A DNA stretch of 64,000 bases, taken from the NCBI GenBank assembly GCA_003144275.1, contig NJBF01000020.1, forward strand, positions 9,481 through 73,480, read 5' to 3'. A program made the position numbers and the translations under genes. Within the stretch, counting starts at the first letter, position 1; every line of letters begins with the position of its first letter. Source of the DNA: Candidatus Heimdallarchaeota archaeon B3_Heim. GTDB taxonomy: Archaea; Asgardarchaeota; Heimdallarchaeia; Hodarchaeales; Hodarchaeaceae. The notes beneath the pieces are model-generated. The model made no database searches. It was given only the letters and a program-made list of their open reading frames with translations, and was not told the DNA's origin. Shown piece after piece: positions 1-64,000 of the stretch.

Positions 1-92
1 GAACCAAGGCATTAATAGATAGCTGTGATGATAGAAAATATTCTATAAACCATATTTCATCATTAATCATATTTGGAGAATATTTTTCTGAT

Positions 93-2069
93 TTGAAGAA
101 AAAAATGTCTTCCTCCAACCATTACAAAAGAGACCTGACAATAATGTTTTCAATTCAAAAAAAAGATGGCTTAGGACGCATAGGTACTATCTTAACGGCT
201 CATGGAAAGGTATCAACTCCTGTTCTATTGCCCGTTATTAATCCTAACAGACAAGAAATACCTCCGGCTGATATGGTTAAGTGTGGGGCTGAAGCATTTA
301 TCACAAATTCATATTTACTTTATCGTGATATTCCTAACAGAGAAAAAGCATTAAAACTAGGATTACATAAATTAATCGATTTTGATGGCCCTATAATGAC
401 AGATTCCGGGGCATTTCAGCTTATGGAGTATGGAGAAGTTTCTATCACAAATTCGTTGATTACTTCTTTTCAGGAGCAAATCCAGAGCGATATTGGAGTT
501 TTTTTAGACATTCCTACTAAACAAGGAGACCTCCAAGAGGTTCAGAATGCCTTGAAAAAAACACTGGTGAGAGCTGATGAACACATTCAGTGCCGAGATC
601 CATCGAGCAAAATTTTATGGGCTGGCCCTATTCAAGGAGGAGAATTTTTAGATTTAGTCGAACAATCAAGCATGGAAATGGCACACAAGGCCTTCGATAT
701 TCATCCAATAGGTTCAGTTGTACCATATTTAGAACGTTATAATTTTGAGACTGTTGTCAAAATGATATTGACTGCAAAAAAGCATCTTCCATTGAATCGG
801 CCGATTCATCTATTTGGAGCCGGTCATCCTATGTTCTTCGCCATTTCAGTCTTTCTGGGTATTGATATGTTTGATTCTGCCGCATATTTCTTGTATGCAA
901 GAAAAAATCGCTATTTAACAGAATTTGGAACTCATTATTTAGATGATCTTCAATATTTCCCGTGTTCTTGCGAAATGTGTCTCTCACATAAGGTAAAAGA
1001 GTTACAACGCCTTGATCATTCAACACGTACTCATTTACTAGCCAAACACAATCTAAATGTAAGCTTTGCAGAACTTCAGAGAGTCAAGCAAGCAATCATT
1101 GAAGGGAGATTGTATGAATTAGTTATGTCTCGGACAATGAATCATCCATCGCTGGCTAGATTAATTCCACATTTATTTGATACCCCCACTTCTAATTTCA
1201 TTGAAACTTTTACGCCAATCTCCTCTAAAAGAGCCAAATTAATTACTCACCCTGCTTTGAAGTTTCATCCACAAATATTGAGATATAAACAACGAATTCT
1301 CAATCGGTTCTATCCGTGGAGTTCCAAACTAATCCTAGCACGTGATTATCGTAAAATCCGATCAACAAAGAATTTTCAAGTACTGAAGATATCACCACTT
1401 TTTGGAGTAATACCAGATGAGTTACAAGGAGTTTACCCACTTGTTCAACATGAAAGAATACCTTTGCATTTTACCGAACAAGATATTGAATTTATTGAAG
1501 AGTTCCTTAGTAAATATAAGGAAAAATTTCAAGCAATAGAACTTCATTCCAACCTAGAAATTAATAGCAATATAATAGATCAATTTAAGATTATGGACAA
1601 AAATAAAAGAACTTCCAAGCCATCCGATGAATTTAAACTCAATGCAATTATAGATTTCCAATTTGGATCGGGTATCCATGAAGTATTTGATGATATGCCT
1701 GTATCTGTGCATCGTTCCCCTAAAACCGGAATCTTAAGAAATTTTACTTATCTGGACAAAATTGTGGGGACCATACGCCCCTCTGATTTTTCCATAATTC
1801 CTTCAAAATCATTTGCTGAAAAACTCTGTAAGCTTATCCCCGCTCCTAAGTTACGTGTAGTCGCTTCAGATGATAGTATTCCTTTTGTTTCTAGAAATAA
1901 AGATCTTCTAGCAAGATTCGTTAAAAATGTGGATCCAGAAATAAAATGTGGAGAAGAGGTGTTTATTGTCGATGACAAAGGAAATTTTATTAATTCTGGA
2001 AGAGCCCATTTATCAGCTTCTGAAATGATCCAATTTAATCATGGTATAGCTGTGAGAGTCCGAAGATGA
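93..2069 (+). CDS. tgtA: Archaeosine tRNA-guanine transglycosylase (ArcTGT) with a C-terminal extension that may include a PUA domain
   Basis: TGT-family N-terminus (DGLGRIGTILTAHGKVSTPVLLPVINP; FDGPIMTDSGAFQL). Zn-binding CxC...C region (FPCSCEMCLSH). At 658 aa it is the long archaeal form. TTG start in the ORF track; the real start may be the downstream MFSIQKKDG. Confidence 0.8.
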   Translation: MKKKMSSSNHYKRDLTIMFSIQKKDGLGRIGTILTAHGKVSTPVLLPVINPNRQEIPPADMVKCGAEAFITNSYLLYRDIPNREKALKLGLHKLIDFDGPIMTDSGAFQLMEYGEVSITNSLITSFQEQIQSDIGVFLDIPTKQGDLQEVQNALKKTLVRADEHIQCRDPSSKILWAGPIQGGEFLDLVEQSSMEMAHKAFDIHPIGSVVPYLERYNFETVVKMILTAKKHLPLNRPIHLFGAGHPMFFAISVFLGIDMFDSAAYFLYARKNRYLTEFGTHYLDDLQYFPCSCEMCLSHKVKELQRLDHSTRTHLLAKHNLNVSFAELQRVKQAIIEGRLYELVMSRTMNHPSLARLIPHLFDTPTSNFIETFTPISSKRAKLITHPALKFHPQILRYKQRILNRFYPWSSKLILARDYRKIRSTKNFQVLKISPLFGVIPDELQGVYPLVQHERIPLHFTEQDIEFIEEFLSKYKEKFQAIELHSNLEINSNIIDQFKIMDKNKRTSKPSDEFKLNAIIDFQFGSGIHEVFDDMPVSVHRSPKTGILRNFTYLDKIVGTIRPSDFSIIPSKSFAEKLCKLIPAPKLRVVASDDSIPFVSRNKDLLARFVKNVDPEIKCGEEVFIVDDKGNFINSGRAHLSASEMIQFNHGIAVRVRR

Positions 2070-2190
2070 ATCATTCGGATAGACAGTCATATTAGTTCAA
2101 ATCAATTTTATGAGACAACTGATTTCCTCACACGTTCTGGAAAATCGCCAAAAGAGTTAGCTTTTAAATTTCTAGAAAAATAATTGCTAA

Positions 2191-3135
2191 ATGGAGGTAA
2201 GATCTGTGCCCCAGCGAACCAGAAGGAAAAACTTGTTGGAAATTTCAAGCCAGCCCGAATTATGGATATTTAGCAATTTACTAGCTGAAAAATGGATTAG
2301 TGAGAAAGATATTGAAAATCCTATGTTTGAACGGCGTGTTACGATGCCCATATCATTACCTTCTGGTACCGCGATTTTTAAGATTGAATCTGATGGAACT
2401 CAAGGGGATGTTATTTCATTCTCAATTGCTCATTCGTCTGAGATTCGTCTTTTTCAACTCCTAGAACCTGCACAAATTTCAAAGTTCAAACAAATTGTAC
2501 TATCATCTGTAGATACAATTTATAATGAGAATTTTGACTTTTTTAGCTATTTACAACCATATTATTTGCCAAAATTGAGAGATATTGGAGTAATGGAAAT
2601 TTTAGGAGATACACCTATACAAGACTTATCAAATTATGGAGTTAAATCACGAATTTTGCTGCGAATTTCTGATCCTGTACAGGGATATGAAGTTCCACAA
2701 TTTTGGCGTGTGAATAAAAGCCTAGAAGCTTTATCAAGGAATGATACGAGAAATAACAAGCGAATAAGTTACCTTCGCTCTACCATATGTGATCGCTTAG
2801 CAAAACATGCCGTAATAGAGAGTCTCAGATGTGCAATCATTGCACTCAAACACTATGCAGATTTATTGGATAGCATGACATCTGAATCCAAGATAGAATA
2901 TTCTGATGAATACTTAGAGCTTGCTGACGGTTTGTATCAGTTAGGAGAATTTCAAGATTCGGCTGTGTTTTATTCAAAATGTCTTTCTCATTCAAATTAT
3001 GAAAACAGGGAAGAAGAAGTTAGAAACAAAATTCTAGCAGCTTTAAAATCGTCTATAGAACAGTTAGAACCCCAAGAATTTCTCGAATACGCATTATTCG
3101 CAGCTCGAGTAGCTCGTGGGCATGAAGAGAAGTGA
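2191..3135 (+). CDS. Hypothetical protein
   Basis: 314-aa ORF with coding-like composition. No recognisable motif. Confidence 0.3.
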   Translation: MEVRSVPQRTRRKNLLEISSQPELWIFSNLLAEKWISEKDIENPMFERRVTMPISLPSGTAIFKIESDGTQGDVISFSIAHSSEIRLFQLLEPAQISKFKQIVLSSVDTIYNENFDFFSYLQPYYLPKLRDIGVMEILGDTPIQDLSNYGVKSRILLRISDPVQGYEVPQFWRVNKSLEALSRNDTRNNKRISYLRSTICDRLAKHAVIESLRCAIIALKHYADLLDSMTSESKIEYSDEYLELADGLYQLGEFQDSAVFYSKCLSHSNYENREEEVRNKILAALKSSIEQLEPQEFLEYALFAARVARGHEEK

Positions 3136-3143
3136 GATATTAT

Positions 3144-3863
3144 TTAATCAAGAATGTGCTTGAATAAATTCATTGTCATGATTTTCGATCCATAGAAGAT
3201 TTCAGCATACTTACAACCTGCAAGAGAACCGAAAAATCTACCCATACCTTCTAACCAATCAATGATGGGGGGATTATAAGAAGAGTGAGCTCTAAATTGG
3301 GACTCGTAAGCTAACAAGGCTGATTTTTTAGTTTCAAAATGTTCACTAATGTCGACAGTAAATTGTAGGGGTTGGGATCGAGTAAAGAGTTCGCGAGCGG
3401 TATAATAGTAAAATACATTATCTATCCGCCATGGAGCTAGTCCATCGAACATATGTTCCCATTTTGTTAATCTACTATAAAATGTGGCTGCATCAAATAT
3501 AAGCTGACTTTGATAATGATCAGGGGAGGCTCTGGGAGTCATACCCTGCATCCCAATAACAATTTTTGGTTTCATTCTCCTAAATTCTTTTGCTAATTTC
3601 ATTCGTGCCTCTAAATTATCAAGCAATTTTCGGTTAGGTAGATCAAGAGTTACTCTTTCAATCCCAAGAATTTTTGCAGCTTTTGACGCTTCAGCGAGAC
3701 GTACTTGCGGATCATCGTTGAAGGGTGTTGGTTCTCCATTAGTCAAATCTATGATACCAATACGGTAGCCCTTTTCCGAAAGTAAAGCAAGTGTTCCTCC
3801 ACAACCAATTTCTGCATCATCAGGATGAGGTGAAACGGCAATTAAATCAAATTTTTTACTCAT
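3144..3863 (-). CDS. PIG-L/LmbE family N-acetylglucosaminyl deacetylase
   Basis: Diagnostic N-terminal motif SPHPDDAEIGCGGT. About 240 aa, typical for the LmbE-like fold. Confidence 0.7.
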   Translation of the reverse strand: MSKKFDLIAVSPHPDDAEIGCGGTLALLSEKGYRIGIIDLTNGEPTPFNDDPQVRLAEASKAAKILGIERVTLDLPNRKLLDNLEARMKLAKEFRRMKPKIVIGMQGMTPRASPDHYQSQLIFDAATFYSRLTKWEHMFDGLAPWRIDNVFYYYTARELFTRSQPLQFTVDISEHFETKKSALLAYESQFRAHSSYNPPIIDWLEGMGRFFGSLAGCKYAEIFYGSKIMTMNLFKHILD

Positions 3864-4205
3864 AAGACCATTCTATCCTTAAAAAACAATGAGATGATGA
3901 ATATGATTTTTTACTATTTTTAGACCATTTATCAATATGAGAATTAAATAGATTCTTCAAATTTCCTTATTATCAGTTGACAGAGCAAAGTAAAAAGCTA
4001 ATCTACAACAATTATTATTTTAGCACATAAATTGAGAACAAAGACCAGAAGTAGAAATAAAATCTGAAAGTCATTTAATATAGAAGGATAAGATCCCTCC
4101 GGAATTTAGCATTCCTTTTTAAGTAGAAGAATAATAACGAAATAGACTGACAAGTGTGATAAGTGTTAGGAAATTGGTACCAATCCAAACAATTTATCAT
4201 TCTAA

Positions 4206-4958
4206 GTGATTCTTAGACTTTATTTCAAAGTAAAAATTTTCGAGGAAGATTCATTGAGTCAAAATGAAGAGCTAGTTTTTGAAGAGTCGCAACAAGGGAT
4301 CAAAATTGTTATCTGGGGACCAACATTAGCAGGAAAAACGACAGCTTTAAGTTTATTCCATGCAATCAAGAAAAAAGAGGATCCTGAAAGCGTCTATAAT
4401 TTTTTAAAGCTTGAAGATAAAGCTACAGAGAGAACTATCGGTTTTGACCAAGCTACCTTCGGTTTAGGAGGAGGTCCAGGAAAGGGATTTAAGTACCATC
4501 TATTTACAACCCCTGGGCAAGATAGATTTAAATCCATGAGAAAGATTGTAATCAATGGACTTCATGGTCTGATCGTTGTGATTGATTCAGAGAAAGCTCG
4601 ATGGGAAGAGAATAAGGACAGCCTTAAAGAGCTCTTCGAGGTTTCTGGAGATAAAATATATACGGGAGAGATAAAAATCGCGATCATGCTAAACAAAATG
4701 GATTTACCAGTAGAAACTCGTATAAGTGCTGCGGATGTCGGGAGATTAATGCTAGAAGCAGGTGTCTCTACTTCACTACGAGATACATTTGCAAGTACCT
4801 TTGAAGTTAGTTGTTTGAATGCGCTGAGTGCGCTTCGCGAAGCATGGAATAAGGGAGAATGGAACCCAAAACAGCGCCCTCAAGCTGTTCAGAGAATCAT
4901 ACAGCCAATTCAAATGGTTATTCGGGATATTTTGATATCCGAGCTCCAGAAACGATGA
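4206..4958 (+). CDS. MglA-family Ras-like small GTPase
   Basis: G1 GPTLAGKTT matches MglA GPGLCGKTT. Switch I carries an Arg (ERTIGFD against DRTLFFD). G3 is TTPGQ with Thr in place of Asp, as in MglA TVPGQ, and is followed by RK-I-NG-G-VIDS as in MglA. G4 is NKMD. C-terminal extension of about 50 aa. Confidence 0.7.
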   Translation: MILRLYFKVKIFEEDSLSQNEELVFEESQQGIKIVIWGPTLAGKTTALSLFHAIKKKEDPESVYNFLKLEDKATERTIGFDQATFGLGGGPGKGFKYHLFTTPGQDRFKSMRKIVINGLHGLIVVIDSEKARWEENKDSLKELFEVSGDKIYTGEIKIAIMLNKMDLPVETRISAADVGRLMLEAGVSTSLRDTFASTFEVSCLNALSALREAWNKGEWNPKQRPQAVQRIIQPIQMVIRDILISELQKR

Positions 4959-5163
4959 GTTACTCTTCGTGACCTCATCAAGAAAACCTTGATAAGTTGA
5001 ACTTAGTGAGGTAGGGTGTTGAAAAACCTTTTATTTAGACTTTCTCGATGGGTATAATAACCAATTTATACTAATTCAGAGAAATATGTGATAAGAAGGG
5101 ATGATGGTTCATTAAAGTCAGTATCCTTTCTTGTGGGAAGAAAGAATAACCTGAGGAATATTA

Positions 5164-7050
5164 ATGAAAAAAAATAAGTTACAAGAAATCGTTGAGGGTC
5201 ACCATAAGATTGAAGAAGAAGAGAGATTGAGGTTTGACCAAAAACCCTCTGAAATTCCACCTCTACCAAAGGGAAAGGCTGCTTTAACCCCCACTACCAA
5301 AGCTGGATGGCAGACTGAAGGAATAATTCGTGCTATTATTTCAAATCTGCATAATGGGAAAGATTGGGAGAAATTATTCATTTATGGGGGTAGTGGAAAG
5401 GTTATGAGGAATTGGAAGGCCTATTACGAAACAATGTATATGTTACAGTCGTTGGAGTCAAATGAAACACTTTTCATGCAGTCAGGGGTTCCCTATGGGA
5501 AAACTATAACTCATCAATTCGCACCTCGGTGTGTTGTGACGAATTCTGTTATTGTACCAAATTGGACGCAATCATTTCAGGAAATGGTTGATGCAGGTTT
5601 GTCAGTTTATGGCCAAATGACCGCAGGTAGCTGGATTTTCATCGGATTACAGGGAATAATTCAGGGTACATACGAAACGATGATATCAGCAATTAAATCA
5701 GCTGAAAAGACTCCAAATTTTAATAAACTAACTGCGTTTGAGCAAAATGTGATTGTTACTGCAGGTCTTGGCTTGATGGGAGGTGCCCAAGCACTAGCTA
5801 TAAAAATGGTCGGGAAAATCGCTCTAATAGCTGAAATTGATCCAACCAATCTAGATCGTATGTTCAATGAAGGTCGGGATGAAGGTACTCCATATTTGGA
5901 TATTAAAGTAGATTCTATAGAGGAAGGAGTTAAAATTGCACGAGAATATGCATTAAAAGACGAACCGACGTCTATTGGCATATTATGTAATGCGGTTGAA
6001 TTACTTGAATATTTAACCATAAATAATATTACTCCGCATGTCCTTACAGATCAGACTTCAGCACATGATATGTTAAATGGATATGTTCCTGCTAACATGA
6101 CATACGAGGAAGCAGTAGAATTAAGAAAAATTAATCCCAAAAAGTATAAGAATTTAGCGTTTAAAACCGTCAAAACACATGTAGAATTAATGGTGGAGTT
6201 ACAGAAAAGGGGAGCTGAAACATTTGATTATGGTAACAATATCCGTACTCAAGCATTTAAGGAGGGTTATAAAGAAGCTTATAAATTCACAGGTTTTGTC
6301 CCCAAGTATATTAGACCGTTGTTTTGTGAAGGAAAAGGGCCATTCAGATGGGCCGCTTTATCTAATAATCCAAAAGACATCTTGATTACCGACAAATATG
6401 CTAAAAGGCTATTTCACGACGATCCGATGTTGCTCAATTGGATTGATCTAGCCTCGAAGTACATTCCTTTTGAAAAAGGACTTCCTGCAAGAGTATTTTG
6501 GGCAGGATACAAAGGTAGAGCTGCATTTGGGATGTTATTGAATAAATTATATTCTGACGGAGCGATAGACGCACCTGTCATTATAGGTAGAGATCATTTG
6601 GACGGGGGATCAGTAGCAAGCCCCTATCGTGAAACTGAAGGAATGAAAGATGGATCTGATGCCATTGGAGATTATCCAGTTTTAAATCTGTTGGGAAACT
6701 CACTTTCTGGGGCAACTTGGGTTAGTTATCACGGTGGTGGAGGTGTTGGAGTCGGGTATTCTCTTCATGCAGGGCAGGTGTGTGTCGCTGATGGAACACC
6801 TCTTGCACAAGAACGACTGTTTAGAGTACTAACATGGGATCCAATGTCAGCAGTCTTACGTCATGCAGCAGCTGGATACGAAAAATCATTGAAATTCGCT
6901 ACAACAAACAAAATTTTGGTTCCAGGAATAACAAAAGACCAAAATGTGAACTATCATAATCTCTATGAGGAATTAGTATCATTAGTTAAAAGACGTACTG
7001 AAATAGACCTATTTCCTCCCTCCAAAAATTTGAATATCAAATTTCTTTGA
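5164..7050 (+). CDS. hutU: Urocanate hydratase (urocanase)
   Basis: 628 aa. NAD-binding and active-site regions including YHGGGGVGVGYSLHAG and GRDHLDGGSVASP. GAGG-like RBS 8 nt upstream of the ATG. Confidence 0.85.
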   Translation: MKKNKLQEIVEGHHKIEEEERLRFDQKPSEIPPLPKGKAALTPTTKAGWQTEGIIRAIISNLHNGKDWEKLFIYGGSGKVMRNWKAYYETMYMLQSLESNETLFMQSGVPYGKTITHQFAPRCVVTNSVIVPNWTQSFQEMVDAGLSVYGQMTAGSWIFIGLQGIIQGTYETMISAIKSAEKTPNFNKLTAFEQNVIVTAGLGLMGGAQALAIKMVGKIALIAEIDPTNLDRMFNEGRDEGTPYLDIKVDSIEEGVKIAREYALKDEPTSIGILCNAVELLEYLTINNITPHVLTDQTSAHDMLNGYVPANMTYEEAVELRKINPKKYKNLAFKTVKTHVELMVELQKRGAETFDYGNNIRTQAFKEGYKEAYKFTGFVPKYIRPLFCEGKGPFRWAALSNNPKDILITDKYAKRLFHDDPMLLNWIDLASKYIPFEKGLPARVFWAGYKGRAAFGMLLNKLYSDGAIDAPVIIGRDHLDGGSVASPYRETEGMKDGSDAIGDYPVLNLLGNSLSGATWVSYHGGGGVGVGYSLHAGQVCVADGTPLAQERLFRVLTWDPMSAVLRHAAAGYEKSLKFATTNKILVPGITKDQNVNYHNLYEELVSLVKRRTEIDLFPPSKNLNIKFL

Positions 7051-7117
7051 GCTTGCATTTAAGCAAATAATAAATTAAGGGTCAATATTGAATTCGAATC
7101 GACGAACGTGACAAATT

Positions 7118-7585
7118 ATGCTTCCAATCTCTGCAACAGAACCAAAATCTGCCTCCAATTGGCTATCTGAGCATAAAGGAATAAGTTTTTCTTTTGTATT
7201 CGGTATAATTTTCGTAATAATGGAAATACTCGGTATGATCGGAAATTCTATTATTTCCAGCGGCCCAGCCTTAATTATGATGCAAACAGTACTACTACTA
7301 ATTCTCTTCGTGGGCATGATGATATTTATCTATAATTTAGGATATGTTGTCATCATGCTAACGATAGATGAAGGTTTAAATGAGGAAGAAGTAATATTAC
7401 TAAGATGGTTACTTAAACGTGCCATTGGAATATCTGTAATTTGGTTTTTGGGAGTAGTCGTATTAATGCTAACACTTACTCAATATCCTTACTTGCTTGC
7501 TGGAATGAATTGTTTCATATTGGCCTTTTTATTTTATATCATTAGGAAAGGTGAGAATCCTCTTACAGAAGGAACTTCCATTTAA
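7118..7585 (+). CDS. Small polytopic membrane protein (about 4 TM), first gene of the ChlI-vWA operon
   Basis: Hydrophobic segments FVFGIIFVIMEILGMIG, LIMMQTVLLLILFVGMMIFIY, VIWFLGVVVLMLTL and FILAFLFYII. 17 bp upstream of the next gene. Confidence 0.35.
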   Translation: MLPISATEPKSASNWLSEHKGISFSFVFGIIFVIMEILGMIGNSIISSGPALIMMQTVLLLILFVGMMIFIYNLGYVVIMLTIDEGLNEEEVILLRWLLKRAIGISVIWFLGVVVLMLTLTQYPYLLAGMNCFILAFLFYIIRKGENPLTEGTSI

Positions 7586-7601
7586 TTAGCTTACTTTAAT
7601 T

Positions 7602-10577
7602 TTGGATATGTCTTGCATGGTGATTAGAGAAGAAGAACCGCCATTGGTTATGACTCTCTCTACATCAAGTTTTTCTGACTTTGAAGGTAATCATGAGCTT
7701 AAATTATTACTGATTTTACTTGCAATTGATCCCTCAATTTCTGGAATCTTAATTCACGGATCTACGGGAACTGGTAAATCGTTAATTCTTCATTTTTTCC
7801 AACAACTGAAAATTCCAATGGTGAAAAATTCGACCTGCCAGTATAACTGTACCTTGGACAGCAGAGCATTATGTGGTGAGTGCTTGGATAAAAAAAATAG
7901 GGAGATTCTAATCGATCAACAAGATTCTTTTGTTCCAATCGTTAAGATGCCTATACATGCTTCTCTAGATTCGTTAGTTGGCAGTGTCGATATCACATTA
8001 AATTTTCGTCTAGGGATTCTAGGCCAGGTGAACAACGGGTTTTTGATCTTAGACGATCTTCATCTTCTCCCTCAGGAAACCATGAATATTCTTCTAAGTG
8101 CATGGCAATTCAATAAGAACACTATTCAGCGAAATACACTTTCCCTTGAACACCCTAGCAATTTTTGTCTAATTGCATCAATGAATTCTCTCAATTCTGA
8201 AATTTCAGCAAGTTGGGGAGATAAATTTGCTTTTTCTTATCAGCTAAATTATAGAAACACTATTCAAACTAGAATTGAGATTATGGAAAAGAACCTGTTC
8301 GGCAAATTTTCTTCAAATAATTCTAAGACCACTCCATTCTTTGAAGCCTCTTCCTCTCTAATACAAGAAATTGTCCGGTCTAGAGAGAATATCCAGCATG
8401 TAACTATTCCTTCTGACTGCATTACACTTATAGCTAGAATTTGTTCTCACTTTCAAGTAGATGGAGTTCGAGCTGATATTTCGTTAACAAAAGGAGCTAG
8501 AGCTTTAGCTAGTTTTCAAAATTGCAACTCTGTCACAAAAGAAGACATTATCTTCTTGGTTCCGTATATTCTTGCCCATCGTATACCTTTAGATAATCCA
8601 GATGAAATTACACGGGTAATAGACAGACTGGTAACAACTGAAAGTGCAGAATCGAAAGAAAATGAATCAAAAAATGAAGCCATTGATAAAACTCCCTTGA
8701 TTAAAGGGTCTAATCATTTTTTACACAAAACGATTGAAAATTCCGTTAAGTTTGGAAGTATTATAATGATTACTTATATATTAAGTTTAATCATTGTTAG
8801 AATTCTTTCTGTACCAAGTCTACTACCAGTTATCTTTGGATTGGTATTAATATGGGGAATTTGTTCATTCTTACTTTATTTGTGGGTACAGAAAAGGCAT
8901 AAACTGATGACTGAATATGGATTAATCGAGAAAAAGGCTAAATCAACTTCAAATTTAAAATCTTTTTCCCAGGTAAAGACATTTCGATTATCTGATTCCA
9001 CAAAAGAAGATAAGCGGGATATTAAGAGAAAAGTAGAATTTGAACTTGAGGAAGATCAATCCAACAGTGGAAAAATCCTTCGGTTTGTCGGTTTGCAGAG
9101 ACGTAGAGGGCTTATTTCTTTATCTGATAGCCTACGATTTTGGATCATGATATTAGGCCTCTTTATTCTTATCATAACAATCGTGGTTTATACAATGCTT
9201 ATTCTATTAGTTCCTCCTGAATTTTGGTTGACAATTTTCTTTTTCGTTTTCATTTTATTCACAATGGGGTATCTTCGTCAATTAAATCAAGATGAATGGA
9301 AGATCAGAAGAGCTGCAGACGTGGGTGCCTCTCTGGGGGAAACTAGTAAGAAAGTCTCAGATCTTGGAATCGGGTTGCATGTTTCACCATTGGAATTTAA
9401 ACGTACAATGCAAAATACTCAGTCAAAATCTGAACAATCTATCGTGAGCAAATTAGCGAAATTAGATGTAATCAGAAAAGACACCGAGCCGCTCATGGGA
9501 AAGAGCTTTATGGGTGATTTTGGCTCTACAGGTATAGTAAACCATTCCCAGAGAGTTTTAGCCGCGAAATTTCCTCGTCAACCTACCAGAATTGATCCTA
9601 AACGTCAAGCTATGTCTGGAAAAAGAGCTCTGAGTTTAACCTCTTTACAGACAGGTAGAGTGATTGGAGATAAACCATTCAAAGATTTTCCCAAGAGCTT
9701 TCACGTACTAGCAACAATCATTAACTCGTTGAGAAGGAATCCACCACATTTTCATGGTAGCTCTCAACAATCTTTACAATTAGAAATGAGTGATGTTCGT
9801 GAAAAGGTGTTTAGCAGTCGGGTATCAGCAATAATCATATTTGTACTTGATTTATCACAATCAATTGAGAACGTCATAAATACCGTATCATCCTCTGTTA
9901 ACTGGCTTTCTCGTCAAGCATATTTATATCGTGATAGAGTAGGACTTGTGATTTTACAAGGAACTCAAGCTCTTACCATTCAACCCCCTACTTCTAATTT
10001 AAACTTGGTTAAACGTAAATTACGTCGTCTTCGTGTGACTGGATCGACTCCCTTACCTGCTGGTATCCAAAAAGCTATTGAGCTTATTAAAATCGAACGG
10101 ATTCGAAGTAAGAATGAAGTAATTCCAATGATTATCTTAGTTACTGATGGAGCAACAAATATTCCCTTGTTGAAACATCCTGTTACAGGAATTAACCGAA
10201 ATCTTCCCTTAAAAAATCTTGGTATTGACCGTGCGGTTAAGACATCCATAGAGGATTGTCTAACACTAGCTAATCAGATTAAAAGAGAAAAAATATCATT
10301 TAATATATTTAGTGCCAATATAAAGGGTAATGATTTATTTCAAAATATCATTAATGATAATAATCAACCGACGAAAGAATTTTTAACATCTCTAATCTCT
10401 AATAAAAATTTATTTAAAGGAAAGCAATTTATTCAATTATGGTCGTATGCTTTACTAAGAACAATGCAAGAAATCACTCTAGGAAATTTATTTTTATTAT
10501 CAAGTCATCTAACTGATGAGAACTTGGAAACTTTACGAATTGCAAGAGCAGAGATACTTTCCAACATAGACAGGTGA
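7602..10577 (+). CDS. Membrane-embedded ChlI-type AAA+ ATPase fused to a vWA (MIDAS) domain; ChlD/BchD-like with a Cys4 insert and 4 internal TM helices
   Basis: Walker A GSTGTGKS. ChlI signature MPIHASLDSLVGSVDI. Walker B GFLILDDLHLL. Cys cluster CQYNC-x8-CGEC at nt ~7836-7886. Hydrophobic TM block at aa ~385-430 and ~510-560. C-terminal vWA with MIDAS DLSQS (nt ~9850) and VTDGATN. Confidence 0.6.
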   Translation: MDMSCMVIREEEPPLVMTLSTSSFSDFEGNHELKLLLILLAIDPSISGILIHGSTGTGKSLILHFFQQLKIPMVKNSTCQYNCTLDSRALCGECLDKKNREILIDQQDSFVPIVKMPIHASLDSLVGSVDITLNFRLGILGQVNNGFLILDDLHLLPQETMNILLSAWQFNKNTIQRNTLSLEHPSNFCLIASMNSLNSEISASWGDKFAFSYQLNYRNTIQTRIEIMEKNLFGKFSSNNSKTTPFFEASSSLIQEIVRSRENIQHVTIPSDCITLIARICSHFQVDGVRADISLTKGARALASFQNCNSVTKEDIIFLVPYILAHRIPLDNPDEITRVIDRLVTTESAESKENESKNEAIDKTPLIKGSNHFLHKTIENSVKFGSIIMITYILSLIIVRILSVPSLLPVIFGLVLIWGICSFLLYLWVQKRHKLMTEYGLIEKKAKSTSNLKSFSQVKTFRLSDSTKEDKRDIKRKVEFELEEDQSNSGKILRFVGLQRRRGLISLSDSLRFWIMILGLFILIITIVVYTMLILLVPPEFWLTIFFFVFILFTMGYLRQLNQDEWKIRRAADVGASLGETSKKVSDLGIGLHVSPLEFKRTMQNTQSKSEQSIVSKLAKLDVIRKDTEPLMGKSFMGDFGSTGIVNHSQRVLAAKFPRQPTRIDPKRQAMSGKRALSLTSLQTGRVIGDKPFKDFPKSFHVLATIINSLRRNPPHFHGSSQQSLQLEMSDVREKVFSSRVSAIIIFVLDLSQSIENVINTVSSSVNWLSRQAYLYRDRVGLVILQGTQALTIQPPTSNLNLVKRKLRRLRVTGSTPLPAGIQKAIELIKIERIRSKNEVIPMIILVTDGATNIPLLKHPVTGINRNLPLKNLGIDRAVKTSIEDCLTLANQIKREKISFNIFSANIKGNDLFQNIINDNNQPTKEFLTSLISNKNLFKGKQFIQLWSYALLRTMQEITLGNLFLLSSHLTDENLETLRIARAEILSNIDR

Positions 10578-10584
10578 ATAGATT

Positions 10585-11460
10585 TTGAGTAATATTAGTA
10601 TTAACCTCTCAAAACAGGTATTTCTTCAAGGAGAATTAATTAAAGTAAAGATACGGTATCAAAATGAAGATATTCCTATGAAAGAAGGAAAATTATCTTT
10701 TGTCGGAACTGAAAAAGTCGAATTCAATATGCAATCATTTCTCGGGAAAAAAGGATTTCAACCTATTTGGGGAGTTTTTTTACCCAGTAGACATTTTACT
10801 GAAAAAATTGTTTTCTTAGATGAGAGTTATGATATAAATCACTCTGGAGGAGACACTGATGATATTGAAGTCGAAATTCCCACGAATGCTATTCCCTCCT
10901 ATTACGGTGATAATAGCAAAGTCTCATACTTCTTGAAAGTTGAATGCATGAATACTAATAATAAATTTATTCAAGAGGAAATAGAGATTTTGGTTGATCG
11001 AGATTATCAACCCGTACAAAAAGAAGCAACGATTAATATTGAGGATGGGACTCTTTCGTTATCTTATTCAGATCCATTGATTATTAATGCTGTGAACGTT
11101 GTTAACATCACTTCTCACAATTTAAAAATGACAAGCCCGATTCGTTTCTATTTGACAGGGGAAGAAACAGTCACAGCTTCAGGTGTTACTGTAAATAATA
11201 CATTAAAAAAATTGCCTTTAGGCCAAACTTTTGCAGAAGAAGATATTGAGAATTTTGCGATGGAGTTCAAAATTCCTACTAAATATCAGCATGGATATGA
11301 AGGATTGCAATCAAGGGTTGAATATAATATTGAGCTACACTACGTAGATATCCAAACTCGATTGGGGGTCAAGCGGGAAAAAATGAAAAAAATTGACCAA
11401 ATCGCGGTTCAAGTGGATGAAATGAAAACTCATACAAAAAGAAAAGGAGCAAACCTGTGA
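10585..11460 (+). CDS. Arrestin/Spo0M-like two-lobed beta-sandwich protein
   Basis: Each half starts with an arrestin-like signature (KQVFLQGELIKVKIRY; LIINAVNVVNITSHNLKMTSPIRFYLTGEETV) and ends with S-x-V-x-Y-x-L-x-V strands (SKVSYFLKVEC; SRVEYNIELHYVD). Separated by 8 bp from the ChlI-vWA gene. Confidence 0.4.
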   Translation: MSNISINLSKQVFLQGELIKVKIRYQNEDIPMKEGKLSFVGTEKVEFNMQSFLGKKGFQPIWGVFLPSRHFTEKIVFLDESYDINHSGGDTDDIEVEIPTNAIPSYYGDNSKVSYFLKVECMNTNNKFIQEEIEILVDRDYQPVQKEATINIEDGTLSLSYSDPLIINAVNVVNITSHNLKMTSPIRFYLTGEETVTASGVTVNNTLKKLPLGQTFAEEDIENFAMEFKIPTKYQHGYEGLQSRVEYNIELHYVDIQTRLGVKREKMKKIDQIAVQVDEMKTHTKRKGANL

Positions 11461-11491
11461 TGTCTGACAAGATTTTAATAACAGTTAAAAC

Positions 11492-11968
11492 TTGATATTT
11501 TTTTCTCAAGATGAGATGTTTCAGCGAATTTTTGTCCCAATTAAGGATAAAATCTTTACTTGGATCTTTAGGATACTAGTTCTAAGTGTTAGTTTATCAA
11601 TTATCAGTATTTTTGTGACAACTGATATTACTCAACTTGATACACCATTTCTAGATATCTTTATTTCTTCTTTTAGCAATTTTACTTTTTTTCTTGGACT
11701 CATTGCGATTGGTGCAGGTTTAGCAATTGCAATCTTCAAACGGTCTGAACTTACTATTGATGAACAATCCTCCAAGCAGGCGTTTAAACCAAAATATAGG
11801 AAGAAAACAGATAAAATAAAAAAGATATCTGGAAAAGACGAATCTCGAATAACCCCACCATTATTTTCCCCTAGAGAGATAATACTTCTTTCTAGTGGTG
11901 GTTTATCAATTTTGATTGGAATTCTATCTTGGTTAATTTATGCAATCATTGTGGGGTTATTTTTCTAA
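11492..11968 (+). CDS. Small membrane protein (3-4 TM), last gene of the operon
   Basis: Hydrophobic helices RILVLSVSLSIISIFV, FFLGLIAIGAGLAIAIF and LSILIGILSWLIYAIIVGLFF. Confidence 0.3.
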   Translation: MIFFSQDEMFQRIFVPIKDKIFTWIFRILVLSVSLSIISIFVTTDITQLDTPFLDIFISSFSNFTFFLGLIAIGAGLAIAIFKRSELTIDEQSSKQAFKPKYRKKTDKIKKISGKDESRITPPLFSPREIILLSSGGLSILIGILSWLIYAIIVGLFF

Positions 11969-12015
11969 TAAGCCTCAAGATAAGATAATCTCTCTATAAC
12001 ATACAGAAATATGTT

Positions 12016-12765
12016 TCAGGGCCGCATCAGAGAGAAAAGGATGAGAATTGGAATGGGTGATAAGCCTAGTGCGATAAGAACCGCGTATATACTATAAAAA
12101 TCTCTATTTTGATTGAGGAATGAATAGATGATGATAATTATTTTTTCAAATAATAGAATTAATAGAAAATTATGAAGAACCAAATCGAGAAAAGTTAACC
12201 ATTGAAAATCTATCTTTTCTGTGTTATATTTGGTATACCAAGGTGAAATATCCTGCAATCCCTCATCTAAAATGGTGATTGTTCTTCCCTCTTCTAAGTG
12301 AACTTCTACCCAAGCATGCCACTTACCAATAACAACATAACTATCATACCCTCTGAAAGTAAGAAGGGAACAGGCAACAATGGCCCTTCCATCGCAATCA
12401 TCCGACCCTCGGTTGAGAACTTCTGAAAGACTTGGACGATAGTCCCACGAAAGATAATTAGTGATATCTTCTCCATATTCTATTTCTTGAATGGTAAATC
12501 GTCCTACAGCATATATCTCAAGTTCGATTGGATCACTGGGAAAAGACGACAATGGAACGAATTCATTTGCATAATAGTCTTCAAATTTCGCATTAAACTC
12601 CTCAATTTGAGGATTATCGGGTTGTATGGTTTCGGTAAGGGCAATCCGATTACTAATTTGTCCTGGCCAAGCGAAGGGGTTCGGAGTAAATCCTGTAAAA
12701 AGGTAAATAACTGTAACGAGTCCCGCAACGATTAATTCTTTATGAGTAATTGTAAGGGATCCCAT
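12016..12765 (-). CDS. Transglutaminase-like (papain-fold Cys-His-Asp) domain protein, membrane anchored
   Basis: Core SDDCDGRAIVACSLLTFRGYDSYVVIGKWHAWVEVHLEEGRTITILDEG matches the transglutaminase-like C...H...D pattern. N- and C-terminal hydrophobic helices. Confidence 0.5.
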   Translation of the reverse strand: MGSLTITHKELIVAGLVTVIYLFTGFTPNPFAWPGQISNRIALTETIQPDNPQIEEFNAKFEDYYANEFVPLSSFPSDPIELEIYAVGRFTIQEIEYGEDITNYLSWDYRPSLSEVLNRGSDDCDGRAIVACSLLTFRGYDSYVVIGKWHAWVEVHLEEGRTITILDEGLQDISPWYTKYNTEKIDFQWLTFLDLVLHNFLLILLFEKIIIIIYSFLNQNRDFYSIYAVLIALGLSPIPILILFSLMRP

Positions 12766-12958
12766 TTTGATTCAACTAATATGAAAGGAATATTTTGACG
12801 GGGGTTTAAGATCTCAGATAGATAATAAAGGCACATAATCCATATAATAGCAGATTATTAAGTTTTATATAATTTTATACACTAATGCAATATTAATAGA
12901 TAATTTTTCAAAACTTCTCTTCGTTTTACAGAAGCAATGAATGAAATCTATCACCTAG

Positions 12959-14971
12959 TTATTTATCTACTTTATTCTCCCCTTTCTCTTTAGAAATTTC
13001 TCCATCTAGTATTTGAGAAATTTTCTCTTGAGCTGCTCTTCGTGAGGCAATAAATCGTTCTATCGAAACTTTTTCTAGTTTATCTGCCATTTCTTGGGTT
13101 AATAATCTTCGTGATGGAGTATTTTCCAACAATCTCCGGAATTTTCCTTGATAGTGGATTGTTGTAAGTAGTAAAGTCAACATTCCTATAAAAAAGATAG
13201 GAATTATATCATAAAACTCTGGTATATTACTGTAACGCACCAAACTACTGTCAAAACTAATAATACTGTTATAGAATGTTACAGCAAGAGAATAGGCCGA
13301 TATATAGTCCATTATATTATATGGTGCTAGAACTTTGAAGTACGATTCATTTATCGAATCAAGATATGCTTGTAAATTTCGATCATAGGCCTTAGTTTCG
13401 ATCACCGCAGAAGCTTGTAGGATTTTTGCCATTCCTGCTTGAAGAAGCATATCAATTTGCCCACGTTGAACGTTATCTTTTGAAAAAATACTAAATCGGG
13501 AAGAATGCGTATAATAAGTCATTGGATCGTTAACAAAATTGCCCAACATGCCAAATTGGAAAGGGTGCATCAATCCAATCTGATGGCCAGTTTCATGAAT
13601 AATTGTTTGAGTTAATCCTTGCAAAGGCTGTGGATTAGAACGGTTATTGCCAAGCATTATTCCATAATCTTGACTGATAATTGTCATTGGCCGATTTTCA
13701 GAGTCTTTCAAAGCTATTCCCACAAGACCAGGTTCCATTTTTGCTTTTTCAGGTATAGCAAAAGTAGCATTGTCGAATAGAAACGCAATTGTTTGAAAAT
13801 GTGTGGTAAAATAAGCTTGATGATCTTGTTCCATGTATCGGTGAGTATTCGTGTATAAATGCTCATATAAAGGTATAAGATCCACAGAATATTCCCAACG
13901 TGATTGTTGATCAAACTCTCCCCAAGGTACAATGGAATCCTGAACCTTTTGGTAGAGATCTGGAATCTCTGTTAAATTTATGAAACGAACAGAAACATTG
14001 ATATCCATCCAAGGTAACACATCCATAAATGTTTCTTTGATAAAGGAAGTATTAACAGTCCAATTAAGGGTTCCTGTGGGAATTCCAGTCATATTATTTA
14101 AGACCAAGATTTCAATTGAAAATTGCAATCCAGTACTTAAATCCCCAACAGGGGTTGGGGGAGCATAAACGAAATCTTGAACCCAAAGATTCCTTTCGAT
14201 CTCATAAATCCATTCACTCAAGTATTCTGCAAGTCTTTTCTTACCGTACTCTGTAGAAAAGTCATATAGCTTTTGCATATCCTGAATAGTACTATTTTGA
14301 CCACTATTTTGTAGAAGATAGGAATCTGCAGAGAGATCAAGATAGTAAAGCCGTTCCTGATCTCCATACCCAATCATGTAATTTCTATTAATCGATTCTC
14401 CAGAATCTGGGTCAATATATGTTGCATTATACCAATGATGCGGATATTGAGTATCATCGATATTTGTAAAATTTGCTAAAATTAACGTGTAGCCAGATGT
14501 TGGAGGAGGCCCTAAATAATTATTATAATTGGTAGATAGCCAGTCGAGTGTTAGATTTGCGGAAATATAACGACCTGTATCACTGGTACCATCAGAATGA
14601 TTTATAGTGTCAGGTTTAGCCGAATTATTAAAAAATGTATACAGTGCGGTGTTAAACTCGTTTGGAGCAAGCTCATATGAATGATTAATATAAAAGGTCT
14701 TATCTGTATACTCTTGATGAAAATAGTTGTAAACATTTCTACCCAAAAGCGAGTTACCTTGAGGAAAGCCTGGAAAACCGATGAGGGGAGAAATTATTGC
14801 GGGATCAAATCCAACGAATACGATACGAGATTCAATAGTACCAGAATCGTAAGGTGGATTTGGTAGAATAAAATATGAACCTTTTACGGTTCCAATATTT
14901 TGAGAAACCTGAAGAGATAATATAAGGACGTATAAAATAATCATTTTTTTAGTATATGTAGCCATTCTCAT
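12959..14971 (-). CDS. Secreted metzincin-like zinc metalloprotease with a C-terminal TM anchor
   Basis: N-terminal signal peptide. Extended zinc-binding motif HETGHQIGLMH (HExxHxxGxxH), rc at nt ~13553-13598. Many NxS/T sequons. C-terminal TM segment IIPIFFIGMLTLLLTTI. Confidence 0.5.
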   Translation of the reverse strand: MRMATYTKKMIILYVLILSLQVSQNIGTVKGSYFILPNPPYDSGTIESRIVFVGFDPAIISPLIGFPGFPQGNSLLGRNVYNYFHQEYTDKTFYINHSYELAPNEFNTALYTFFNNSAKPDTINHSDGTSDTGRYISANLTLDWLSTNYNNYLGPPPTSGYTLILANFTNIDDTQYPHHWYNATYIDPDSGESINRNYMIGYGDQERLYYLDLSADSYLLQNSGQNSTIQDMQKLYDFSTEYGKKRLAEYLSEWIYEIERNLWVQDFVYAPPTPVGDLSTGLQFSIEILVLNNMTGIPTGTLNWTVNTSFIKETFMDVLPWMDINVSVRFINLTEIPDLYQKVQDSIVPWGEFDQQSRWEYSVDLIPLYEHLYTNTHRYMEQDHQAYFTTHFQTIAFLFDNATFAIPEKAKMEPGLVGIALKDSENRPMTIISQDYGIMLGNNRSNPQPLQGLTQTIIHETGHQIGLMHPFQFGMLGNFVNDPMTYYTHSSRFSIFSKDNVQRGQIDMLLQAGMAKILQASAVIETKAYDRNLQAYLDSINESYFKVLAPYNIMDYISAYSLAVTFYNSIISFDSSLVRYSNIPEFYDIIPIFFIGMLTLLLTTIHYQGKFRRLLENTPSRRLLTQEMADKLEKVSIERFIASRRAAQEKISQILDGEISKEKGENKVDK

Positions 14972-15099
14972 TATTCCCTTTGATTTTCTGAGTTCATCTG
15001 TATATTATGAAAGGATTTGATCATTATATCAATAAGAGAACCCAGTCTAGGATCTCTGAAAAGCCTCACGATTGAGGTAATTTACAGCACCTTAGTCGC

Positions 15100-15150
15100 A
15101 TGATGATCCTAACACGCTAATTTTTTCTTATTAAGAAAAAAAAAAGAAGA
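15100..15150 (-). terminator. T-tract terminator candidate downstream of the opp operon
   Basis: The minus-strand sense reads GCTTTTTCTTCTTTTTTTTTTCTTAATAAG immediately after the stop of the last ATPase gene. Confidence 0.35.
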
Positions 15151-15155
15151 AAAAG

Positions 15156-16247
15156 CTAAAACTTGTAAGCAGTCTCCTCCAACGGAAAATGACATGCAAC
15201 AAAGTGATCTGGAGCAATTTCTTCCAATGGTGGTTCTTTTTGTGAACAAATAGCTTTTGCATACATACATCTTGTGGAAAAACGACACCCTGGAGGAGGG
15301 AAAACAGGACTAGGTACATCTCCTCTCAACACTAATCGGTTCATTTTCCTCTTTAGATTCAGACTCGGTACAGCAGAGATCAAGGCTTCTGTATACGGAT
15401 GACTTGGACTATGGAATAATTCCTCTGTTGGAGCTTTTTCAACGATTTTTCCTACGTACATTACCGCAACTTCTTGTGTAAGATGTCTAACTACTCCAAG
15501 ATCATGAGCTACAACTAGATATGTGAGATTAAACTCTTTTTGCAGATCTTGGAGTAGGTTAAGTATTTGTGCTTGAATCGATACATCTAATGCCGATACT
15601 GGCTCATCAGCGACAATAAATCTTGGATTGAGAGCAAGTGCTCTTGCCACTCCAATTCTTTGACGTTGACCACCCGAAAACTCATGAGGAAAACGATAAA
15701 AATGATCAGGGGCCAATCCAACCGTTTTTAAAAGATTAAAGACTATTTCAGATCGTTCAGTTGCATTTGCAACCCCATGAACTACTAAGGGTTCACCGAT
15801 AATGTCACCGACACTCATCCTGGGATCTAATGAGGAATAGGGGTCCTGAAAAATAATTTGCATATCTTTTCGGAGCTGTCGGAGTTTTCTACCTTTAAGC
15901 TTCGTGATATCCCTACCCTCAAATATAATCTGGCCATCAGTAGATTCATATAACCGTAGAATACAACGGGCAGCTGTAGTTTTTCCACAACCTGATTCTC
16001 CTACAAGGCCAAGTGTAGCTCCTTTTTTTATACTGAATGAAATATCATCTACAGCTCGAAGCGTGAGTGTATCCGAAGAAAAAAGACTTTTTGCAATCTG
16101 AAAATACATTTTTAGATTCTTAACTTCAATAATGTTTCCTGATTCGCTTGATTCAATCATATTCATTCCTTCTTTTAACTGTAAAGATGACATGATACAT
16201 AATGGCCTGGTTCGATTTCTACCGTGTTTGGATAAGATTCTCGACAT
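15156..16247 (-). CDS. Oligopeptide/dipeptide ABC transporter ATP-binding protein (OppF-like)
   Basis: Walker A GESGCGKTT, ABC signature LSGGQRQRIG, Walker B FIVADEP, and the C-terminal oligopeptide-transporter Cys/His region. The true start is probably the internal MSSLQ or MNMIESS, because the 5' end overlaps the upstream gene. Confidence 0.8.
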   Translation of the reverse strand: MSRILSKHGRNRTRPLCIMSSLQLKEGMNMIESSESGNIIEVKNLKMYFQIAKSLFSSDTLTLRAVDDISFSIKKGATLGLVGESGCGKTTAARCILRLYESTDGQIIFEGRDITKLKGRKLRQLRKDMQIIFQDPYSSLDPRMSVGDIIGEPLVVHGVANATERSEIVFNLLKTVGLAPDHFYRFPHEFSGGQRQRIGVARALALNPRFIVADEPVSALDVSIQAQILNLLQDLQKEFNLTYLVVAHDLGVVRHLTQEVAVMYVGKIVEKAPTEELFHSPSHPYTEALISAVPSLNLKRKMNRLVLRGDVPSPVFPPPGCRFSTRCMYAKAICSQKEPPLEEIAPDHFVACHFPLEETAYKF

Positions 16248-17158
16248 TTAGTCATTGCCTTCGAGCACCTAGGATGGAAAGGACAACCTGATGGTGGATT
16301 AATTAGATCTGGTACATCTCCTGGAATAGGCATAAGTCGTTCTCGTTTTTCTGTGATTTTAGGTATGGATGCATGTAATCCAATTGTATAGGGATGTTTT
16401 GGAGATTCAAAAATTTGTTCCACCTTCCCAAATTCACTTATTCTACCTGCATACATAACTGCAACCTTTGAACTAAGTTCAACAACAAGACCGAGGTTAT
16501 GAGTGATTAATATAAGCGATGTCTGTATTTCATCCATAAGTCTGGACATAATTTCTAGTATCTGAGCTTGAATAGTAACATCTAATGCGGTAGTCGGTTC
16601 ATCAGCAATTAAGAGACTGGGGTTACATGATAGTGCCATCGCAATTCCAACACGTTGTCGCATACCTCCACTTAACTGGTGAGGGTAGTTTTCAACGCGA
16701 TTTCTTGGATTTGGAAGACCCACCATACCAAAATAATCAATTACCTTTTCTAACACTTCATGTTTTGTCAGTTTTTGATGTAAGTCAATTGTTTCTGCTA
16801 CCTGTTCCCCAACGGTCAAAACTGGATTTAATGAAGTCATGGGATCTTGGAAAATCATAGAAATCCGATTACCCCGAATTGCTCTCATCTCACTCAAAGA
16901 AATTTGATTAGGACCAATCAATTCAATTCCATCGAATTCAACTACTCCACTTTCTATTTTTCCAGGTGGAGAAGGAATTAATCGCATCAGGGAAAGGGCA
17001 GAAACACTCTTTCCACAACCTGATTCTCCAACAAGCCCAAGGCTTTCACCACGGTTTATTGTGTAAGATACTCCATTAACTGCTTTTACTACTCCTTTTT
17101 TTGTATAAAAATACGTTCTAAGGTCATTTACATCAAGTAGTGTTCCATTTGTTGCCAT
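16175..17158 (-). CDS. Oligopeptide/dipeptide ABC transporter ATP-binding protein (OppD-like)
   Basis: Walker A GESGCGKS, signature [12 protein letters not shown], Walker [14 protein letters not shown]-terminal Opp-specific extension. Confidence 0.8.
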
Positions 17159-17160
17159 TA

Positions 17161-18126
17161 TTACACATCTCTTGTTCGGGGGTCTAGAACATCACGTAGC
17201 CAATCACCGAGTAGATTGAACCCTAATACTACAAGGAAAATTGCCAAACCAGGGAAAAACATATTCCATGGATAAATAAAGAATACTGATCTTGCTCTGT
17301 CCATATCTCCACCCCAATCTGGCACATTAGGTCGCGCACCCAAACCAATGAAGCTTAAACTGGCAGTGCTAGAAATAGCTCCACCAATTCCCATCGTGGC
17401 ATAAACCAATATGATTGGGAATACATTGGGAACAACATGCTTCACGATAATACGGGTTTCACTGGAGCCTGTTGCCCTTGCAGCATCTATAAAGTCCATT
17501 TCTCGAACTGCAAGTACAGATCCTCGGATGATACGCGCATAGCCTGGAATCCCCATAAAACCAATGAAAAACATGGCAATCAAAAGGGTATACTTTCCCC
17601 CTTCGTTCCAAGGTTGATCAGACAATGCAGCCACAATTATAAGAAGCATGAAGAAGCTAGGAATAGCCATCCACGCATCAACAATACGCATAATGATATT
17701 ATCGACTGTTCCGCCTAAGTAGCCTGATACTGCGCCTAAAGAAATACCTCCAAACAGGCCTACAGATATCGATATAAATCCAGCCCACATAGCACTTTGA
17801 GCACCATAGAGTATCCGTGAAAACACATCTTGTCCAGCCCAATCAGTCCCAAGAAGAATAGGGAAAGCGTTCTCTCCTGGTCCATCTGTCAAGGGAGGTG
17901 CATAGGACGGCATTCCATTTCTATAATCGTCCTCTGTGGGGTGATAAGGGGCAACGACAGGTGCAAACACGGCTACAAAAAAGAATACAACAATTATGAT
18001 AAATCCAATGGTTGCTGTCCAATTACTTGTGAGAGATTTAAAATATGCCCATAAACGATTACGAAATCGTCTTTCTCGTTTAACTTGAGCTACCAGTTCA
18101 TCTTGTGTAAGTGTACTCATACCCAT
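17161..18126 (-). CDS. Peptide ABC transporter permease (OppC/DppC-like)
   Basis: Multi-TM protein with a binding-protein-dependent transport EAA-like loop (IDAARATGSSETRIIVKHVVPN). Confidence 0.8.
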   Translation of the reverse strand: MGMSTLTQDELVAQVKRERRFRNRLWAYFKSLTSNWTATIGFIIIVVFFFVAVFAPVVAPYHPTEDDYRNGMPSYAPPLTDGPGENAFPILLGTDWAGQDVFSRILYGAQSAMWAGFISISVGLFGGISLGAVSGYLGGTVDNIIMRIVDAWMAIPSFFMLLIIVAALSDQPWNEGGKYTLLIAMFFIGFMGIPGYARIIRGSVLAVREMDFIDAARATGSSETRIIVKHVVPNVFPIILVYATMGIGGAISSTASLSFIGLGARPNVPDWGGDMDRARSVFFIYPWNMFFPGLAIFLVVLGFNLLGDWLRDVLDPRTRDV

Positions 18127-18143
18127 AACAGTTACCTCCGGAA

Positions 18144-19199
18144 TTAGCTATACCTGATCCGTGGATCAAGGAAAGCATAAGCAATATCCACCACGATGTT
18201 CATGAAAATGAGAAGTGATGAACTAAATAGAACAACACCCATGATAACAGGATAATTTCGAAGTAACAGGGCGTTATATCCATATCGTCCCATTCCTGGC
18301 CATGAAAAGATTGTTTCCATAATGACCGATCCACCAAATAAACCTGCGAGACTTAATCCGATAACAGTGACGACAGGAATCAGCGCGTTTTTTAATGCGT
18401 GTTTATAAATCACAACTTTTTCTGCTAATCCCTTTGATCTAGCGGTGGTAATATAATCCTGGCGAATAACTTCTAACATGCTAGATCTCGTGATACGAGC
18501 ATAAAAACCAGCGGAAGCAATTCCCATGGCTACGCCAGGTATTATGAGACGTCCCAATGGATTCGCATTATCACGCCATCCCATAGTTATGAATCCCCCA
18601 TGCAAGGAGTACATATCAATAGCGATTAGTTGAATTAATATAAATGCTAACCAGTATCCAGGTGTAGAATATAATGTCAAAGTTACAAATACAAGAACGC
18701 GATCAGTAGCCTGGTTATGTTTTATTGCCGAGATAATTCCCACAATTATTCCTGTTGAACAGGCAAATATCAATGCAGTGATTGCGAGCTGGAGAGTGGC
18801 GGGGAAAAGTATAAGCATTTCCTCAACGATTGGATTTCCGGATTCCCAATTTGTACCAAAATCACCTGTAGCCAGATGTGCAAGCCAAATCAAATACTGG
18901 ATCCATATAGGATGATTAAGACCTAAATCTTCTTTAACTTGTTCATAAGCTTCCATAGCTTCAAATAAGCTGTCACGGTCTTGATGTGCACCCTTTTGCA
19001 TCTCTGGATTTATTGCTCCTCCAAAAATCAAAGTTGCTGGATCACCAACCGCGAGAGAAGCAGAGGCGAAAGTAATCATAGTTATTACTATCAGGAGCAC
19101 TGGAGCAAGTAGTAGTCGTTTTATAATATATCCTTTTAATCCTGCCATTTTCAACATCATTCCATGGGTGAATAATAAGAAATAATGGTCTTTTAGCAA
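18144..19199 (-). CDS. Peptide ABC transporter permease (OppB/DppB-like)
   Basis: 6-TM permease with an EAA-like motif (YITTARSKGLAEKVVIYKHALKNALIP). Confidence 0.8.
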   Translation of the reverse strand: MLKDHYFLLFTHGMMLKMAGLKGYIIKRLLLAPVLLIVITMITFASASLAVGDPATLIFGGAINPEMQKGAHQDRDSLFEAMEAYEQVKEDLGLNHPIWIQYLIWLAHLATGDFGTNWESGNPIVEEMLILFPATLQLAITALIFACSTGIIVGIISAIKHNQATDRVLVFVTLTLYSTPGYWLAFILIQLIAIDMYSLHGGFITMGWRDNANPLGRLIIPGVAMGIASAGFYARITRSSMLEVIRQDYITTARSKGLAEKVVIYKHALKNALIPVVTVIGLSLAGLFGGSVIMETIFSWPGMGRYGYNALLLRNYPVIMGVVLFSSSLLIFMNIVVDIAYAFLDPRIRYS

Positions 19200-19414
19200 T
19201 CAAAACTCATGAAATGAATCTTCTCATATTCAAAAGACCACTTATTATTCGTAGAGAATTGATCAATGAATATTGCCACTATCCAAAACCTTATTAAAAC
19301 CTAAAATCTTCTGAGATGGTTCAAAAAGGTTTTTACTTAAATATTTCTCTTATCAAAAAAGTGATATCACGTATTGGAAGCCTATGTTATAGTTCCGAGT
19401 ATAAAATAGACATC

Positions 19415-19452
19415 TGACCAATGACAAGAAAAAAAAAGAAAAAAGGGGGGGG
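19415..19452 (-). terminator. Intra-operon T-tract terminator/attenuator candidate between the substrate-binding protein gene and the permease genes
   Basis: The minus-sense sequence after the oppA-like stop reads CCCCCCCC TTTTTT C TTTTTTTTT. On the plus strand this is an A9/A6/G8 homopolymer block. Confidence 0.4.
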
Positions 19453-19464
19453 TAGGTTGGAAAG

Positions 19465-21555
19465 TCATGCCCAATAGGAATAAGCGACGTGATATTCGCT
19501 ATCACGACCAGCTACGAAGTTATTTAGATGGTCATTGTAGGCAAATGTATCAACATACCAAACTAACGGGATTTTATTCATTGCATGTGTCATGAGGTAA
19601 CCCGCATCTTCACATGCCTGAACGAATTGTGCATCAGCATCAGACCATTCTGGCACTGGATACGGATAATCGGCGGGTTCTTCGATCATATAGTCAACAT
19701 ATCCCCATCCGTCAGTAGCTTTCGCATATGCAATCTCATAATCGATGTTATACCAGCCATAATCAGCATATCCGTAATAAAGCCAGTAAACGAAGGTTTG
19801 ATAAGCTATGAAATCCCATGGAGTCTCGTAGTTACCACCATAACCTCCGACAGAGAAGTCGTAGGCTGGACCATTGAAGTTGACATCAGGTTGAGGGCCA
19901 GTGGTATTGTAGTCGTATCCTGCATCCATACCTTCACGAAGGGTATCTAAGTATTGACCAAATTCTTGTAGTTCGATTGTAACATAAATTCCAATCAGAG
20001 CAAGATCTTTTTGAATTGCGACAGCCCGTTTGGTACAGAAGTCACAGTTCATGGTTGTTAGTAAGAAGTGCCTTCCTTGTATTTGTTTCACACCATCAAT
20101 TGAAGTTTCATTTGCGTATGGACCAAAACCAAATCGGTTATCAGGTTCATTATCGAAATCGAGTGCTTCATAACCTGCAGCATCTAATAAATTTTCAGCT
20201 TCAGCAAGACCCTGGTCAAAATCGTAGTAATCAGATGAATCAATACTTGGGAATTTGTCTAGAATCCAATCGGGGAAGATGTCATCACGTTCATCGGCAA
20301 TTCCAAGATAAACATTTTCTACAATATTTGTTCGGTTAATTGCATGAGAAACGGCTTTTCTGAACCAATCTTGAGAAACTGGGAAGTTACCAAGTCCACC
20401 CCAGTAAGTAGGCCAATCACCTTGTAGGTTCAAATCTATACCAGCGCCTCCAAGAACAGCGATCTTATAGGCGTCAAATCCTTTTGTGTTAGTAATGCTG
20501 TCCAGTTCATCTTGACTGTTAAATCGACCAGTAGTTACATCTACGCCAGCAGTTTTTAATTCTGCTAATGCAACTGCCTTTTCCTTTACAGTTCGGAATT
20601 TAACCTGTTCAAATGCATCCTCAACTGCAGGGAAGGTAAATTGTTCATCATTACTTGCAGTAAAGGTTTGTCCCCATCCAAACCAGTCGTCGAATCTATC
20701 GAAAAGCACATAATCTTGTAAGGCCGTTTCTTTGAACTTATATGGGCCACAAGATACTGGAGCTTCTCTGAAGGCTTCCATTTTTGCCTGACAAACCTCA
20801 GTCGTGTCAGTGTAGGTTCCTTGAATATTGTAGGGTACAAGCATTAAGAAATTCCACTTACCTTGGATATCAAAGACAAACATAGGATCAGGGAAATAAC
20901 CATCTGAGAATGTAACTACAAGGCCATCACCGTTAGGATCGGTAGCGGGGTAGCTAACATTATATCCAGAGTCTAGCCATTCAAGTTCAGAATATGACAT
21001 ATTGTCGTAGTCATAATAAGCCATATAATTGGCAATCATACTGTATCTGACGGTTTTGGCGTCAAGTACAGATCCATCGTGGAATTTTGCACCTTCACGA
21101 AGAGTAAAGGTCCATTCATCTCCAGCTTCGTTAACCGTAAAGCTCGTAGCCATTCCAGGCATTGTGACAATAGTTTCACCTGGAGCCATCATACCAAGGT
21201 ATCCTTGGTATTGGTAAGCTACGTGTGCGTCATAAGCAGAGTTATGAGAACGGTAACGATTATCAAGGTGTAATATATCTTCTTCGATTTGAACTACAAG
21301 CATATCATGTGCTGCAGATTCTCCAACACATCCACTAAGGATAGATATTGCGAATATTCCTATCAAAGCAAATGTTACACGGTATTTTCCATTCATTATT
21401 AATTCTCCATAAACACAACGCTCTTGAACAGCTCTATTTGTAGAAGATTGGGAGTGATTGATTTTAATTACTTCGCTCATTCTCTGAGGGACAGAATTCA
21501 ATGGATCAGTGGAATCATTAAAAGAGCATGTAGAGTTTCGTGCAAATCCAACCAT
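19465..21555 (-). CDS. ABC transporter substrate-binding protein, family 5 (OppA/DppA-like)
   Basis: 696 aa with an N-terminal TM/lipobox-like Cys region (ILSGCVGES). Size and position at the head of the permease/ATPase operon. Confidence 0.7.
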   Translation of the reverse strand: MVGFARNSTCSFNDSTDPLNSVPQRMSEVIKINHSQSSTNRAVQERCVYGELIMNGKYRVTFALIGIFAISILSGCVGESAAHDMLVVQIEEDILHLDNRYRSHNSAYDAHVAYQYQGYLGMMAPGETIVTMPGMATSFTVNEAGDEWTFTLREGAKFHDGSVLDAKTVRYSMIANYMAYYDYDNMSYSELEWLDSGYNVSYPATDPNGDGLVVTFSDGYFPDPMFVFDIQGKWNFLMLVPYNIQGTYTDTTEVCQAKMEAFREAPVSCGPYKFKETALQDYVLFDRFDDWFGWGQTFTASNDEQFTFPAVEDAFEQVKFRTVKEKAVALAELKTAGVDVTTGRFNSQDELDSITNTKGFDAYKIAVLGGAGIDLNLQGDWPTYWGGLGNFPVSQDWFRKAVSHAINRTNIVENVYLGIADERDDIFPDWILDKFPSIDSSDYYDFDQGLAEAENLLDAAGYEALDFDNEPDNRFGFGPYANETSIDGVKQIQGRHFLLTTMNCDFCTKRAVAIQKDLALIGIYVTIELQEFGQYLDTLREGMDAGYDYNTTGPQPDVNFNGPAYDFSVGGYGGNYETPWDFIAYQTFVYWLYYGYADYGWYNIDYEIAYAKATDGWGYVDYMIEEPADYPYPVPEWSDADAQFVQACEDAGYLMTHAMNKIPLVWYVDTFAYNDHLNNFVAGRDSEYHVAYSYWA

Positions 21556-21770
21556 CAGGAGATTATATATAAATATACCGAACGGTGCTATTGGATCAAT
21601 CCACTTGGGGAATAGATTTTTCTCCTTCTAGTATAAAGATAAAAAAGAGAATGCAATTTAAACAAATCTTTTGTAGCAGTATCAGTCTATTTCAAAGGTC
21701 TGTAACTAGATTTTACTTAAAATGTCTCTAATTCATTTTTCCAAGTGTACTTGGAGATATTTTTTTTTTT

Positions 21771-22328
21771 TTGAAGAAAACCAAGATATGTAACAATCAG
21801 AAACCATTTATTTCAACCATTTTTCAATCAGTTCTTGACCGACTTATGGTGAGTCAAGAAACTAAAAGCATCATGTTTAATGTTTTGCTTTCTGGAATAA
21901 TTTATGTGTTAATTTACACATCACTATTCTATTTCGTGTATCCAATTGATTTGACAGAAAGTTCGAATTATTTAGCGCGTATTTTAGGATCTGCGTTCTT
22001 CTTTGGAGCTTTTAGTGGTTTTTTTACAGGTTTATTTGCTGGTATCCGAGTCAATTATTTGAATTTAAAATCCCCCTTAAGCTCAGGATTGAAAGCAGGA
22101 TTAATTTCCGTAATTATTGGATCAATCCTTTTCCCCCCATTTGGTGCATTTGTACAGGTTAATATCTTTGGCGATAGACCAAGTGCATTTTTATTAAATC
22201 TCTCATACCTAACGAATCTATCCCTAGTAGGAGTCTGGCCTGGAGCATTTGTGGGAGTCATAACTGGGGCTCTCGGTGGTGTGTTATCTAGTGATATTGT
22301 ACAATTTCCAAAGGAATCCCAAAATTAG
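21771..22328 (+). CDS. Small membrane protein, Gly-zipper-like
   Basis: Four hydrophobic helices rich in G/A/F (GSAFFFGAFSGFFTGLFAGI). TTG start in the track; the real start is uncertain. Confidence 0.3.
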   Translation: MKKTKICNNQKPFISTIFQSVLDRLMVSQETKSIMFNVLLSGIIYVLIYTSLFYFVYPIDLTESSNYLARILGSAFFFGAFSGFFTGLFAGIRVNYLNLKSPLSSGLKAGLISVIIGSILFPPFGAFVQVNIFGDRPSAFLLNLSYLTNLSLVGVWPGAFVGVITGALGGVLSSDIVQFPKESQN

Positions 22329-22390
22329 ATGAAGCTCATTAAATTTCAAATCATTCTAGCTTAACAAAAAGTTATCTTGTAGGAAACCTA

Positions 22391-23437
22391 TTATTTATCT
22401 TTTTTATCAAAGACTTTTGAACAAATTTTATTAATTTCTAAACGAGAAGGAGGTTCTCTCATTCCTCCCTCTCGTGTACGATGAAGGAGAGTTAAATAAG
22501 CACAATTTAGAATATCTTCATTAGTAACTGCGATTCTGCCTTCAAAAGCTGCTTTTGCGCGACTAGAACGAGCTAGGACAATATCACTTCTGAATCCATC
22601 AACCTTTAAATTCATACATATAGTAGAGATATATTTTTTATTATTTTCACTCAGTTGAACTGATGGTAGGAGTTTACGAGCATTATCAATTCTTTCCTGA
22701 ATTTCATCATCCATCTCTCGATATTTTTGTAGCTGTCCGTTGGCCTTTTCCAATACCAAATTTAATTCGATTACCCGTATTCTCTCTTGAATGTCTTGAA
22801 CATTCCCTGCTTCTGCGTATAAACTCAATCTGTCTAATAATTGAGGTCTTAAATCTCCCTCTTCAGGATTCATTGTCCCTACTAATATGAAATTACTGGG
22901 ATGTTGGATTGAAATGTTCTCCCGTTCAATGATATTCCACCCTGAAGCAGCACAATCTAGAATTGTATCAACTAAATGATCTGGGAGTAAATTTATTTCA
23001 TCGATATATAGAATGTCCTGATTCACATAAGCCAATATTCCAGGTGATAAAGCCTCGATTCCAGATTCGATTATCTTCTCAATATCTAATGAGCCAATAA
23101 CTCTATCCTCTGTTGCACCCAACGGTAAAGTGACAATTTTCATTTGTCTCCATGAATGGTCTAGTATAGAATTTTTTGTCATATATTCCTCCCTACAATC
23201 CTCACACATCATATTCGGGTTTTCTGGAGAGCACTGAAATGAGCATTTTCTTACACGAATTTGAGGTAAGACAGAATTCAGTGCTCTTACCAGAGTACTC
23301 TTACCTGTACCTTTAGGACCAGATATTAGCACTCCTCCAATTTTGGGGTCAATAATTGTGAGTATTAAGGCTAATTTAGGATCCGATAAACCGATTAGTG
23401 CTGAAAATGGAAGAATGAACTCGTTTGTGCTATTCAT
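22391..23437 (-). CDS. ChlI/BchI-type AAA+ ATPase (Mg-chelatase I-subunit family) with a Cys4 insert
   Basis: Walker A GPKGTGKST. ChlI signature TLPLGATEDRVIGSLDIEKIIESG. Walker B DILYIDEINLL. Cys cluster CSFQC-x8-CEDC at nt ~23195-23245. C-terminal helical lid with NEDILNCAYLTLLHR. Confidence 0.7.
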   Translation of the reverse strand: MNSTNEFILPFSALIGLSDPKLALILTIIDPKIGGVLISGPKGTGKSTLVRALNSVLPQIRVRKCSFQCSPENPNMMCEDCREEYMTKNSILDHSWRQMKIVTLPLGATEDRVIGSLDIEKIIESGIEALSPGILAYVNQDILYIDEINLLPDHLVDTILDCAASGWNIIERENISIQHPSNFILVGTMNPEEGDLRPQLLDRLSLYAEAGNVQDIQERIRVIELNLVLEKANGQLQKYREMDDEIQERIDNARKLLPSVQLSENNKKYISTICMNLKVDGFRSDIVLARSSRAKAAFEGRIAVTNEDILNCAYLTLLHRTREGGMREPPSRLEINKICSKVFDKKDK

Positions 23438-23644
23438 CGAATTTCACATTCAAGAAAATCATAGTTGTATAAAATAACTTCTGATAGATGCTATTATCAA
23501 ATGATAAAACTCAGTTTATATACCAAATATCAGAATTTACTCTTCGGGGATACATTGAAAAAAGCCTTCCTTTTCAGAATATTGCCACCTTGATTTGATC
23601 TAAGAAATAACCTATGTATCAAGAAAGGTCAAAATTATTCATAT

Positions 23645-23660
23645 ACAAAGTATAAAGAAA
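23645..23660 (+). promoter_or_regulatory. Archaeal BRE/TATA box for hutH; the transcript is probably leaderless
   Basis: CAAAGTATAAAGAAA is centred about 25-27 nt upstream of the ATG at 23679. There is no SD sequence in between. Confidence 0.35.
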
Positions 23661-23678
23661 TCTTATTAGTGATCGAGA

Positions 23679-25169
23679 ATGAATGAAAAGAATTTTGAGT
23701 TAACTGGGGAAAATCTCACCATAGATGAATTATATGAAATAATGAAACAAAATTTTGAAATTAAACTATCAGGAAGTGCTCAAGACAAAATAAATCGATC
23801 TGCTCAAATCGTCCAAGCTATTTTAGCTGATAAAAAAAGCATTTACGGAATTACTACTGGATTTGGCTATCTTCAGAAGGTTAATATATCCTTAAATGAC
23901 ACAAAGAAATTACAGGAGAATTTGATTATTAGTCATTCGGCAGGGGTCGGACCTGAATTATCCCATGATATAGTTAGAGGAATGATGGCGTTAAAAATTA
24001 ATAAATTTGCTCGTGGCCATTCTGGAATACGTTTAGCTGTAGTGGATTATCTATTAAAGCTATTAAATAATAATATCATTCCTTCAGTCCCTTCAAAAGG
24101 TAGCTTGGGCGCAAGTGGTGATTTAGCTCCTTTAGCTCATCTATCGTTGGTTTTATTAGGAAAAGGGCATGCTTATCATAACGGAAAGAAGATGACTGGT
24201 GAAGATGCCTTAAAACGTGTTAATTTGAAACCACTTGAACTTATTGCAAAAGAAGGATTAGCTCTACTCAATGGAACTCAAGCAATGACTTCTGTTGCCG
24301 CTTCATCCATTAAGAATGCATATTATCTAGTTAAAATTGCAAACATTGCTACAGCACTGAGTATGGAGATCCATGCGGGTAATTTAGACAGTTTACATCC
24401 TTTGATTCATCAAGCTCGGCCACACAGTGGGCAAATAGAAGCAGCTAGAATGATCTTAGGTTATTTAGAGGGAAGTAAGTGTACACAAAAATTAATTGGT
24501 AGACAAGATGCATACTCAATTCGTTGTGCCCCAGCGGTTCATGGAGCAGTGCACGACACAATCGATCACGCTAAACGAGTAACCGAAATTGAAATGAACG
24601 CATCTACGGACAACCCGTTATTGTTCTCTGTCGATCAAGTTTATAGTGGCGGTAATTTTCACGGAGAACCGATTGCTTTCATATTGGATTTCCTAGGAAT
24701 TGCTCTAACAGAATTAGGTAACATTTCAGAGAGAAGAATCGAGAGATTGTTGAATCCAACGTTAAGTAATCTACCTGCGTTTTTAACCTCTAATACTGGA
24801 CTTAATTCTGGACTTATGATTGCTCAATATACTGCTGTTGCATTAACCTCTGAAAACAGACAGTTATCTACACCAGCCTCTATTGATACTACCTCAGTGT
24901 CTGCAAATCAAGAAGATCATGTCAGTATGGGTATGAACGCGGCGAATAAACTCATAAAAATTATAGATAATCTGCAATATATTGTAGGTATCGAACTACT
25001 ATGCGCAGGTCAAGCGATTGATTTAGCCGATATTAAAGATAAACTTTCACCTCAATGTAAAGAAGTATTCAGAACTATTAGATCACATGTTTCTTATATG
25101 GACCAAGATCGCGAACTGGCTCCTGATATTGAACAGTGTGCTTCATTAATTAAAGAATTTAAATTATAG
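23679..25169 (+). CDS. hutH: Histidine ammonia-lyase
   Basis: MIO-forming ASG triad in GSLGASGDLAPLAHL. Aromatic ammonia-lyase family length (496 aa). Confidence 0.85.
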   Translation: MNEKNFELTGENLTIDELYEIMKQNFEIKLSGSAQDKINRSAQIVQAILADKKSIYGITTGFGYLQKVNISLNDTKKLQENLIISHSAGVGPELSHDIVRGMMALKINKFARGHSGIRLAVVDYLLKLLNNNIIPSVPSKGSLGASGDLAPLAHLSLVLLGKGHAYHNGKKMTGEDALKRVNLKPLELIAKEGLALLNGTQAMTSVAASSIKNAYYLVKIANIATALSMEIHAGNLDSLHPLIHQARPHSGQIEAARMILGYLEGSKCTQKLIGRQDAYSIRCAPAVHGAVHDTIDHAKRVTEIEMNASTDNPLLFSVDQVYSGGNFHGEPIAFILDFLGIALTELGNISERRIERLLNPTLSNLPAFLTSNTGLNSGLMIAQYTAVALTSENRQLSTPASIDTTSVSANQEDHVSMGMNAANKLIKIIDNLQYIVGIELLCAGQAIDLADIKDKLSPQCKEVFRTIRSHVSYMDQDRELAPDIEQCASLIKEFKL

Positions 25170-26351
25170 ATTATCTTTGAAGTAATTGTAAAAACCCAAG
25201 AGAGCGTAAATGGCTGTTCCTTTCCAAAGAACTGACTCATCTACATTAAATTTCGGATGATGGTGAGGAAAATCTATGCCCTTCTCCTTATTCTGAATCC
25301 CTAGGGTAATGAAAGCGCCTTTTGCCACTTGAAGATAAAATGAAAAATCCTCTCCTACCATAGTTTGCTCCATATTTTTAATTTGGCCAACAGGTTGAAG
25401 AAGTGGTCTGATATTGTCAACAATCTTAGCATCGTTTATAACTGCAGGATAAGCCATAGGATCGAACTCTACTATTCCTTTACATCTCCAAGCAGCACAA
25501 TAACCCTCCACAATCTGTTCAATCCGCTGAATTAAATATCTCCTGACTTCAGGATTCATTGTTCTGAGAGTTCCACGAATGATTGCCTGATTGGGGATAA
25601 TATTATGGGCATCACTGGCCATTAGGACTGGAAGAGATAATACAATTTGTTCAAAAGGATCTACTTCACGGGGAATGAGTTTTTGTAATGCATTGTAGAT
25701 ATCAACTAAGACACTTGTAGGATCAATTGTTTGCTGGGGAGCCGCGGCATGACCCCCTTTCCCAATAATTTTAATCTCAAATCGATCAGATGAGGCAAAA
25801 ACAGGCCCTTTGCGAATTCCGATTATACCTGAAGGCAATGGAATCCAAACATGAAGTCCAAATATTGTATCAACATCTTTAAGGTGATCTTCTTCGACAA
25901 TTTTTTTCGCTCCCCCACCTCCCTCTTCTGCAGGTTGAAAGAAGAATTTAACGATTCCAGAAAGTTGCTCACGATATTTATTTATCAGTTTAGCAGCACC
26001 CAGCAAGCAAGCTGTGTGTGCATCATGACCACAAGCATGCATTTTGCCTTCTATCTGACTCATATAATCTGTTATATTTTCTTCACGGATATTCAGAGCA
26101 TCTATATCAGCTCGTAATGCTGTTGTATTTCCTTTCGATGACCCTTCAATAACGGCAAGAACTCCTGTTCCAGCAATACGTTGTGATTGTAAGCCTATCT
26201 TTCTTAATTCGCTTTCGATAAATTTTGCCGTATTTTCTTCTTCATATAGAGTTTCTGGATGCATATGGATATATTGGCGAGTTTTTATGATATATGATTC
26301 AAGTTCCTTTGCCTCTTGAATGATCTTTTGCGTTAGTTCTTCCTTATCCAT
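25164..26351 (-). CDS. M20D family amidohydrolase (N-acyl-amino-acid amidohydrolase / hippuricase-like)
   Basis: Metal-binding HACGHDAHTA motif. M20 fold, 395 aa. Convergent with hutH, overlapping it by 6 nt. Confidence 0.7.
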   Translation of the reverse strand: MDKEELTQKIIQEAKELESYIIKTRQYIHMHPETLYEEENTAKFIESELRKIGLQSQRIAGTGVLAVIEGSSKGNTTALRADIDALNIREENITDYMSQIEGKMHACGHDAHTACLLGAAKLINKYREQLSGIVKFFFQPAEEGGGGAKKIVEEDHLKDVDTIFGLHVWIPLPSGIIGIRKGPVFASSDRFEIKIIGKGGHAAAPQQTIDPTSVLVDIYNALQKLIPREVDPFEQIVLSLPVLMASDAHNIIPNQAIIRGTLRTMNPEVRRYLIQRIEQIVEGYCAAWRCKGIVEFDPMAYPAVINDAKIVDNIRPLLQPVGQIKNMEQTMVGEDFSFYLQVAKGAFITLGIQNKEKGIDFPHHHPKFNVDESVLWKGTAIYALLGFYNYFKDNL

Positions 26352-26581
26352 GATTCATACTCACCTGATTCTTTTCTAATGACTAATCTTATCGTTTAGA
26401 GAAGATTTTAATGCCTTAATGACATTTTCTCTTCTAGAAAATCTGTGATGGTAATTTTAAAAATGAAATCAGACCTCAAACAGAAAAACCAACCTCTACT
26501 GATAATTTTATTTGAACAATTCAGTGGTCACAAAACTTAAACAATTCAGAAAAAACCATTATGCAATAAGAAATTTTTTGA

Positions 26582-27925
26582 GTGGATAGAATAATGGATT
26601 TACCAAAAGCTCTTGAGCTAATAGAAGAAAAAGAGGTTAAAGAACTAGCTTTACAATTCACTGATTTATCAGGAATATTACACACACTCTGGGTACCTAC
26701 TCAAGCTATATCTCAGATAATGAAAGATGGGATTCATACTGATGGTTCCTCGCTAAGTAAAATGGTAGATGTAAGTAAGAGTGATGTTAAATTAGTTCCT
26801 GATTTGAACAGTTTTGTGATTTTCCCTCCTCAATTATTTGATTATAATGTCGCACGAGTAGTTTGCGACATTTATGAGCCCGATTCAAACGTACCATTTA
26901 GTTTAGACCCAAGATATATACTAAGAAAAGTTCTTACCTCTCTCCAAGATCAATTAGGTCCAAAAGTAATAGGAATTGCCTCTAGTGAAATAGAATTTTT
27001 CCTGTTTGAAGAAGGGGAAGATCAACATCTTCAACTCATTGACAACGCAGGCTACTTAGCCTCACCTCCTAAAGATCGTGGAACGCAGCTACGTCATAAT
27101 ATCACTGAAGCGTTAAGAAATATTGGGATTATTATAGAGAAGCATCACCATGAAGTTCCCGCAGGCAAAAGTGAGTTTAACGTTCCATATTCCGAAGCCC
27201 TACAAATGGTAGATACAATATATTTAATCAAGTTCATTACTAAGCTGATGGCGAACCGATTTGGGTTCATTGCTTCATTTATGCCAAAACCCTTTCATGG
27301 AGAATATGGTGCTGGACTTCATACTCATATTAATCTTCGAGATCAAGAAAAAGAGCTAAATTTATTTTCCAATTCAAGTGAAAACACAAAATTAAGCCCA
27401 TTAGCCCGAAATTTCCTAGCGGGAATATTAATCCATGCGAAAGGCCTTGCATTATTAACAAATCCATCTGTTAATTCATATAAACGGCTTGTACCAGGCT
27501 GGGAAGCCCCTGTATACATATCTTGGGCTAACTATAATCGATCAACTCTTATCAGAATTCCCCCTGGTAGTAAAAAAGCGGCTCGTTTGGAATATCGTCC
27601 CACTGATGGATCATGCAATTTTTATCTCGCTTACGCAGGACTATTTTCATCTGGTTTGAATGGGGTTAAATTACAGTTGAAGCCCCCTACTCCAGTTGAA
27701 GAGAATATTTATGACATGTCTACAGACGAACGTAAAAAAAGGGGAATTAAAGTGCTTCCGGGAAATCTTGGAGAAGCAATTTTCGAATTTTCAAAGGATA
27801 GATTTTTTGAAGATGTCCTTGGCTCGAAATTTGTTCAAAAATACGTTACACTAAAAATGAGTGAATGGAAGGAATTTAGTGTTTATGTTCATAAATGGGA
27901 AAGAGACAGATATATCGATGTTTAA
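26582..27925 (+). CDS. Glutamine synthetase family protein (GlnA-like, type I fold)
   Basis: Beta-grasp N-domain with DGSS. Catalytic-domain motifs KPFHGEYGAGLHTHINL and RIPPGSKKAARLEYRPTDGSCNFYLAYAGL. Confidence 0.65.
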   Translation: MDRIMDLPKALELIEEKEVKELALQFTDLSGILHTLWVPTQAISQIMKDGIHTDGSSLSKMVDVSKSDVKLVPDLNSFVIFPPQLFDYNVARVVCDIYEPDSNVPFSLDPRYILRKVLTSLQDQLGPKVIGIASSEIEFFLFEEGEDQHLQLIDNAGYLASPPKDRGTQLRHNITEALRNIGIIIEKHHHEVPAGKSEFNVPYSEALQMVDTIYLIKFITKLMANRFGFIASFMPKPFHGEYGAGLHTHINLRDQEKELNLFSNSSENTKLSPLARNFLAGILIHAKGLALLTNPSVNSYKRLVPGWEAPVYISWANYNRSTLIRIPPGSKKAARLEYRPTDGSCNFYLAYAGLFSSGLNGVKLQLKPPTPVEENIYDMSTDERKKRGIKVLPGNLGEAIFEFSKDRFFEDVLGSKFVQKYVTLKMSEWKEFSVYVHKWERDRYIDV

Positions 27926-27947
27926 AATACTACCAGTGGGAATATAA

Positions 27948-29234
27948 ATGGTAATACAAGCAGACTTTGTCATAATTAATGCAAATGAACTAGTGACATT
28001 AGCTGGTTCAAGCGAAACTCCTCGTACTAAAGAAAAGATGAAAGACCTTGGTATTGTGAATAATGGAGCGGTAGCTGTTAAAGATGGAAAAATAGTTGCT
28101 GTAGGCAAAACAAATGAAGTATTAAGGCAACTAGATACAGGATATGAAGTTATTGATGCCACAAATAAACTAGTAACACCAGGATTGATAGATCCTCATG
28201 TTCATTTAGTTTTTGCAGGAACCAGAGAAGACGAATTAGAAAAAATGGCTGTATTAGGAATCTCATATTTAGAAATAAAAGAACAGGGAGGAGGAATGAA
28301 TAAGTCCCTCAAATTGACATCTGAGACCAGTTTTGAGGATCAGATCAGAATAACCTCCAAAATATTGGATAAAATGCTCATTCACGGGACAACAACGATT
28401 GAAGCTAAAAGCGGATATGAAATGACTTTCCATGGTGAGATTAAACAACTGGAAATAATTAAATCACTTAACGAATCCCATCCACTGGATCTAGTTCCCA
28501 CTTTTCTTGCTCAAGGTATCCCACCAGAATATGAGGATAATTCTGATTTATTAGTGAGTGAAATTGCCGAAAAATGGATTCCTGAGATCGCAAAAAGAAA
28601 TCTAGCAGAATATGCAGATGTTTTTTGTGAAAAAGGGTATTATAATCTTGAACAAACTCGTAGAATCCTACTCTCTGCTCGAAAACATGGCTTGAAACTA
28701 CGGAATCATTGTGATTGGTTGGCTCATAGCGGAGGTACTCGCTTATCTGCTGAAATAGGGGATATCGTATCCGTCGATCATTTAATTTGGACTCCTCTAG
28801 AAGAAGTAGATGCCCTTCAAGGACAAAAGACGATAATTGTATTTTTACCAACATCCCCGTTTTGTTATGTGAATAAATACGCACCTGCGCGCGAAATAAT
28901 CGATCGTGGAATGCCTGTTGCTTTAGCAACAGACGTGAGTGCGGCAAACATGTGCGAATCTATGCAAATGATGATGACGCTTGCAGTACTTCGTATGGAG
29001 ATGACTGCAGCTGAAGCCCTAACTGCTTCGACTATAAATGCAGCCCATTCAATAAATCGAGCTCATGAAATTGGTTCATTAGAAGTAGGAAAAAAAGCAG
29101 ATATCGTCCTTTTTGATGCTCCTAATCATCGATTCTTTGCATATAATTACGGAATTAACCTTGTTGAGAAAGTTCTCAAAGATGGGAATTTGGTGGTTGT
29201 TAGAGGAAGAAGAACTGATTCAGATATATCATAA
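27948..29234 (+). CDS. hutI: Imidazolonepropionase
   Basis: Amidohydrolase-fold metal-binding motifs GLIDPHVHLVFAG, ...HCDW... and ...ATDVS.... 428 aa. Sits 22 bp downstream of the GS-like gene. Confidence 0.75.
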   Translation: MVIQADFVIINANELVTLAGSSETPRTKEKMKDLGIVNNGAVAVKDGKIVAVGKTNEVLRQLDTGYEVIDATNKLVTPGLIDPHVHLVFAGTREDELEKMAVLGISYLEIKEQGGGMNKSLKLTSETSFEDQIRITSKILDKMLIHGTTTIEAKSGYEMTFHGEIKQLEIIKSLNESHPLDLVPTFLAQGIPPEYEDNSDLLVSEIAEKWIPEIAKRNLAEYADVFCEKGYYNLEQTRRILLSARKHGLKLRNHCDWLAHSGGTRLSAEIGDIVSVDHLIWTPLEEVDALQGQKTIIVFLPTSPFCYVNKYAPAREIIDRGMPVALATDVSAANMCESMQMMMTLAVLRMEMTAAEALTASTINAAHSINRAHEIGSLEVGKKADIVLFDAPNHRFFAYNYGINLVEKVLKDGNLVVVRGRRTDSDIS

Positions 29235-29257
29235 GAGGTAAGAAAGATACAAAAAAG

Positions 29258-29280
29258 AATTTCTCCCTTTTTTCTTATCA
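29258..29280 (+). terminator. T-tract terminator candidate after hutI
   Basis: TTCTCCCTTTTTTCTT lies directly after the hutI stop. Confidence 0.3.
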
Positions 29281-29291
29281 ATAGTATCCTC

Positions 29292-32200
29292 TTATTTTTC
29301 CTTTAGATTTTTAGATCTTTTCAGAATTACAAAGCCTACCAACAACGACCACAACATGAAATCCCACTGAAAACCTGAGCTATTCTTAGTTTTCTCTGTT
29401 ACCGTTCCTATGTTAAAAACAAACGAAATTGAGGCCGAATTACCCGCAAGATCATAAACGGTTACCCGTATAGTGTAGGAGCCTGTTTCATAATTGTCTG
29501 GAGTAAGATCTTTTTCTATGTAATATCCTGAACTTGTGATATTTATTTTTGGACCACTAAAACCAATTTTATTACCATTGAGAGTCATTTCTGCGGAAAA
29601 TTGATCGATACCCGATCCATCATCGCGGAACCAGAATATAATTTCAGTAGTTTCCACTAGGTAGGAGTTATTTTCCATTCCCCTCATCCCTATGACGGGT
29701 GCTGTTTCATCGGTAATTATTTCAAAAGATACAACTTCAGAGTTCCATGTAAAGTTGAAAAGATGCACTCCTTGAGTTAGTGGGTAAGTAAAATTATACC
29801 AACCATTTAAACCAGTTTCTGGTATTTCTGTTGTTATATCGGACTCAACACCGAATGTAGAATTACGATAAGATCCAGAAATGCTTACTGAATTATTTGG
29901 TAAATAATTCGTCGAAGCGTGAAGCGAAACGGTTACAACATCATCTGTCACTTCATAAAACCCGTATAATTGGGATTCAGCTGAAATATAAGCTAGAATA
30001 TCTGATACCAGAAAATTATTGAATAATGTGTTTGTATATTCAAACCCTTCATTTATCTCATTATTATAACCACGATTGGTAATAAAATTACTTCCCGAAA
30101 CAACAACAACCCTTCCACCTAGGGGATAATCATAGGATGCCATAACAACATTCTCCCGTTGGTTCAGATAAGCAAGGGGGGTTGCGGTATTTGTCAACTC
30201 AAAATAGGATCCAGATGCATCAAAATACTCTGTTGATGTTCCAATGGAATTGAAATGGGTTAATTGCGCAGGAGTAGTACCAAAAGACGGTGATAATTCA
30301 CTTGTCTGTATACCCCATTTTTTCATCATATTCTCCATTCCTATTGGGGTGGTATAAGGTGTGAGTATTAGCCCACCTCCACTACTAACGAATGAAGTGA
30401 TTGCGGATTGTTCAGACGCTGATAGAACAGTTAAAGTATCTTCGGATATTACTAAATCAATTGCTGATAAATATTCCCACGTTTGAGTTGTACGATTATC
30501 GGCTGCAAACCATAGGACATCATAGTTAGAAAGTGCTTGAGGAGTAATCTCAGATTTATTTTCATTGAGAACTATTCCTTGCTTACTTAGATCTATTTTT
30601 AGATCCAGAAATTTTCCCTTGGTATTATATGAAAACACTGGTCTATTCCCGGTATAGAATAATACTTTTTGTTTAGCAGGCTCCACATTTATAGTGAAGG
30701 AAATCCGTTGGATTTCTGTCGAATTAACTTGAAACAAAATATCCCCAGAATAAAGCCCAAGTGGCTCATTATCTGCAACATTCACCTCGAGAACAATATC
30801 ATGTGAGAAGTATTCAGATAATTTACTTGTTGCTAAATCATTGTGGCTACTCTTTAAGGACTCAGAATCATTGACCCACTGTTGTTCTTTCAACGTAATA
30901 ATTGAAGAAAGATTTCCAGTTGTCTGGATGGACACGTTCACAGTTTCTGATGATGTGAACGAAAATAATTCAGAAAAGTAGGAACCTTGAAGCACGTTAG
31001 GAAATTTCATGAAACCTAATTCTTTAGGATTGACGGTTCCTGTTATTATATGATTCCCAACTCTTGGAGCAGCCAAAAGATATTCGTACGCGGCTGAGGC
31101 ATTAACCTGACCCGCGCCTTGTGCGTTTAGATCCACTCCAATATCTGTAGCAGTAGCCATAAGTGCAGCTTTTATCGTTCCTGGGTTTACATCAAGATTA
31201 TGTTCTCTCATTGCTCCAAGAAGAATCGCTGAGACACCTGCAACATGAGGAGCGGAAAATGATGTACCTTGAGGGGTACCATATCCACCTTGCACAGCGG
31301 GAGTTGGAACAGCAGTACCTGGTGCAATCACATCAGGAGAAACTGCATCTGTCCTCCAGATGGGACCACGACTGCTATAAGTTGCCATTGCTTGCATTCC
31401 TTCATTTGTTGCTCCAACAGTAATTTCATCAACAAAATTGTCAGCAGAGATTGTATACATAGTTCCCCCATCATTACCAGCGGAATGTACAAAAATTACT
31501 CCTTGTTTTGTTGCTTGACGAATTGTAGCTAATCTTAGTTGATATCCAGGATATAAAATCAAGTCCCAATAAGCTTCTTCGCCATCTGAAATCCCATAAC
31601 TCCGATTAATGACATCTACACCATTTTCTATTGCCCAATTAATCGCAGCAATTTCACCTATGAGAGTCATATCTAACAAATCTTCTGGGCCTTCATCAAC
31701 ATCGGCATCTAAAATCCACGATTCAGTAGCTATTCCTTGGTTACTCACTGTTTGAATTCCACCACCAGCAGCAATTCCAGCGACCCATGTACCATGAGAT
31801 CCCGCAATATTATCCAAATCTTCCTCATTACCATAAGTAGTATTAACAAATCCCTCTGCTGCCTTGATACGGGATGTACCATTTGCAAAACTAAAATCAG
31901 GATGACTAGCATTTATACCTTCATCAATAATACAGATTGTCGTCCCTTGTCCCTTATAACCTAGCTCCCATAATTTATCTACACCAATAACTTGAGCTGA
32001 TACTAATGATTGAACAGATGGATTAACAACTGAATATTGATCGTGTCGAGAATTGGGGATAAAATTACCCTTATTACCCGAAGTAATAGGATAAAAGTTC
32101 TGATATGCCAGATATGCATTATCTCTTACTATTGAAGCTAATTCGGTGGAAGTAGCTTTGATTGTAACCCCTAATAGTCCGTTAAAATTAAGCCCTGTAT

Positions 32201-32450
32201 CATATCTAGATATAAAACTAGTATATTCTGATGATTTTTCGAAGAAAATCAAATAGATACTCTCTTCAGTCCCTTGAATTTCTAGAACCTCTTTTTCTAA
32301 AACCTCTACCTCTTTGGAAATACTTGAAATATCAATCATTTGCTCAGAAGATGAGATATTCAAAATAATATTAGATTTACTCGTTAAAATCACAAAAAGT
32401 AATATGAAGATTGGTGTAAATTTTAGTAACTTGCTATACCTTGTCATCAA
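29292..32450 (-). CDS. Secreted subtilisin-like serine protease (S8) with large C-terminal beta-sandwich domains and a C-terminal TM anchor
   Basis: Signal peptide. Catalytic triad contexts GTTICIIDEGI (Asp), GSHGTWVAGIAAG (His) and GTSFSAPHVAGVSAIL (Ser). Many N-glycosylation sequons. C-terminal MLWSLLVGFVILKRSK. Confidence 0.8.
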   Translation of the reverse strand: MMTRYSKLLKFTPIFILLFVILTSKSNIILNISSSEQMIDISSISKEVEVLEKEVLEIQGTEESIYLIFFEKSSEYTSFISRYDTGLNFNGLLGVTIKATSTELASIVRDNAYLAYQNFYPITSGNKGNFIPNSRHDQYSVVNPSVQSLVSAQVIGVDKLWELGYKGQGTTICIIDEGINASHPDFSFANGTSRIKAAEGFVNTTYGNEEDLDNIAGSHGTWVAGIAAGGGIQTVSNQGIATESWILDADVDEGPEDLLDMTLIGEIAAINWAIENGVDVINRSYGISDGEEAYWDLILYPGYQLRLATIRQATKQGVIFVHSAGNDGGTMYTISADNFVDEITVGATNEGMQAMATYSSRGPIWRTDAVSPDVIAPGTAVPTPAVQGGYGTPQGTSFSAPHVAGVSAILLGAMREHNLDVNPGTIKAALMATATDIGVDLNAQGAGQVNASAAYEYLLAAPRVGNHIITGTVNPKELGFMKFPNVLQGSYFSELFSFTSSETVNVSIQTTGNLSSIITLKEQQWVNDSESLKSSHNDLATSKLSEYFSHDIVLEVNVADNEPLGLYSGDILFQVNSTEIQRISFTINVEPAKQKVLFYTGNRPVFSYNTKGKFLDLKIDLSKQGIVLNENKSEITPQALSNYDVLWFAADNRTTQTWEYLSAIDLVISEDTLTVLSASEQSAITSFVSSGGGLILTPYTTPIGMENMMKKWGIQTSELSPSFGTTPAQLTHFNSIGTSTEYFDASGSYFELTNTATPLAYLNQRENVVMASYDYPLGGRVVVVSGSNFITNRGYNNEINEGFEYTNTLFNNFLVSDILAYISAESQLYGFYEVTDDVVTVSLHASTNYLPNNSVSISGSYRNSTFGVESDITTEIPETGLNGWYNFTYPLTQGVHLFNFTWNSEVVSFEIITDETAPVIGMRGMENNSYLVETTEIIFWFRDDGSGIDQFSAEMTLNGNKIGFSGPKINITSSGYYIEKDLTPDNYETGSYTIRVTVYDLAGNSASISFVFNIGTVTEKTKNSSGFQWDFMLWSLLVGFVILKRSKNLKEK

Positions 32451-32951
32451 TGGTCATTCCACGTTTTTATTTTGTTTCAACGCCGATATACACTTTGTCG
32501 GTGATTAAAGTACCGAGTAAGTGTTCTCTTATTTTACCTCTAAATTCTTTCCTAAGTGTAAAAACGGACTCAATCTTTCGAATTCAAACCAGAATAAATA
32601 AATTCTCAAATAAATGTATTCGATGAATTTAGACAATTAAAAGAACCTTTTTATTCACAAAAACTTTGTAATTCTTGTTTTTTCGCTCTTAACTCTGATT
32701 CAATTAAATCAAGTTTATTCAATTATTCATTAAAAGGATTAAAAGAGAATAATAATATGCTTAAATTCAAGTTTCTCGAATAAAGGGAATTAGAATGATT
32801 TAAATATGGAATTACACATGTAATAATCGAATGAAATCAAAATCGCTCTCATATGGTTTTGTTGTCTGTTGAATTCCTAATCATAAACGTTTAGTACATT
32901 AAATAATTAACAGGGAAAGAAAGCAATATTAAAGAGATAGAGGCTTAATTT

Positions 32952-33671
32952 TTGGCTTTACTGACAAACATATTAACAAAATGGTTTAAAAAACCAGCTG
33001 AACCAACAGAAAAGGAAATGATTAAAGATTTCATTCAAGAACTTGACTCTGTCCTAATATCTATGGAAGAAATGACAGAAGATATGACAAACGGTTTTAG
33101 CGACCAGGTAATTCAACGACGACCACTCTCGACAAAACTCATGGCTTATTTACCGAAATTTATGCAATCTAAAAATACTCGATCCCAAAATGAGAAATTA
33201 ATTGAATTGAAGAATACAAAACAGAAAATGCGTACATTAAGGGGAACATTATCTAAAATTGATGAATCTGTTGATTCAATGGATCTCCATGCTGCTCCCC
33301 TTGAGGGAGAAGAGGTCGGGAGTAGAATTTACGAGCTTGCCTATCCTGGAGAGACAATAACCTCTTCAAAAGTGAGAACATTAGAGGAAAGGCTGCAAAT
33401 GCTTGAAAATTCGTTTTTAGCTTCAATGGACCAAATAAATGGGCAGATGAATCAGATATCATCAAATTTGCTAACACTAACTCAAAGACTTGAGGAACAA
33501 GGGGTAAAAATAGACCGTATTGATGAAAAAATTACCGATGTTCAATCAAAATTACAAAAAATCCAATCTACTTTGGCAAAAATATCTCGGAAACTGACTC
33601 AAAACAGAACACTATTAGCACTTTTGGTTGGGTCTGTAATTGCTCTCGTGATTGTCATAGTCATCCTTTGA
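32952..33671 (+). CDS. Tail-anchored coiled-coil membrane protein with SNARE-like layer architecture
   Basis: An uninterrupted heptad register of about 17 hydrophobic layers is broken by a single core-position Gln (LEEQGVK, nt ~33497). This is followed by a short basic linker (RKLTQNR) and a TM helix that ends the protein. Confidence 0.3.
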   Translation: MALLTNILTKWFKKPAEPTEKEMIKDFIQELDSVLISMEEMTEDMTNGFSDQVIQRRPLSTKLMAYLPKFMQSKNTRSQNEKLIELKNTKQKMRTLRGTLSKIDESVDSMDLHAAPLEGEEVGSRIYELAYPGETITSSKVRTLEERLQMLENSFLASMDQINGQMNQISSNLLTLTQRLEEQGVKIDRIDEKITDVQSKLQKIQSTLAKISRKLTQNRTLLALLVGSVIALVIVIVIL

Positions 33672-33808
33672 GCGTAAAAGAATACTGAAAATGTTAGTTA
33701 AAATGAGACCCCAGAAAATATAAGAAAAAGAATATAAGGAATAAGGAAAATAAGGATTGTTGAGTGGAAGAATGAATAGAAGGTTAAACAGAATTAGGTG
33801 AAGACTGG

Positions 33809-34282
33809 ATGCAACAAAGAGACGAAATACACCGCGAGTTAACTCGTCTATTAAAAAGTGATACATCAATTAAAGTGACTTTACTAGGTGATAGAACAGG
33901 TTTAACGATTGCTAGAGCCTCAAGACTATTAGTATCAGCAACTATGGGAGCATTTGATCTTGAAAGTATTGGAGCGATTGCTTCTGCGGTGTTTTGCGGC
34001 GCAGCAGAACAAGGAAGTGCCTTAACTCTTGGGGAGCTTGGTATTATGTTGGCTGAATTCACTGATGGCAAAATATTGACCGCTCAAAGTGGAGAAAGAG
34101 GAGTTTTAGTAGTAGTCGCAGAATCAGATGCTCAATTGGGGTTGATCCGAATGCGGATGAAAGAATCATCAGAGTCGTTAGCCTCACTCATGGATAGATT
34201 AATAGAGCCATCTGCCGTTAAAATGAAGAAACCCGAATCTCAATCAATAATGGCCGCACTTAAAGAACTCGAAAACTTTTAA
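33809..34282 (+). CDS. Roadblock/LC7 (MglB-like) domain protein
   Basis: IKVTLLGDRTGLTIARAS, MGAFDLESIGAIASAV and GVLVVVAESDAQLGLIRMRM match the Roadblock alpha-beta-beta-alpha-beta pattern. Confidence 0.55.
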   Translation: MQQRDEIHRELTRLLKSDTSIKVTLLGDRTGLTIARASRLLVSATMGAFDLESIGAIASAVFCGAAEQGSALTLGELGIMLAEFTDGKILTAQSGERGVLVVVAESDAQLGLIRMRMKESSESLASLMDRLIEPSAVKMKKPESQSIMAALKELENF

Positions 34283-34377
34283 CCGTCCAACGATTACTTT
34301 TTTTTTCTGCTACATTTATGTTATTAGTAATATGTAAATCACTTTAATTTATGTAACTAGAAATAGAAGGTTTAGAA

Positions 34378-34989
34378 GTGCCTTATTCCCAACTAGATGA
34401 CGTTATTTTGAAGTTAACTGATGAAGTTACGGTTCAAGTCCTAAATATTTTATTAGAAGAAAGAGAAATTATTGATGAAGACATTGTGAATATTCTAAAT
34501 GAGGGATTGGATCAAGGGAATCAAGAGACTGAGGCCCCTGAAGAAAACAATATTCCGAGGATTGCTCTCAAAGAAGTCAGAAAATCACTATATAAATTAA
34601 ATGAAAGATCTCTCGCAAGGTACCGACGAGTACGTGATAAAGAAACGGGTTATTTTGTATATTACTGGTCACCTATTTGGGAAAGGATTCGAGACTTAAT
34701 TGTCAGTCGTCGGAAGCAAACAATAAAGAAATTGAAGCAACGCTTAGACTATGAACAACGAAACCTTCTTTATGTGTGTGAAGAAGGACATACACCAGTT
34801 ACTTTTTCTGATGCATTTGAATTTGGATTTTTATGCACCGTCTGTGGACAAGAACTTGCTCAAAAGGAGAACGCAGAGACAATTGCAATTCTACAAACCA
34901 AGATAACCGAGCTAAAAAAGATTCTCAAAACAGGTTTAGAAGAAATAGAGGGGATTGAAGAGAGAATGGAAAAGGCTGTCAACAGCTAA
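34378..34989 (+). CDS. tfe: Transcription factor E (TFIIE-alpha homolog)
   Basis: Winged helix LKEVRKSLYKLNERSLARYRRVRDKETGYFVYYWSPIWERI. Zn ribbon YVCEEGHTPVTFSDAFEFGFLCTVCGQEL. Confidence 0.65.
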   Translation: MPYSQLDDVILKLTDEVTVQVLNILLEEREIIDEDIVNILNEGLDQGNQETEAPEENNIPRIALKEVRKSLYKLNERSLARYRRVRDKETGYFVYYWSPIWERIRDLIVSRRKQTIKKLKQRLDYEQRNLLYVCEEGHTPVTFSDAFEFGFLCTVCGQELAQKENAETIAILQTKITELKKILKTGLEEIEGIEERMEKAVNS

Positions 34990-34999
34990 AACATCGATA

Positions 35000-36049
35000 T
35001 TAAAAAGCTCTTTTTACCGAAAAATCGGCAACTTGTTCCAATAATTCATGCATGGATTTATCTCGAAATTCTAGCTTTGCAATGTTCATTTTTGCTTCAT
35101 TAGCCCATTTTTGTGCTTCATTCATAACAAATTCTTTTACATTAGATTTCTCGATTAAAGGGTTACATTTGCTAATACGCTCTTCATCAGAAATTTTTTG
35201 ATCGGTTAGGCAATCTTTCAATATCTGAGCATCTGTAGAATCCAATAATCTTAGAGCTTGCACGATTACGAAGTTTCCTAATTTCTGTTCAATTATATCT
35301 TTAAATATGACTTTTCCAAATGTATCTGCAGTAGAAAAAATATCCAAATAATCATCTGCTATTTGAAACGCTATACCTGCAGCCCATCCATAATTCTCTG
35401 CGCAGTTTTGTTCATCTAGGGAAGCTCCAGCCACCATAGCGCCTAATTTACATGCAGCTGCTAATAAGGCTGCTGTTTTACCTCTAATCATTTCTAAATA
35501 GTCTTCTAAGGTCACATCCGTATATCGATTTGATTGAAAGTACTCATTTTCTATGTCTTCTTTCTGTTCAAATAGAATGTCCAAACGTTCTCCTTCTGTT
35601 AAATGACGGATAGTTTTTGAATACACATCAATTGTATTAGTGAAGTTTTCACCAGTGGCTTTTGCGGCGTCATAAATGGCTTCTCTATAAATTATTGCAG
35701 CTAAAATGGCAAATTTATCACCAAATTTCGCTCTAGTTGTTTTTTCCCCTCGTCTAAGATCTCCTCGATCAATAATATCGTCTAGAATTAGTGAATACGT
35801 ATGTATTAGTTCAATACCTGCAGCTGCAGATCTAGATTCGAGATCATTACTTGAAGCACCGAATGCACGCGCAAATAGGAGGGTTAAAGCTGGACGTAGT
35901 CTTTTTCCCCCAGTTTTTGTTTGCCATTTGACTAAATCTATAAAATCAGAATGAATATCTTTGAGAAGAAATTCATACATTTTTTCTTCAACAGACCTAC
36001 CTAAGACACTTAATTCGGAAAAAACTTCGCTAAAATCTGAATTATTCAT
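35000..36049 (-). CDS. Polyprenyl (geranylgeranyl) diphosphate synthase
   Basis: First Asp-rich motif LILDDIIDRGDLRRG and second Asp-rich motif FQIADDYLD. 349 aa. Confidence 0.8.
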   Translation of the reverse strand: MNNSDFSEVFSELSVLGRSVEEKMYEFLLKDIHSDFIDLVKWQTKTGGKRLRPALTLLFARAFGASSNDLESRSAAAGIELIHTYSLILDDIIDRGDLRRGEKTTRAKFGDKFAILAAIIYREAIYDAAKATGENFTNTIDVYSKTIRHLTEGERLDILFEQKEDIENEYFQSNRYTDVTLEDYLEMIRGKTAALLAAACKLGAMVAGASLDEQNCAENYGWAAGIAFQIADDYLDIFSTADTFGKVIFKDIIEQKLGNFVIVQALRLLDSTDAQILKDCLTDQKISDEERISKCNPLIEKSNVKEFVMNEAQKWANEAKMNIAKLEFRDKSMHELLEQVADFSVKRAF

Positions 36050-36230
36050 TTTTAATTCACCTGTTACTTTAATAATTATGTTTACTATTGTTTTCGTTCA
36101 AGAATGAGCAACTTACAAGTTTCACACTTATTCGTGCATTTGAAATACGCTTAAATTAAATTTATCCTAGATATTCTCATAGTAAAATTATCAGTCGCTT
36201 GGGTAAATTATTAGCCAATATCTTATAGCG

Positions 36231-36968
36231 TCATAAATCTTGTTCCAGATTTCTAGAAGCTAAGATCCATGATATAGCCTGTTCTAATGAATCAACAACA
36301 GTTGAAGGAGCGCTGTAGCGAAGTAATACTGCTTTACTAACCAATCCTGTTGTTAAACCAATTGTATCTACACCAGCATCATTTCCCGCGAGAATATCTA
36401 CAGGCATATCACCGAGAAAATAACAATGTTGAGGGCTCGTTGAACATGCTTCAATAGCCATAAGAAGCCCTTCGGGATCAGGTTTTATTCTAAGCACATC
36501 ATCTCTCGAAATCAAAGCATCTGGATGAAAAAATTCCTTGATTCCGTGTTTTTCTATCGTTTCTACTAATTGTTTTCGAGAAGCATTTGTACAGATACCT
36601 AATTGAAACCCATGGTTTATTAGTTTAGAGAGACTTAATTTTACATCCGGGAAAAGTGGAGCGTTCTCATATACAGATTTAACTTTTCTAATGCAATTCA
36701 AAGCAAAATAAATAGCTTTTAAACGCCCCAGACTCATTTCTCTCCCAATTCTCCAAAAAATGTAGAATATAAGTCTAATTCCACTATTAGTTTGAGGAGC
36801 TTGAAATTTTTTTAATAAATAAACACCAATTGTCTCCATTGATTCTGGGGTCACACTTACTCCTGTTTTTTCAAGATTAGAAATGATAATCTTATTGAAT
36901 GATCGCATAGAATCGAGTAAGGTTCCATCTAGGTCGAAAATTGCTGCAAACGTTGAAGGATGTTTCAT
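36231..36968 (-). CDS. HAD-superfamily hydrolase/phosphatase
   Basis: Motif I FDLDGTLLDS, plus downstream motifs (GICTNAS; GDMPVDILAGNDAG). Confidence 0.65.
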   Translation of the reverse strand: MKHPSTFAAIFDLDGTLLDSMRSFNKIIISNLEKTGVSVTPESMETIGVYLLKKFQAPQTNSGIRLIFYIFWRIGREMSLGRLKAIYFALNCIRKVKSVYENAPLFPDVKLSLSKLINHGFQLGICTNASRKQLVETIEKHGIKEFFHPDALISRDDVLRIKPDPEGLLMAIEACSTSPQHCYFLGDMPVDILAGNDAGVDTIGLTTGLVSKAVLLRYSAPSTVVDSLEQAISWILASRNLEQDL

Positions 36969-37365
36969 CTGCGCTTAAATTCGTGAAGTTAACATTCGTA
37001 AATAAGCGATTTGTTACGGATATCTTTACTTCAATCTCAATTATGAATCTGATAATGAAAAACCTGATACGGTGACTTTTTGTAGGACCAAATTTTGTTT
37101 AATCATTCATACACAGCTTAGGTAACGCTCTTTTTTTACAATCAGCAGGATTCGTTAATCAATCTCTTTTCCTATTTTATAACTAACAATTGTTTCAAAT
37201 TCCAAGATTTTACTAATAGGATACTACAAAAAGTCAAAATACACCCAGAAAATTCCTGCAAAGATAATTTATATTTCAGAGGTTTTCAGTGATGTAGAGT
37301 CTGAAGGGTTTTTCTGCTATCAAACTGACACCAGTGCCAAGCACTGAAGGTTTAATTTTATACAC

Positions 37366-38328
37366 GTGATATATATGACGAAAGCTTTTGAAGTTCAAGA
37401 TCTACGAAATTTAAGAGAAGAAATCGTACAACTTCGTGATCAAAAAGCTGATTTACTCAGTAATCTCCGAAAATTGGAAAAAGAGCGAAATCAAAAACGT
37501 GAAGAGAGGGATAATCTCAATAAGTTGGCATCTGAGAATTTCGCTAAAGTAAGAGGATTAAAGGATCAACGCGATAAAAATAACCGTTCAATCCAAGAAT
37601 TAAAAGCAGTTCGTCGTAGCGTTCTTGAAGAAATGAAGGAGCTTATAGAAAAAGCCAAATCCTTACAGGAAGAGATAGTATCAATGGATATCACGGAGCA
37701 GGATATCAAAAAATCTTACAGTCTTCGAAAACGCATTGATAGTTTAGATTGGAAAATACAAACAACTTCCAGAATGGGGATTGCAGAAGAACGACAACTA
37801 ACTGAGCAAGTGAATATGTTAATGGAGCAATTGGGTGACATCTCTGTATCTACTGAAAAGCTTAAGGCGCGAAAAGAAATAAATAGGGAAATTAACCATC
37901 TTAGAGGCTTTTTAGATCATAGTTGGAAAGACTTCCAAGAATTAGTGGAGAATTCCCAGAGGTCACACCAAGAATTAACCGAACTCTATGATACTGGAAA
38001 AAAAGCAAAAGATGAAGCTGATACCTGTCATAAATTATTCTTGGAGAGAGCAGATGAAATACGAACTCTTCGGGATGAATTCCGTGGGTTGAATAAATCA
38101 CTGAGAGAAAAATCTAGTATCTTTAGAGAACAAAATCGTGCCCAAAAAGAACGTGTTCAGCTTGAACGAGAAAAAGCTAGTGCTGAAATACTAGAAGAGC
38201 AAAAAGCCATTATTCAGGAGAAATTAAGCTCCAAAAAGAAGAAAGTCTTGTCTATTGAAGAAATGCGAATAATGATGAGTCAAGATCCAGATTTTTTAAG
38301 TAACGATGATGTTCTTGAAGAAGAATAG
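37366..38328 (+). CDS. Highly charged coiled-coil protein
   Basis: 320 aa. E/K/R/Q-rich heptad repeats throughout. No TM. Confidence 0.3.
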   Translation: MIYMTKAFEVQDLRNLREEIVQLRDQKADLLSNLRKLEKERNQKREERDNLNKLASENFAKVRGLKDQRDKNNRSIQELKAVRRSVLEEMKELIEKAKSLQEEIVSMDITEQDIKKSYSLRKRIDSLDWKIQTTSRMGIAEERQLTEQVNMLMEQLGDISVSTEKLKARKEINREINHLRGFLDHSWKDFQELVENSQRSHQELTELYDTGKKAKDEADTCHKLFLERADEIRTLRDEFRGLNKSLREKSSIFREQNRAQKERVQLEREKASAEILEEQKAIIQEKLSSKKKKVLSIEEMRIMMSQDPDFLSNDDVLEEE

Positions 38329-38489
38329 CAATTTCATCACCTCCAAATCCGGCTGAGATAATTTAACCACTATTTTTCTAATCAACTTTTGTGGGTCTAG
38401 TGCAAGAGCTCATTGCATAGCTATATATGTGAGGCTCTATATTGTCCGAAGTGGTTAGAAACGGATAATAAAGGGAGACACAAATTTCT

Positions 38490-39227
38490 TTGAATGAAAA
38501 AGAATTTTTCCGATTAGTAGGAAACGAAATAAGACGTGATATCCTTCGATCGGTCGCTCAAGAGCCAAAATATCTGTTTCAACTTTCTAAAGAGCTCAAG
38601 AGATCTCAACAATCACTACAAAGGCACCTCCAGTGCTTGTTGGAAAATGGTTGGTTGTCTCAAGAATTAGTAGAGGGACCTCATGGTCCAGCTCGCAAGC
38701 TATATCAAATAGCTAAGAATCTATCGGTAAGAATTACGTTAAGTCAGCATTCGTTTGCTATAGACGTATTTGACATTCAAATCGGAAGAATTTCTGACCC
38801 CTTGGACGATTTCCAAACTCATTTGAATGAAATAGGTAAAGATCTTTCATTGACACTTTCTCAAGGAATTCAAAAAGATCATCAGAATTATGCTGTCCAA
38901 ATTCGTACCCTTAATACAATTCTTGATAAACTAGGGTCAATAGAAAATTTCATTCTGAGCAAAAAGCTTACTGTCACAGGTCAATTAAATGAGACAATTT
39001 CGATGAAACTAGAAGGTGACGATCATCGAAAAGATCGTGAATTGGCGTATACAATTTTTAGTAGCTCTGCCCCAATAAAAATAGATGTGATTCAAAAAGA
39101 AATAAAAACAAAGCGAACTGAGCTTCTAGCTTCCCTTAAACGACTGAATGAAAAGAATCTTTTACCCGAACGAGGAGTAGATTTAATGCAGAAGCTAGAA
39201 GTCACATTGAGTAGCCAAACGGAGTGA
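38490..39227 (+). CDS. Winged-helix transcriptional regulator, candidate heat-shock regulator of the downstream chaperone operon
   Basis: N-terminal ArsR-like wHTH (EIRRDILRSVAQEPKYLFQLSKELKRSQQSLQRHLQCLLENGWL). TTG start, with GGGAG 13-17 nt upstream. The stop is 3 bp before grpE. Confidence 0.45.
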   Translation: MNEKEFFRLVGNEIRRDILRSVAQEPKYLFQLSKELKRSQQSLQRHLQCLLENGWLSQELVEGPHGPARKLYQIAKNLSVRITLSQHSFAIDVFDIQIGRISDPLDDFQTHLNEIGKDLSLTLSQGIQKDHQNYAVQIRTLNTILDKLGSIENFILSKKLTVTGQLNETISMKLEGDDHRKDRELAYTIFSSSAPIKIDVIQKEIKTKRTELLASLKRLNEKNLLPERGVDLMQKLEVTLSSQTE

Positions 39228-39230
39228 TAA

Positions 39231-39866
39231 ATGCCAATGAAAGAACATACTCCACAGAATACAAAAAATAATTCAAATTTCTATGACATTGATGAACAAA
39301 TTAAAGAATCTGACTCAAAAAAAGTCAAGATACCAACGTACAGTAAATCCATGGATAGCAAATCATCTCAGCAAAGCAAACAAGGGGAGCTAGAAAGCCA
39401 AATTGAGAAGCTTAAAGAAGAGTTAGTACAAAAGGAGAAGACTAATCAAAAAGATAAAGAGCGTTTTCTTCGTGCATTAGCTGATTATGAAAATCTTGAG
39501 AAGCGAACAAAAGCAGAAAGATCAAGAATATTAAAAAATGCTAATGCTAATCTTCTGACGACATTTCTTGAACTAGCAGATACGTTAGAAAAAGCAAAAT
39601 CAAGTTTTACTGATTCCTCGAATGCTAATACTGAATTAAAAGAGGGTTTTCTAGCAATTGAAAGACAGTTTTCAAGTATCTTGAACAATGCAGGAGTTGA
39701 AAGACTTGAATGTCTGGGGACAAAATTCGATCCAGCTTTCCATGAAGCTGTGTTCGTAAGAAAAGATCCAGGAGAGGGAGAAGACATAATTTTGGAAGAA
39801 GTTCAGGCTGGTTACACACTGAACACTACCTTACTACGACCTAGTAAAGTGATAATTGCAAAATAA
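39231..39866 (+). CDS. grpE: Nucleotide exchange factor GrpE
   Basis: Coiled-coil N-terminus and the conserved core RALADYENLEKR, then a C-terminal beta-domain. Its position is immediately 5' of dnaK. Confidence 0.75.
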   Translation: MPMKEHTPQNTKNNSNFYDIDEQIKESDSKKVKIPTYSKSMDSKSSQQSKQGELESQIEKLKEELVQKEKTNQKDKERFLRALADYENLEKRTKAERSRILKNANANLLTTFLELADTLEKAKSSFTDSSNANTELKEGFLAIERQFSSILNNAGVERLECLGTKFDPAFHEAVFVRKDPGEGEDIILEEVQAGYTLNTTLLRPSKVIIAK

Positions 39867-39887
39867 TAATATTAAGGTGAACACAAG

Positions 39888-41720
39888 ATGCCTAGACCAA
39901 TTGGTATAGATTTAGGAACAACTTTTTCTGCCATAGCCACAATGGAAGGTGGAAAAGCAAAGATTATTCCCAATGCGGAAGGTCAGCGAATTACTCCCTC
40001 TGTAGTATCCATTTCGAAAGAGGGTGAACGAGTAGTTGGAATACAAGCTAAAAGACAAGCTGTTTCCAACCATGAGAGGACAGTTAGATCCATAAAAAGA
40101 GAGATGGGAACTAAGTATACAGTGACTATTGATAGAAAGGTCTATAAACCTCCTGAAATAAGTGCAATGATTCTACAAAAACTAAAACGAGATGCTGAGG
40201 CTTATTTGGGTGAAACTATTACCCAAGCAGTAATTACCGTTCCAGCATATTTTTCTGATTCCCAACGTCAAGCTACAAAGGATGCTGGTAAAATTGCGGG
40301 GTTAGAGGTTCTAAGAATTATTAATGAACCCACAAGTGCTTCTTTAGCTTATGGAATGGACAAAGAAGAAGAATCGACAATTCTTGTTTTTGACTTGGGT
40401 GGTGGAACATTTGATGTTTCAATATTAGAATTATCCGAGGGTGTATTCGAGGTAAAAGCAACATCAGGTAATAATAGACTTGGGGGAGACGATTTTGATC
40501 AACGAATTATTGATTGGATGATTGAAGAGTTTAAAAAACAAACTGGGTTGGATCTTTCGAAAGATCCAATGGCATTACAACGATTGAGAGATGCAGCAGA
40601 ACAAGCAAAAATTGAGTTATCACAAAAAACTTCCTCAGATATCAATTTACCATATGTTTATGCTGATAACACTGGACCTAAACATCTGAATCTTTCTCTT
40701 ACAAGGTCAAAATTTGAAATTATGATCGCTGATCTCATTGAAAAAGCTATGGGTCCTACTCGACAAGCCTTAGCCGATGCAAAACTTAAGCCTTCCGAAA
40801 TTAATAAGATTTTACTCGTTGGTGGTTCTACTCGTGTTCCTGCCGTACAATCAGCATTACGTAACTATTTCAATAAAGAACTAACAAAAGAACTCAATCC
40901 TGATGAATGTGTAGCTCTGGGAGCAGCGATACAAGCCGCAATTATAACTGGTGAAGTAAAAGATGTTTTGTTGCTCGATGTTACTCCTTTGTCTTTAGGG
41001 ATAGAAACTCTAGGTGGAGTATTTACCAGGTTAATTGAAAGAAACACTACTATTCCAACTCATAAGAGTCAAATCTTCTCTACCGCAGCTGATAATCAAC
41101 CATCAGTTGAAATTCACGTATTACAAGGAGAAAGGAAAATGGCCACAGGGAATATAACCCTAGGCAAATTCCAATTGGTCGGAATACCTCCCGCTCCTAG
41201 AGGCGTTCCACAAATTGAGGTAAGCTTTGATATTGATGCCAATGGAATTGTAAATGTATCAGCAAAAGATCTTGGAACTGGAAATGAGCAGAAAATAACC
41301 ATTAAGAGTGATAGTGGCCTTTCAGAAACAGATTTCAAGAGAATGGCTGAGGAAGCAGAAAAATACGAGGAAGAAGATAATAAAAGATTGGAAGAAGCTG
41401 AAGCACGAAATAAAGCAGACTCACTTGTCTATCAAGTTGAAAAGATGATTAAGGATTTAGGTGAACAAGTGGATGCTACCACAAAAAGCAACGCAGAGAG
41501 TACGATTGAATCACTTAAATCATCTTTACAGAGCGGAAATATTCCAGATGTCATTAAAAAGAGTGAAGATCTAGAGAAAATTGCACATGAATTAGCACAG
41601 AAACTTTATGCTCAACAAGCTCCGCAAGGAGCACCAGGTGCAGGTTTTCAAGGGGCTCCATCGGGTCAAGATGACTCCGAAGTTGTAGACGTTGATTATG
41701 AGATTGTCGATGAAGAGTAA
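39888..41720 (+). CDS. dnaK: Hsp70 chaperone DnaK
   Basis: [25 protein letters not shown] and [11 protein letters not shown] actin-fold motifs. C-terminal lid with an EEVD-like tail (VDYEIVDEE). Confidence 0.9.
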
Positions 41721-41749
41721 TTGAAATCGTAAGAATTTATCAGGTGATA

Positions 41750-42901
41750 TGACTGAGTAAAAACAAAAAAGATTACTATGAGGTTCTTGGTGTCCAAAGG
41801 GACGCAGATGTTAAAGATATCAAGAAAGCCTTTCGAAAGTTAGCTCGGAAGTATCATCCTGATATGAACCCTGATGATCCAAGCGCAGAAGAGAAGTTTA
41901 AACAAGTAGCTGAAGCATTCGAAGTATTATCTGATAATGAAAAACGGCCTTTGTATGATCGATATGGTCATGAAGGCTTATCAGGCGCTTCATTCAGAGA
42001 TTTTTCAGGCATGGGGCTAGATGATCTTTTTGGTGGGTTTGGTATATTTGAAAATATCTTCAATGCCTTTGGAGGCGGAACTCAAGCTAGGACTTCCCGT
42101 TCTCGTGCGAGACGCGGTCAAGATGTAAGGCTTAACATTGATCTCTCTTTCGATGAGGCAATGAAGGGAATAAAGAAGTCAATTAAAGTCCCTAACTGGG
42201 CACAATGTCCTGTATGCCATGGCAATAGAATTAAAAAAGGCGAATCACTCATTAAGTGTAGTACCTGTGGTGGAGTAGGAGAAGTGCGTCAGGTTCAGAG
42301 AACGGCCTTTGGACAGATGATAAATATTACCACTTGCCCAAAATGCCGTGGAGAAGGTGAGAAGTTGAAAAAAGGGACAGAATGTGAGACTTGCAACGGA
42401 GTTGGCAAAGTTAAGCAAACTAGAACTGTTGAAGCTCATGTCCCTGCTGGGGTTGATACAGGAATGCGTGTGGTAGTTCAAGGAGAGGGCAGACCTGGTG
42501 AGTTGGGAGGACCTTCTGGGGATTTATATTTGGTAGTAAACATATCCCCTCATCCTTTCTTCCAAAGAAATGGTGCGGAAATTCTTCTGGAATATCCGAT
42601 TAGTTTTCTTGACGCCGTATTAGGGACAAAACTTACAATTCCTACAATTAACGGAGACGAGAAAGTTACAATCAAACCAGGTACTGAATCTGGGAAAATA
42701 ATTACCCTTAGAAAAAAAGGCGCCCCTAATCCTAATAGGTCTGGTCGTGGCGATATGCACATCGGAATTACTGTAAAATTTCCTAGTAAATTAGAAAAAA
42801 GTGTAAAACAAACATTACAGAAACTTCAAGAAGAAGACGAGGCAAAATATGTATTTAGAAATAATCCTGGATTAGCTAAATACTTAGGTTCCCAAAAATA
42901 A
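41750..42901 (+). CDS. dnaJ: Chaperone DnaJ (type I: J domain, G/F region, 4x CxxCxGxG zinc finger); the N-terminus is disrupted
   Basis: The ORF track starts at M of MNPDDPS (41864), just after the HPD motif. J-domain helices I-III ([32 protein letters not shown]) are encoded in frame at 41762-41863 with no ATG/GTG/TTG. The only upstream ATG (41750) is followed by an in-frame TAA at 41759. Zinc-finger repeats [32 protein letters not shown]. Confidence 0.6.
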
Positions 42902-42937
42902 TAGATTTTATGACATATGAGGATAGTATAGATTTTT

Positions 42938-44035
42938 CTATTCCTCTAAAGGAGTCAATTTTCGTAATTTAGATAATTTTCGGGTTCTGAAAGATTCCCA
43001 GGGCGTATTCATTAAAATTTCCCAATTTAAGTAGCATGAACAAATTTCTGAGAAATTTTCTGGTAGCTTTTCTCTTTGGACAGCTTTTTCAATCAGCTTA
43101 AGTACAATTTTATCACATTTTCCACAATTGTGAGCTCCTCGTTCTTTACCTGCGGCTGTGGGGTCACAAATAATTTTTATATTAGGAGCAATCTCATTAG
43201 CGATCTTAATCAGATGAAGTACAGTCCATAACCAAGGAGGTTGATATTCATCCTTTCTAAAAAGTTCGTAGATCAACGTCCCATTCTGAATATTACATGG
43301 ATTTATTGAGATAACATCTGTTCCCATTTGTTTCGCATCGAAAACAGTCTTAATGGAATCTCTCAATGCTTCTTGTTCACTAAGAAACGGAGGTTTAATA
43401 AAAACGTAACTTTTAACTTCAACACCTATTGGTTGTAAATATTTTAGACTAGATTCGTAATCTTCTAGGGTTGTCCCCTTATTCCAGCAATCTAGTAATA
43501 TTGCGTTGTTAGAGCTCTCTAAACCAATACCAATTTCTAATTTGATTTCTGAAAGACGTTTGAGAATTCCTTCAATGGTTGTTTTCTCTTTTAAAATGAA
43601 TTCTGGTCTACATTCGACAGATAATTTAATTATCTGCCCAGAACTTTTAATAAGATCTATAATGGTCTTTCTTAATTCCTCTGGAACATCGTTCTTATCA
43701 AAAAAGCTCCCCGAATTGAAAATCTGTAACTCAAGTGGTTTATTATATTTAGTTTCAATTATTAATCTTCTTAATTCATCTTCAATCTTTGTGACTGGGA
43801 TTTGATTCTCTCTTGAGGAATCATTGACATATCCACAAACTGAGCATCCTCCATTGTCCGATAAAGCCCAACTACATCCCTTGGATGGGATTACTATGGT
43901 CACGGTGATATAATCCTCTTTTTCTGACACACTACTCCATATTTTGGAATGAGAGGTATCTGACACCTGAGTAAGGTACTTGTGACGAATTTCTTGAATT
44001 CTGTCCGAAATAAGAGGATTGACTTGTTTATGCAT
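42938..44035 (-). CDS. Radical-SAM-like protein of the archaeosine-synthase partner (RaSEA/TIGR01210-like) family
   Basis: Cys cluster PSKGCSWALSDNGGCSVCGY near the N-terminus. A second cluster AHNCGKCDK. Overlaps the ArcS-like gene by 8 nt. Confidence 0.4.
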   Translation of the reverse strand: MHKQVNPLISDRIQEIRHKYLTQVSDTSHSKIWSSVSEKEDYITVTIVIPSKGCSWALSDNGGCSVCGYVNDSSRENQIPVTKIEDELRRLIIETKYNKPLELQIFNSGSFFDKNDVPEELRKTIIDLIKSSGQIIKLSVECRPEFILKEKTTIEGILKRLSEIKLEIGIGLESSNNAILLDCWNKGTTLEDYESSLKYLQPIGVEVKSYVFIKPPFLSEQEALRDSIKTVFDAKQMGTDVISINPCNIQNGTLIYELFRKDEYQPPWLWTVLHLIKIANEIAPNIKIICDPTAAGKERGAHNCGKCDKIVLKLIEKAVQREKLPENFSEICSCYLNWEILMNTPWESFRTRKLSKLRKLTPLEE

Positions 44036-45944
44036 TTTCTTTCACCTTCTGACGAATTTTTACACCTAATCCCCGAGGCATGTCGACTAATAGCTTCCCT
44101 GGAAGATAAGCGACTCCTGTAGCCATGAGTTCTTCATTTTCATTAACTACTATCACTTCATCATTTATCCTGATTTCATGATCAGCCTGTCTAATGGCAT
44201 TGGCAAATATTGTAGTTCCCCTTATACTTTCCCCATCAAATCTCACTATATTTTTCGATGTGCCAATCATACGTCTTGCAGCTTCTAGTGATAACGTTAA
44301 AAAGCCAGTAGAGGACCGAAAAGTCAATAGATGCTTACCAGCAAGTTGAATTCGGATACCGAGTTCTTTATATCCTTGAAGTCTTACATTTTCAGGGATT
44401 AGTAACTTTCCTACTCCAAATCCAAATTGATAATCGGCGACTACTCGTAAAAAATCTAGGAGCTTATTTCTCTTTGGAATTGTTTTTATTATTAGTTTTT
44501 CAGTGAGGAGATGTCTAAACTGATATAAACTTTCTTTTGAGGTTAGAGCTGGGACATCATCATCTATAATGTGAACAACTCTGTCTAAATTCTTGCAAAC
44601 ATCAACAAGCACTCTTTTTTCCGTTCCTTTTACATATCCCAAAAGTTGAATAGTAGTTGGGCAGTTTTTCAGAAAATTTTCAAGATCCTCAGCAAGTTGT
44701 TCTCGTTCTAGACTACTCCAATCTCCAGTAACTGGTATATCGTAATGCGCAGCGGGGTATGTATATTCTAACTCTCTGGGGACAATTCCTAGCGGACTTG
44801 TGAGAATAATCTCTGCAAGAGAGTGGCGTCGACTTTTCAGAGTTCTTCGAATAGCACTTTGGAAAGCACGATGTGATTTCGATTGAGAGTAGGGTTTCCT
44901 TGCGGAACATGGAAGGAAAACAATACCTTGTATATGAGAAGCTAGTCGATATCTATCTCTTACCCTTTCTCTAAAGCGTTTAACCTCTGGTCTAGAAAAA
45001 TCAGTTTCATCTGTACAGTAAAGTGATTTTGCCCCATAAATTGTTGTTCCTTGATCTAGCGGTATTTGCTTGTCAATCATTCGGAGCAATGTCTTCTGGG
45101 GGGGATATGAATTTGCGTATATTCGGACTAAATCACGTAATTTACCTGATTTAAGAGCAGATTTTATACGATTTATTACGAGTTTATAATCCTCCGCATT
45201 ATTATCCATTTCCAATATATTACCTCCGTTTGTAAGTGTAGAGAGGAAAGTAAAATCAAATAAATCAATACCCAGATAGGTCAGGATGGGAAAAAATGAA
45301 GAGGGTACTCCAGGTGCGTATAGCATAACATCAGGCGTAATAATTTCTTTTATTGACGATAAATATTGCAATAGAAATTTCGGATGGTTCAGTAATGACG
45401 AAATATCTCCTAAACTAATGATTCCAACTTTAAAAGGGATGAGTTCTTTTAAAGATTCAGCTAGATTAGATCTAAATGGGATATTAACCATAAACTTGGA
45501 CTGGAGAATACTAGTTATTGAGATTAAACGTTTAATGGTTGAAATATATTCATTAATGTGATCTAAATAGATTTCAGGTAAATCCCAAGGAATTAAATGG
45601 AAAAACTCGTCTCGAGATACCAATGATTGGAAGATCTCGGGAAATAAATCTTCTATTCTAGTCAAATTAGACAAAGATTTCCCCTGCATCTGTAAAGATG
45701 AATATAGAATACATGTGGGAAATGATGATAATTCTGGTTGTTGATGCTGTGATTGGAAAAAAGTCTCAAGATTTGATTTGCTTAGAATTTTTTTTAATTT
45801 ATATGAGTCTTGATTTTCAATTGGAGATAAGTCATCTTCTCTTCTCATCTGAAGATTAAGAAACGTAGGTGTTTCATAAGGTCGTCCCAATAGAACATTC
45901 CCAAGTCTCCCCAATCCCTCAAATTTTCGTATTTCAAATGACAT
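44028..45944 (-). CDS. arcS: Archaeosine synthase-like protein (ArcS; TGT-like N-domain plus C-terminal PUA-like domain)
   Basis: N-terminus FEGLGRLGNVLLGRPYETPTF resembles the TGT family. C-terminal PUA-like INDEVIVVNENEELMATGVAYL. 638 aa. Paired with the RaSEA-like gene. Confidence 0.5.
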   Translation of the reverse strand: MSFEIRKFEGLGRLGNVLLGRPYETPTFLNLQMRREDDLSPIENQDSYKLKKILSKSNLETFFQSQHQQPELSSFPTCILYSSLQMQGKSLSNLTRIEDLFPEIFQSLVSRDEFFHLIPWDLPEIYLDHINEYISTIKRLISITSILQSKFMVNIPFRSNLAESLKELIPFKVGIISLGDISSLLNHPKFLLQYLSSIKEIITPDVMLYAPGVPSSFFPILTYLGIDLFDFTFLSTLTNGGNILEMDNNAEDYKLVINRIKSALKSGKLRDLVRIYANSYPPQKTLLRMIDKQIPLDQGTTIYGAKSLYCTDETDFSRPEVKRFRERVRDRYRLASHIQGIVFLPCSARKPYSQSKSHRAFQSAIRRTLKSRRHSLAEIILTSPLGIVPRELEYTYPAAHYDIPVTGDWSSLEREQLAEDLENFLKNCPTTIQLLGYVKGTEKRVLVDVCKNLDRVVHIIDDDVPALTSKESLYQFRHLLTEKLIIKTIPKRNKLLDFLRVVADYQFGFGVGKLLIPENVRLQGYKELGIRIQLAGKHLLTFRSSTGFLTLSLEAARRMIGTSKNIVRFDGESIRGTTIFANAIRQADHEIRINDEVIVVNENEELMATGVAYLPGKLLVDMPRGLGVKIRQKVKENA

Positions 45945-46255
45945 GCCTTTCTACTCCTTAGTTTACCCAGAATATTCTTGAAATTTCCTCTAACTCGAAA
46001 GATATTAGCATAATCGTCAAAGATGAACAGATAGGATTCCAGTAATAATGTTGATTATTGAAAATACGAAACAGATGTCAAAGATTTCTGGTGTGTTATT
46101 TTATGGAAATTTCATTCTCCACTTATTTTAGATCGAAATATAGAATATCATCTAGATAATATCCGTATTGATAGAGGACATGAGATATGAATATTTGATG
46201 AAAATTAGATCCCTTTAACCCAAGGATCATTGTCATTATTTGAAAATCACACAGA

Positions 46256-47683
46256 TTGAAAGTGAATTTTACCTTGAGTTCGTCTATTAGTAATACAACG
46301 ATGATGGAGTATTTTCGTCCAAGAGGAAAAATCGTTTGCCTTGGAGATAATATGAAATCTGAACTCGAACTGATAAAGAACATTCTAGACATAAACAATG
46401 ATAAGAGAGTACCAGTTCTTCTGCTCAGTTCTTCCACTGATCTTAGTGAATATGCAGATCAAGTAGTTATCTTTGATTCGGATTCAACAATTGCTCAAGT
46501 TCATAATCTTTTGAACTCCTCATTTTTATTTTTTTTGTTTAATTCTTCTGAACATGGAATACTGAGAATTTTAGGTACAATCCTAGCCTCAATTGAATAC
46601 AGAGGCACGATCCCTATTTTTATCGATACTGGTAGAGGTCTCCCTCCAGATCAAAAGAAAAATCTAGGTGAATGTTATTTTCACTTCGATTTATTAGAGG
46701 ATATCAATCAAAAGAGTTTTTCAATATTTCTAGAAAACATAATATCTGTGTTATCACCTGTTTCTGGGCTTGGGATATCATTTTCAGATTTAATTCAAAT
46801 TTTTGGAAAATCTAAAAGTCTTTTTTATGGAATTTCACAATCAACCCTCTTGGAACAAGTTCTAGAAGATTTAGTTGATCAAATTGGGGGAAAGCTTGTC
46901 CAAACATTGCCTGAAGAACTTGAAAATCTTGAAGCTATCTTTATCTCTGTTATTTCAGGAAAATCACTCAGTTTGCAAATTATGAATAAGATAACCTCAA
47001 AATTTGCTTCGACATTTGGTATGGAATTCAATATCCATTTTTCTAATTCTGTAGAATCTGATCTCCAGGGTTACAAAACGATGGCCATACTTACAGATCT
47101 TCACCCAATAAATGAAATTTTTCCAGTTGCGAATCCCTTTCTAATGTTAGATTTTGATAATGAGACTGAAGACACTTCTGATGAATTATCCTTTTCAAAT
47201 TCCAAAGAAAAACCATTGAAAGAAAATGAGGAGGATATGAGATTCCATATTTTGGGTAAAATATTTTCTGAATCTGAGGTTTACATATTTGATGATGGAG
47301 GGCTTCCTCTATTTGCTAGTCACCGTCCAGCTGGGCAAGAAGTTTGTCTATATACTGGATTATTCTCTGCAATTCAATCTATGAGTTCAGATTTAATTGG
47401 TCATTCTCCAGACCATCTTACTGCGGGGGATAAAGAATGTGTATTTGTGTCACAGAAAGGTCCAAATCAAGTACAACTAAGAGGAGTTGCCATTTGTCAA
47501 GGCGGACAGGAAGAAACTGCTAGAAATGACCTCAAAGTTTCTATGGATTTAGTTCATCGTGTAATGCTACAGGGAGAACCAGAATACGCTATAAATGATA
47601 AAATCCAAGGCATTCTTGTTAAAAGTTTCCAGAAGGGAGAACTATCTAATGGCTTTGCCTTAGCAAAATATCAAGCAAGCTAA
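46256..47683 (+). CDS. Hypothetical protein with a possible C-terminal Roadblock/longin-like region
   Basis: 475 aa. C-terminal EVYIFDDGGLPLFASHRPAGQEVCLYTGLFSAIQSMSSDLIG fits an alpha/beta regulatory fold. No P-loop. Confidence 0.25.
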   Translation: MKVNFTLSSSISNTTMMEYFRPRGKIVCLGDNMKSELELIKNILDINNDKRVPVLLLSSSTDLSEYADQVVIFDSDSTIAQVHNLLNSSFLFFLFNSSEHGILRILGTILASIEYRGTIPIFIDTGRGLPPDQKKNLGECYFHFDLLEDINQKSFSIFLENIISVLSPVSGLGISFSDLIQIFGKSKSLFYGISQSTLLEQVLEDLVDQIGGKLVQTLPEELENLEAIFISVISGKSLSLQIMNKITSKFASTFGMEFNIHFSNSVESDLQGYKTMAILTDLHPINEIFPVANPFLMLDFDNETEDTSDELSFSNSKEKPLKENEEDMRFHILGKIFSESEVYIFDDGGLPLFASHRPAGQEVCLYTGLFSAIQSMSSDLIGHSPDHLTAGDKECVFVSQKGPNQVQLRGVAICQGGQEETARNDLKVSMDLVHRVMLQGEPEYAINDKIQGILVKSFQKGELSNGFALAKYQAS

Positions 47684-47697
47684 CTTATTTCTACAGA

Positions 47698-48333
47698 TTA
47701 TTTAGAAATAGGATTAATAGCTTCATTTGTTTGGTAACGTTCATAAACTTTTTCAACATAACCAAACTCTTCAATTAGTTCATGAATTCTTGTCGATTCA
47801 ATATAGATTTCAGAGGTCCATAAAATCAAGTACGCAGTAATCATAGGCAATTGAGGGGTAACTGATTCCTGTATTTCAAATAGGATCTGTTTACGTAGAG
47901 CGAGCTCTGTTTCATACATATCAATTATTTCTCGAATGGTATTTTCAGCTTGATCTATAATCTCTAAATCATGAGGCCATTCATTATTATCTTTTACTGC
48001 TCGATTTTTCGCTGGTTGAAGAATATCACAACGAAAGCTCTGTTCTATTTTTCTCATCTCGCGAATTACATCTTTAAAATGAGTTAAATAAGCATTCAAT
48101 TCGGTGATATGCCTATTGATAGATTCTGCGAGATTATAAGCTAGTCTGCCCTGAACGTCATCAAACTTAGTCTTTATTACTTCGGAAAAGACATCTGATC
48201 TTTGAGTCAGGTTAAATCGTGATAAGATATTGAGTACCATGTTTACAGTTCGTAACGACTGGCCTTGAACGGTGGTCCACTTTTTTTGAGAGATTTGTAA
48301 CCTCTTTTTAAAGACCCGAATGCTCTGACTCAT
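47698..48333 (-). CDS. Hypothetical helical protein
   Basis: 211-aa ORF with no recognisable motif. Confidence 0.25.
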   Translation of the reverse strand: MSQSIRVFKKRLQISQKKWTTVQGQSLRTVNMVLNILSRFNLTQRSDVFSEVIKTKFDDVQGRLAYNLAESINRHITELNAYLTHFKDVIREMRKIEQSFRCDILQPAKNRAVKDNNEWPHDLEIIDQAENTIREIIDMYETELALRKQILFEIQESVTPQLPMITAYLILWTSEIYIESTRIHELIEEFGYVEKVYERYQTNEAINPISK

Positions 48334-48489
48334 AACCAGTCAAATCCTATCTTTTTCGACTTTCTCACCATGAATGAAAATATGGTTAAGAAAACAAGTC
48401 CTCGAATCAGGAAGTGATACTCATTCCTTTAATATTATACCTAATGATTGAGGCACAAAATAATTCCGTTCTGAAAGACTTACCCAAAT

Positions 48490-49890
48490 GGGACTGATAA
48501 GAATAATCAAGAAGAATTATTCGAAACAACCGTTGGAGCTGTTCTTCCTGATTCATCGACGCGTGCCTGCTCTGATGCAGGTCTTACCACCTCTCCACAG
48601 ACATTTAAGGTCTCCGCAGAACTCTCGGCGACCGGAAAGAGTAGGAACTGATAGATAGTATAATAATTAGCAACATTACGGGCAGCGTTCTGATCACGAT
48701 CTAATGCCAACCCGCATAACGGGCAATGAAAAATCCGATCAGCTAACGTCAGATCACGACGGTAATAAAGGCAATTCGAGCATAATTTCGAGGAAGGAAA
48801 CCAGCGATCGATCTCAATCACCTTAGAGCCATATAAGGGCGCCTTATATGCGAGGAAACGCTGAAACAGACCATGTGAAAGATCGGCCCAATATTTACTC
48901 AGCTTCTTATTTTGCATTAATCCTTTGACATGTAAATCCTCGGTAACTATCACGCTGTGGTTTTTAGCCAGATAAGTTGAGGTCTGATGCAAAAAATTAT
49001 GCCTTTGGTTGGTGATTCGACGATAGAATCGCGCTAAGCGGAGGGCAGACTTCCGTTTATTATTTGAGACGTTCTGTTTCCGAGAATGAACTTTTGATAA
49101 TCGATCCTGTTTTCGAGCTTGACGGAGGAGGAATTTGGGACGAGTGATAGGTATTCCCGAAGATAACGCTGTAAAGACGGATAAGCCTTTATCCAGGGCA
49201 ATAATTGGGCCATCGTTTGGGTTACAATCTGGTTGTACCTCTTTTACCGTAAGAGCCACATACCAGCGATCCGCAGTCCGAGAAACCGTGACACTCAGTA
49301 TCCGTGCTGATACAGGTAAATTTGGCCTTTCTTTTAACCGTAATTTACCTAAGCGAGGTAATTGCACCTGTTTTACCTTTTGAAAAAGATGAATCACTCC
49401 AGTCAATCGAAAGCTGTCCTTACACTTGCCTTTTTTCTTGAAAATGGGTAAGCCGATATAACGGGTGGTTTGCTTCCGTTTTATTTGTTGATGATTGGTG
49501 AAGAAATTCTGATAGCCACGATCTAAGTCGCGGAGTGCCTCTTGCGGGACACATTTCGAAACCTCATACATCCAAGGAAAATCTGTTAGTTTCAAGCGAT
49601 TTAATTCTTTATGCTGTTTCATAGCATCGGTATAGCGAGCAGCACCTGCTCGCGTTCGATAACGCGATTTCCGATTGGCTAATCCCCAGTTCCAGGCAAA
49701 TCGTGATATACCTGCATATTTGGTCAGTAGCGTCCGTTCTTTGTTATTCACTGTTAATTCGTACTTGTATCCTCGTGTACGGAGCATCCCTGACCATCCT
49801 TACTTAGACCCACTATCAGAACCTAGCAATACTGATTGATTACGCGTTTTTCTTCTTATAAACCTACTAGGCCACGTGATCTAAATCAAA
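48490..49890 (-). mobile_element. IS200/IS605-family insertion sequence (TnpB-only, IS1341-like). GC-rich relative to its flanks
   Basis: Sharp compositional shift to GC-rich sequence from about 48500 to about 49885, bracketing a complete tnpB. The exact ends and hairpins are not resolved. Confidence 0.55.
48507..49787 (-). CDS. tnpB: TnpB (IS605 OrfB) RNA-guided endonuclease-family transposase accessory protein
   Basis: OrfB N-terminus YKYELTVNNKERTLLTKYAGISRFAWNWGL. RuvC-I IALDKGLS, RuvC-II VIVTEDLHVKGL, zinc finger CSNC...CPLCG, RuvC-III DRDQNAARNV. Confidence 0.85.
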   Translation of the reverse strand: MLRTRGYKYELTVNNKERTLLTKYAGISRFAWNWGLANRKSRYRTRAGAARYTDAMKQHKELNRLKLTDFPWMYEVSKCVPQEALRDLDRGYQNFFTNHQQIKRKQTTRYIGLPIFKKKGKCKDSFRLTGVIHLFQKVKQVQLPRLGKLRLKERPNLPVSARILSVTVSRTADRWYVALTVKEVQPDCNPNDGPIIALDKGLSVFTALSSGIPITRPKFLLRQARKQDRLSKVHSRKQNVSNNKRKSALRLARFYRRITNQRHNFLHQTSTYLAKNHSVIVTEDLHVKGLMQNKKLSKYWADLSHGLFQRFLAYKAPLYGSKVIEIDRWFPSSKLCSNCLYYRRDLTLADRIFHCPLCGLALDRDQNAARNVANYYTIYQFLLFPVAESSAETLNVCGEVVRPASEQARVDESGRTAPTVVSNNSS

Positions 49891-50232
49891 ATTGCTACTT
49901 TTCAGTTATTTTAATATTAAAAGGTTAAGTAGTTCATCGTTGGAGCTATAATATCATGAGATCCATTTATGGCTCTATTAATTCAATATTTTAGTCTCTA
50001 CACCCTCTTCCTTTGTTGTTTTGCTTTTTGTTTCCCTTTTCCCCTTGAAGTTTGCTCTTCCTATTTGTCCATAAATATCTATATTTGGCGATCTATTTAA
50101 TAGATAGTTAACAACCCTTAGCCTTCACATTATTAAAAAGGCATTTCCTCCTAATTTCTCTCCTTAGCGTGTAAATAATTACACTCTTTTATAGAAGTAA
50201 ATAATTAATATCAAACTTGTTGGTTACAATGT

Positions 50233-52389
50233 GTGAGATGTTTGGCTAAAACGTACCAGGTCTTATTATGGACACTACTACTGGCATTTTCTTACAGCGT
50301 TGATAATTCAGCTAATATTACTGACAGTATAGCCGCTTTCTCTGTTACTTCATACTCTACCAGCGCTGATTTTACCAATTTTACCATTATTCAATCAGGA
50401 ATTTCTCAGGAAGGCGTTTTTTCAAGTGATAATGATAATAGCACTCATTACTGGAAACTCGAGAATGTAAATCAAAGTCAAGTTGTATATCTTTCTCTCT
50501 CTCCTCACAATGGTAATGATAAAGATGATTTGAATGTGGAATTATTTCGCCCGTCAGGTGAAAGCTATTCACAAATCCTTGAACCTACAGTGGGTTCTAC
50601 TGATTATCTTGCTTCGTGGTTAGCAAACGAATTTGGTGATTGGATTATCCAGGTTAACGATACTAGTCAATCAAATTTTACCTACACGATGTTAGTGGTC
50701 ATTCCGACGTCTGCATACAGTGAAAATTCTGCAATATTAGTTAATGAGACCCCAACTATAGCAAATTTCACTATTAGCCACGAAAGCCATTATTGGCAAG
50801 TATTATTAGAAGAAAATCAAGTTGGAACAATAAATCTGAAGGAAATCACGCCAACTATCCTACGAGTGTCTAAAATTACAATTTATCGTGCACAAAATCC
50901 TCTAAACCCGATTCTTCTACCAAGTGACATCTTTCAAAGCAAATATAATTACTCTTGGAATGCACCTGCTACTGATACGTATTTTGTGGAAATTACTCAT
51001 AAAGCAGAGAAAAGCTATCCAATCGGGCAGTATAATGTTTCTTTCACTGCTGAAACAGCTGGATACGATTTTAAAACTGCACTAGAGATACCATATAATC
51101 AAACTTTCACTGTCAACGTAGATCAGGGATTTATTCCTAGAAAACGCTATTATTTTACGTTTAAAGTCAACGTAAGCCGAACATTAGTGGACATCCGTGT
51201 ATTTGAATTGAATACAACAACTTCTACAATATTGGATTATGCAATTGTCGAGATCTTCGATGAAGGTCGCCAATCGCCAAAACTAGCCATACGTGAGGAG
51301 GAAGAAGATAGGGACGGTCAAATTAATATTTCAGAGAAGCTTGATACTGGAATTTATTATTTAAGAGTTACGCCAGAATCCAATGCAGTTGGTACTTTTC
51401 AAATATTCTTGGAATATCGTTTACCACAGCCTTTTGTTTGGAATGTTCTTGCGATCCTTCTAACAATTAGTACAGTTATAGTATTTCCAGTCTATCTAAT
51501 TTATCTTGATTCAAAAGGGAAATGGTACCGTGTAAGTCAATGGACTGTTTCTAGTTCTATCCAAAATGCCTACAAAATCTTTAGAAACAGTTTTAGAGGA
51601 ATTTATAATATCAAGGAAGTACCAAGTGACTCTATCTTAATTCACATTGCAAGTATTCCATTTCGAACATATGCTATTCTAAATTTTGTTGAATCTTCTG
51701 AAAATGAAACATTGATTTTTTCAAAACGTATCAACCGTAAATATGAGTGGGGGATCTATGTTCTTGTAGGATTATCTGTATTTGATGCACTAAATATTGG
51801 GGCCTATCTTTTATTCTCAGTACAATTTCTCCCACTATATTTTGCCAATCTGACTTCTTTGATTTTAATTTTAGCTATTCCAACAATTTCACTATTAATA
51901 ATTGTATTATTCACCAATGGATCTTCATATATGACTTACAGCCAAGTTTATAATCGAATCTCGTATATAATACAAAATTTTGAGGATTCAGAAGAAAATA
52001 CAATGTCCTCCTTAAGTATGGATCCAATCCAAGCTGCTAAAAGTGTAAACTATGTGAGAGTCCTTTGGAATCAAGCAAGACATGCCTTTAAAAATCAAAA
52101 TTACGAACTCTTCGTCATCAAAGCCGATGCAGCAGTGAAAAATCTCCTATCTACAAGATACTTACAAATATGCCCCATAAATTCCCAAACAAAAGCTGAT
52201 TTTCAAACCCAAGTGGTAGAATTAAGGAAACGTGGATTTGACTTACCTAATGAAAAAAAAATAGCACATTTCAGGAACCTTCGGAATAGGATAGTTCATT
52301 CATCAGTTACCTTGGGTGAAAAGGAATCGGTTGATTGTTTCGCTTACTATTCGACGTTCATCACTCGATTGGGTCTTCGACCCACATAA
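50233..52389 (+). CDS. Large membrane glycoprotein with a possible C-terminal HEPN-like domain
   Basis: Signal peptide; about 400-aa sequon-rich ectodomain; 4-5 TM helices; about 135-aa helical C-terminal domain containing FRNLRNRIVHSS (Rx4H, nt ~52280-52300). Confidence 0.3.
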   Translation: MRCLAKTYQVLLWTLLLAFSYSVDNSANITDSIAAFSVTSYSTSADFTNFTIIQSGISQEGVFSSDNDNSTHYWKLENVNQSQVVYLSLSPHNGNDKDDLNVELFRPSGESYSQILEPTVGSTDYLASWLANEFGDWIIQVNDTSQSNFTYTMLVVIPTSAYSENSAILVNETPTIANFTISHESHYWQVLLEENQVGTINLKEITPTILRVSKITIYRAQNPLNPILLPSDIFQSKYNYSWNAPATDTYFVEITHKAEKSYPIGQYNVSFTAETAGYDFKTALEIPYNQTFTVNVDQGFIPRKRYYFTFKVNVSRTLVDIRVFELNTTTSTILDYAIVEIFDEGRQSPKLAIREEEEDRDGQINISEKLDTGIYYLRVTPESNAVGTFQIFLEYRLPQPFVWNVLAILLTISTVIVFPVYLIYLDSKGKWYRVSQWTVSSSIQNAYKIFRNSFRGIYNIKEVPSDSILIHIASIPFRTYAILNFVESSENETLIFSKRINRKYEWGIYVLVGLSVFDALNIGAYLLFSVQFLPLYFANLTSLILILAIPTISLLIIVLFTNGSSYMTYSQVYNRISYIIQNFEDSEENTMSSLSMDPIQAAKSVNYVRVLWNQARHAFKNQNYELFVIKADAAVKNLLSTRYLQICPINSQTKADFQTQVVELRKRGFDLPNEKKIAHFRNLRNRIVHSSVTLGEKESVDCFAYYSTFITRLGLRPT

Positions 52390-52485
52390 ATTCAGTCATT
52401 TACCTTTTCGAATTTTGCCAAGAAAATCTTGCATTGAACATAAGGTTATTTAAACGAAAAAAAGTTTCAAAAAAGGTAAGGAAAT

Positions 52486-52779
52486 ATGAAAAACCTGGAT
52501 GAGTATTCCATGGCCAAAACTACTCTTGAAGAAGTACAACTTCCAAATTCATGCAAGAAAGTATACAGTGTAATTCTTGAAGAGGGGCCTGTAAGTTCTA
52601 AGGAAATTGTAACACGAGTTTCTTGCTCTACTCGTTCTGTGCGATATGCTCTAAAAAGACTTCTAGATGATGAATATGTCGAAAAACGACCTTGTCTGTC
52701 TGATATGAGACAAACATTATATTGTGCTAATATTAATAAAATTAAGGGTGAAATGTACTCTTTCAGAAAAGTATTGTGA
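52486..52779 (+). CDS. Small winged-helix DNA-binding protein (MarR/TrmB-like)
   Basis: VYSVILEEGPVSSKEIVTRVSCSTRSVRYALKRLLDDEYVEKRP. Confidence 0.4.
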   Translation: MKNLDEYSMAKTTLEEVQLPNSCKKVYSVILEEGPVSSKEIVTRVSCSTRSVRYALKRLLDDEYVEKRPCLSDMRQTLYCANINKIKGEMYSFRKVL

Positions 52780-52838
52780 GCAAGCTCAAAGGTTCCCCCT
52801 CTTTAATACAGCATTTCTTAACTTATAGAGGATTTTAT

Positions 52839-54077
52839 TTATCTTCCGCCAAGTTTTATTGAACTTTTTGCTAGCCTATGTTGTTCACCAATGAAACATT
52901 GTGTTTTAATCACTCGGCCATCAAAATGAGTCTGTTCCAGATCAAATTTAATTTCTATCTCAAACGAAAATGTTTCCCCCTCCGCGAGTGAGCTAATTAA
53001 CTTTTCTTCGGTACCTTGGGAGATCTTAACTCCTTCAGGAATATCAATTTTTATGAGAGTGTTTTGTAAAGATATTTTTCCAATATTCTCAACAATTACA
53101 GTCACCAAGTATTCCGAATCTTCCTCTATAGTTTCAGATTCCATGTTAAGATTTAAAGCAGGTTCAGCGTCTTTCGCTTCAATTAAAAATTTGTTTGAAT
53201 TACTTGGATATTCACCTTCTTCATGTGGAATTCCGTAGGTTACAATTAGCGGGCCTATTTTCCATTTTCCAGGTAAATTTGGAATTAATGAATAATTAAT
53301 GGTGTAATTTTCTCCTGTGCTGAGATTCAGTGGTAATTCGGGTGTGGTAGTTGAGATTAGTCTTCCATGAGATCCAGTTTTTAAGAAGATTGAATTGATC
53401 GAAATCGGTGCATGGGCTGTAAGAGTTGAAGAGAGCTGAAACTCCAAGCCTTTCTCTATTATCTGACTTTTATCCGCTACAAATAGCTCTGATTTGCAGA
53501 GAGAACATCGTTGCATAATTTCCTCTGCTTTTAGTTTGAGATTAGAGAATTCCTCTGGAATAGCAGTAGTAGGTAGTGATTCATGTTCTACGAAAGTATC
53601 TGAGGAATGTATAAGGGTCCACGTTGTAGCTAATGCTTTTCCATAGGAATCTGTGAAGGATTTTTTATTCGATTCATAGATGGAGGTTAATTTCTCAAAA
53701 TTTTTCTCAGAAAGGTAGATTAAAAATTGAATGTATCTTAGTTCGTTTGGTGGAATATTGGACTTTTTACTCAAACGAATCATCTGTAGAACACGATCAA
53801 TGCTTTGAAATATCTCTTTAATCGGCTTATTATTTGCAGTTATTCTCAACATCTGTTGATAATACAATTCTGCAGCATTTTCATACAGTTTTGCTTTTTC
53901 TGCTGAAAGAGCAGCATTATCGAGAGCTAAAAGGTTCATTTCTTCCGTGTCAAATCGTAGATAAGCTTTTTGAAAAAATTTAAACGCGGATTTAAAATTA
54001 TTCTTTTCAAAGGCAGTTTTTCCTTTTTCAAAATTTGTTTGAGGATCTACACCAAAGATTCGTCGAATGAAAGACAT
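52839..54077 (-). CDS. TPR-like N-terminal domain protein with C-terminal CARDB-like beta-sandwich domains
   Basis: Helical repeats at the N-terminus. C-terminal YLVTVIVENIGKISLQNTLIKIDIPEGVKISQG resembles CARDB/DUF11 strands. Confidence 0.3.
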   Translation of the reverse strand: MSFIRRIFGVDPQTNFEKGKTAFEKNNFKSAFKFFQKAYLRFDTEEMNLLALDNAALSAEKAKLYENAAELYYQQMLRITANNKPIKEIFQSIDRVLQMIRLSKKSNIPPNELRYIQFLIYLSEKNFEKLTSIYESNKKSFTDSYGKALATTWTLIHSSDTFVEHESLPTTAIPEEFSNLKLKAEEIMQRCSLCKSELFVADKSQIIEKGLEFQLSSTLTAHAPISINSIFLKTGSHGRLISTTTPELPLNLSTGENYTINYSLIPNLPGKWKIGPLIVTYGIPHEEGEYPSNSNKFLIEAKDAEPALNLNMESETIEEDSEYLVTVIVENIGKISLQNTLIKIDIPEGVKISQGTEEKLISSLAEGETFSFEIEIKFDLEQTHFDGRVIKTQCFIGEQHRLAKSSIKLGGR

Positions 54078-54169
54078 AACGCCACCGTAACTAAGAATAC
54101 TATTGATAGATCAACAAAAACTGCTCCTTTTTGAAAGTTATCAGAAGGAGGGAAGCGACTGAAAAATCT

Positions 54170-54574
54170 CTAAGAAGATCGAATAAAATCAATTAATTCT
54201 CTTTCACGTTCTTTAAGAAGTGTAATTAGTTTTCTTCTCAATTTTTCTGCGTTCTTTTCAGTCTTACCCAAATCGTAAATTCTACGAGAAAGCTCTATGT
54301 CCCCTAATACGTAGTTGATCCATAAGGCAAGATCTGAACGGACAACTGGCCCATCTAACAAATGGGGCTCGAAAATATCTTTGGTTGTTTCTCTAAAAAC
54401 GTGAAATTGCGTTATTGTTGCTGGAATTTCTGATAAAGTAGATATTAATTCCGACAAATTGGTAATAGTTGCGATTGTTCTCCCCTGATTTCCAATGAAT
54501 CGAAATGCAAGTTCAGGACTGCATTTTTTGAACATATCTTTAGCAGACGTATGTGAGATTTCCATTCCAGCCAC
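54170..54574 (-). CDS. Hypothetical protein
   Basis: 134-aa ORF. Confidence 0.2.
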   Translation of the reverse strand: MAGMEISHTSAKDMFKKCSPELAFRFIGNQGRTIATITNLSELISTLSEIPATITQFHVFRETTKDIFEPHLLDGPVVRSDLALWINYVLGDIELSRRIYDLGKTEKNAEKLRRKLITLLKERERELIDFIRSS

Positions 54575-55006
54575 ATTTGTTCACTGAGGGCCTCCCACTA
54601 GTTCAGACTATTAAATATTTCCTTATTATTTTGCATTTAATTGCTTTATAGTGTGTTTTTTTGATTATTAATACAGTGTTCTGGTATCTTTTTCTTCATT
54701 CGAGATTCCTTTCTTATTTAAGAAATTTATTTTTTCATTATATCAGTAACAAGCCATTTAAACAAGATGTTGGGTTTATTAAGGTTAGAGAGTTTAAAAA
54801 CAAGATTGAATTAAAAGTTTTATTTGTTTAAATGCTAGGTAAACGATTTTCTTCTTAATTCCGATGAAAAATTGACATCAAAATCTTATTGCACTAGTAT
54901 TAGGTTATTTAAAACACAGGTATGAATAAAGGATCTAAAACACCTTTCCACACAATTATAAAAAGGAAATTTCAAGTAATGACAAAACGCATCGGTTGAT
55001 GAAAAA

Positions 55007-55294
55007 ATGACTCCAATACGCGAGATTGAATGGGAAATAGCAAAGGGGAAAGTTTTGGAAAATCAGAAGAATGCGGAATTGGCCAGTGCTTTAGGAATTT
55101 CCCATGAAAATAATGTTTCTCGTATTTATTCACGATTTATTGAAAAAATTGAGCAAACTGAAAAAGATCTTCTATTGGCTGTTGAACTTGGTTTATATAC
55201 TCCTGTTTGGTTAGAAATCCGTAAAAAATCTGATATATCAAATTCTCTTTTGAATTATTTGAAATCTGAAATGGAAAATGCAATTACAGATTGA
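55007..55294 (+). CDS. Hypothetical small protein
   Basis: 95-aa ORF. Weak HTH-like region (NAELASALGIS). Confidence 0.2.
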   Translation: MTPIREIEWEIAKGKVLENQKNAELASALGISHENNVSRIYSRFIEKIEQTEKDLLLAVELGLYTPVWLEIRKKSDISNSLLNYLKSEMENAITD

Positions 55295-56468
55295 TTCTAT
55301 CGAGAATCCCTTGGACTCTCTCTCTTCTTTCTAACATCTCTCTTCTTACATTTTGAAAAGAGCTTGAGGTACAACAAATTGCACAGATAGGATGATCATT
55401 GTGGGCCGAAATTCCTGGCAAATTTCGTTGCGTAGCCAATTCAGGGGGTATTTCAGGTACTAAAAATAACTTTGAAGGATAAATTGGAATTTTATATCCA
55501 AATAAAGGATTCTTTGTGAATGTATCTGAGTTTTTGACATACTTCACAAGATGAGGGGTAATTTTATTATATGTCTTTTTCATCCACAGATCTATATTCT
55601 CATCAGGTAAGGTGTTACAAGAGAAAGGTACAATTTGATTTTCAATTACACCAAAAAATATCGTTATTAAACCAACTAACTTGAGCTGTTGAATAACACA
55701 AGTTAACGTTGATATACCAGACGTGATAAAAGGATTTTCAACGAACGGGTAATAAGAATTTTTTTCAAGGTCGTTATGAAAAAATTCGTGCCCATCTGGT
55801 GGTTTCAGGGTTTGAAAGCCAAGGAATTTTGTTGATTCAGAAGAAGAGAAAAAGCCTGCACAGTGTATGTCGTTGAAAGGTAAGAAATATCCTTTTCCTC
55901 CTAGATCTTTTTTCCATTTATGCTTGGTTTCCTTTGTGATAAGAAATCTATCTACATCCGTAACAACTAGTCCTTCATTATCTTTTTCTAATACTTTATT
56001 AGTTTCTACTTGTTTGTAAAATGAAGATAAATGAGCAAATTCGTTAATTAGATGATTAATAAATACAAAATTAGAAAATGAGATTTCTAAGGATTTTTGG
56101 TTCGATAATGGGATTTTACAGGTGTTTCTGAGCTGTTTTACCTTGTGTGGATGTTTATGAAATGGTGCCAAGGGAATTACCTGATCGAATTTTTCTTCCT
56201 CGAGCATGATTACTGCAAGCTCATACAGTAAATCCACAGTAGTCTTCCTTTTTTTCCGATCAAGTGAGCTATCAGGGACCTGTTTTTTTACAGAGAATTT
56301 CCATTCGGAATATTTTCTCGTTTCCATATTGCCTAGAACATCTACAGAACCTATTTTAGTATTTTTAAGATTTAATTTTAATAGTTGAACAATAGGACCA
56401 GCTTCTCTTCCTATTACTAATATTCGGTCTGGAGAGTTTGATGGTCGCATAAATTTCCACTTTGACAA
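55284..56468 (-). CDS. Hypothetical protein, possibly ATP-grasp-like
   Basis: N-terminal Rossmann-like RILVIGREAGPIVQLL. Central and C-terminal segments loosely resemble an ATP-grasp fold. C-terminal CAICC cluster. Confidence 0.2.
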   Translation of the reverse strand: MSKWKFMRPSNSPDRILVIGREAGPIVQLLKLNLKNTKIGSVDVLGNMETRKYSEWKFSVKKQVPDSSLDRKKRKTTVDLLYELAVIMLEEEKFDQVIPLAPFHKHPHKVKQLRNTCKIPLSNQKSLEISFSNFVFINHLINEFAHLSSFYKQVETNKVLEKDNEGLVVTDVDRFLITKETKHKWKKDLGGKGYFLPFNDIHCAGFFSSSESTKFLGFQTLKPPDGHEFFHNDLEKNSYYPFVENPFITSGISTLTCVIQQLKLVGLITIFFGVIENQIVPFSCNTLPDENIDLWMKKTYNKITPHLVKYVKNSDTFTKNPLFGYKIPIYPSKLFLVPEIPPELATQRNLPGISAHNDHPICAICCTSSSFQNVRREMLERRERVQGILDRINL

Positions 56469-56583
56469 TAATTAGAAAACAGGAAAGTCGATTGAATTGT
56501 GAGGAATTCCCCTCAATTTATAAACTCCACCCGAGACTATTACTCGGAATATCTATTAACTGGGTCTACCACTTAACAAATTA

Positions 56584-57294
56584 ATGGAATGGAGTCAAAT
56601 GAGTCACACTAGGAACAACCATACACGTTTCTTACATTTAAGAGTAATAATTGATTATCTGAAAACCAATGAACACCGCATAGCACATCATGCACATTCC
56701 AGAACAGAAACTCCTCTTGCATCACGAAACGATATAAAACCTCTTCTCCCTCTTATTAATGGAGAAACTGTAGATATTCTAACACTCGATCAAGAAAGTA
56801 GGAAGACTTTTGTAAAGGTGGTTCAGGCTGCAGAATTAATTGCTCATTTCCCAGACGATTCTGCTTTCATTGAAAGTATCTCAACTCTCAACGGATCAGG
56901 AATGGAAGGAATTCATTTAATATTTGTGACAAATGGTATTTTTACCCCATCTTTCCTAACTCCCAATTATTTGAATGAATATACGAATATTGAAAAATTA
57001 ACATTTCTAGAGACCCGTTTTGAATCATCATCTATTCATAAAATTGGAAATCCTACAATCTACCTACGGAAGGCTATTGGACAGATAAAACAGATAGAAA
57101 CTTCTTTTAAAGACAAACCAGATGATGTATGCGAATGTGGTAACCTTTTTTCACAGGGTTATTATAATATTCTTTATTGGGGCAAAAAGAATCAGTTAGA
57201 ATATTCAGTTTGTGATAAATGTGGAATTCAGAAGGAAACTGCCGAGAATGCTAATGCAGTGATGAATTTTTTGATGGGCCTAAGTGCAGAGTAA
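56584..57294 (+). CDS. Hypothetical protein with a C-terminal zinc ribbon
   Basis: CECG...CDKCG near the C-terminus. Confidence 0.25.
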   Translation: MEWSQMSHTRNNHTRFLHLRVIIDYLKTNEHRIAHHAHSRTETPLASRNDIKPLLPLINGETVDILTLDQESRKTFVKVVQAAELIAHFPDDSAFIESISTLNGSGMEGIHLIFVTNGIFTPSFLTPNYLNEYTNIEKLTFLETRFESSSIHKIGNPTIYLRKAIGQIKQIETSFKDKPDDVCECGNLFSQGYYNILYWGKKNQLEYSVCDKCGIQKETAENANAVMNFLMGLSAE

Positions 57295-58242
57295 GATTAC
57301 ACCACTGAAGTTGTCAGACAACGCAGTAAAACTGCGTTCTGGACAGGATAAGCCACACATCCGCTATCTGGAAAAAACAAATTCAACTGATGAATTCGTT
57401 TTCGAGGGACTACTTGGTACTATGGGGTTGGTATTCTCTTTTGATTCCTCTAATTTCAGATCCCACTAGTCTTACCCTCTCGCCTTTGACGGGTAACACG
57501 TCTAACGTAGTTACGAGGAAGGTACTCCAGAAGTCTTGATCTCTATTCTGTTAATCACCTCCGATTCCCAAGGACTTGAGGGGAGGAGTCCTTTTAAGCC
57601 TTTCAGAGAGAAAAGGAGACGAAAATAAGAAGAAATATTTGTCTGACAGAGTTGATCAAGAAATTAATTTTCAAAATTGAGAGTAGTGTTATAATAAGGC
57701 TGATTCTCACAGATCAGAATGCAAGTAGTTCTCGGAATTTCATGATTAGAAAATCAAGTATTGTGGAGAGGAGGGAAATAAATAATTCTTCATCAAGTAC
57801 TTGGAAAAAAAAATTTTTGAGAAAAGGTGAAAGGAAGGCGGATTTGCGTTAATCATGAAGGGGAATATAACGAATTAAGCCTTTCCTTTCTTATATGGAT
57901 CATATACCTACTCAATTATAAATTTTCTTATATTACACATTCCCGTTTTTCTTAAAATAAAACCGACAATCTTCTTTTTTTATTTCGTAAGGAAAAATAT
58001 CTTTGGTAAAGGTACTCTCTGAATTTTTGATAAGAGGATAAATGCCTAGTAGCTTTCACTATAGTCATCATGATATTGTATGAAAGGTGCTAACAATATC
58101 AGTGAAAATAATAATTATTAGTTACAAGCATTGAAATCATTTGTCTAAGCTCTAGTTAGAGCTTAAAATAACATTATTTCCATTTCTGTTTGTTCTATGA
58201 TTATTGAAAGTATTTTAAAGATAAAAAAGGGTAATATCTCAC

Positions 58243-58938
58243 TTAACTAGGGCTTAAACGTGTTTTCCAATCGGATACTGATTGACTGATCTCTTTTTTG
58301 ATTTTTGAAACCGATTCGGGGTTTGATGTCTTGTTTTGGACATCTTTTTGTAAGCTCTGTACATAGCGATTCATTTCATATGAAATTGTACCTGAATTAA
58401 CGAGGGTGTAGAGATCTTCTTTCGCTGCACGGATGATACTGATTAAATCCTGGGAGGTGATTGCATTATTAACTTTAGAAAGAAATGAATCAAAAAAAAT
58501 ACTTACTTTTCTTTGATCAGAACCTTCAAGCGATTGCCTATCGTTGATTTCAGTGGCAATTCCAACGACAGCATTTGAAATTATAGGCTGTAATCTTAGC
58601 ATTTCATGAGTTATCGTTGTTTCTAAGTTCTCATCGACGATTGCTGTTAAAACAACTTTAGGATCAGAATCGATAACAGTTGAAAGAAGTAAACCTCCCG
58701 TAGTCCTCACACTCATATTTACAAAATCCCCTGACAGCTCGCGTGCTATTGTATCTCCAGTAGGAACAACTAAACTACTTAGAGCACTGAGAGCAGTTTC
58801 ACTGTCAGCATCCTCTGATTTTAAACTTGATTGGGTTACCATTGGTAGGCCAGACATATCAGAAAGAACACAAATTTTTGCGCCTAGTTCAACAATAGAA
58901 TTGATAAGCACAGATAAGGATTTAACATCAATACTCAC
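58243..58938 (-). CDS. Roadblock/LC7 (MglB-like) domain protein with a C-terminal extension
   Basis: LGAKICVLSDMSGLPMV...ALSALSSLV...GGLLLSTVIDSDPKVVLTAIVDENLETTITHEMLRL matches Roadblock. Followed by an extra roughly 110 aa. Confidence 0.5.
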   Translation of the reverse strand: MSIDVKSLSVLINSIVELGAKICVLSDMSGLPMVTQSSLKSEDADSETALSALSSLVVPTGDTIARELSGDFVNMSVRTTGGLLLSTVIDSDPKVVLTAIVDENLETTITHEMLRLQPIISNAVVGIATEINDRQSLEGSDQRKVSIFFDSFLSKVNNAITSQDLISIIRAAKEDLYTLVNSGTISYEMNRYVQSLQKDVQNKTSNPESVSKIKKEISQSVSDWKTRLSPS

Positions 58939-59425
58939 AGTAATCTCTTCCTAGATATCAGTGGGAGGCTCACCTAGATTAAAATCTTAAAATTAAAAAA
59001 ACCTTTGAAACACTTCTTCAGAAATTTGACAATAATCAGATTTGAATTTGACAAAAATAGGATCAAATGATAGAGTCATGTTTTATTTAGTATATTTAAG
59101 CCTTAAGCCCTCTACTTAGTTGATAAGAGGATTAAAATGTAGTATGAAGCATTACGTGAATAAAATTTTTGATTACCTTTTCCGTATTAGCAGAAAGGGG
59201 ATTATTTCAATTTTAGTGTTCTCAAATGTGTTTTTTATTAGACCGTTCATCGAACAGATGTCTATTCACAAGTTTTCCTCTCTTCCATTTTATCGAGCTC
59301 ACCAATATATATATTAGAAATGTCTCTAAAATACCTTCATAACCCTATGACAGCTTTCAAATGCTATTCTTTCCCCGTAAAAGATAGATAATCTTTTCTA
59401 TTGGCTGCCTTCGAAGGTACAATAA

Positions 59426-60616
59426 ATGGAAATCTCAACTAATGTTAGCAAGATAAAATATGCAATCAGAGATATATTGATTTCCGCAAAAGAAGTTGAG
59501 AAGACTGGCAAAAAATTGTATTATTTTAATATTGGCGACCCTGATAAATACGATTTTGATACACCACAATTTCTAAAAGACGCGCTGGTCGAAGCTATTA
59601 CTGTGGATAAAGCTAATTATTATAGTGAATCCATGGGCGATAGTGAATTACGAACAGAGATAGTAAATAGGCAGAAACGTCTCTGGGGAACTGAATTAAA
59701 CCCTGAGAAAATTCTAGTTACTGCTGGTGTTTCAGAAGCAATTTCTATAATTTCTGGAAGCATGGCTCCAGGAACCGAGGTGCTAGTCCCCTCTCCTGTG
59801 TACCCCTCTTATCTCTCTTACTTTACCTTTCACGATATTTGTGGAATTGAATATAATACACAGGAATCACTTGATTGGCAACCCGATATAGACGATATTC
59901 GAAACAAAATTACGCCAAAGACCCAAGCGCTCCTTATCATTAATCCTAATAATCCTACAGGTGCAGTTTATCCTCCAAAAAGTGTGAAAGCAATCACGGA
60001 TATTGCAGGAGAATATAATCTGCTAGTCATATCAGATGAGATCTACGATTTATTAACCTATGAAGGAGGATATAAATCCACAGCATCTTTAACTGATGTG
60101 CCTGTATTAGAGTTAAATGGAATTTCTAAAACCCTTTTATCTCCTGGATGGAGATTAGGATGGGCAAATCTTAGAGATGAGGACGAAAAATACTCCCACT
60201 TATGGGAAGCGATGAATAAACAATCTAGAATCCGATTATGCGCGAATTCCCCCATTCAAAAGGCTGTAGCTAAAGTTTTGAACAATGATATGAATTTCCT
60301 CATTGAGGTTAATAGGAAATTAAAAGAAAGGGCTACTTATTTTGCTAAACGAATTAATGAAATGGAGGGATTATCAGCGCGAATTCCACAAGGGGCATTT
60401 TATTCCTTCCCACGTATTGATTTACCTATTGATGATACTGAATTTGTTCTAAAGGTTCTCAAGGAAACAGGCGTAGTTTTTGTATTTGGTAGTGGATTTG
60501 GAGCTTTAGGTAAGCAACACTTTCGTTCAGTTGTGCTTCCAGAAATTAAAGTGATGGAAGAAGCGTTAAATCACTTTGAATTATTTATGAAAAATTTAAA
60601 CTTAAGCGTTAAGTGA
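59426..60616 (+). CDS. PLP-dependent aminotransferase, class I/II (aspartate/alanine aminotransferase-like)
   Basis: Lys-containing GISKTLLSPGWRLGWA and NPNNPTGAVY motifs. 396 aa. Confidence 0.8.
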   Translation: MEISTNVSKIKYAIRDILISAKEVEKTGKKLYYFNIGDPDKYDFDTPQFLKDALVEAITVDKANYYSESMGDSELRTEIVNRQKRLWGTELNPEKILVTAGVSEAISIISGSMAPGTEVLVPSPVYPSYLSYFTFHDICGIEYNTQESLDWQPDIDDIRNKITPKTQALLIINPNNPTGAVYPPKSVKAITDIAGEYNLLVISDEIYDLLTYEGGYKSTASLTDVPVLELNGISKTLLSPGWRLGWANLRDEDEKYSHLWEAMNKQSRIRLCANSPIQKAVAKVLNNDMNFLIEVNRKLKERATYFAKRINEMEGLSARIPQGAFYSFPRIDLPIDDTEFVLKVLKETGVVFVFGSGFGALGKQHFRSVVLPEIKVMEEALNHFELFMKNLNLSVK

Positions 60617-61104
60617 TCAGAATGACACGGATAGACGAAATTAAAAAGATAGAGATTTTTCCTATTATTGGAGATGAGAGTCATCTAAATGTAAAAGGAT
60701 TGAAAGACGAAGACGGTCGAAATAGAACAGGCTTCTTCATTACAGGTATGAGATTTATTAACGTAGAGCAACCTGAACCGAGAAGGATAAGAGCCAGGAT
60801 TACTTGGAATGCAGAGAATCAAGCTATCGAAATTGAAGAAAATGTATCTAGTGTAATGAAACGAGGAATTGCACTTTCAGTATTCTTCTTAAAAATTAAA
60901 GAAGGTGAGGAAGGGTATGAATTCCAAGAACCAGTCACGGTCCGAGGAAACCCTGAATTTACGGATCAAACTTTTGAAGGGACTTCAATCAATTGTTCAT
61001 GGTCGTCCAATCCACTTATGCTTGAGCTTTCTAGCACTGAAGGACGGTTTTTATCTGCGAAACTTCGCACAAAACAGCAAATAATTGAAGTTCGGATTGG
61101 CTAA
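60613..61104 (+). CDS. Hypothetical protein
   Basis: 163-aa ORF whose stop/start overlaps the aminotransferase. Confidence 0.25.
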   Translation: MIRMTRIDEIKKIEIFPIIGDESHLNVKGLKDEDGRNRTGFFITGMRFINVEQPEPRRIRARITWNAENQAIEIEENVSSVMKRGIALSVFFLKIKEGEEGYEFQEPVTVRGNPEFTDQTFEGTSINCSWSSNPLMLELSSTEGRFLSAKLRTKQQIIEVRIG

Positions 61105-61335
61105 CATTCAGATTATTATTCGTGGCTCTCAGAAATACTAGTTTTCAACATTTACAACTCTCCAGAATGAATGAGCTAGAAGGCAAATCAGAGGTTTTAA
61201 AAAACCCTTTAGTTTGTTCTAATAAACAAGGACTAACATCTCTGTATATCTGAATAAATCAGTAAAACCCAATATCTCTTCATATAGTACTGATCAGATT
61301 TAACGTGTTTCCAATAATCAGAAGGTAGTTTCAAT

Positions 61336-62568
61336 ATGAATCCAGATGATAAAGGTGAAATAGACCCTGCTTTGCGTAAAATAATGGAAATTCCTGACGA
61401 TCAAGAATTACCAGATGATGCATTGATTGATGTAATGCTGAGAGCACTAGAAAGTAACCAGCTATTATTAAGATCATCCGCAGTTCATCAACTTATTGAC
61501 CTTGGAAAAAGAAATCCTGCGATAGCCATACCTAAGATTTTGAAAGCTCTAGACCCTTCAGTTGATTATTGGACTGTTCGATTCGGCGCAGTTGAAGCAT
61601 TAGGAGAAATAGCAAATAGGGACACTATAAAACCCTTGATTAAGTACTTAAGAGAGGATGACGATCCAGATTTTCGTGCTATGGTAGCAAAACAACTTGG
61701 AGAAATGGGAGAAATAGCTAAAGAGGCAGGAACCGCTCTAATAGAGGCAATAGCTAATAAAGATAGCTCTGAAATAAGAGAAAATGCAGCTCATACATTA
61801 GGAGTGTTATCAGTAGATCAAGCTGTAATTCCGTTAATCAATGCCTTGAAAATCGAAGATGACAATTATGCTAAACGTGAAATCTGCTGGGCGTTGGGAG
61901 AGATTAACAATTCTTCTGCATTACCAAGCCTGTTAGCAAATCTTTCGGATAAAGATAAAGAAACTAGAGCAAAAGCTGTTGAGGCCCTAGGAAAAATTGA
62001 GGAAGCGGAGTCTATCATACCTATTTTGAAAACTACAAAAGATAGAGATACTGGCGTTCAAGCAAAAGCTATAGAAGCATTAAAGAAATTCTCTACAAAG
62101 AAAATCATGACCGAATTTAGTAAAGTTGCAGAAAATGATTTGTTTGTAGTTTTGCAACATTTTCAAGATTATCTCTTCAATATCGATAATGAAGAGGTAA
62201 CAAAGAAAGTACTTGAAATCAAAGAACCCATACTAAACGCGTACAAAGAAAAAATGAACAAAATAAAATCGGAACTCGAAAGCTGCAAGATATTTGTAGA
62301 GGAAAACTTTGAGAATATAGCTAATTTAGGAAAAAAAGACCTAAAAGAACTTGTTGAAAAGAAAATTCCGAAGGTTGAAGCTAAAGTGGCAAATGTTTCT
62401 CTTTATGAGTTTAGAAAACAGAAATGGTTAGAAAATGACCTCTATTTCGATATTGAAGAGATTTCTAGCCTCTACAAGGAATCAGGAGTAATGCTTTCAG
62501 AGCTCCGAGATAGTGTTCAGGACCTACTCAAGAAAGGTTTCTTACCAACATTGCGTGGAAACGATTAG
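61336..62568 (+). CDS. HEAT-repeat (PBS-lyase-like) protein
   Basis: Tandem repeats of the form VR-AVEALGEI, R--AA-TLGVL, KR-ICWALGEI, TRAKAVEALGKI and VQAKAIEALKKF. Confidence 0.6.
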   Translation: MNPDDKGEIDPALRKIMEIPDDQELPDDALIDVMLRALESNQLLLRSSAVHQLIDLGKRNPAIAIPKILKALDPSVDYWTVRFGAVEALGEIANRDTIKPLIKYLREDDDPDFRAMVAKQLGEMGEIAKEAGTALIEAIANKDSSEIRENAAHTLGVLSVDQAVIPLINALKIEDDNYAKREICWALGEINNSSALPSLLANLSDKDKETRAKAVEALGKIEEAESIIPILKTTKDRDTGVQAKAIEALKKFSTKKIMTEFSKVAENDLFVVLQHFQDYLFNIDNEEVTKKVLEIKEPILNAYKEKMNKIKSELESCKIFVEENFENIANLGKKDLKELVEKKIPKVEAKVANVSLYEFRKQKWLENDLYFDIEEISSLYKESGVMLSELRDSVQDLLKKGFLPTLRGND

Positions 62569-62776
62569 AAGTGTCCATAACAATAGATTGGAAAAATAGA
62601 AATGAGAGAAATAAAAATTAATCCATTCGGATAATCTTTACTCGCTTACCAATCCAAGAAGGGGGTAAATATACACGACCACTGTTTCCACTCTTCTTTA
62701 CTTCCTTTTCTAGCATCTCTTCTCCATATACTTCAAATTTACTTTGACGAATCGGTTCACTCATATTTTTCTCCTC

Positions 62777-63280
62777 CTAGGGGGATTGGCCGATGTTTAA
62801 TTCCAATGTTAAGTAATCAGAAAGCTTAAACCCTACCGTTGAAAAGAATTCCACTAAATCACCCCAATCCCAGGCGCATATAGTGCGAATACTATTTATT
62901 CCCTTTTCAGAGAAGTAAGAAATTACACGATTTGCTAAGGCGGTACCGACTCCCTGATCTTGAAATTCAGGATCAATTCCAAGTAGAGTAATCCAAGCAG
63001 CTAAATCATCTGTGCCATAAATATAGACTTTTGTTTCGGCCAAGAGATATCCAATTAATGTTCCATCCTGTAAAATTACACCTAAACTTTCATCACCGTG
63101 TTTAATGATTTGTTCCTTTAATTGACTACGGAATAAAGGATTGCGTTTCCTTCGGACAATGAGTTCATCAATACGCATTATCTCGTCAATATCATCAACA
63201 GAGAGAGGTCTGAATTGCAATTGAGCTTCGAGCTTTTTTGTTGTGTCCATAATGTCATCTCCGATTGATAGACCCAGCAA
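62777..63280 (-). CDS. GNAT family N-acetyltransferase
   Basis: Acetyl-CoA-binding motif QDQGVGTALANRVISYF. Confidence 0.65.
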   Translation of the reverse strand: MLGLSIGDDIMDTTKKLEAQLQFRPLSVDDIDEIMRIDELIVRRKRNPLFRSQLKEQIIKHGDESLGVILQDGTLIGYLLAETKVYIYGTDDLAAWITLLGIDPEFQDQGVGTALANRVISYFSEKGINSIRTICAWDWGDLVEFFSTVGFKLSDYLTLELNIGQSP

Positions 63281-63388
63281 TAATTGATAAATTAAATACC
63301 TTGTGAAGTTTCACTGGTTATCCTCTTTACATTCTTCTTCACTAACAGGAAGACATTCATATGATATTTCTTATACATTAACTTAGAA

Positions 63389-64000
63389 TCATGAGTTTTT
63401 ATGATAGAGTTTAATGAATGCTACCGCTAGTAGTGACAAAATTATAATCCATGTGGACACTGCGGTTTGAAAGGTAAATGATGGTAGAGGAAAAAATGAA
63501 TCAGTGTTTTGCTGAACTATCAGGAGAAAACTCTCTGTTGTTTGTCCAACTGCTTTTAGAGTTTCAGTACTAATTTGGCTGAGAGTGTCACTTGTTGTAT
63601 GCCAAGCTTTGTAGTTGTTAATAAAATCATCAATGATATCAACAGCGGGAACTCCCTTTTCTAGAAAGGGAAGATGATCATCCGTGATCTTACTCCAAGA
63701 TTTATTAATAAAAAATTGTGCATAATTCATTTTATCCGCTATATTCCAGATTTCCGAGACGAGGGACCGAGCGTATTGATCTGAATACCCCTCACGCTTG
63801 AAAAGTGCATTATTCCCACCGACCATGTCGAAAAGAATTGCATACGTGATTTTGTCCTTTTGGAAGAGATTCGAATTTACAAAGTACCGTGATCCGACTA
63901 ACCAATTCCATCCAATACTCCCTTGATCTTCAGCATCAAAAAGGATGATTTTGAAATTTGAGATTTGATGCTTTAATAGTAAGACTCGGCCTAGTTCTAA
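63389..64000 (-). CDS. M28-family peptidase / glutaminyl-cyclase-like protein with a C-terminal TM anchor (partial; the N-terminus lies beyond the window edge)
   Basis: The reading frame stays open to nt 64000 upstream of the annotated Met (…IILFDAEDQGSIGWNWLVGSRYF…DMVGGNN). M28 motifs FDAED-G, DMVGG and WHTTSDT. C-terminal hydrophobic helix. Confidence 0.55.
   Translation of the reverse strand, partial: LELGRVLLLKHQISNFKIILFDAEDQGSIGWNWLVGSRYFVNSNLFQKDKITYAILFDMVGGNNALFKREGYSDQYARSLVSEIWNIADKMNYAQFFINKSWSKITDDHLPFLEKGVPAVDIIDDFINNYKAWHTTSDTLSQISTETLKAVGQTTESFLLIVQQNTDSFFPLPSFTFQTAVSTWIIILSLLAVAFIKLYHKNS

Follow-up and report, generated by a model that had tools for sequence, protein, structure and literature searches.

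What does a chelatase-like AAA+/vWA protein do in the membrane, in an operon with an arrestin-fold protein? The question is raised by four genes in a 64-kb stretch of DNA (the window) from Ca. Heimdallarchaeota B3_Heim, a member of the Hodarchaeales and thus the Asgard archaeon that an earlier note on this DNA had supposed.

A four-gene operon and its arrestin-membrane core

The four ORFs that the earlier note had described were all found where it placed them, all on the plus strand (Table 1), with gaps of 16, 7 and 31 bp by the listed starts. Alignment with orthologues makes ATG 7617 a more likely start for p991 than 7602, and ATG 11516 a more likely start for p158 than 11492; the gaps then become 31, 7 and 55 bp. 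Gene order and strand are identical in 10 contigs (B3_Heim and nine other Hodarchaeales contigs). Junctions were measured at seven loci and range from -4 to 30 bp, so that the tight arrangement first noticed in one genome is kept in its relatives. It persists although the operon proteins are only 30-67% identical across loci, whereas an Arf-like GTPase and a urocanase encoded nearby reach 74-95%. The entire ~20-kb block around the operon is syntenic across Hodarchaeales, however, and a conserved neighbourhood by itself is therefore weak evidence of a functional link; the adjacency of the operon genes is in part lineage inertia. Two convergent neighbours, p249 and p670, are also conserved; the first is a transglutaminase-like thiol peptidase of the membrane and the second a surface protein of zincin-like type.

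Table 1. Features of the operon and of the distant ATPase gene, in window coordinates
Feature	Position	Strand	Description	Basis
p155	7118-7585	+	155 aa, small 4-TM membrane protein	ORF list
p991	7602-10577	+	991 aa, membrane-anchored ChlD-like protein	ORF list
p991 AAA+ module and lid	7683-8606	+	residues ~28-335, ChlI/BchI type	
p991 membrane insert	8742-9287	+	two TM hairpins and basic loop	
p991 pre-vWA segment, vWA and C-terminal extension	9597-10574	+		Pfam VWA_2, VWA
p291	10585-11460	+	291 aa, soluble two-lobed arrestin-clan protein	ORF list
p158	11492-11968	+	158 aa, small 3-TM membrane protein	ORF list
p348	22391-23437	-	stand-alone canonical ChlI-type AAA+ ATPase	tblastn paralogue match

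A deeper relative (locus L013) is informative. Here the genes for the 4-TM protein, the arrestin-like protein and the 3-TM protein are contiguous without the AAA+/vWA gene, the downstream context differs, and p249 and p670 are missing as well. Since the trio is intact without p991, we consider the arrestin-membrane trio to be the core and the AAA+/vWA gene an accessory. The p991 gene sits inserted between p155 and p291 in a Hodarchaeales-specific arrestin module. No AAA+/vWA neighbours were found beside the more distant arrestin-domain relatives examined, and the literature searched held no operon linking an arrestin-clan protein, small TM proteins and an AAA+/vWA protein. The architecture of p991 and its operon with an arrestin-fold protein are new.

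A membrane-anchored ChlD-like protein and its candidate motor

The p991 family comprises 12 full-length homologues (41-50% identity), all from Hodarchaeota/Heimdallarchaeota MAGs. Pfam matches in p991 are to Mg_chelatase (residues 48-198), AAA_lid_2 (276-332) and VWA_2 (745-850), and MPIHASLDSLVGSVDI, taken by the earlier note for a Mg-chelatase motif, aligns with ChlI DLPLGATEDRVCGTIDI. The family profile matched residues 8-330 to the ChlI structures 8osf, 6l8d and 1g8p with E~1e-56, whereas the MoxR-like 2r44 reached only 9e-8; by these profiles the AAA+ module is of the ChlI clade, not MoxR. Its nearest relatives outside the family are a TM-bearing ChlD-like protein, P0014 (34% identity), and P0013 (33%), a soluble 787-aa fusion that is 53% identical to p348. 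The best NCBIfam match is TIGR02442, "putative cobaltochelatase" (3e-94, score 316.6 vs a cutoff of 779.45), and BchD-ChlD was also matched (6e-67, 226.8 vs 499.55). In common with ChlD/BchD and TIGR02442 proteins, p991 has an N-terminal ChlI-like AAA+ module and lid, a basic/AAPxQ-like pre-vWA segment, and a C-terminal vWA domain with complete MIDAS.

What sets p991 apart from ChlD/BchD most visibly is the membrane insert, which occupies the position of the acidic/Pro-rich linker; a canonical eukaryotic ChlD (P0024), among the matches, has a poly-Pro/acidic linker there. Hydropathy, the AF2 model and 11/11 full-length homologues agree on four hydrophobic helices (~381-403, 405-428, 512-536 and 540-562), much as the earlier note had proposed, forming two hairpins (residues ~381-430 and ~511-562). 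The corresponding AF2 helices (370-402, 405-438, 509-536 and 539-573) have pLDDT ~70-79 within a low-confidence model of the whole protein (pLDDT 56.5). Between the hairpins lies a basic loop of ~80 aa, predicted to be cytoplasmic, in which SFSxVK and D(I/L)EED motifs are conserved. Given the four TM helices and their basic flanks, both soluble domains probably face the cytoplasm.

The AAA+ module retains an intact Walker A (GSTGTGKS) and the sensor-2 R290, while its Walker B is LILDD (D151 D152), invariant in the family, where ChlI has DE, and in 11/12 members K208 (DKF) stands where BchI has its Arg finger R208 (LLDRF). In 19 other ChlI/ChlD-type modules compared, the finger position is D-R throughout and Walker B is DE in 17, the exceptions being P0014 (ED) and P0019 (DD). 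The earlier designation "ChlI-type" overstates the ATPase because of the Walker B DD and the Lys finger. On its motifs, the module looks like a ChlD-style regulatory module rather than a ChlI-type motor, and in this regulatory rather than catalytic appearance it resembles ChlD itself. Still, Asp for Glu and Lys for Arg do not prove that ATPase activity is lost. A Cys4 insert (C79, C83, C92 and C95) is missing or incomplete in 3/12 members.

Conservation within p991 peaks in the vWA core, with 75% mean pairwise identity and 71/170 columns invariant, vs 50% identity for the AAA+ core. The intact MIDAS reported earlier is well founded: D750-x-S752-x-S754, T816 and D849 are invariant in the 12 members, and the family profile matched the BchD vWA domain (2x31) at 1e-11. 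The preceding segment (residues 666-735) carries GKRAxSxxSxxxGR and an AAPxQ-like stretch. The logic of an AAA+ ring working with a MIDAS vWA that holds on to an acidic client residue, so that the client is remodelled, is shared with NorQ-NorD, CbbQ-CbbO, RavA-ViaA and Midasin/Rea1. Some MoxR-class AAA+/vWA pairs are also membrane-acting, as for NorB and for ViaA with the inner membrane (PMC9489729), but p991 differs from them in that its AAA+ module is of the ChlI clade and is fused to the vWA domain via TM helices.

As with ChlD/BchD, the B3_Heim genome has a separate canonical ChlI-type ATPase. This protein, p348, lies 11.8 kb from the operon and was overlooked by the earlier note. Its motifs are canonical (Walker A GPKGTGKS, Walker B YIDE, Arg finger LLDRL, sensor 2 DGFRSD), and it matched TIGR02030 (3e-109) and TIGR02442 (3e-124), both under cutoff. 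No vWA gene adjoins p348; a vWA region lies immediately downstream in 66/80 of its closest metagenomic relatives, and at another locus (L006) a ChlI-type ORF 45% identical to p348 lies immediately before the gene for the TM-bearing P0014. We infer that p348 may serve p991 in trans as its motor. Because p991 has substitutions in its catalytic site and a complete ChlI-type ATPase is encoded 11.8 kb away, a ChlI plus ChlD-like pair is likelier than a self-sufficient motor.

The arrestin-clan protein and the small membrane proteins

For p291, the Arrestin_C match scored 26.4 bits, slightly below the cutoff of 27.7; across its family Arrestin_C and Arrestin_N were each matched in 9/11 members (best E-values 2.9e-9 and 3.2e-7, respectively), with Rgp1 matches also present. 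All of the top 50 Foldseek matches in the PDB were arrestin-clan proteins, and the arrestin/Spo0M-like two-lobed fold predicted earlier is upheld by both lines of evidence. The subfamily is very narrow and divergent, with eight representatives among 1.84 billion. A PxNAIPSYYG strand motif is invariant in the family, and loop 46-73 (QSxxGKxGFxP...P..H) is highly conserved and modelled at low confidence. Like other members of the clan (Vps26, alpha-arrestins/TXNIP, visual/beta-arrestins, bacterial Spo0M and Asgard arrestin-domain ESPs), p291 has two beta-sandwich lobes, and, as with arrestins and Vps26, there are membrane proteins, here encoded by adjacent genes, whose cytoplasmic tails it could bind. 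Unlike them, it has neither a Vps35/Vps29 context nor a GPCR-like partner.

The flanking genes do encode small polytopic membrane proteins, as the earlier note had it. By hydropathy, p155 has four TM helices (predicted N-in/C-in) and a conserved acidic loop, DEGLN(E/D)EE (residues 84-91), predicted to be cytoplasmic; its C-terminal tail, (R/S)xGENPL(T/V)EG, is conserved as well. Its orthologues at eight loci are 53-67% identical and that of L013 37%, and both acidic motifs are retained in L013, where p991 is missing. No Pfam, NCBIfam or PADLOC family was matched. The 3-TM p158 (hydropathy) has a conserved SNxxF in TM2, and FxPxYK lies in its basic loop on the cytoplasmic side; orthologues (30-40% identity) are found in all loci, including L013.

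What the p991 machine may act on

Our preferred reading, offered tentatively, is that p991 is part of a ChlI/ChlD-like machine that is tethered to the membrane and would engage the arrestin/membrane-protein module through its MIDAS domain, rather than of a conventional metal chelatase. In this model the AAA+ module of p991 would bind nucleotide and be a poor or regulated hydrolase, given its Walker B DD and Lys finger; p991 would be scaffold and regulator, the part that ChlD plays, and p348 would supply the motor, as ChlI does for ChlD. The MIDAS of the tethered vWA domain could capture an acidic client residue at the membrane surface, with p291, or else p155 through its conserved acidic loop and C-tail, as the leading candidates. 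ATP turnover would then remodel the arrestin/p155/p158 complex by assembly, release or conformational switching, in the way that ChlID acts on ChlH, NorQD on NorB, CbbQO on Rubisco and Midasin on Rsa4/Ytm1. There are precedents for such AAA+/vWA-MIDAS client remodelling in NorQD (PMC9976466, PMC13036017), CbbQO (PMC4660213) and Mdn1 (PMC8837202). The membrane remodelling or quality-control role that the earlier note put forward has the standing of a guess.

The trio of L013 has no adjacent p991, and p991 may therefore serve another client. It is conceivable, if on the whole unlikely, that p991, with or without p348, works independently of the arrestin module on other membrane-proximal clients such as p249 and p670. 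L013 lacks all three of these genes yet keeps those for p155, the arrestin and p158, but this co-absence comes from a single genome. p249 has weak Pfam TGL matches and an invariant triad-like DDCDG...KWHxWxE motif, and an AAA+/vWA protein beside a membrane-anchored TGL-fold protein with its Cys-His motif intact recalls the predicted MoxR-vWA-YebA(TGL) membrane-proximal degradation system, in which the association is strict (Zhang & Aravind 2012, PMC3495828). The YebA-type system, however, uses MoxR rather than a ChlI-clade AAA+, and its TGL domain is cytoplasmic, whereas the positive-inside rule places the p249 TGL domain and the p670 ectodomain outside the cell, across the membrane from the probably cytoplasmic domains of p991. 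Both genes also lie on the strand opposite to p991, whose spacing to its flanking genes stays at -4 to 30 bp despite 41-50% identity. Membership of p991 and p348 in the chelatase clade would also fit a metal-cofactor insertion chaperone, in which p348/p991 would load a metal ion into a membrane protein (p155/p158 or another), after the example of NorQD with NorB or ChlID with ChlH, and the arrestin-like protein would be the adaptor. Metal insertion is a recurrent task of AAA+/vWA pairs (PMC9976466, PMC13036017), and the tether would put the machine beside a membrane client. We regard this as improbable: the operon encodes no metalloenzyme, the p155/p158 alignments have no conserved His/Cys/Met clusters suggesting a metal site, and conserved polar motifs are limited to acidic loops.

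Least probable, and indeed very doubtful, is that p991 is the D subunit of a conventional class I (ChlH/CobN-dependent) chelatase with its large partner elsewhere and its neighbours incidental. The best NCBIfam matches are to chelatase families, the ChlI-type p348 gene is within the window, and some p348 relatives share loci with ORFs of ~1240-1260 aa, about the size of CobN. Yet the scores fall far under the family cutoffs, TM helices replace the linker, Walker B and Arg finger are altered across the family, and the conserved operon that holds p991 encodes unrelated partners, an arrestin-fold protein and small membrane proteins. As the earlier note had observed, no ChlH/CobN-like ORF occurs anywhere in the 64 kb, where the largest ORF (1052 aa) is a subtilase, which makes a conventional chelatase unlikely. 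There is a slim chance that p991 is instead a static scaffold, a pseudo-ATPase whose MIDAS would hold the arrestin-like protein, or some other acidic ligand, at the membrane with no ATP step or ChlI partner. The DE-to-DD and R-to-K substitutions, the far stronger conservation of vWA than of AAA+, and the location of p348 outside the operon would all suit a scaffold. But the substitutions are conservative, not destructive, and Walker A, sensor 2 and many core positions are invariant; the invariant columns of the AAA+ core (27/188) and lid (13/70) argue for retained nucleotide binding and oligomerisation. For a machine that engages the arrestin module, p291 itself offers a weak lead: among its positions invariant in p991-containing genomes, 8/18 in the C-lobe but only 4/32 in the N-lobe are changed in the p991-less orthologue.

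A ChlD-like protein with transmembrane helices in its linker

The earlier note described a four-gene operon at 7118-11968, and all four open reading frames were found there on the plus strand (see the table): p155 and p158, which encode small membrane proteins, p991, an AAA+/vWA protein, and p291, which is arrestin-like. Orthologue alignment and local sequence suggest that the true starts of p991 and p158 are ATG 7617 and ATG 11516, and the tight packing of the genes holds with either set of starts. The stretch from the p291 stop codon to the likely start of p158 contains a T7 run (11497-11503) with TTTAATAA upstream of it, and p158 could have its own promoter in the B3_Heim genome; in other loci the p291-p158 gap is -4 to 22 bp. 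Candidatus Heimdallarchaeota archaeon B3_Heim has a protein 100% identical to p291, which makes the host an Asgard archaeon, as had been supposed, and close homologues come without exception from Hodarchaeota/Hodarchaeales MAGs.

Features of the operon and its surroundings (window coordinates)
Feature	Position	Strand	Description
TGT paralogue 1	93-2069	+	archaeosine-type; TGT, C2, PUA domains
Small GTPase	4206-4958	+	Arf/Ras-like
Urocanase (hutU)	5164-7050	+	directly upstream of operon
p155	7118-7585	+	ORF call
p991	7602-10577	+	ORF call
Cys4 cluster	7836-7886		p991 residues 79-95; C-x3-C-x8-C-x2-C
p291	10585-11460	+	ORF call
Conserved loop	10720-10803		p291 residues 46-73
p158	11492-11968	+	ORF call
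p249	12016-12765	-	249-aa membrane protein; transglutaminase-like Cys/His motif, invariant DDCDG, KWHxWxE
p670	12959-14971	-	670-aa, zincin-like, signal-anchored, C-terminal TM helix; HExxH motif (IHETGHQIG)
p348	22391-23437	-	348 aa; paralogue, from tblastn with p991 against the window
Histidine ammonia-lyase	23679-25169	+
Glutamine synthetase	26582-27925		among histidine-utilisation genes
Amidohydrolase	27948-29234	+	imidazolonepropionase-like
TGT paralogue 2	44028-45944	-	archaeosine-type; DUF5591, C2, PUA domains

The Pfam matches of p991 are Mg_chelatase, AAA_lid_2 and VWA_2. A profile of its family of 12 full-length members gave matches of E~1e-56 across residues 8-330 to the ChlI/BchI structures 8osf, 6l8d and 1g8p and a match of 1e-11 to the BchD vWA domain (2x31), and the MIDAS residues D750, S752, S754 (DxSxS 750-754), T816 and D849 are invariant in the family alignment. 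These results bear out the reading of p991 as a ChlI-like AAA+ N-terminus joined to a C-terminal vWA domain with an intact MIDAS, the combination found in D subunits of the ChlD/BchD/CobT type. Unlike those subunits, p991 has no soluble acidic/Pro-rich linker, and it scores far below the cutoffs of both BchD-ChlD (TIGR02031; 6e-67, 226.8 bits, cutoff 499.55) and the NCBIfam model TIGR02442, 'putative cobaltochelatase' (3e-94, 316.6 bits, cutoff 779.45). Mean pairwise identity within the family is 75% for the vWA core versus 50% for the AAA+ core. Placement of the AAA+ module in the MoxR clade was rejected: the MoxR-like structure 2r44 was matched by the family profile at only 9e-8, the Pfam AAA_5 match is sub-threshold, and the best matches are ChlI/BchI.

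The term 'ChlI-type ATPase', which the earlier note had applied to p991, holds for the fold of the module but not for its active site. Catalytic residues were located by HMM alignment to 1g8p. Walker A is intact and the sensor-2 R290 is retained, but the Walker-B Glu is replaced by Asp across the family (D151 and D152 are invariant), and the Arg finger, R208 in BchI (LLDRF), is K208 (DKF) in 11 of the 12 members. Among 19 comparison ChlI/ChlD-type modules, the finger D-R is present in every one and Walker B reads DE in 17, the exceptions being P0014 (ED), a ChlD-like protein discussed below, and P0019 (DD). The ChlI/BchI catalytic signature (Walker B hhhhDE plus Arg finger) is missing from the p991 family, and both of its elements are found in p348, a second ATPase of the window. 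We infer that the AAA+ part of p991 probably binds nucleotide and has a regulatory role like that of ChlD, and that it is not a motor in its own right. Inserted in this module is a Cys4 cluster, absent or incomplete in three of the 12 family members and present in p348, P0013 (a soluble 787-aa fusion), P0014 and P0016; from its sequence it looks like a Zn-ribbon typical of this archaeal ChlI subgroup (p991, p348 and outgroups).

Between lid and vWA domain, p991 has four hydrophobic helices arranged as two hairpins, with a basic loop of ~80 residues between the hairpins. This insert is consistent across hydropathy, the helices of the AF2 model and all full-length homologues (12/12 family members); the full-length model (pLDDT 56.5) was too poor for fold searching and served for helix positions only. 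The stretch from helix 4 to the vWA domain includes two segments, a conserved GKRAxSxxSxxxGR and an AAPxQ-like one. Since soluble relatives such as P0013 share this arrangement, the transmembrane block lies exactly at the site of the acidic/Pro-rich linker of ChlD, and a canonical eukaryotic ChlD (P0024) has a poly-Pro/Glu linker at that position. The earlier proposal that transmembrane helices replace the linker thus stands. The even number of helices and the basic flanking residues suggest that both soluble domains are cytoplasmic.

The two flanking proteins are indeed small and polytopic. p155 has four TM helices, a conserved acidic loop (DEGLNEEE) and a conserved acidic C-tail (GENPLTEG), and both loop and tail are predicted to face the cytoplasm. 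In p158 there are three TM helices, and its basic loop includes FxPxYK. Neither matched a family in family-model searches. The idea that p155, p158 and the TM region of p991 are paralogues was rejected, as hhalign probabilities were <1% and BLAST gave no match.

The arrestin-fold protein and its conserved neighbours

The two-lobed, arrestin-like fold suggested for p291 was recovered by structure prediction. p291 itself scores 26.4 bits against Pfam Arrestin_C, just below the 27.7 cutoff, and its orthologues match Arrestin_C (9/11, best 2.9e-9), Arrestin_N (9/11, best 3.2e-7) and Rgp1 (7/11). The family profile had no significant match among PDB sequences, so the fold was shown via the structure model instead. 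The AF2 model (pLDDT 73.8) has two beta lobes. Foldseek discriminated well: each of its top 50 PDB matches is a Vps26, a TXNIP or an arrestin (best E 1e-10), and the matches cover both lobes. A difference in the angle between the lobes of the model keeps the TM-scores low. An exhaustive search of 1.84 billion representatives with the family profile returned eight members, one unrelated 662-aa protein and five weak matches (E 2e-6 to 7e-4), the latter being bona fide Arrestin_N+Arrestin_C proteins. A word-indexed profile search gave 17 close proteins, and a scan of genome contigs placed the subfamily in only five Hodarchaeales species; none of these three scans found a wider distribution. p291 is therefore a member of the arrestin clan, in a narrow, divergent Hodarchaeales subfamily. 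Around two remote arrestin relatives there was neither an AAA+/vWA gene nor any comparable small TM gene. Among the p291 neighbours examined, no Vps35/Vps29 homologues were identified.

One loop of p291 (residues 46-73) is strikingly conserved, with ten invariant residues (F47, Q50, S51, G54, K55, G57, F58, P60, P67 and H70), and is unplaced by the model (AF2 pLDDT below 50). It is retained in P0044, an arrestin orthologue without p991, and may be a partner- or membrane-contact loop.

The order p155, p991, p291, p158 was found again in nine other contigs, two of them cut upstream within the p991 homologue, and the seven loci measured have junctions of -4 to 30 bp, so the neighbourhood is kept in relatives, a point that the earlier note had wanted checked. 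Conservation alone is weak evidence here, since a whole ~20-kb block is syntenic (TGT, B3_4, PIG-L, Arf-like GTPase, urocanase, the operon, two convergent genes and Opp ABC). Within this block, the operon proteins are 30-67% identical across relatives, versus 86-96% for the flanking GTPase and 74-83% for urocanase.

A deeper relative (locus L013, urocanase 66% identical) is more informative. Homologues of p155, the arrestin and p158 are contiguous there, with 35 bp between the first two and the acidic motifs of p155 kept; there is no AAA+/vWA gene or remnant of one, and the downstream genes differ. The arrestin-membrane trio is thus a stable core, and p991 is an accessory that was either inserted in Hodarchaeales or lost in the L013 lineage. 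At otherwise invariant positions, the L013 arrestin is changed at 8/18 in the C-lobe versus 4/32 in the N-lobe, a weak lead that the C-lobe of p291 may face p991.

A possible role at the membrane

We suggest that p991 may work with p348. This protein is a canonical ChlI-type ATPase (Walker B DE, finger LLDRL, sensor 2; TIGR02030 3e-109) with no vWA gene adjoining it. Of the 80 metagenomic proteins most closely related to it (44-52% identity), 66 are followed directly, on the same strand, by a vWA region, as a separate protein of ~270-316 aa, a ChlD-sized gene or a fusion. P0013 is one of the two closest relatives of p991 outside its family, and its N-terminal module shares 53% identity with p348. 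Outside the family, the AAA+ module of p991 is matched best by P0014, the only non-family ChlD-like protein in the p991 hit list with hydrophobic linker helices; transmembrane insertion in a ChlD linker is therefore not unique to Hodarchaeales. Directly upstream of P0014 is a canonical ChlI-type open reading frame 45% identical to p348. Together, these contexts make a pair of ChlI (p348) and membrane-ChlD (p991) plausible. The locus concerned (L006 1-3058, ENA metagenome) consists of the ChlI gene followed by the 814-aa P0014, with 2-3 hydrophobic linker helices, Walker B ED and an intact Arg finger.

Our model follows AAA+/vWA systems in which the handling of clients through a MIDAS is established, namely NorQD (PMC9976466, PMC13036017), CbbQO (PMC4660213) and Mdn1 (PMC8837202). 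p991 would sit at the cytoplasmic membrane face and pair with p348 as ChlD does with ChlI, its MIDAS site would hold on to an acidic residue in either the arrestin-like protein or the p155 tail, and the arrestin/p155/p158 complex would be assembled, released or switched in a manner coupled to ATP turnover. We hold this outline tentatively, at somewhat short of an even chance. The fuller version, in which p291 serves its own pair of small membrane proteins as their adaptor in the cytoplasm and an AAA+/MIDAS machine, embedded in the membrane and derived from ChlI/ChlD, switches its engagement, is unlikely to be correct in all its parts.

p991 might instead be independent of the arrestin trio and tied to its convergent neighbours, a rather improbable reading. 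p249 is a membrane transglutaminase-like protein with invariant motifs and p670 is zincin-like, both are missing from L013 together with p991, and p991 and p249 recall the predicted MoxR-vWA-TGL degradation system (PMC3495828). Both genes are on the opposite strand to p991, however, and the domains of their products are extracellular by predicted topology; in the MoxR-vWA-YebA(TGL) system the TGL peptidase is not convergently transcribed as p249 is but belongs to the same operon and has its catalytic domain in the cytoplasm, and the positive-inside rule would put the TGL-like domain of p249 outside the cell. Strand and predicted topology led us to demote this analogy. A NorQD-like role of p991 in metal insertion seems quite unlikely, and it is more doubtful still that p991 is a static pseudo-ATPase tether. 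Least probable is a conventional chelatase with CobN encoded elsewhere: the linker consists of TM helices, catalytic residues are altered, the scores fall below family cutoffs, and CobN is absent from 64 kb. The earlier note had reported no ChlH/CobN-like subunit in the window, and we likewise found none among the window's open reading frames or in the ~20-kb syntenic loci.

The eukaryotic signature proteins of Asgard archaea include arrestin-fold proteins, and the host order is thought to be the archaeal order closest to eukaryotes. To our knowledge, nothing is known of arrestin-fold protein function in archaea. In the literature searched, no paper linked arrestin-fold with AAA+/vWA proteins in prokaryotes, and for Asgard arrestin-domain and Vps26-like proteins it offered no more than their listing as signature proteins. 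As kinds, the ChlI/ChlD clade and the arrestin clan are both known; what is new is the TM-linked ChlD architecture and the operon partnership with an arrestin-fold protein. This operon family is restricted to one order, and its function is what we infer here. The locus ties an arrestin-fold protein to two specific membrane proteins and, in most Hodarchaeales, also to an AAA+/vWA machine, providing concrete, clonable partners for interaction and structural tests of Asgard arrestin-fold proteins. It also documents recruitment of the ChlI/ChlD AAA+/vWA clade to the membrane via insertion of TM helices in the linker, and p991 extends the 'AAA+ plus MIDAS adaptor' principle of ChlID, NorQD, CbbQO and Midasin. 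If the adaptor and switch reading is true, a prokaryote would have an arrestin-cargo system under ATP control; this would place these signature proteins of Asgard archaea in a functional context for the first time and give the chelatase AAA+/vWA clade a role other than chelation. Should the link prove wrong, the locus would remain a clear case of a ChlD derivative that is membrane-anchored and lineage-specific.

Other features of the locus

The scan of the window gave no tRNA and no Rfam family. An anti-phage defence system was rejected, as the PADLOC defence models gave one marginal, unrelated match only (E 7e-4). p249 and p670 occur in all 10 contigs with p991, and L013 has neither. Urocanase separates the operon from an Arf/Ras-like small GTPase, two genes upstream, that is unusually conserved in Hodarchaeales (86-96% identity) and keeps 80% identity in L013. 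The histidine-utilisation genes do not form a cluster but lie scattered about the locus, and two paralogues of the archaeosine-type tRNA-guanine transglycosylase family lie within the window.

Follow-up and report, generated by a model that had tools for sequence, protein, structure and literature searches.

The gene analysed here encodes HPS1, the 'Heimdallarchaeota prototypic SNARE' of Candidatus Heimdallarchaeota archaeon B3-JM-08, a tail-anchored protein. It was presented in 2019-2020, together with in vitro tests, as a candidate forerunner of the proteins that fuse membranes in eukaryotes (Neveu, Khalifeh, Salamin & Fasshauer, bioRxiv 10.1101/810531; Curr Biol 2020). The SNARE-like reading is thus already known, being the published interpretation of this very protein; what an earlier note on this DNA observed was correct but not new, because HPS1 had been published in those years. 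Our sequence comparisons support the term 'SNARE-like'; that the protein is a SNARE is not proven by them, as the similarity lies in the statistical twilight zone and generic coiled coils come close to the same scores in every search. Taken as a whole, the explanation that we favour, in which HPS1 is a Q-SNARE-like, tail-anchored protein that forms helical bundles, appears reasonably probable.

Identity with the published protein

The window, by which we mean the whole 64,000-nucleotide stretch that was analysed, contains an open reading frame whose product is the same protein as PWI47941.1 (CEE45_09200, Candidatus Heimdallarchaeota archaeon B3-JM-08), with 238 of 240 positions identical to the machine-read supplement text of Neveu et al. 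One obvious O-for-Q misreading in that machine-read copy was corrected before the comparison, and the two mismatches look like reading errors in the supplement text. The window evidently derives from the genome of that archaeon or from one almost identical to it.

Neveu et al. expressed residues 159-211 under the name 'HPS1', and this fragment assembles in vitro with syntaxin-1, SNAP-25 and synaptobrevin, although the resulting heterologous complexes with neuronal SNAREs were 'not very stable' (bioRxiv 10.1101/810531). The same paper recovers the archaeal proteins with the authors' own HMMs at 'moderate e-values' only, names syntaxin-6 as the closest human SNARE, assigns the archaeal SNARE-like proteins to none of the four types (Qa, Qb, Qc, R) and reports one such gene per genome from its screen (bioRxiv 10.1101/810531). 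Our search of the later literature returned only citations of the 2020 paper, and found no structure or in vivo follow-up in the library searched.

Gene and protein architecture

The gene, the parts of its product and the two genes that follow it lie in the window as listed here.

32940..32943, + strand: GAGG, which may be a ribosome-binding site, 8 nt ahead of the TTG start (read from the sequence)
32952..33671, + strand: gene for the tail-anchored SNARE-like protein HPS1, 239 aa, TTG start (open reading frame list)
33009..33278, + strand: N-terminal helical domain, aa 20-109, predicted by AF2 as two long helices (20-54 and 74-109)
33330..33353, + strand: conserved motif YELAYPGE, aa 127-134, which links the N-domain with the heptad motif in the sequence
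33426..33584, + strand: SNARE-like heptad motif, aa 159-211, layers -7 (M159) to +8 (I211)
33498..33500, + strand: codon CAA of Q183, the single polar core residue ('zero layer'), from the register reading
33585..33608, + strand: basic juxtamembrane linker SRKLTQNR, aa 212-219 (sequence and conservation)
33609..33668, + strand: C-terminal transmembrane helix TLLALLVGSVIALVIVIVIL, aa 220-239 (sequence; conserved in all homologues)
33809..34282, + strand: Roadblock/LC7 gene (MglB-like, MP1/LAMTOR3-like), 157 aa (Pfam and PDB sequence matches)
34378..34989, + strand: TFE (TFIIE-alpha) gene, third in the conserved gene order, given as context (PF02002, 43.3 bits)

Homologues share the start position of HPS1 and align with it from residue 1, where the N-terminus is already conserved; the 67 full-length homologues are all about 239 aa long. 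Within the YELAYPGE motif, alignments A1 and A2 show no variation at P132, G133 or E134, and AF2 confidence at this motif is low. The transmembrane helix is a tail anchor, because the stop codon follows it directly. The earlier note had described just such an ending, a basic linker and then a membrane helix that closes the protein, and both elements are present and conserved in the homologues, as in a SNARE-type anchor. Inspection of the two intergenic regions found AT-rich, TATA-like stretches; neither of these regions holds a clear oligo-T terminator.

An unbroken register with one polar layer

The hydrophobic 3-4-3-4 register that the earlier note had read from the translation is borne out residue by residue. 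The a and d positions are F155, M159, I162, M166, I169, L173, L176, L180, Q183, I187, I190, I194, V197, L201, I204, L208, I211 and L215, which makes 18 core positions, 17 of them hydrophobic and one a Gln; between F155 and L215 the 3-4 spacing is never interrupted. Q183, the only core Gln as the earlier note had also said, is the sole polar residue of the core and supplies the polar zero layer of the SNARE superfamily. Counted from it, M159-I211 form a SNARE-type motif of 16 layers (about 53 residues, layers -7 to +8) flanked by F155 and L215, and the fragment expressed by Neveu et al. coincides exactly with these layers.

Register and conservation were assessed on 37 family members that are 24-88% identical to HPS1. 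Across this set the 17 hydrophobic layers are retained, and the register is 94.3% hydrophobic, as against 11-54% in the six other phases. The core Gln, on whose conservation the earlier reading hinged, is kept in 36 of the 37 relatives and replaced by His in one; its column ranks 13th of 239 in conservation, and a second zero-layer His variant is found in P0097. Nowhere is the protein more conserved than in its EQGV..ID.K core, where G184 is at least 90% conserved across the family. Conservation extends into the linker: in the whole family S212 never varies, and T216, N218 and R219 each reach a conservation of 90% or more. All 32 Hodarchaeales-type sequences share KLTQNRTLL.

The HPS family

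Four archaeal SNARE-like sequences were available in 2019 (bioRxiv 10.1101/810531). The HPS family is now large: clustering at 90% identity gives about 90 groups, and clustering at 50% about 24. It is still confined to Heimdallarchaeia. Scanning the genomes of GTDB representatives gave 18 loci at 57-96% identity, all close relatives; the distant subfamilies were retrieved by searches that started from the published LC_2 and LC_3 proteins. HPS1 belongs to this family by full-length identity, 29% to the LC_2 protein (P0147, retrieved at E 3e-71) and 36% to the LC_3 protein. These two homologues, HPS2 (OLS22354.1, LC_2) and OLS23218.1 (LC_3), have the same length as HPS1, the EQG[VI] core, the linker and the tail anchor, and they represent subfamilies distinct from it. 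The LC_2/Kariarchaeaceae type differs further in that it carries a Lys-rich N-terminal extension and lacks both the YELAYPGE motif and a Roadblock neighbour.

Similarity to SNAREs and to other coiled coils

SNARE profiles were tested at Pfam's curated thresholds (PF05739, PF00957, PF12352 and PF03908). As the earlier reading would lead one to expect, PF05739, PF00957 and PF12352 all match HPS1 at E about 1e-3, and PF05739 matches 23 of the 37 relatives at E<=0.01 (best family E-value 1.6e-5), yet the scores of HPS1 stay under the curated cut-offs: 19.3 against 26.8 bits, 19.2 against 26.4 bits and 19.5 against 27.1 bits, respectively. No member of the family attains a Pfam SNARE gathering score. 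The matches of the family are spread over the SNARE, V-SNARE_C and Synaptobrevin profiles, and DUF1664 and other coiled-coil families are matched as often as these. SNARE-type profiles are also unspecific, because P0093, a repetitive coiled-coil protein of 2716 aa, passes the V-SNARE_C cut-off. Of the Q-SNARE architecture proposed in the earlier note, the layers, the Gln, the linker and the anchor stand, and this is the published reading; homology to SNAREs, with Pfam scores below threshold, is plausible but unproven.

Scores of this kind leave room for a second explanation, namely that HPS1 is a generic tail-anchored coiled coil whose resemblance to SNAREs is convergent, and which would act as a membrane scaffold or tether with no role in fusion. 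We consider this unlikely, though by no means negligible. Any long, membrane-proximal, parallel coiled coil needs a and d layers, and a conserved, buried polar residue is a common device for setting register and oligomeric state. The sub-threshold SNARE scores sit amid those of coiled-coil families (DUF1664, DUF7310, COG6_N and Snapin), and generic tail-anchored coiled coils such as DUF1664, DUF7310 and XhlA resemble HPS1 in having a coiled coil followed by a C-terminal transmembrane helix, at comparable sub-threshold scores.

Searches of PDB sequences bear on both explanations. With the single HPS1 sequence, the best match is VAMP2 (3hd7_A, E 0.002), aligned without gaps over 83 columns from layer -7 through the transmembrane helix and with Q183 on R56; with the A1 family profile its E-value worsens to 0.057. 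The narrow A1 profile was itself rejected as a source of SNARE evidence, since a viral phosphoprotein, a designed coiled coil and the sigma-1 protein of reovirus come out on top, and such non-SNAREs at the head of the list favour convergence. The SNARE signal grows stronger when divergent relatives are added: syntaxin-6 (2nps_D) improves from E 0.14 with A1 to 1.9e-4 with the diverse profile A3, where it ranks second and is the best natural PDB match, with Q183 placed without gaps on the Gln of its EEQAVML. This fits the published finding that no human SNARE is closer than syntaxin-6. By our own count, SNARE chains make up 26 of the best 60 PDB sequences with A3, the top match still being a designed coiled coil.

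An exhaustive HMMER scan of 1.84 billion representatives returned the family itself, with 24 matches at E<1e-10. Among ten weaker matches that were checked against Pfam, one is a bona fide SNARE, the Qa-SNARE P0129 (E 4.8e-4), and the others are generic coiled coils or small HPS-like fragments. P0129 scores 53 bits on PF05739, its Q232 aligns on the Gln of syntaxin-1A VESQGEMIDRI, and we take its C-terminal sequence to resemble that of syntaxin-5/Sed5. In hhalign, Q183 falls on Q232 with a probability of 95.4% (E 2e-8, score 60.8), a figure that we do not take at face value because unrelated, non-SNARE tail-anchored coiled coils used as controls reach 63-87% with scores of 37-42; given such controls, the margin over background is modest. 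The scan was accordingly set aside as a bridge to eukaryotic SNAREs: it is not statistically convincing, P0129 standing beside generic coiled coils, which form most of what lies beyond the family. Both this and control probabilities as high as 87% count towards convergence.

Several observations nonetheless argue against a convergent coiled coil. Three types of SNARE align to HPS1 without gaps, with Q183 on the zero layer and the transmembrane helix at an equal distance, and the alignments to VAMP2, P0129 and syntaxin-6 run on through the linker and the membrane helix. The pattern E-Q-G-x-x-[IL]-D-x-I-D is common to HPS1, P0129 (DQGQKLDRID) and syntaxin-1A (SQGEMIDRI). P0129 stands about 18 hhalign units above the best control, and the generic coiled coils P0104, P0121 and P0124, which are built of short repeated units (RLDKVEQ, RFDKV), score 37-42 as against 61 for the SNARE. 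The published binding to neuronal SNAREs in vitro points in the same direction.

Predicted structure

The AF2 model of HPS1 (m56e817c1c6de) has an overall pLDDT of 68 and a pTM of 0.60. It bears out the helical N-terminal domain noted earlier, which comprises helices 20-54 and 74-109 (pLDDT 75-90 there) and additional short ones; in this moderate-quality model the domain is predicted as two long helices, as opposed to a three-helix Habc bundle, a feature that Q-SNAREs typically but not necessarily have. An AF2 model of the LC_2 homologue has the same N-domain layout. Foldseek comparison of the HPS1 model with the PDB gave no match at E<=1e-3 and no syntaxin match.

In the predicted HPS1 monomer, residues 183-189 are non-helical and the heptad motif is folded back into a four-helix bundle. 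The LC_2 model likewise breaks after the Gln, into helices 139-184 and 191-240. Such models raise a third possibility, in which the 'SNARE motif' would be a helical hairpin, with the Q-G, taken as invariant, as its turn, within a closed four-helix bundle (20-54, 74-109, 138-182 and 190-220) on the membrane. Such a bundle might be the permanent fold of the protein, or else an auto-inhibited state comparable to that of closed syntaxin. The blocks around the break have a pLDDT of 84-87 within a model of pTM 0.60, the break recurs in the LC_2 homologue, the best Foldseek matches, none of them significant, are designed four-helix bundles, and G184 is conserved. Against the hairpin, however, the mean pLDDT over both models is only 64-68, and the two models are not independent because essentially the same alignment was used. 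The heptad register crosses the supposed turn without a phase shift, and real Q-SNAREs also have Q-G at the zero layer, where they are continuous helices in solved complexes. Single-chain AF2 moreover tends to collapse long amphipathic helices onto one another. We think a hairpin improbable. If the HPS1 monomer were closed and the oligomer open, the hairpin would merge with the Q-SNARE-like reading as a regulatory state.

The Roadblock neighbour

The gene that starts 137 bp 3' of the HPS1 gene encodes a Roadblock/LC7 protein, as the earlier note had stated. Its assignment follows from PF03259, matched above threshold (28.0 bits against a cut-off of 23), and from similarity to MglB; PF08923 scores below its cut-off (22.5 against 25). 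Sequence matches in the PDB are archaeal Roadblock proteins and MglB at E 1e-6 to 1e-3 (9jue_D, 1.2e-6; MglB 6h5b_B, 1.7e-5), and include chains of Roadblock/LC7-domain proteins such as 7yh1, which is among the entries that accompany the Asgard work of Tran et al. 2024 (PMC10933270). Compared with MglB, archaeal Roadblock/LC7 proteins and LAMTOR3 (MP1), the protein in the window carries about 40 additional, conserved residues at its C-terminus. The genes around it are housekeeping genes. No small GTPase lies within about 10 kb, and between 12 and 52 kb of the window there is neither a GTPase nor a second Roadblock gene, and so no partner gene of the kind that an MglA/MglB- or Ragulator-type module would have in the cluster. 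The clusters of more distant Roadblock homologues in loci L026 and L027 differ in this respect, since there the genes adjoin Arf/Ras-type GTPases and other Roadblock genes.

Hodarchaeales, LC_3 included, conserve the gene order SNARE-like, Roadblock, TFE; it holds in 17 of 17 loci, with Roadblock proteins 85-99% identical, and TFE is syntenic in locus L024 too. LC_3 keeps the SNARE-like and Roadblock genes adjacent (consecutive locus tags HeimC3_25590 and HeimC3_25600), as does an LC_3-type contig on which the HPS protein is only 33-35% identical. Such persistence, together with the strong conservation of the Roadblock protein and its sub-cut-off match to the MP1/LAMTOR3 family PF08923, could be read as a sign of cooperation: HPS1 might serve as an anchor or scaffold for Roadblock dimers, after the model of LAMTOR1, which anchors the Roadblock dimers of Ragulator, its coiled coil then being a docking rod and not a fusogen.

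The wider context speaks against this. The adjacency is not specific, because a whole block (TFE, polyprenyl synthase, HAD and DUF7121) is syntenic in the same genomes. LC_2- and Kariarchaeaceae-type homologues have no Roadblock gene beside them, and a 142-aa gene upstream in LC_2, considered as a Roadblock candidate, was rejected as unrelated. Locus L025 has the Roadblock-TFE pair without a SNARE-like gene, distant Roadblock genes keep company with Arf/Ras-type GTPases, and the distance between the HPS1 and Roadblock genes varies from about 115 to 460 bp among syntenic loci. As the two genes are uncoupled in other Heimdallarchaeia, their adjacency is not evidence of a functional link. Synteny was examined at three depths and rejected as such evidence, the arrangement being specific to the Hodarchaeales lineage; of the earlier note's pairing of the two genes, the adjacency is real and a functional connection does not follow from it. 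We hold an HPS1-Roadblock anchor to be very improbable. Nor do we put much weight on a combined scheme, which we rate as highly doubtful, in which Hodarchaeales HPS and Roadblock proteins would form one membrane-bound, proto-Ragulator-like platform with HPS as its anchor or scaffold, or the Roadblock protein would control how an auto-inhibited, closed four-helix HPS, predicted by AF2 to break at the zero-layer Q-G, opens up; an obligatory link is argued against because the genes occur apart in other Heimdallarchaeia.

Discussion

HPS1 resembles eukaryotic Q-SNAREs (syntaxin-6 as a Qc, P0129 as a Qa and the N-terminal motif of SNAP-25) in its 16-layer motif with a zero-layer Gln followed by Gly, in the sequence Q-G-x-x-[IL]-D-R-I-D, in its short basic linker, tail anchor and layer-to-membrane spacing, and in aligning with them without gaps. 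It differs from them in that the similarity is sub-threshold and in its N-domain, predicted as two long helices instead of Habc. Whereas eukaryotes use four SNARE types, the published screen has a single HPS gene in each genome. The R-SNARE VAMP2/synaptobrevin is further removed in having Arg at the zero layer, where HPS1 has Gln, and in having no N-terminal helical domain.

In the Q-SNARE-like reading that we favour, the basic linker would put the N-terminal 219 residues in the cytoplasm, with the last 20 residues spanning the membrane. Next to the membrane, some 60 residues would make up an amphipathic helix in which 16-17 a/d layers are hydrophobic and a single, conserved Gln is buried. If Q-SNAREs are a guide, such helices most likely associate in parallel as a bundle whose register the polar Gln layer would fix; since the screen found a single gene of this kind in each genome, the bundle is probably a homo-oligomer. 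As it zips up in the direction of the anchor, membranes bearing that anchor would be drawn together or tethered. We infer that fusion or tethering may be the role of the protein in the cell, and that the shared pattern may reflect common descent with eukaryotic SNAREs.

The endomembrane system of eukaryotes relies on SNAREs as its core fusion machinery, and their origin is a question of eukaryogenesis. Beyond the 2020 paper, the present work contributes a larger family, the rare zero-layer His, the Roadblock-TFE gene order and the break at Q-G in the AF2 models. These additions are modest, and the case for homology is still statistically marginal once coiled-coil controls are run. A conserved, tail-anchored protein with the SNARE pattern in Heimdallarchaeia is, as argued in 2019-2020, the best current candidate for a pre-eukaryotic SNARE.

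Identity and architecture of the SNARE-like protein

The SNARE-like gene in the window is already known. Its product is the published HPS1 (PWI47941.1; CEE45_09200 of Ca. Heimdallarchaeota archaeon B3-JM-08); the finding is correct, and repeats one already in print. The gene and its landmarks are as follows.

32952-33671, + strand: HPS1 gene, 239 residues, TTG start
8 nt upstream of the TTG start: GAGG, read from the sequence
33498-33500: codon of Q183

The start falls on the same residue in aligned homologues. Against the machine-read text of the supplement in which PWI47941.1 is printed and where it is named HPS1 (10.1101/810531), 238 of 240 aligned positions match, with one obvious O-for-Q misreading corrected; both residual mismatches look like machine-reading errors, one being a dropped Glu found in just one of the two printed copies.

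The earlier note had described a tail-anchored coiled coil with a single core Gln, laid out like a Q-SNARE, and this observation as a whole holds on the sequence. Its core positions are exact (F155, M159, I162, M166, I169, L173, L176, L180, Q183, I187, I190, I194, V197, L201, I204, L208, I211, L215) and follow a strict 4-3 spacing; the chain then closes with a basic linker (SRKLTQNR, 212-219) followed by a hydrophobic helix of 20 residues (220-239). The fragment expressed in the published work, residues 159-211 (10.1101/810531), covers exactly layers -7 to +8 of this register, and the note's interpretation, which is also the published one, is supported. In native gels, new complexes of HPS1 were seen with syntaxin-1 and SNAP-25, the latter intact or as separate helices, and with syntaxin-1, synaptobrevin and one SNAP-25 helix, their stability being lower than that of the neuronal complex (10.1101/810531). 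The same study reported homologues in LC_2 (HPS2, OLS22354.1), LC_3 (OLS23218.1) and one further MAG, and placed the archaeal proteins on branches separate from the Qa, Qb, Qc and R types (10.1101/810531).

The segment that separates the heptad motif from the N-domain contains YELAYPGE (residues 127-134, window 33330-33353), where AF2 confidence is low. Proteins of the Hodarchaeales and LC_3 types all keep its P-G-E, and the counterpart in the LC_2 protein is AIPGE; the motif might be a binding site.

A larger family with a conserved glutamine layer

A word-indexed search returned 67 clusters of the Hodarchaeales type (54-97% identity, nearly all 239 aa), and distant subfamilies, reached from the published LC_2 and LC_3 proteins as seeds, brought the total to 93, labelled Heimdallarchaeota, Hodarchaeales or Kariarchaeaceae. 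A few members carry other Asgard labels, yet their synteny is identical. HMMER, run exhaustively over 1.84 billion representatives, yielded 24 from the family at E<1e-10. Across an alignment of 37 sequences (24-88% identical to HPS1), every one of the 17 hydrophobic layers is preserved apart from a single Thr, hydrophobic residues make up 94% in register versus 11-54% in the six other phases, and position 183 is Gln in 36 sequences and His in one. The best-conserved part of the protein is the block L-[DE]-E-Q-G-V-x-[LI]-x-x-I-D-x-K.

Two family members have His at the zero layer, with the motifs DEHGV and GEHGV (P0160, at locus L019 4001-4723, and P0097). One Kariarchaeaceae MAG holds two family genes (P0157 and P0170; ACXAC2_01305 and ACXAC2_10655), of which the second encodes an N-terminal fragment of 148 aa. 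The pair could reflect paralogy or a bin of mixed strains, and is relevant to homo- versus hetero-oligomeric assembly.

Similarity to SNAREs against the coiled-coil background

Whether HPS1 is a SNARE receives a yes from its architecture and a perhaps from the statistics. With phmmer, residues 156-238 align with VAMP2 without gaps and through the TM, placing Q183 on R56 (E 0.002). A diverse family profile has syntaxin-6 as its best natural PDB match (E 1.9e-4; 58 ungapped columns, family Gln on the Gln of EEQAVML), in agreement with the published closest human SNARE, also syntaxin-6 (10.1101/810531); by our count, SNARE chains, mostly SNAP-25 variants, make up 26 of that profile's 60 best PDB sequences. 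Among ten weaker hits of the exhaustive scan that were checked against Pfam, one was a bona fide SNARE, P0129 (PF05739, 53 bits; PDB matches syntaxin-1A, Tlg2 and syntaxin-7). Aligned to it by hhalign over 82 columns (probability 95.4%, E 2e-8, score 61), the family places Q183 on Q232 (in DQGQKLDRID), and Q232 itself aligns with the Gln of SQGEMIDRI in syntaxin-1A.

The chief alternative, that HPS1 is a generic coiled-coil scaffold grown SNARE-like by convergence, is one we consider unlikely but worth weighing. No Pfam SNARE match of HPS1 reaches its gathering score; DUF1664, DUF7310, COG6_N and similar families are matched about as often, and with a narrower family profile every SNARE in the PDB ranks below a viral phosphoprotein and designed coiled coils. 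P0093, a giant repetitive coiled coil of 2716 aa, matches the heptad region with 17 stretches (E 1e-22, exhaustive scan) and scores above Pfam's cut-offs for V-SNARE_C, NPV_P10, DUF7310 and Laminin_II, so SNARE-family thresholds can be exceeded by repetitive coiled coils. Three unrelated tail-anchored coiled coils, serving as hhalign controls, reached probabilities of 63-87% and scores of 37-42, versus 61 for the SNARE. Judged from such comparisons, the similarity to SNAREs exceeds the coiled-coil background by a margin too small to prove common descent.

Gene context

33809-34282, + strand: Roadblock/LC7 gene, 137 bp downstream of HPS1

The Roadblock assignment made earlier for this neighbour is borne out (PF03259, 28.0 bits against a cut-off of 23), and its PDB sequence matches are Roadblock chains from archaea and MglB. 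The gene order, with the SNARE-like gene followed by Roadblock and TFE, recurs in all 17 Hodarchaeales loci that extend far enough, on an LC_3-type contig (33-35%, 54% and 40% identity, respectively) and in LC_3 itself, where the first two carry consecutive tags (HeimC3_25590, HeimC3_25600). That HPS1 anchors the Roadblock protein to the membrane would suit this order, and is very improbable: the whole block, including polyprenyl synthase, HAD hydrolase and DUF7121 genes, is syntenic in the Hodarchaeales genomes, different genes flank HPS in the LC_2 and Kariarchaeaceae types, and the Roadblock-TFE pair occurs without the SNARE-like gene, all of which speaks against a specific link. Lineage-specific synteny is the best explanation of the adjacency, and none of the observations favours a functional link.

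The company kept by more distant homologues of the window Roadblock also speaks against a specific link: they lie beside Arf/Ras-type GTPases, beside LAMTOR5-like Roadblocks, or beside SMCR8-like and Yip1-like genes. On one metagenome scaffold (L026 2688-4659; JOHN19-1_SAMN10217873_METAG-scaffold_1, sample ERZ23491057), a homologue with 46% identity to the window Roadblock stands in a string with a LAMTOR5-like Roadblock, a further Roadblock and an Arf/Ras-type GTPase. Such company is usual for the family; the window differs, with no GTPase gene near HPS1 and Roadblock (none from 12 to 52 kb of the window) and with housekeeping surroundings (histidine degradation, glutamine synthetase, S8 protease, GrpE-DnaK-DnaJ). 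Another cluster, in a Heimdallarchaeota MAG (L027 1951-6114; WJIK01000119.1), has SMCR8_C-like, MP1/LAMTOR3-like Roadblock, LAMTOR5-like Roadblock and weak Yip1-like genes, and looks like a trafficking or GTPase-regulator-type group. Across Hodarchaeales the Roadblock is 85-99% identical, versus 57-96% for the SNARE-like protein and 68-99% for TFE, and it carries ~40 additional C-terminal residues, likewise conserved, with ALKELENF at their end.

Three other genes in the window deserve mention.

37366-38328, + strand: 320-aa coiled-coil protein without a tail anchor, DUF7121 (38 bits, cut-off 29), conserved within the HPS-Roadblock-TFE syntenic block
47698-48333, - strand: 211-aa protein, PF15011 'C1orf109-like ribosome biogenesis protein' (42 bits, cut-off 27, E 1.2e-10)
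48507-49787, - strand: TnpB / IS605 OrfB-type gene (HTH_OrfB_IS605, OrfB_IS605 and Cas12f1-like TNB domains), a mobile element adjoining the C1orf109-like gene

To our knowledge PF15011 is a eukaryotic family, and its member here may therefore be a eukaryotic signature protein in an Asgard genome.

Predicted structure and mode of action

An AF2 model from the 37-sequence alignment (mean pLDDT 68, pTM 0.60) predicts long helices at 20-54, 74-109, 138-182 and 190-220, with a non-helical stretch directly after the Gln (183-189, window 33498-33518). The LC_2 homologue (P0147) is predicted with the same layout and a break at 185-190 after its Q184, a model that is not independent because its alignment was essentially the same. 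The N-terminal domain proposed earlier is thus helical in prediction, with two long helices and no three-helix Habc bundle. In both monomer models the heptad halves fold back with these helices into a closed four-helix bundle, and Foldseek with the HPS1 model returned nothing significant from the PDB. The break could be a true hairpin, and a protein that is constitutively a hairpin or four-helix bundle is an improbable reading of HPS1; it could also mark a closed, auto-inhibited state, or be an artefact of modelling a single chain, in which amphipathic helices commonly collapse.

By analogy with Q-SNAREs, we lean towards a cytoplasm-facing, tail-anchored HPS1 whose membrane-proximal heptad motif would form parallel bundles, probably homo-oligomers, in a register set by the conserved Gln layer; such bundles would tether, or pull together, the membranes bearing the anchors. 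The analysis itself shows who the protein is, how it is built, what is conserved in it and that it aligns co-linearly with SNAREs; heterologous complexes are known from the published work (10.1101/810531), while homology to SNAREs, homo-oligomers and any activity at membranes are inferred. Our additions to the published work are small, comprising a larger family, controls for how strong the SNARE signal is and an analysis of synteny; the intrinsic interest of the biology is high.
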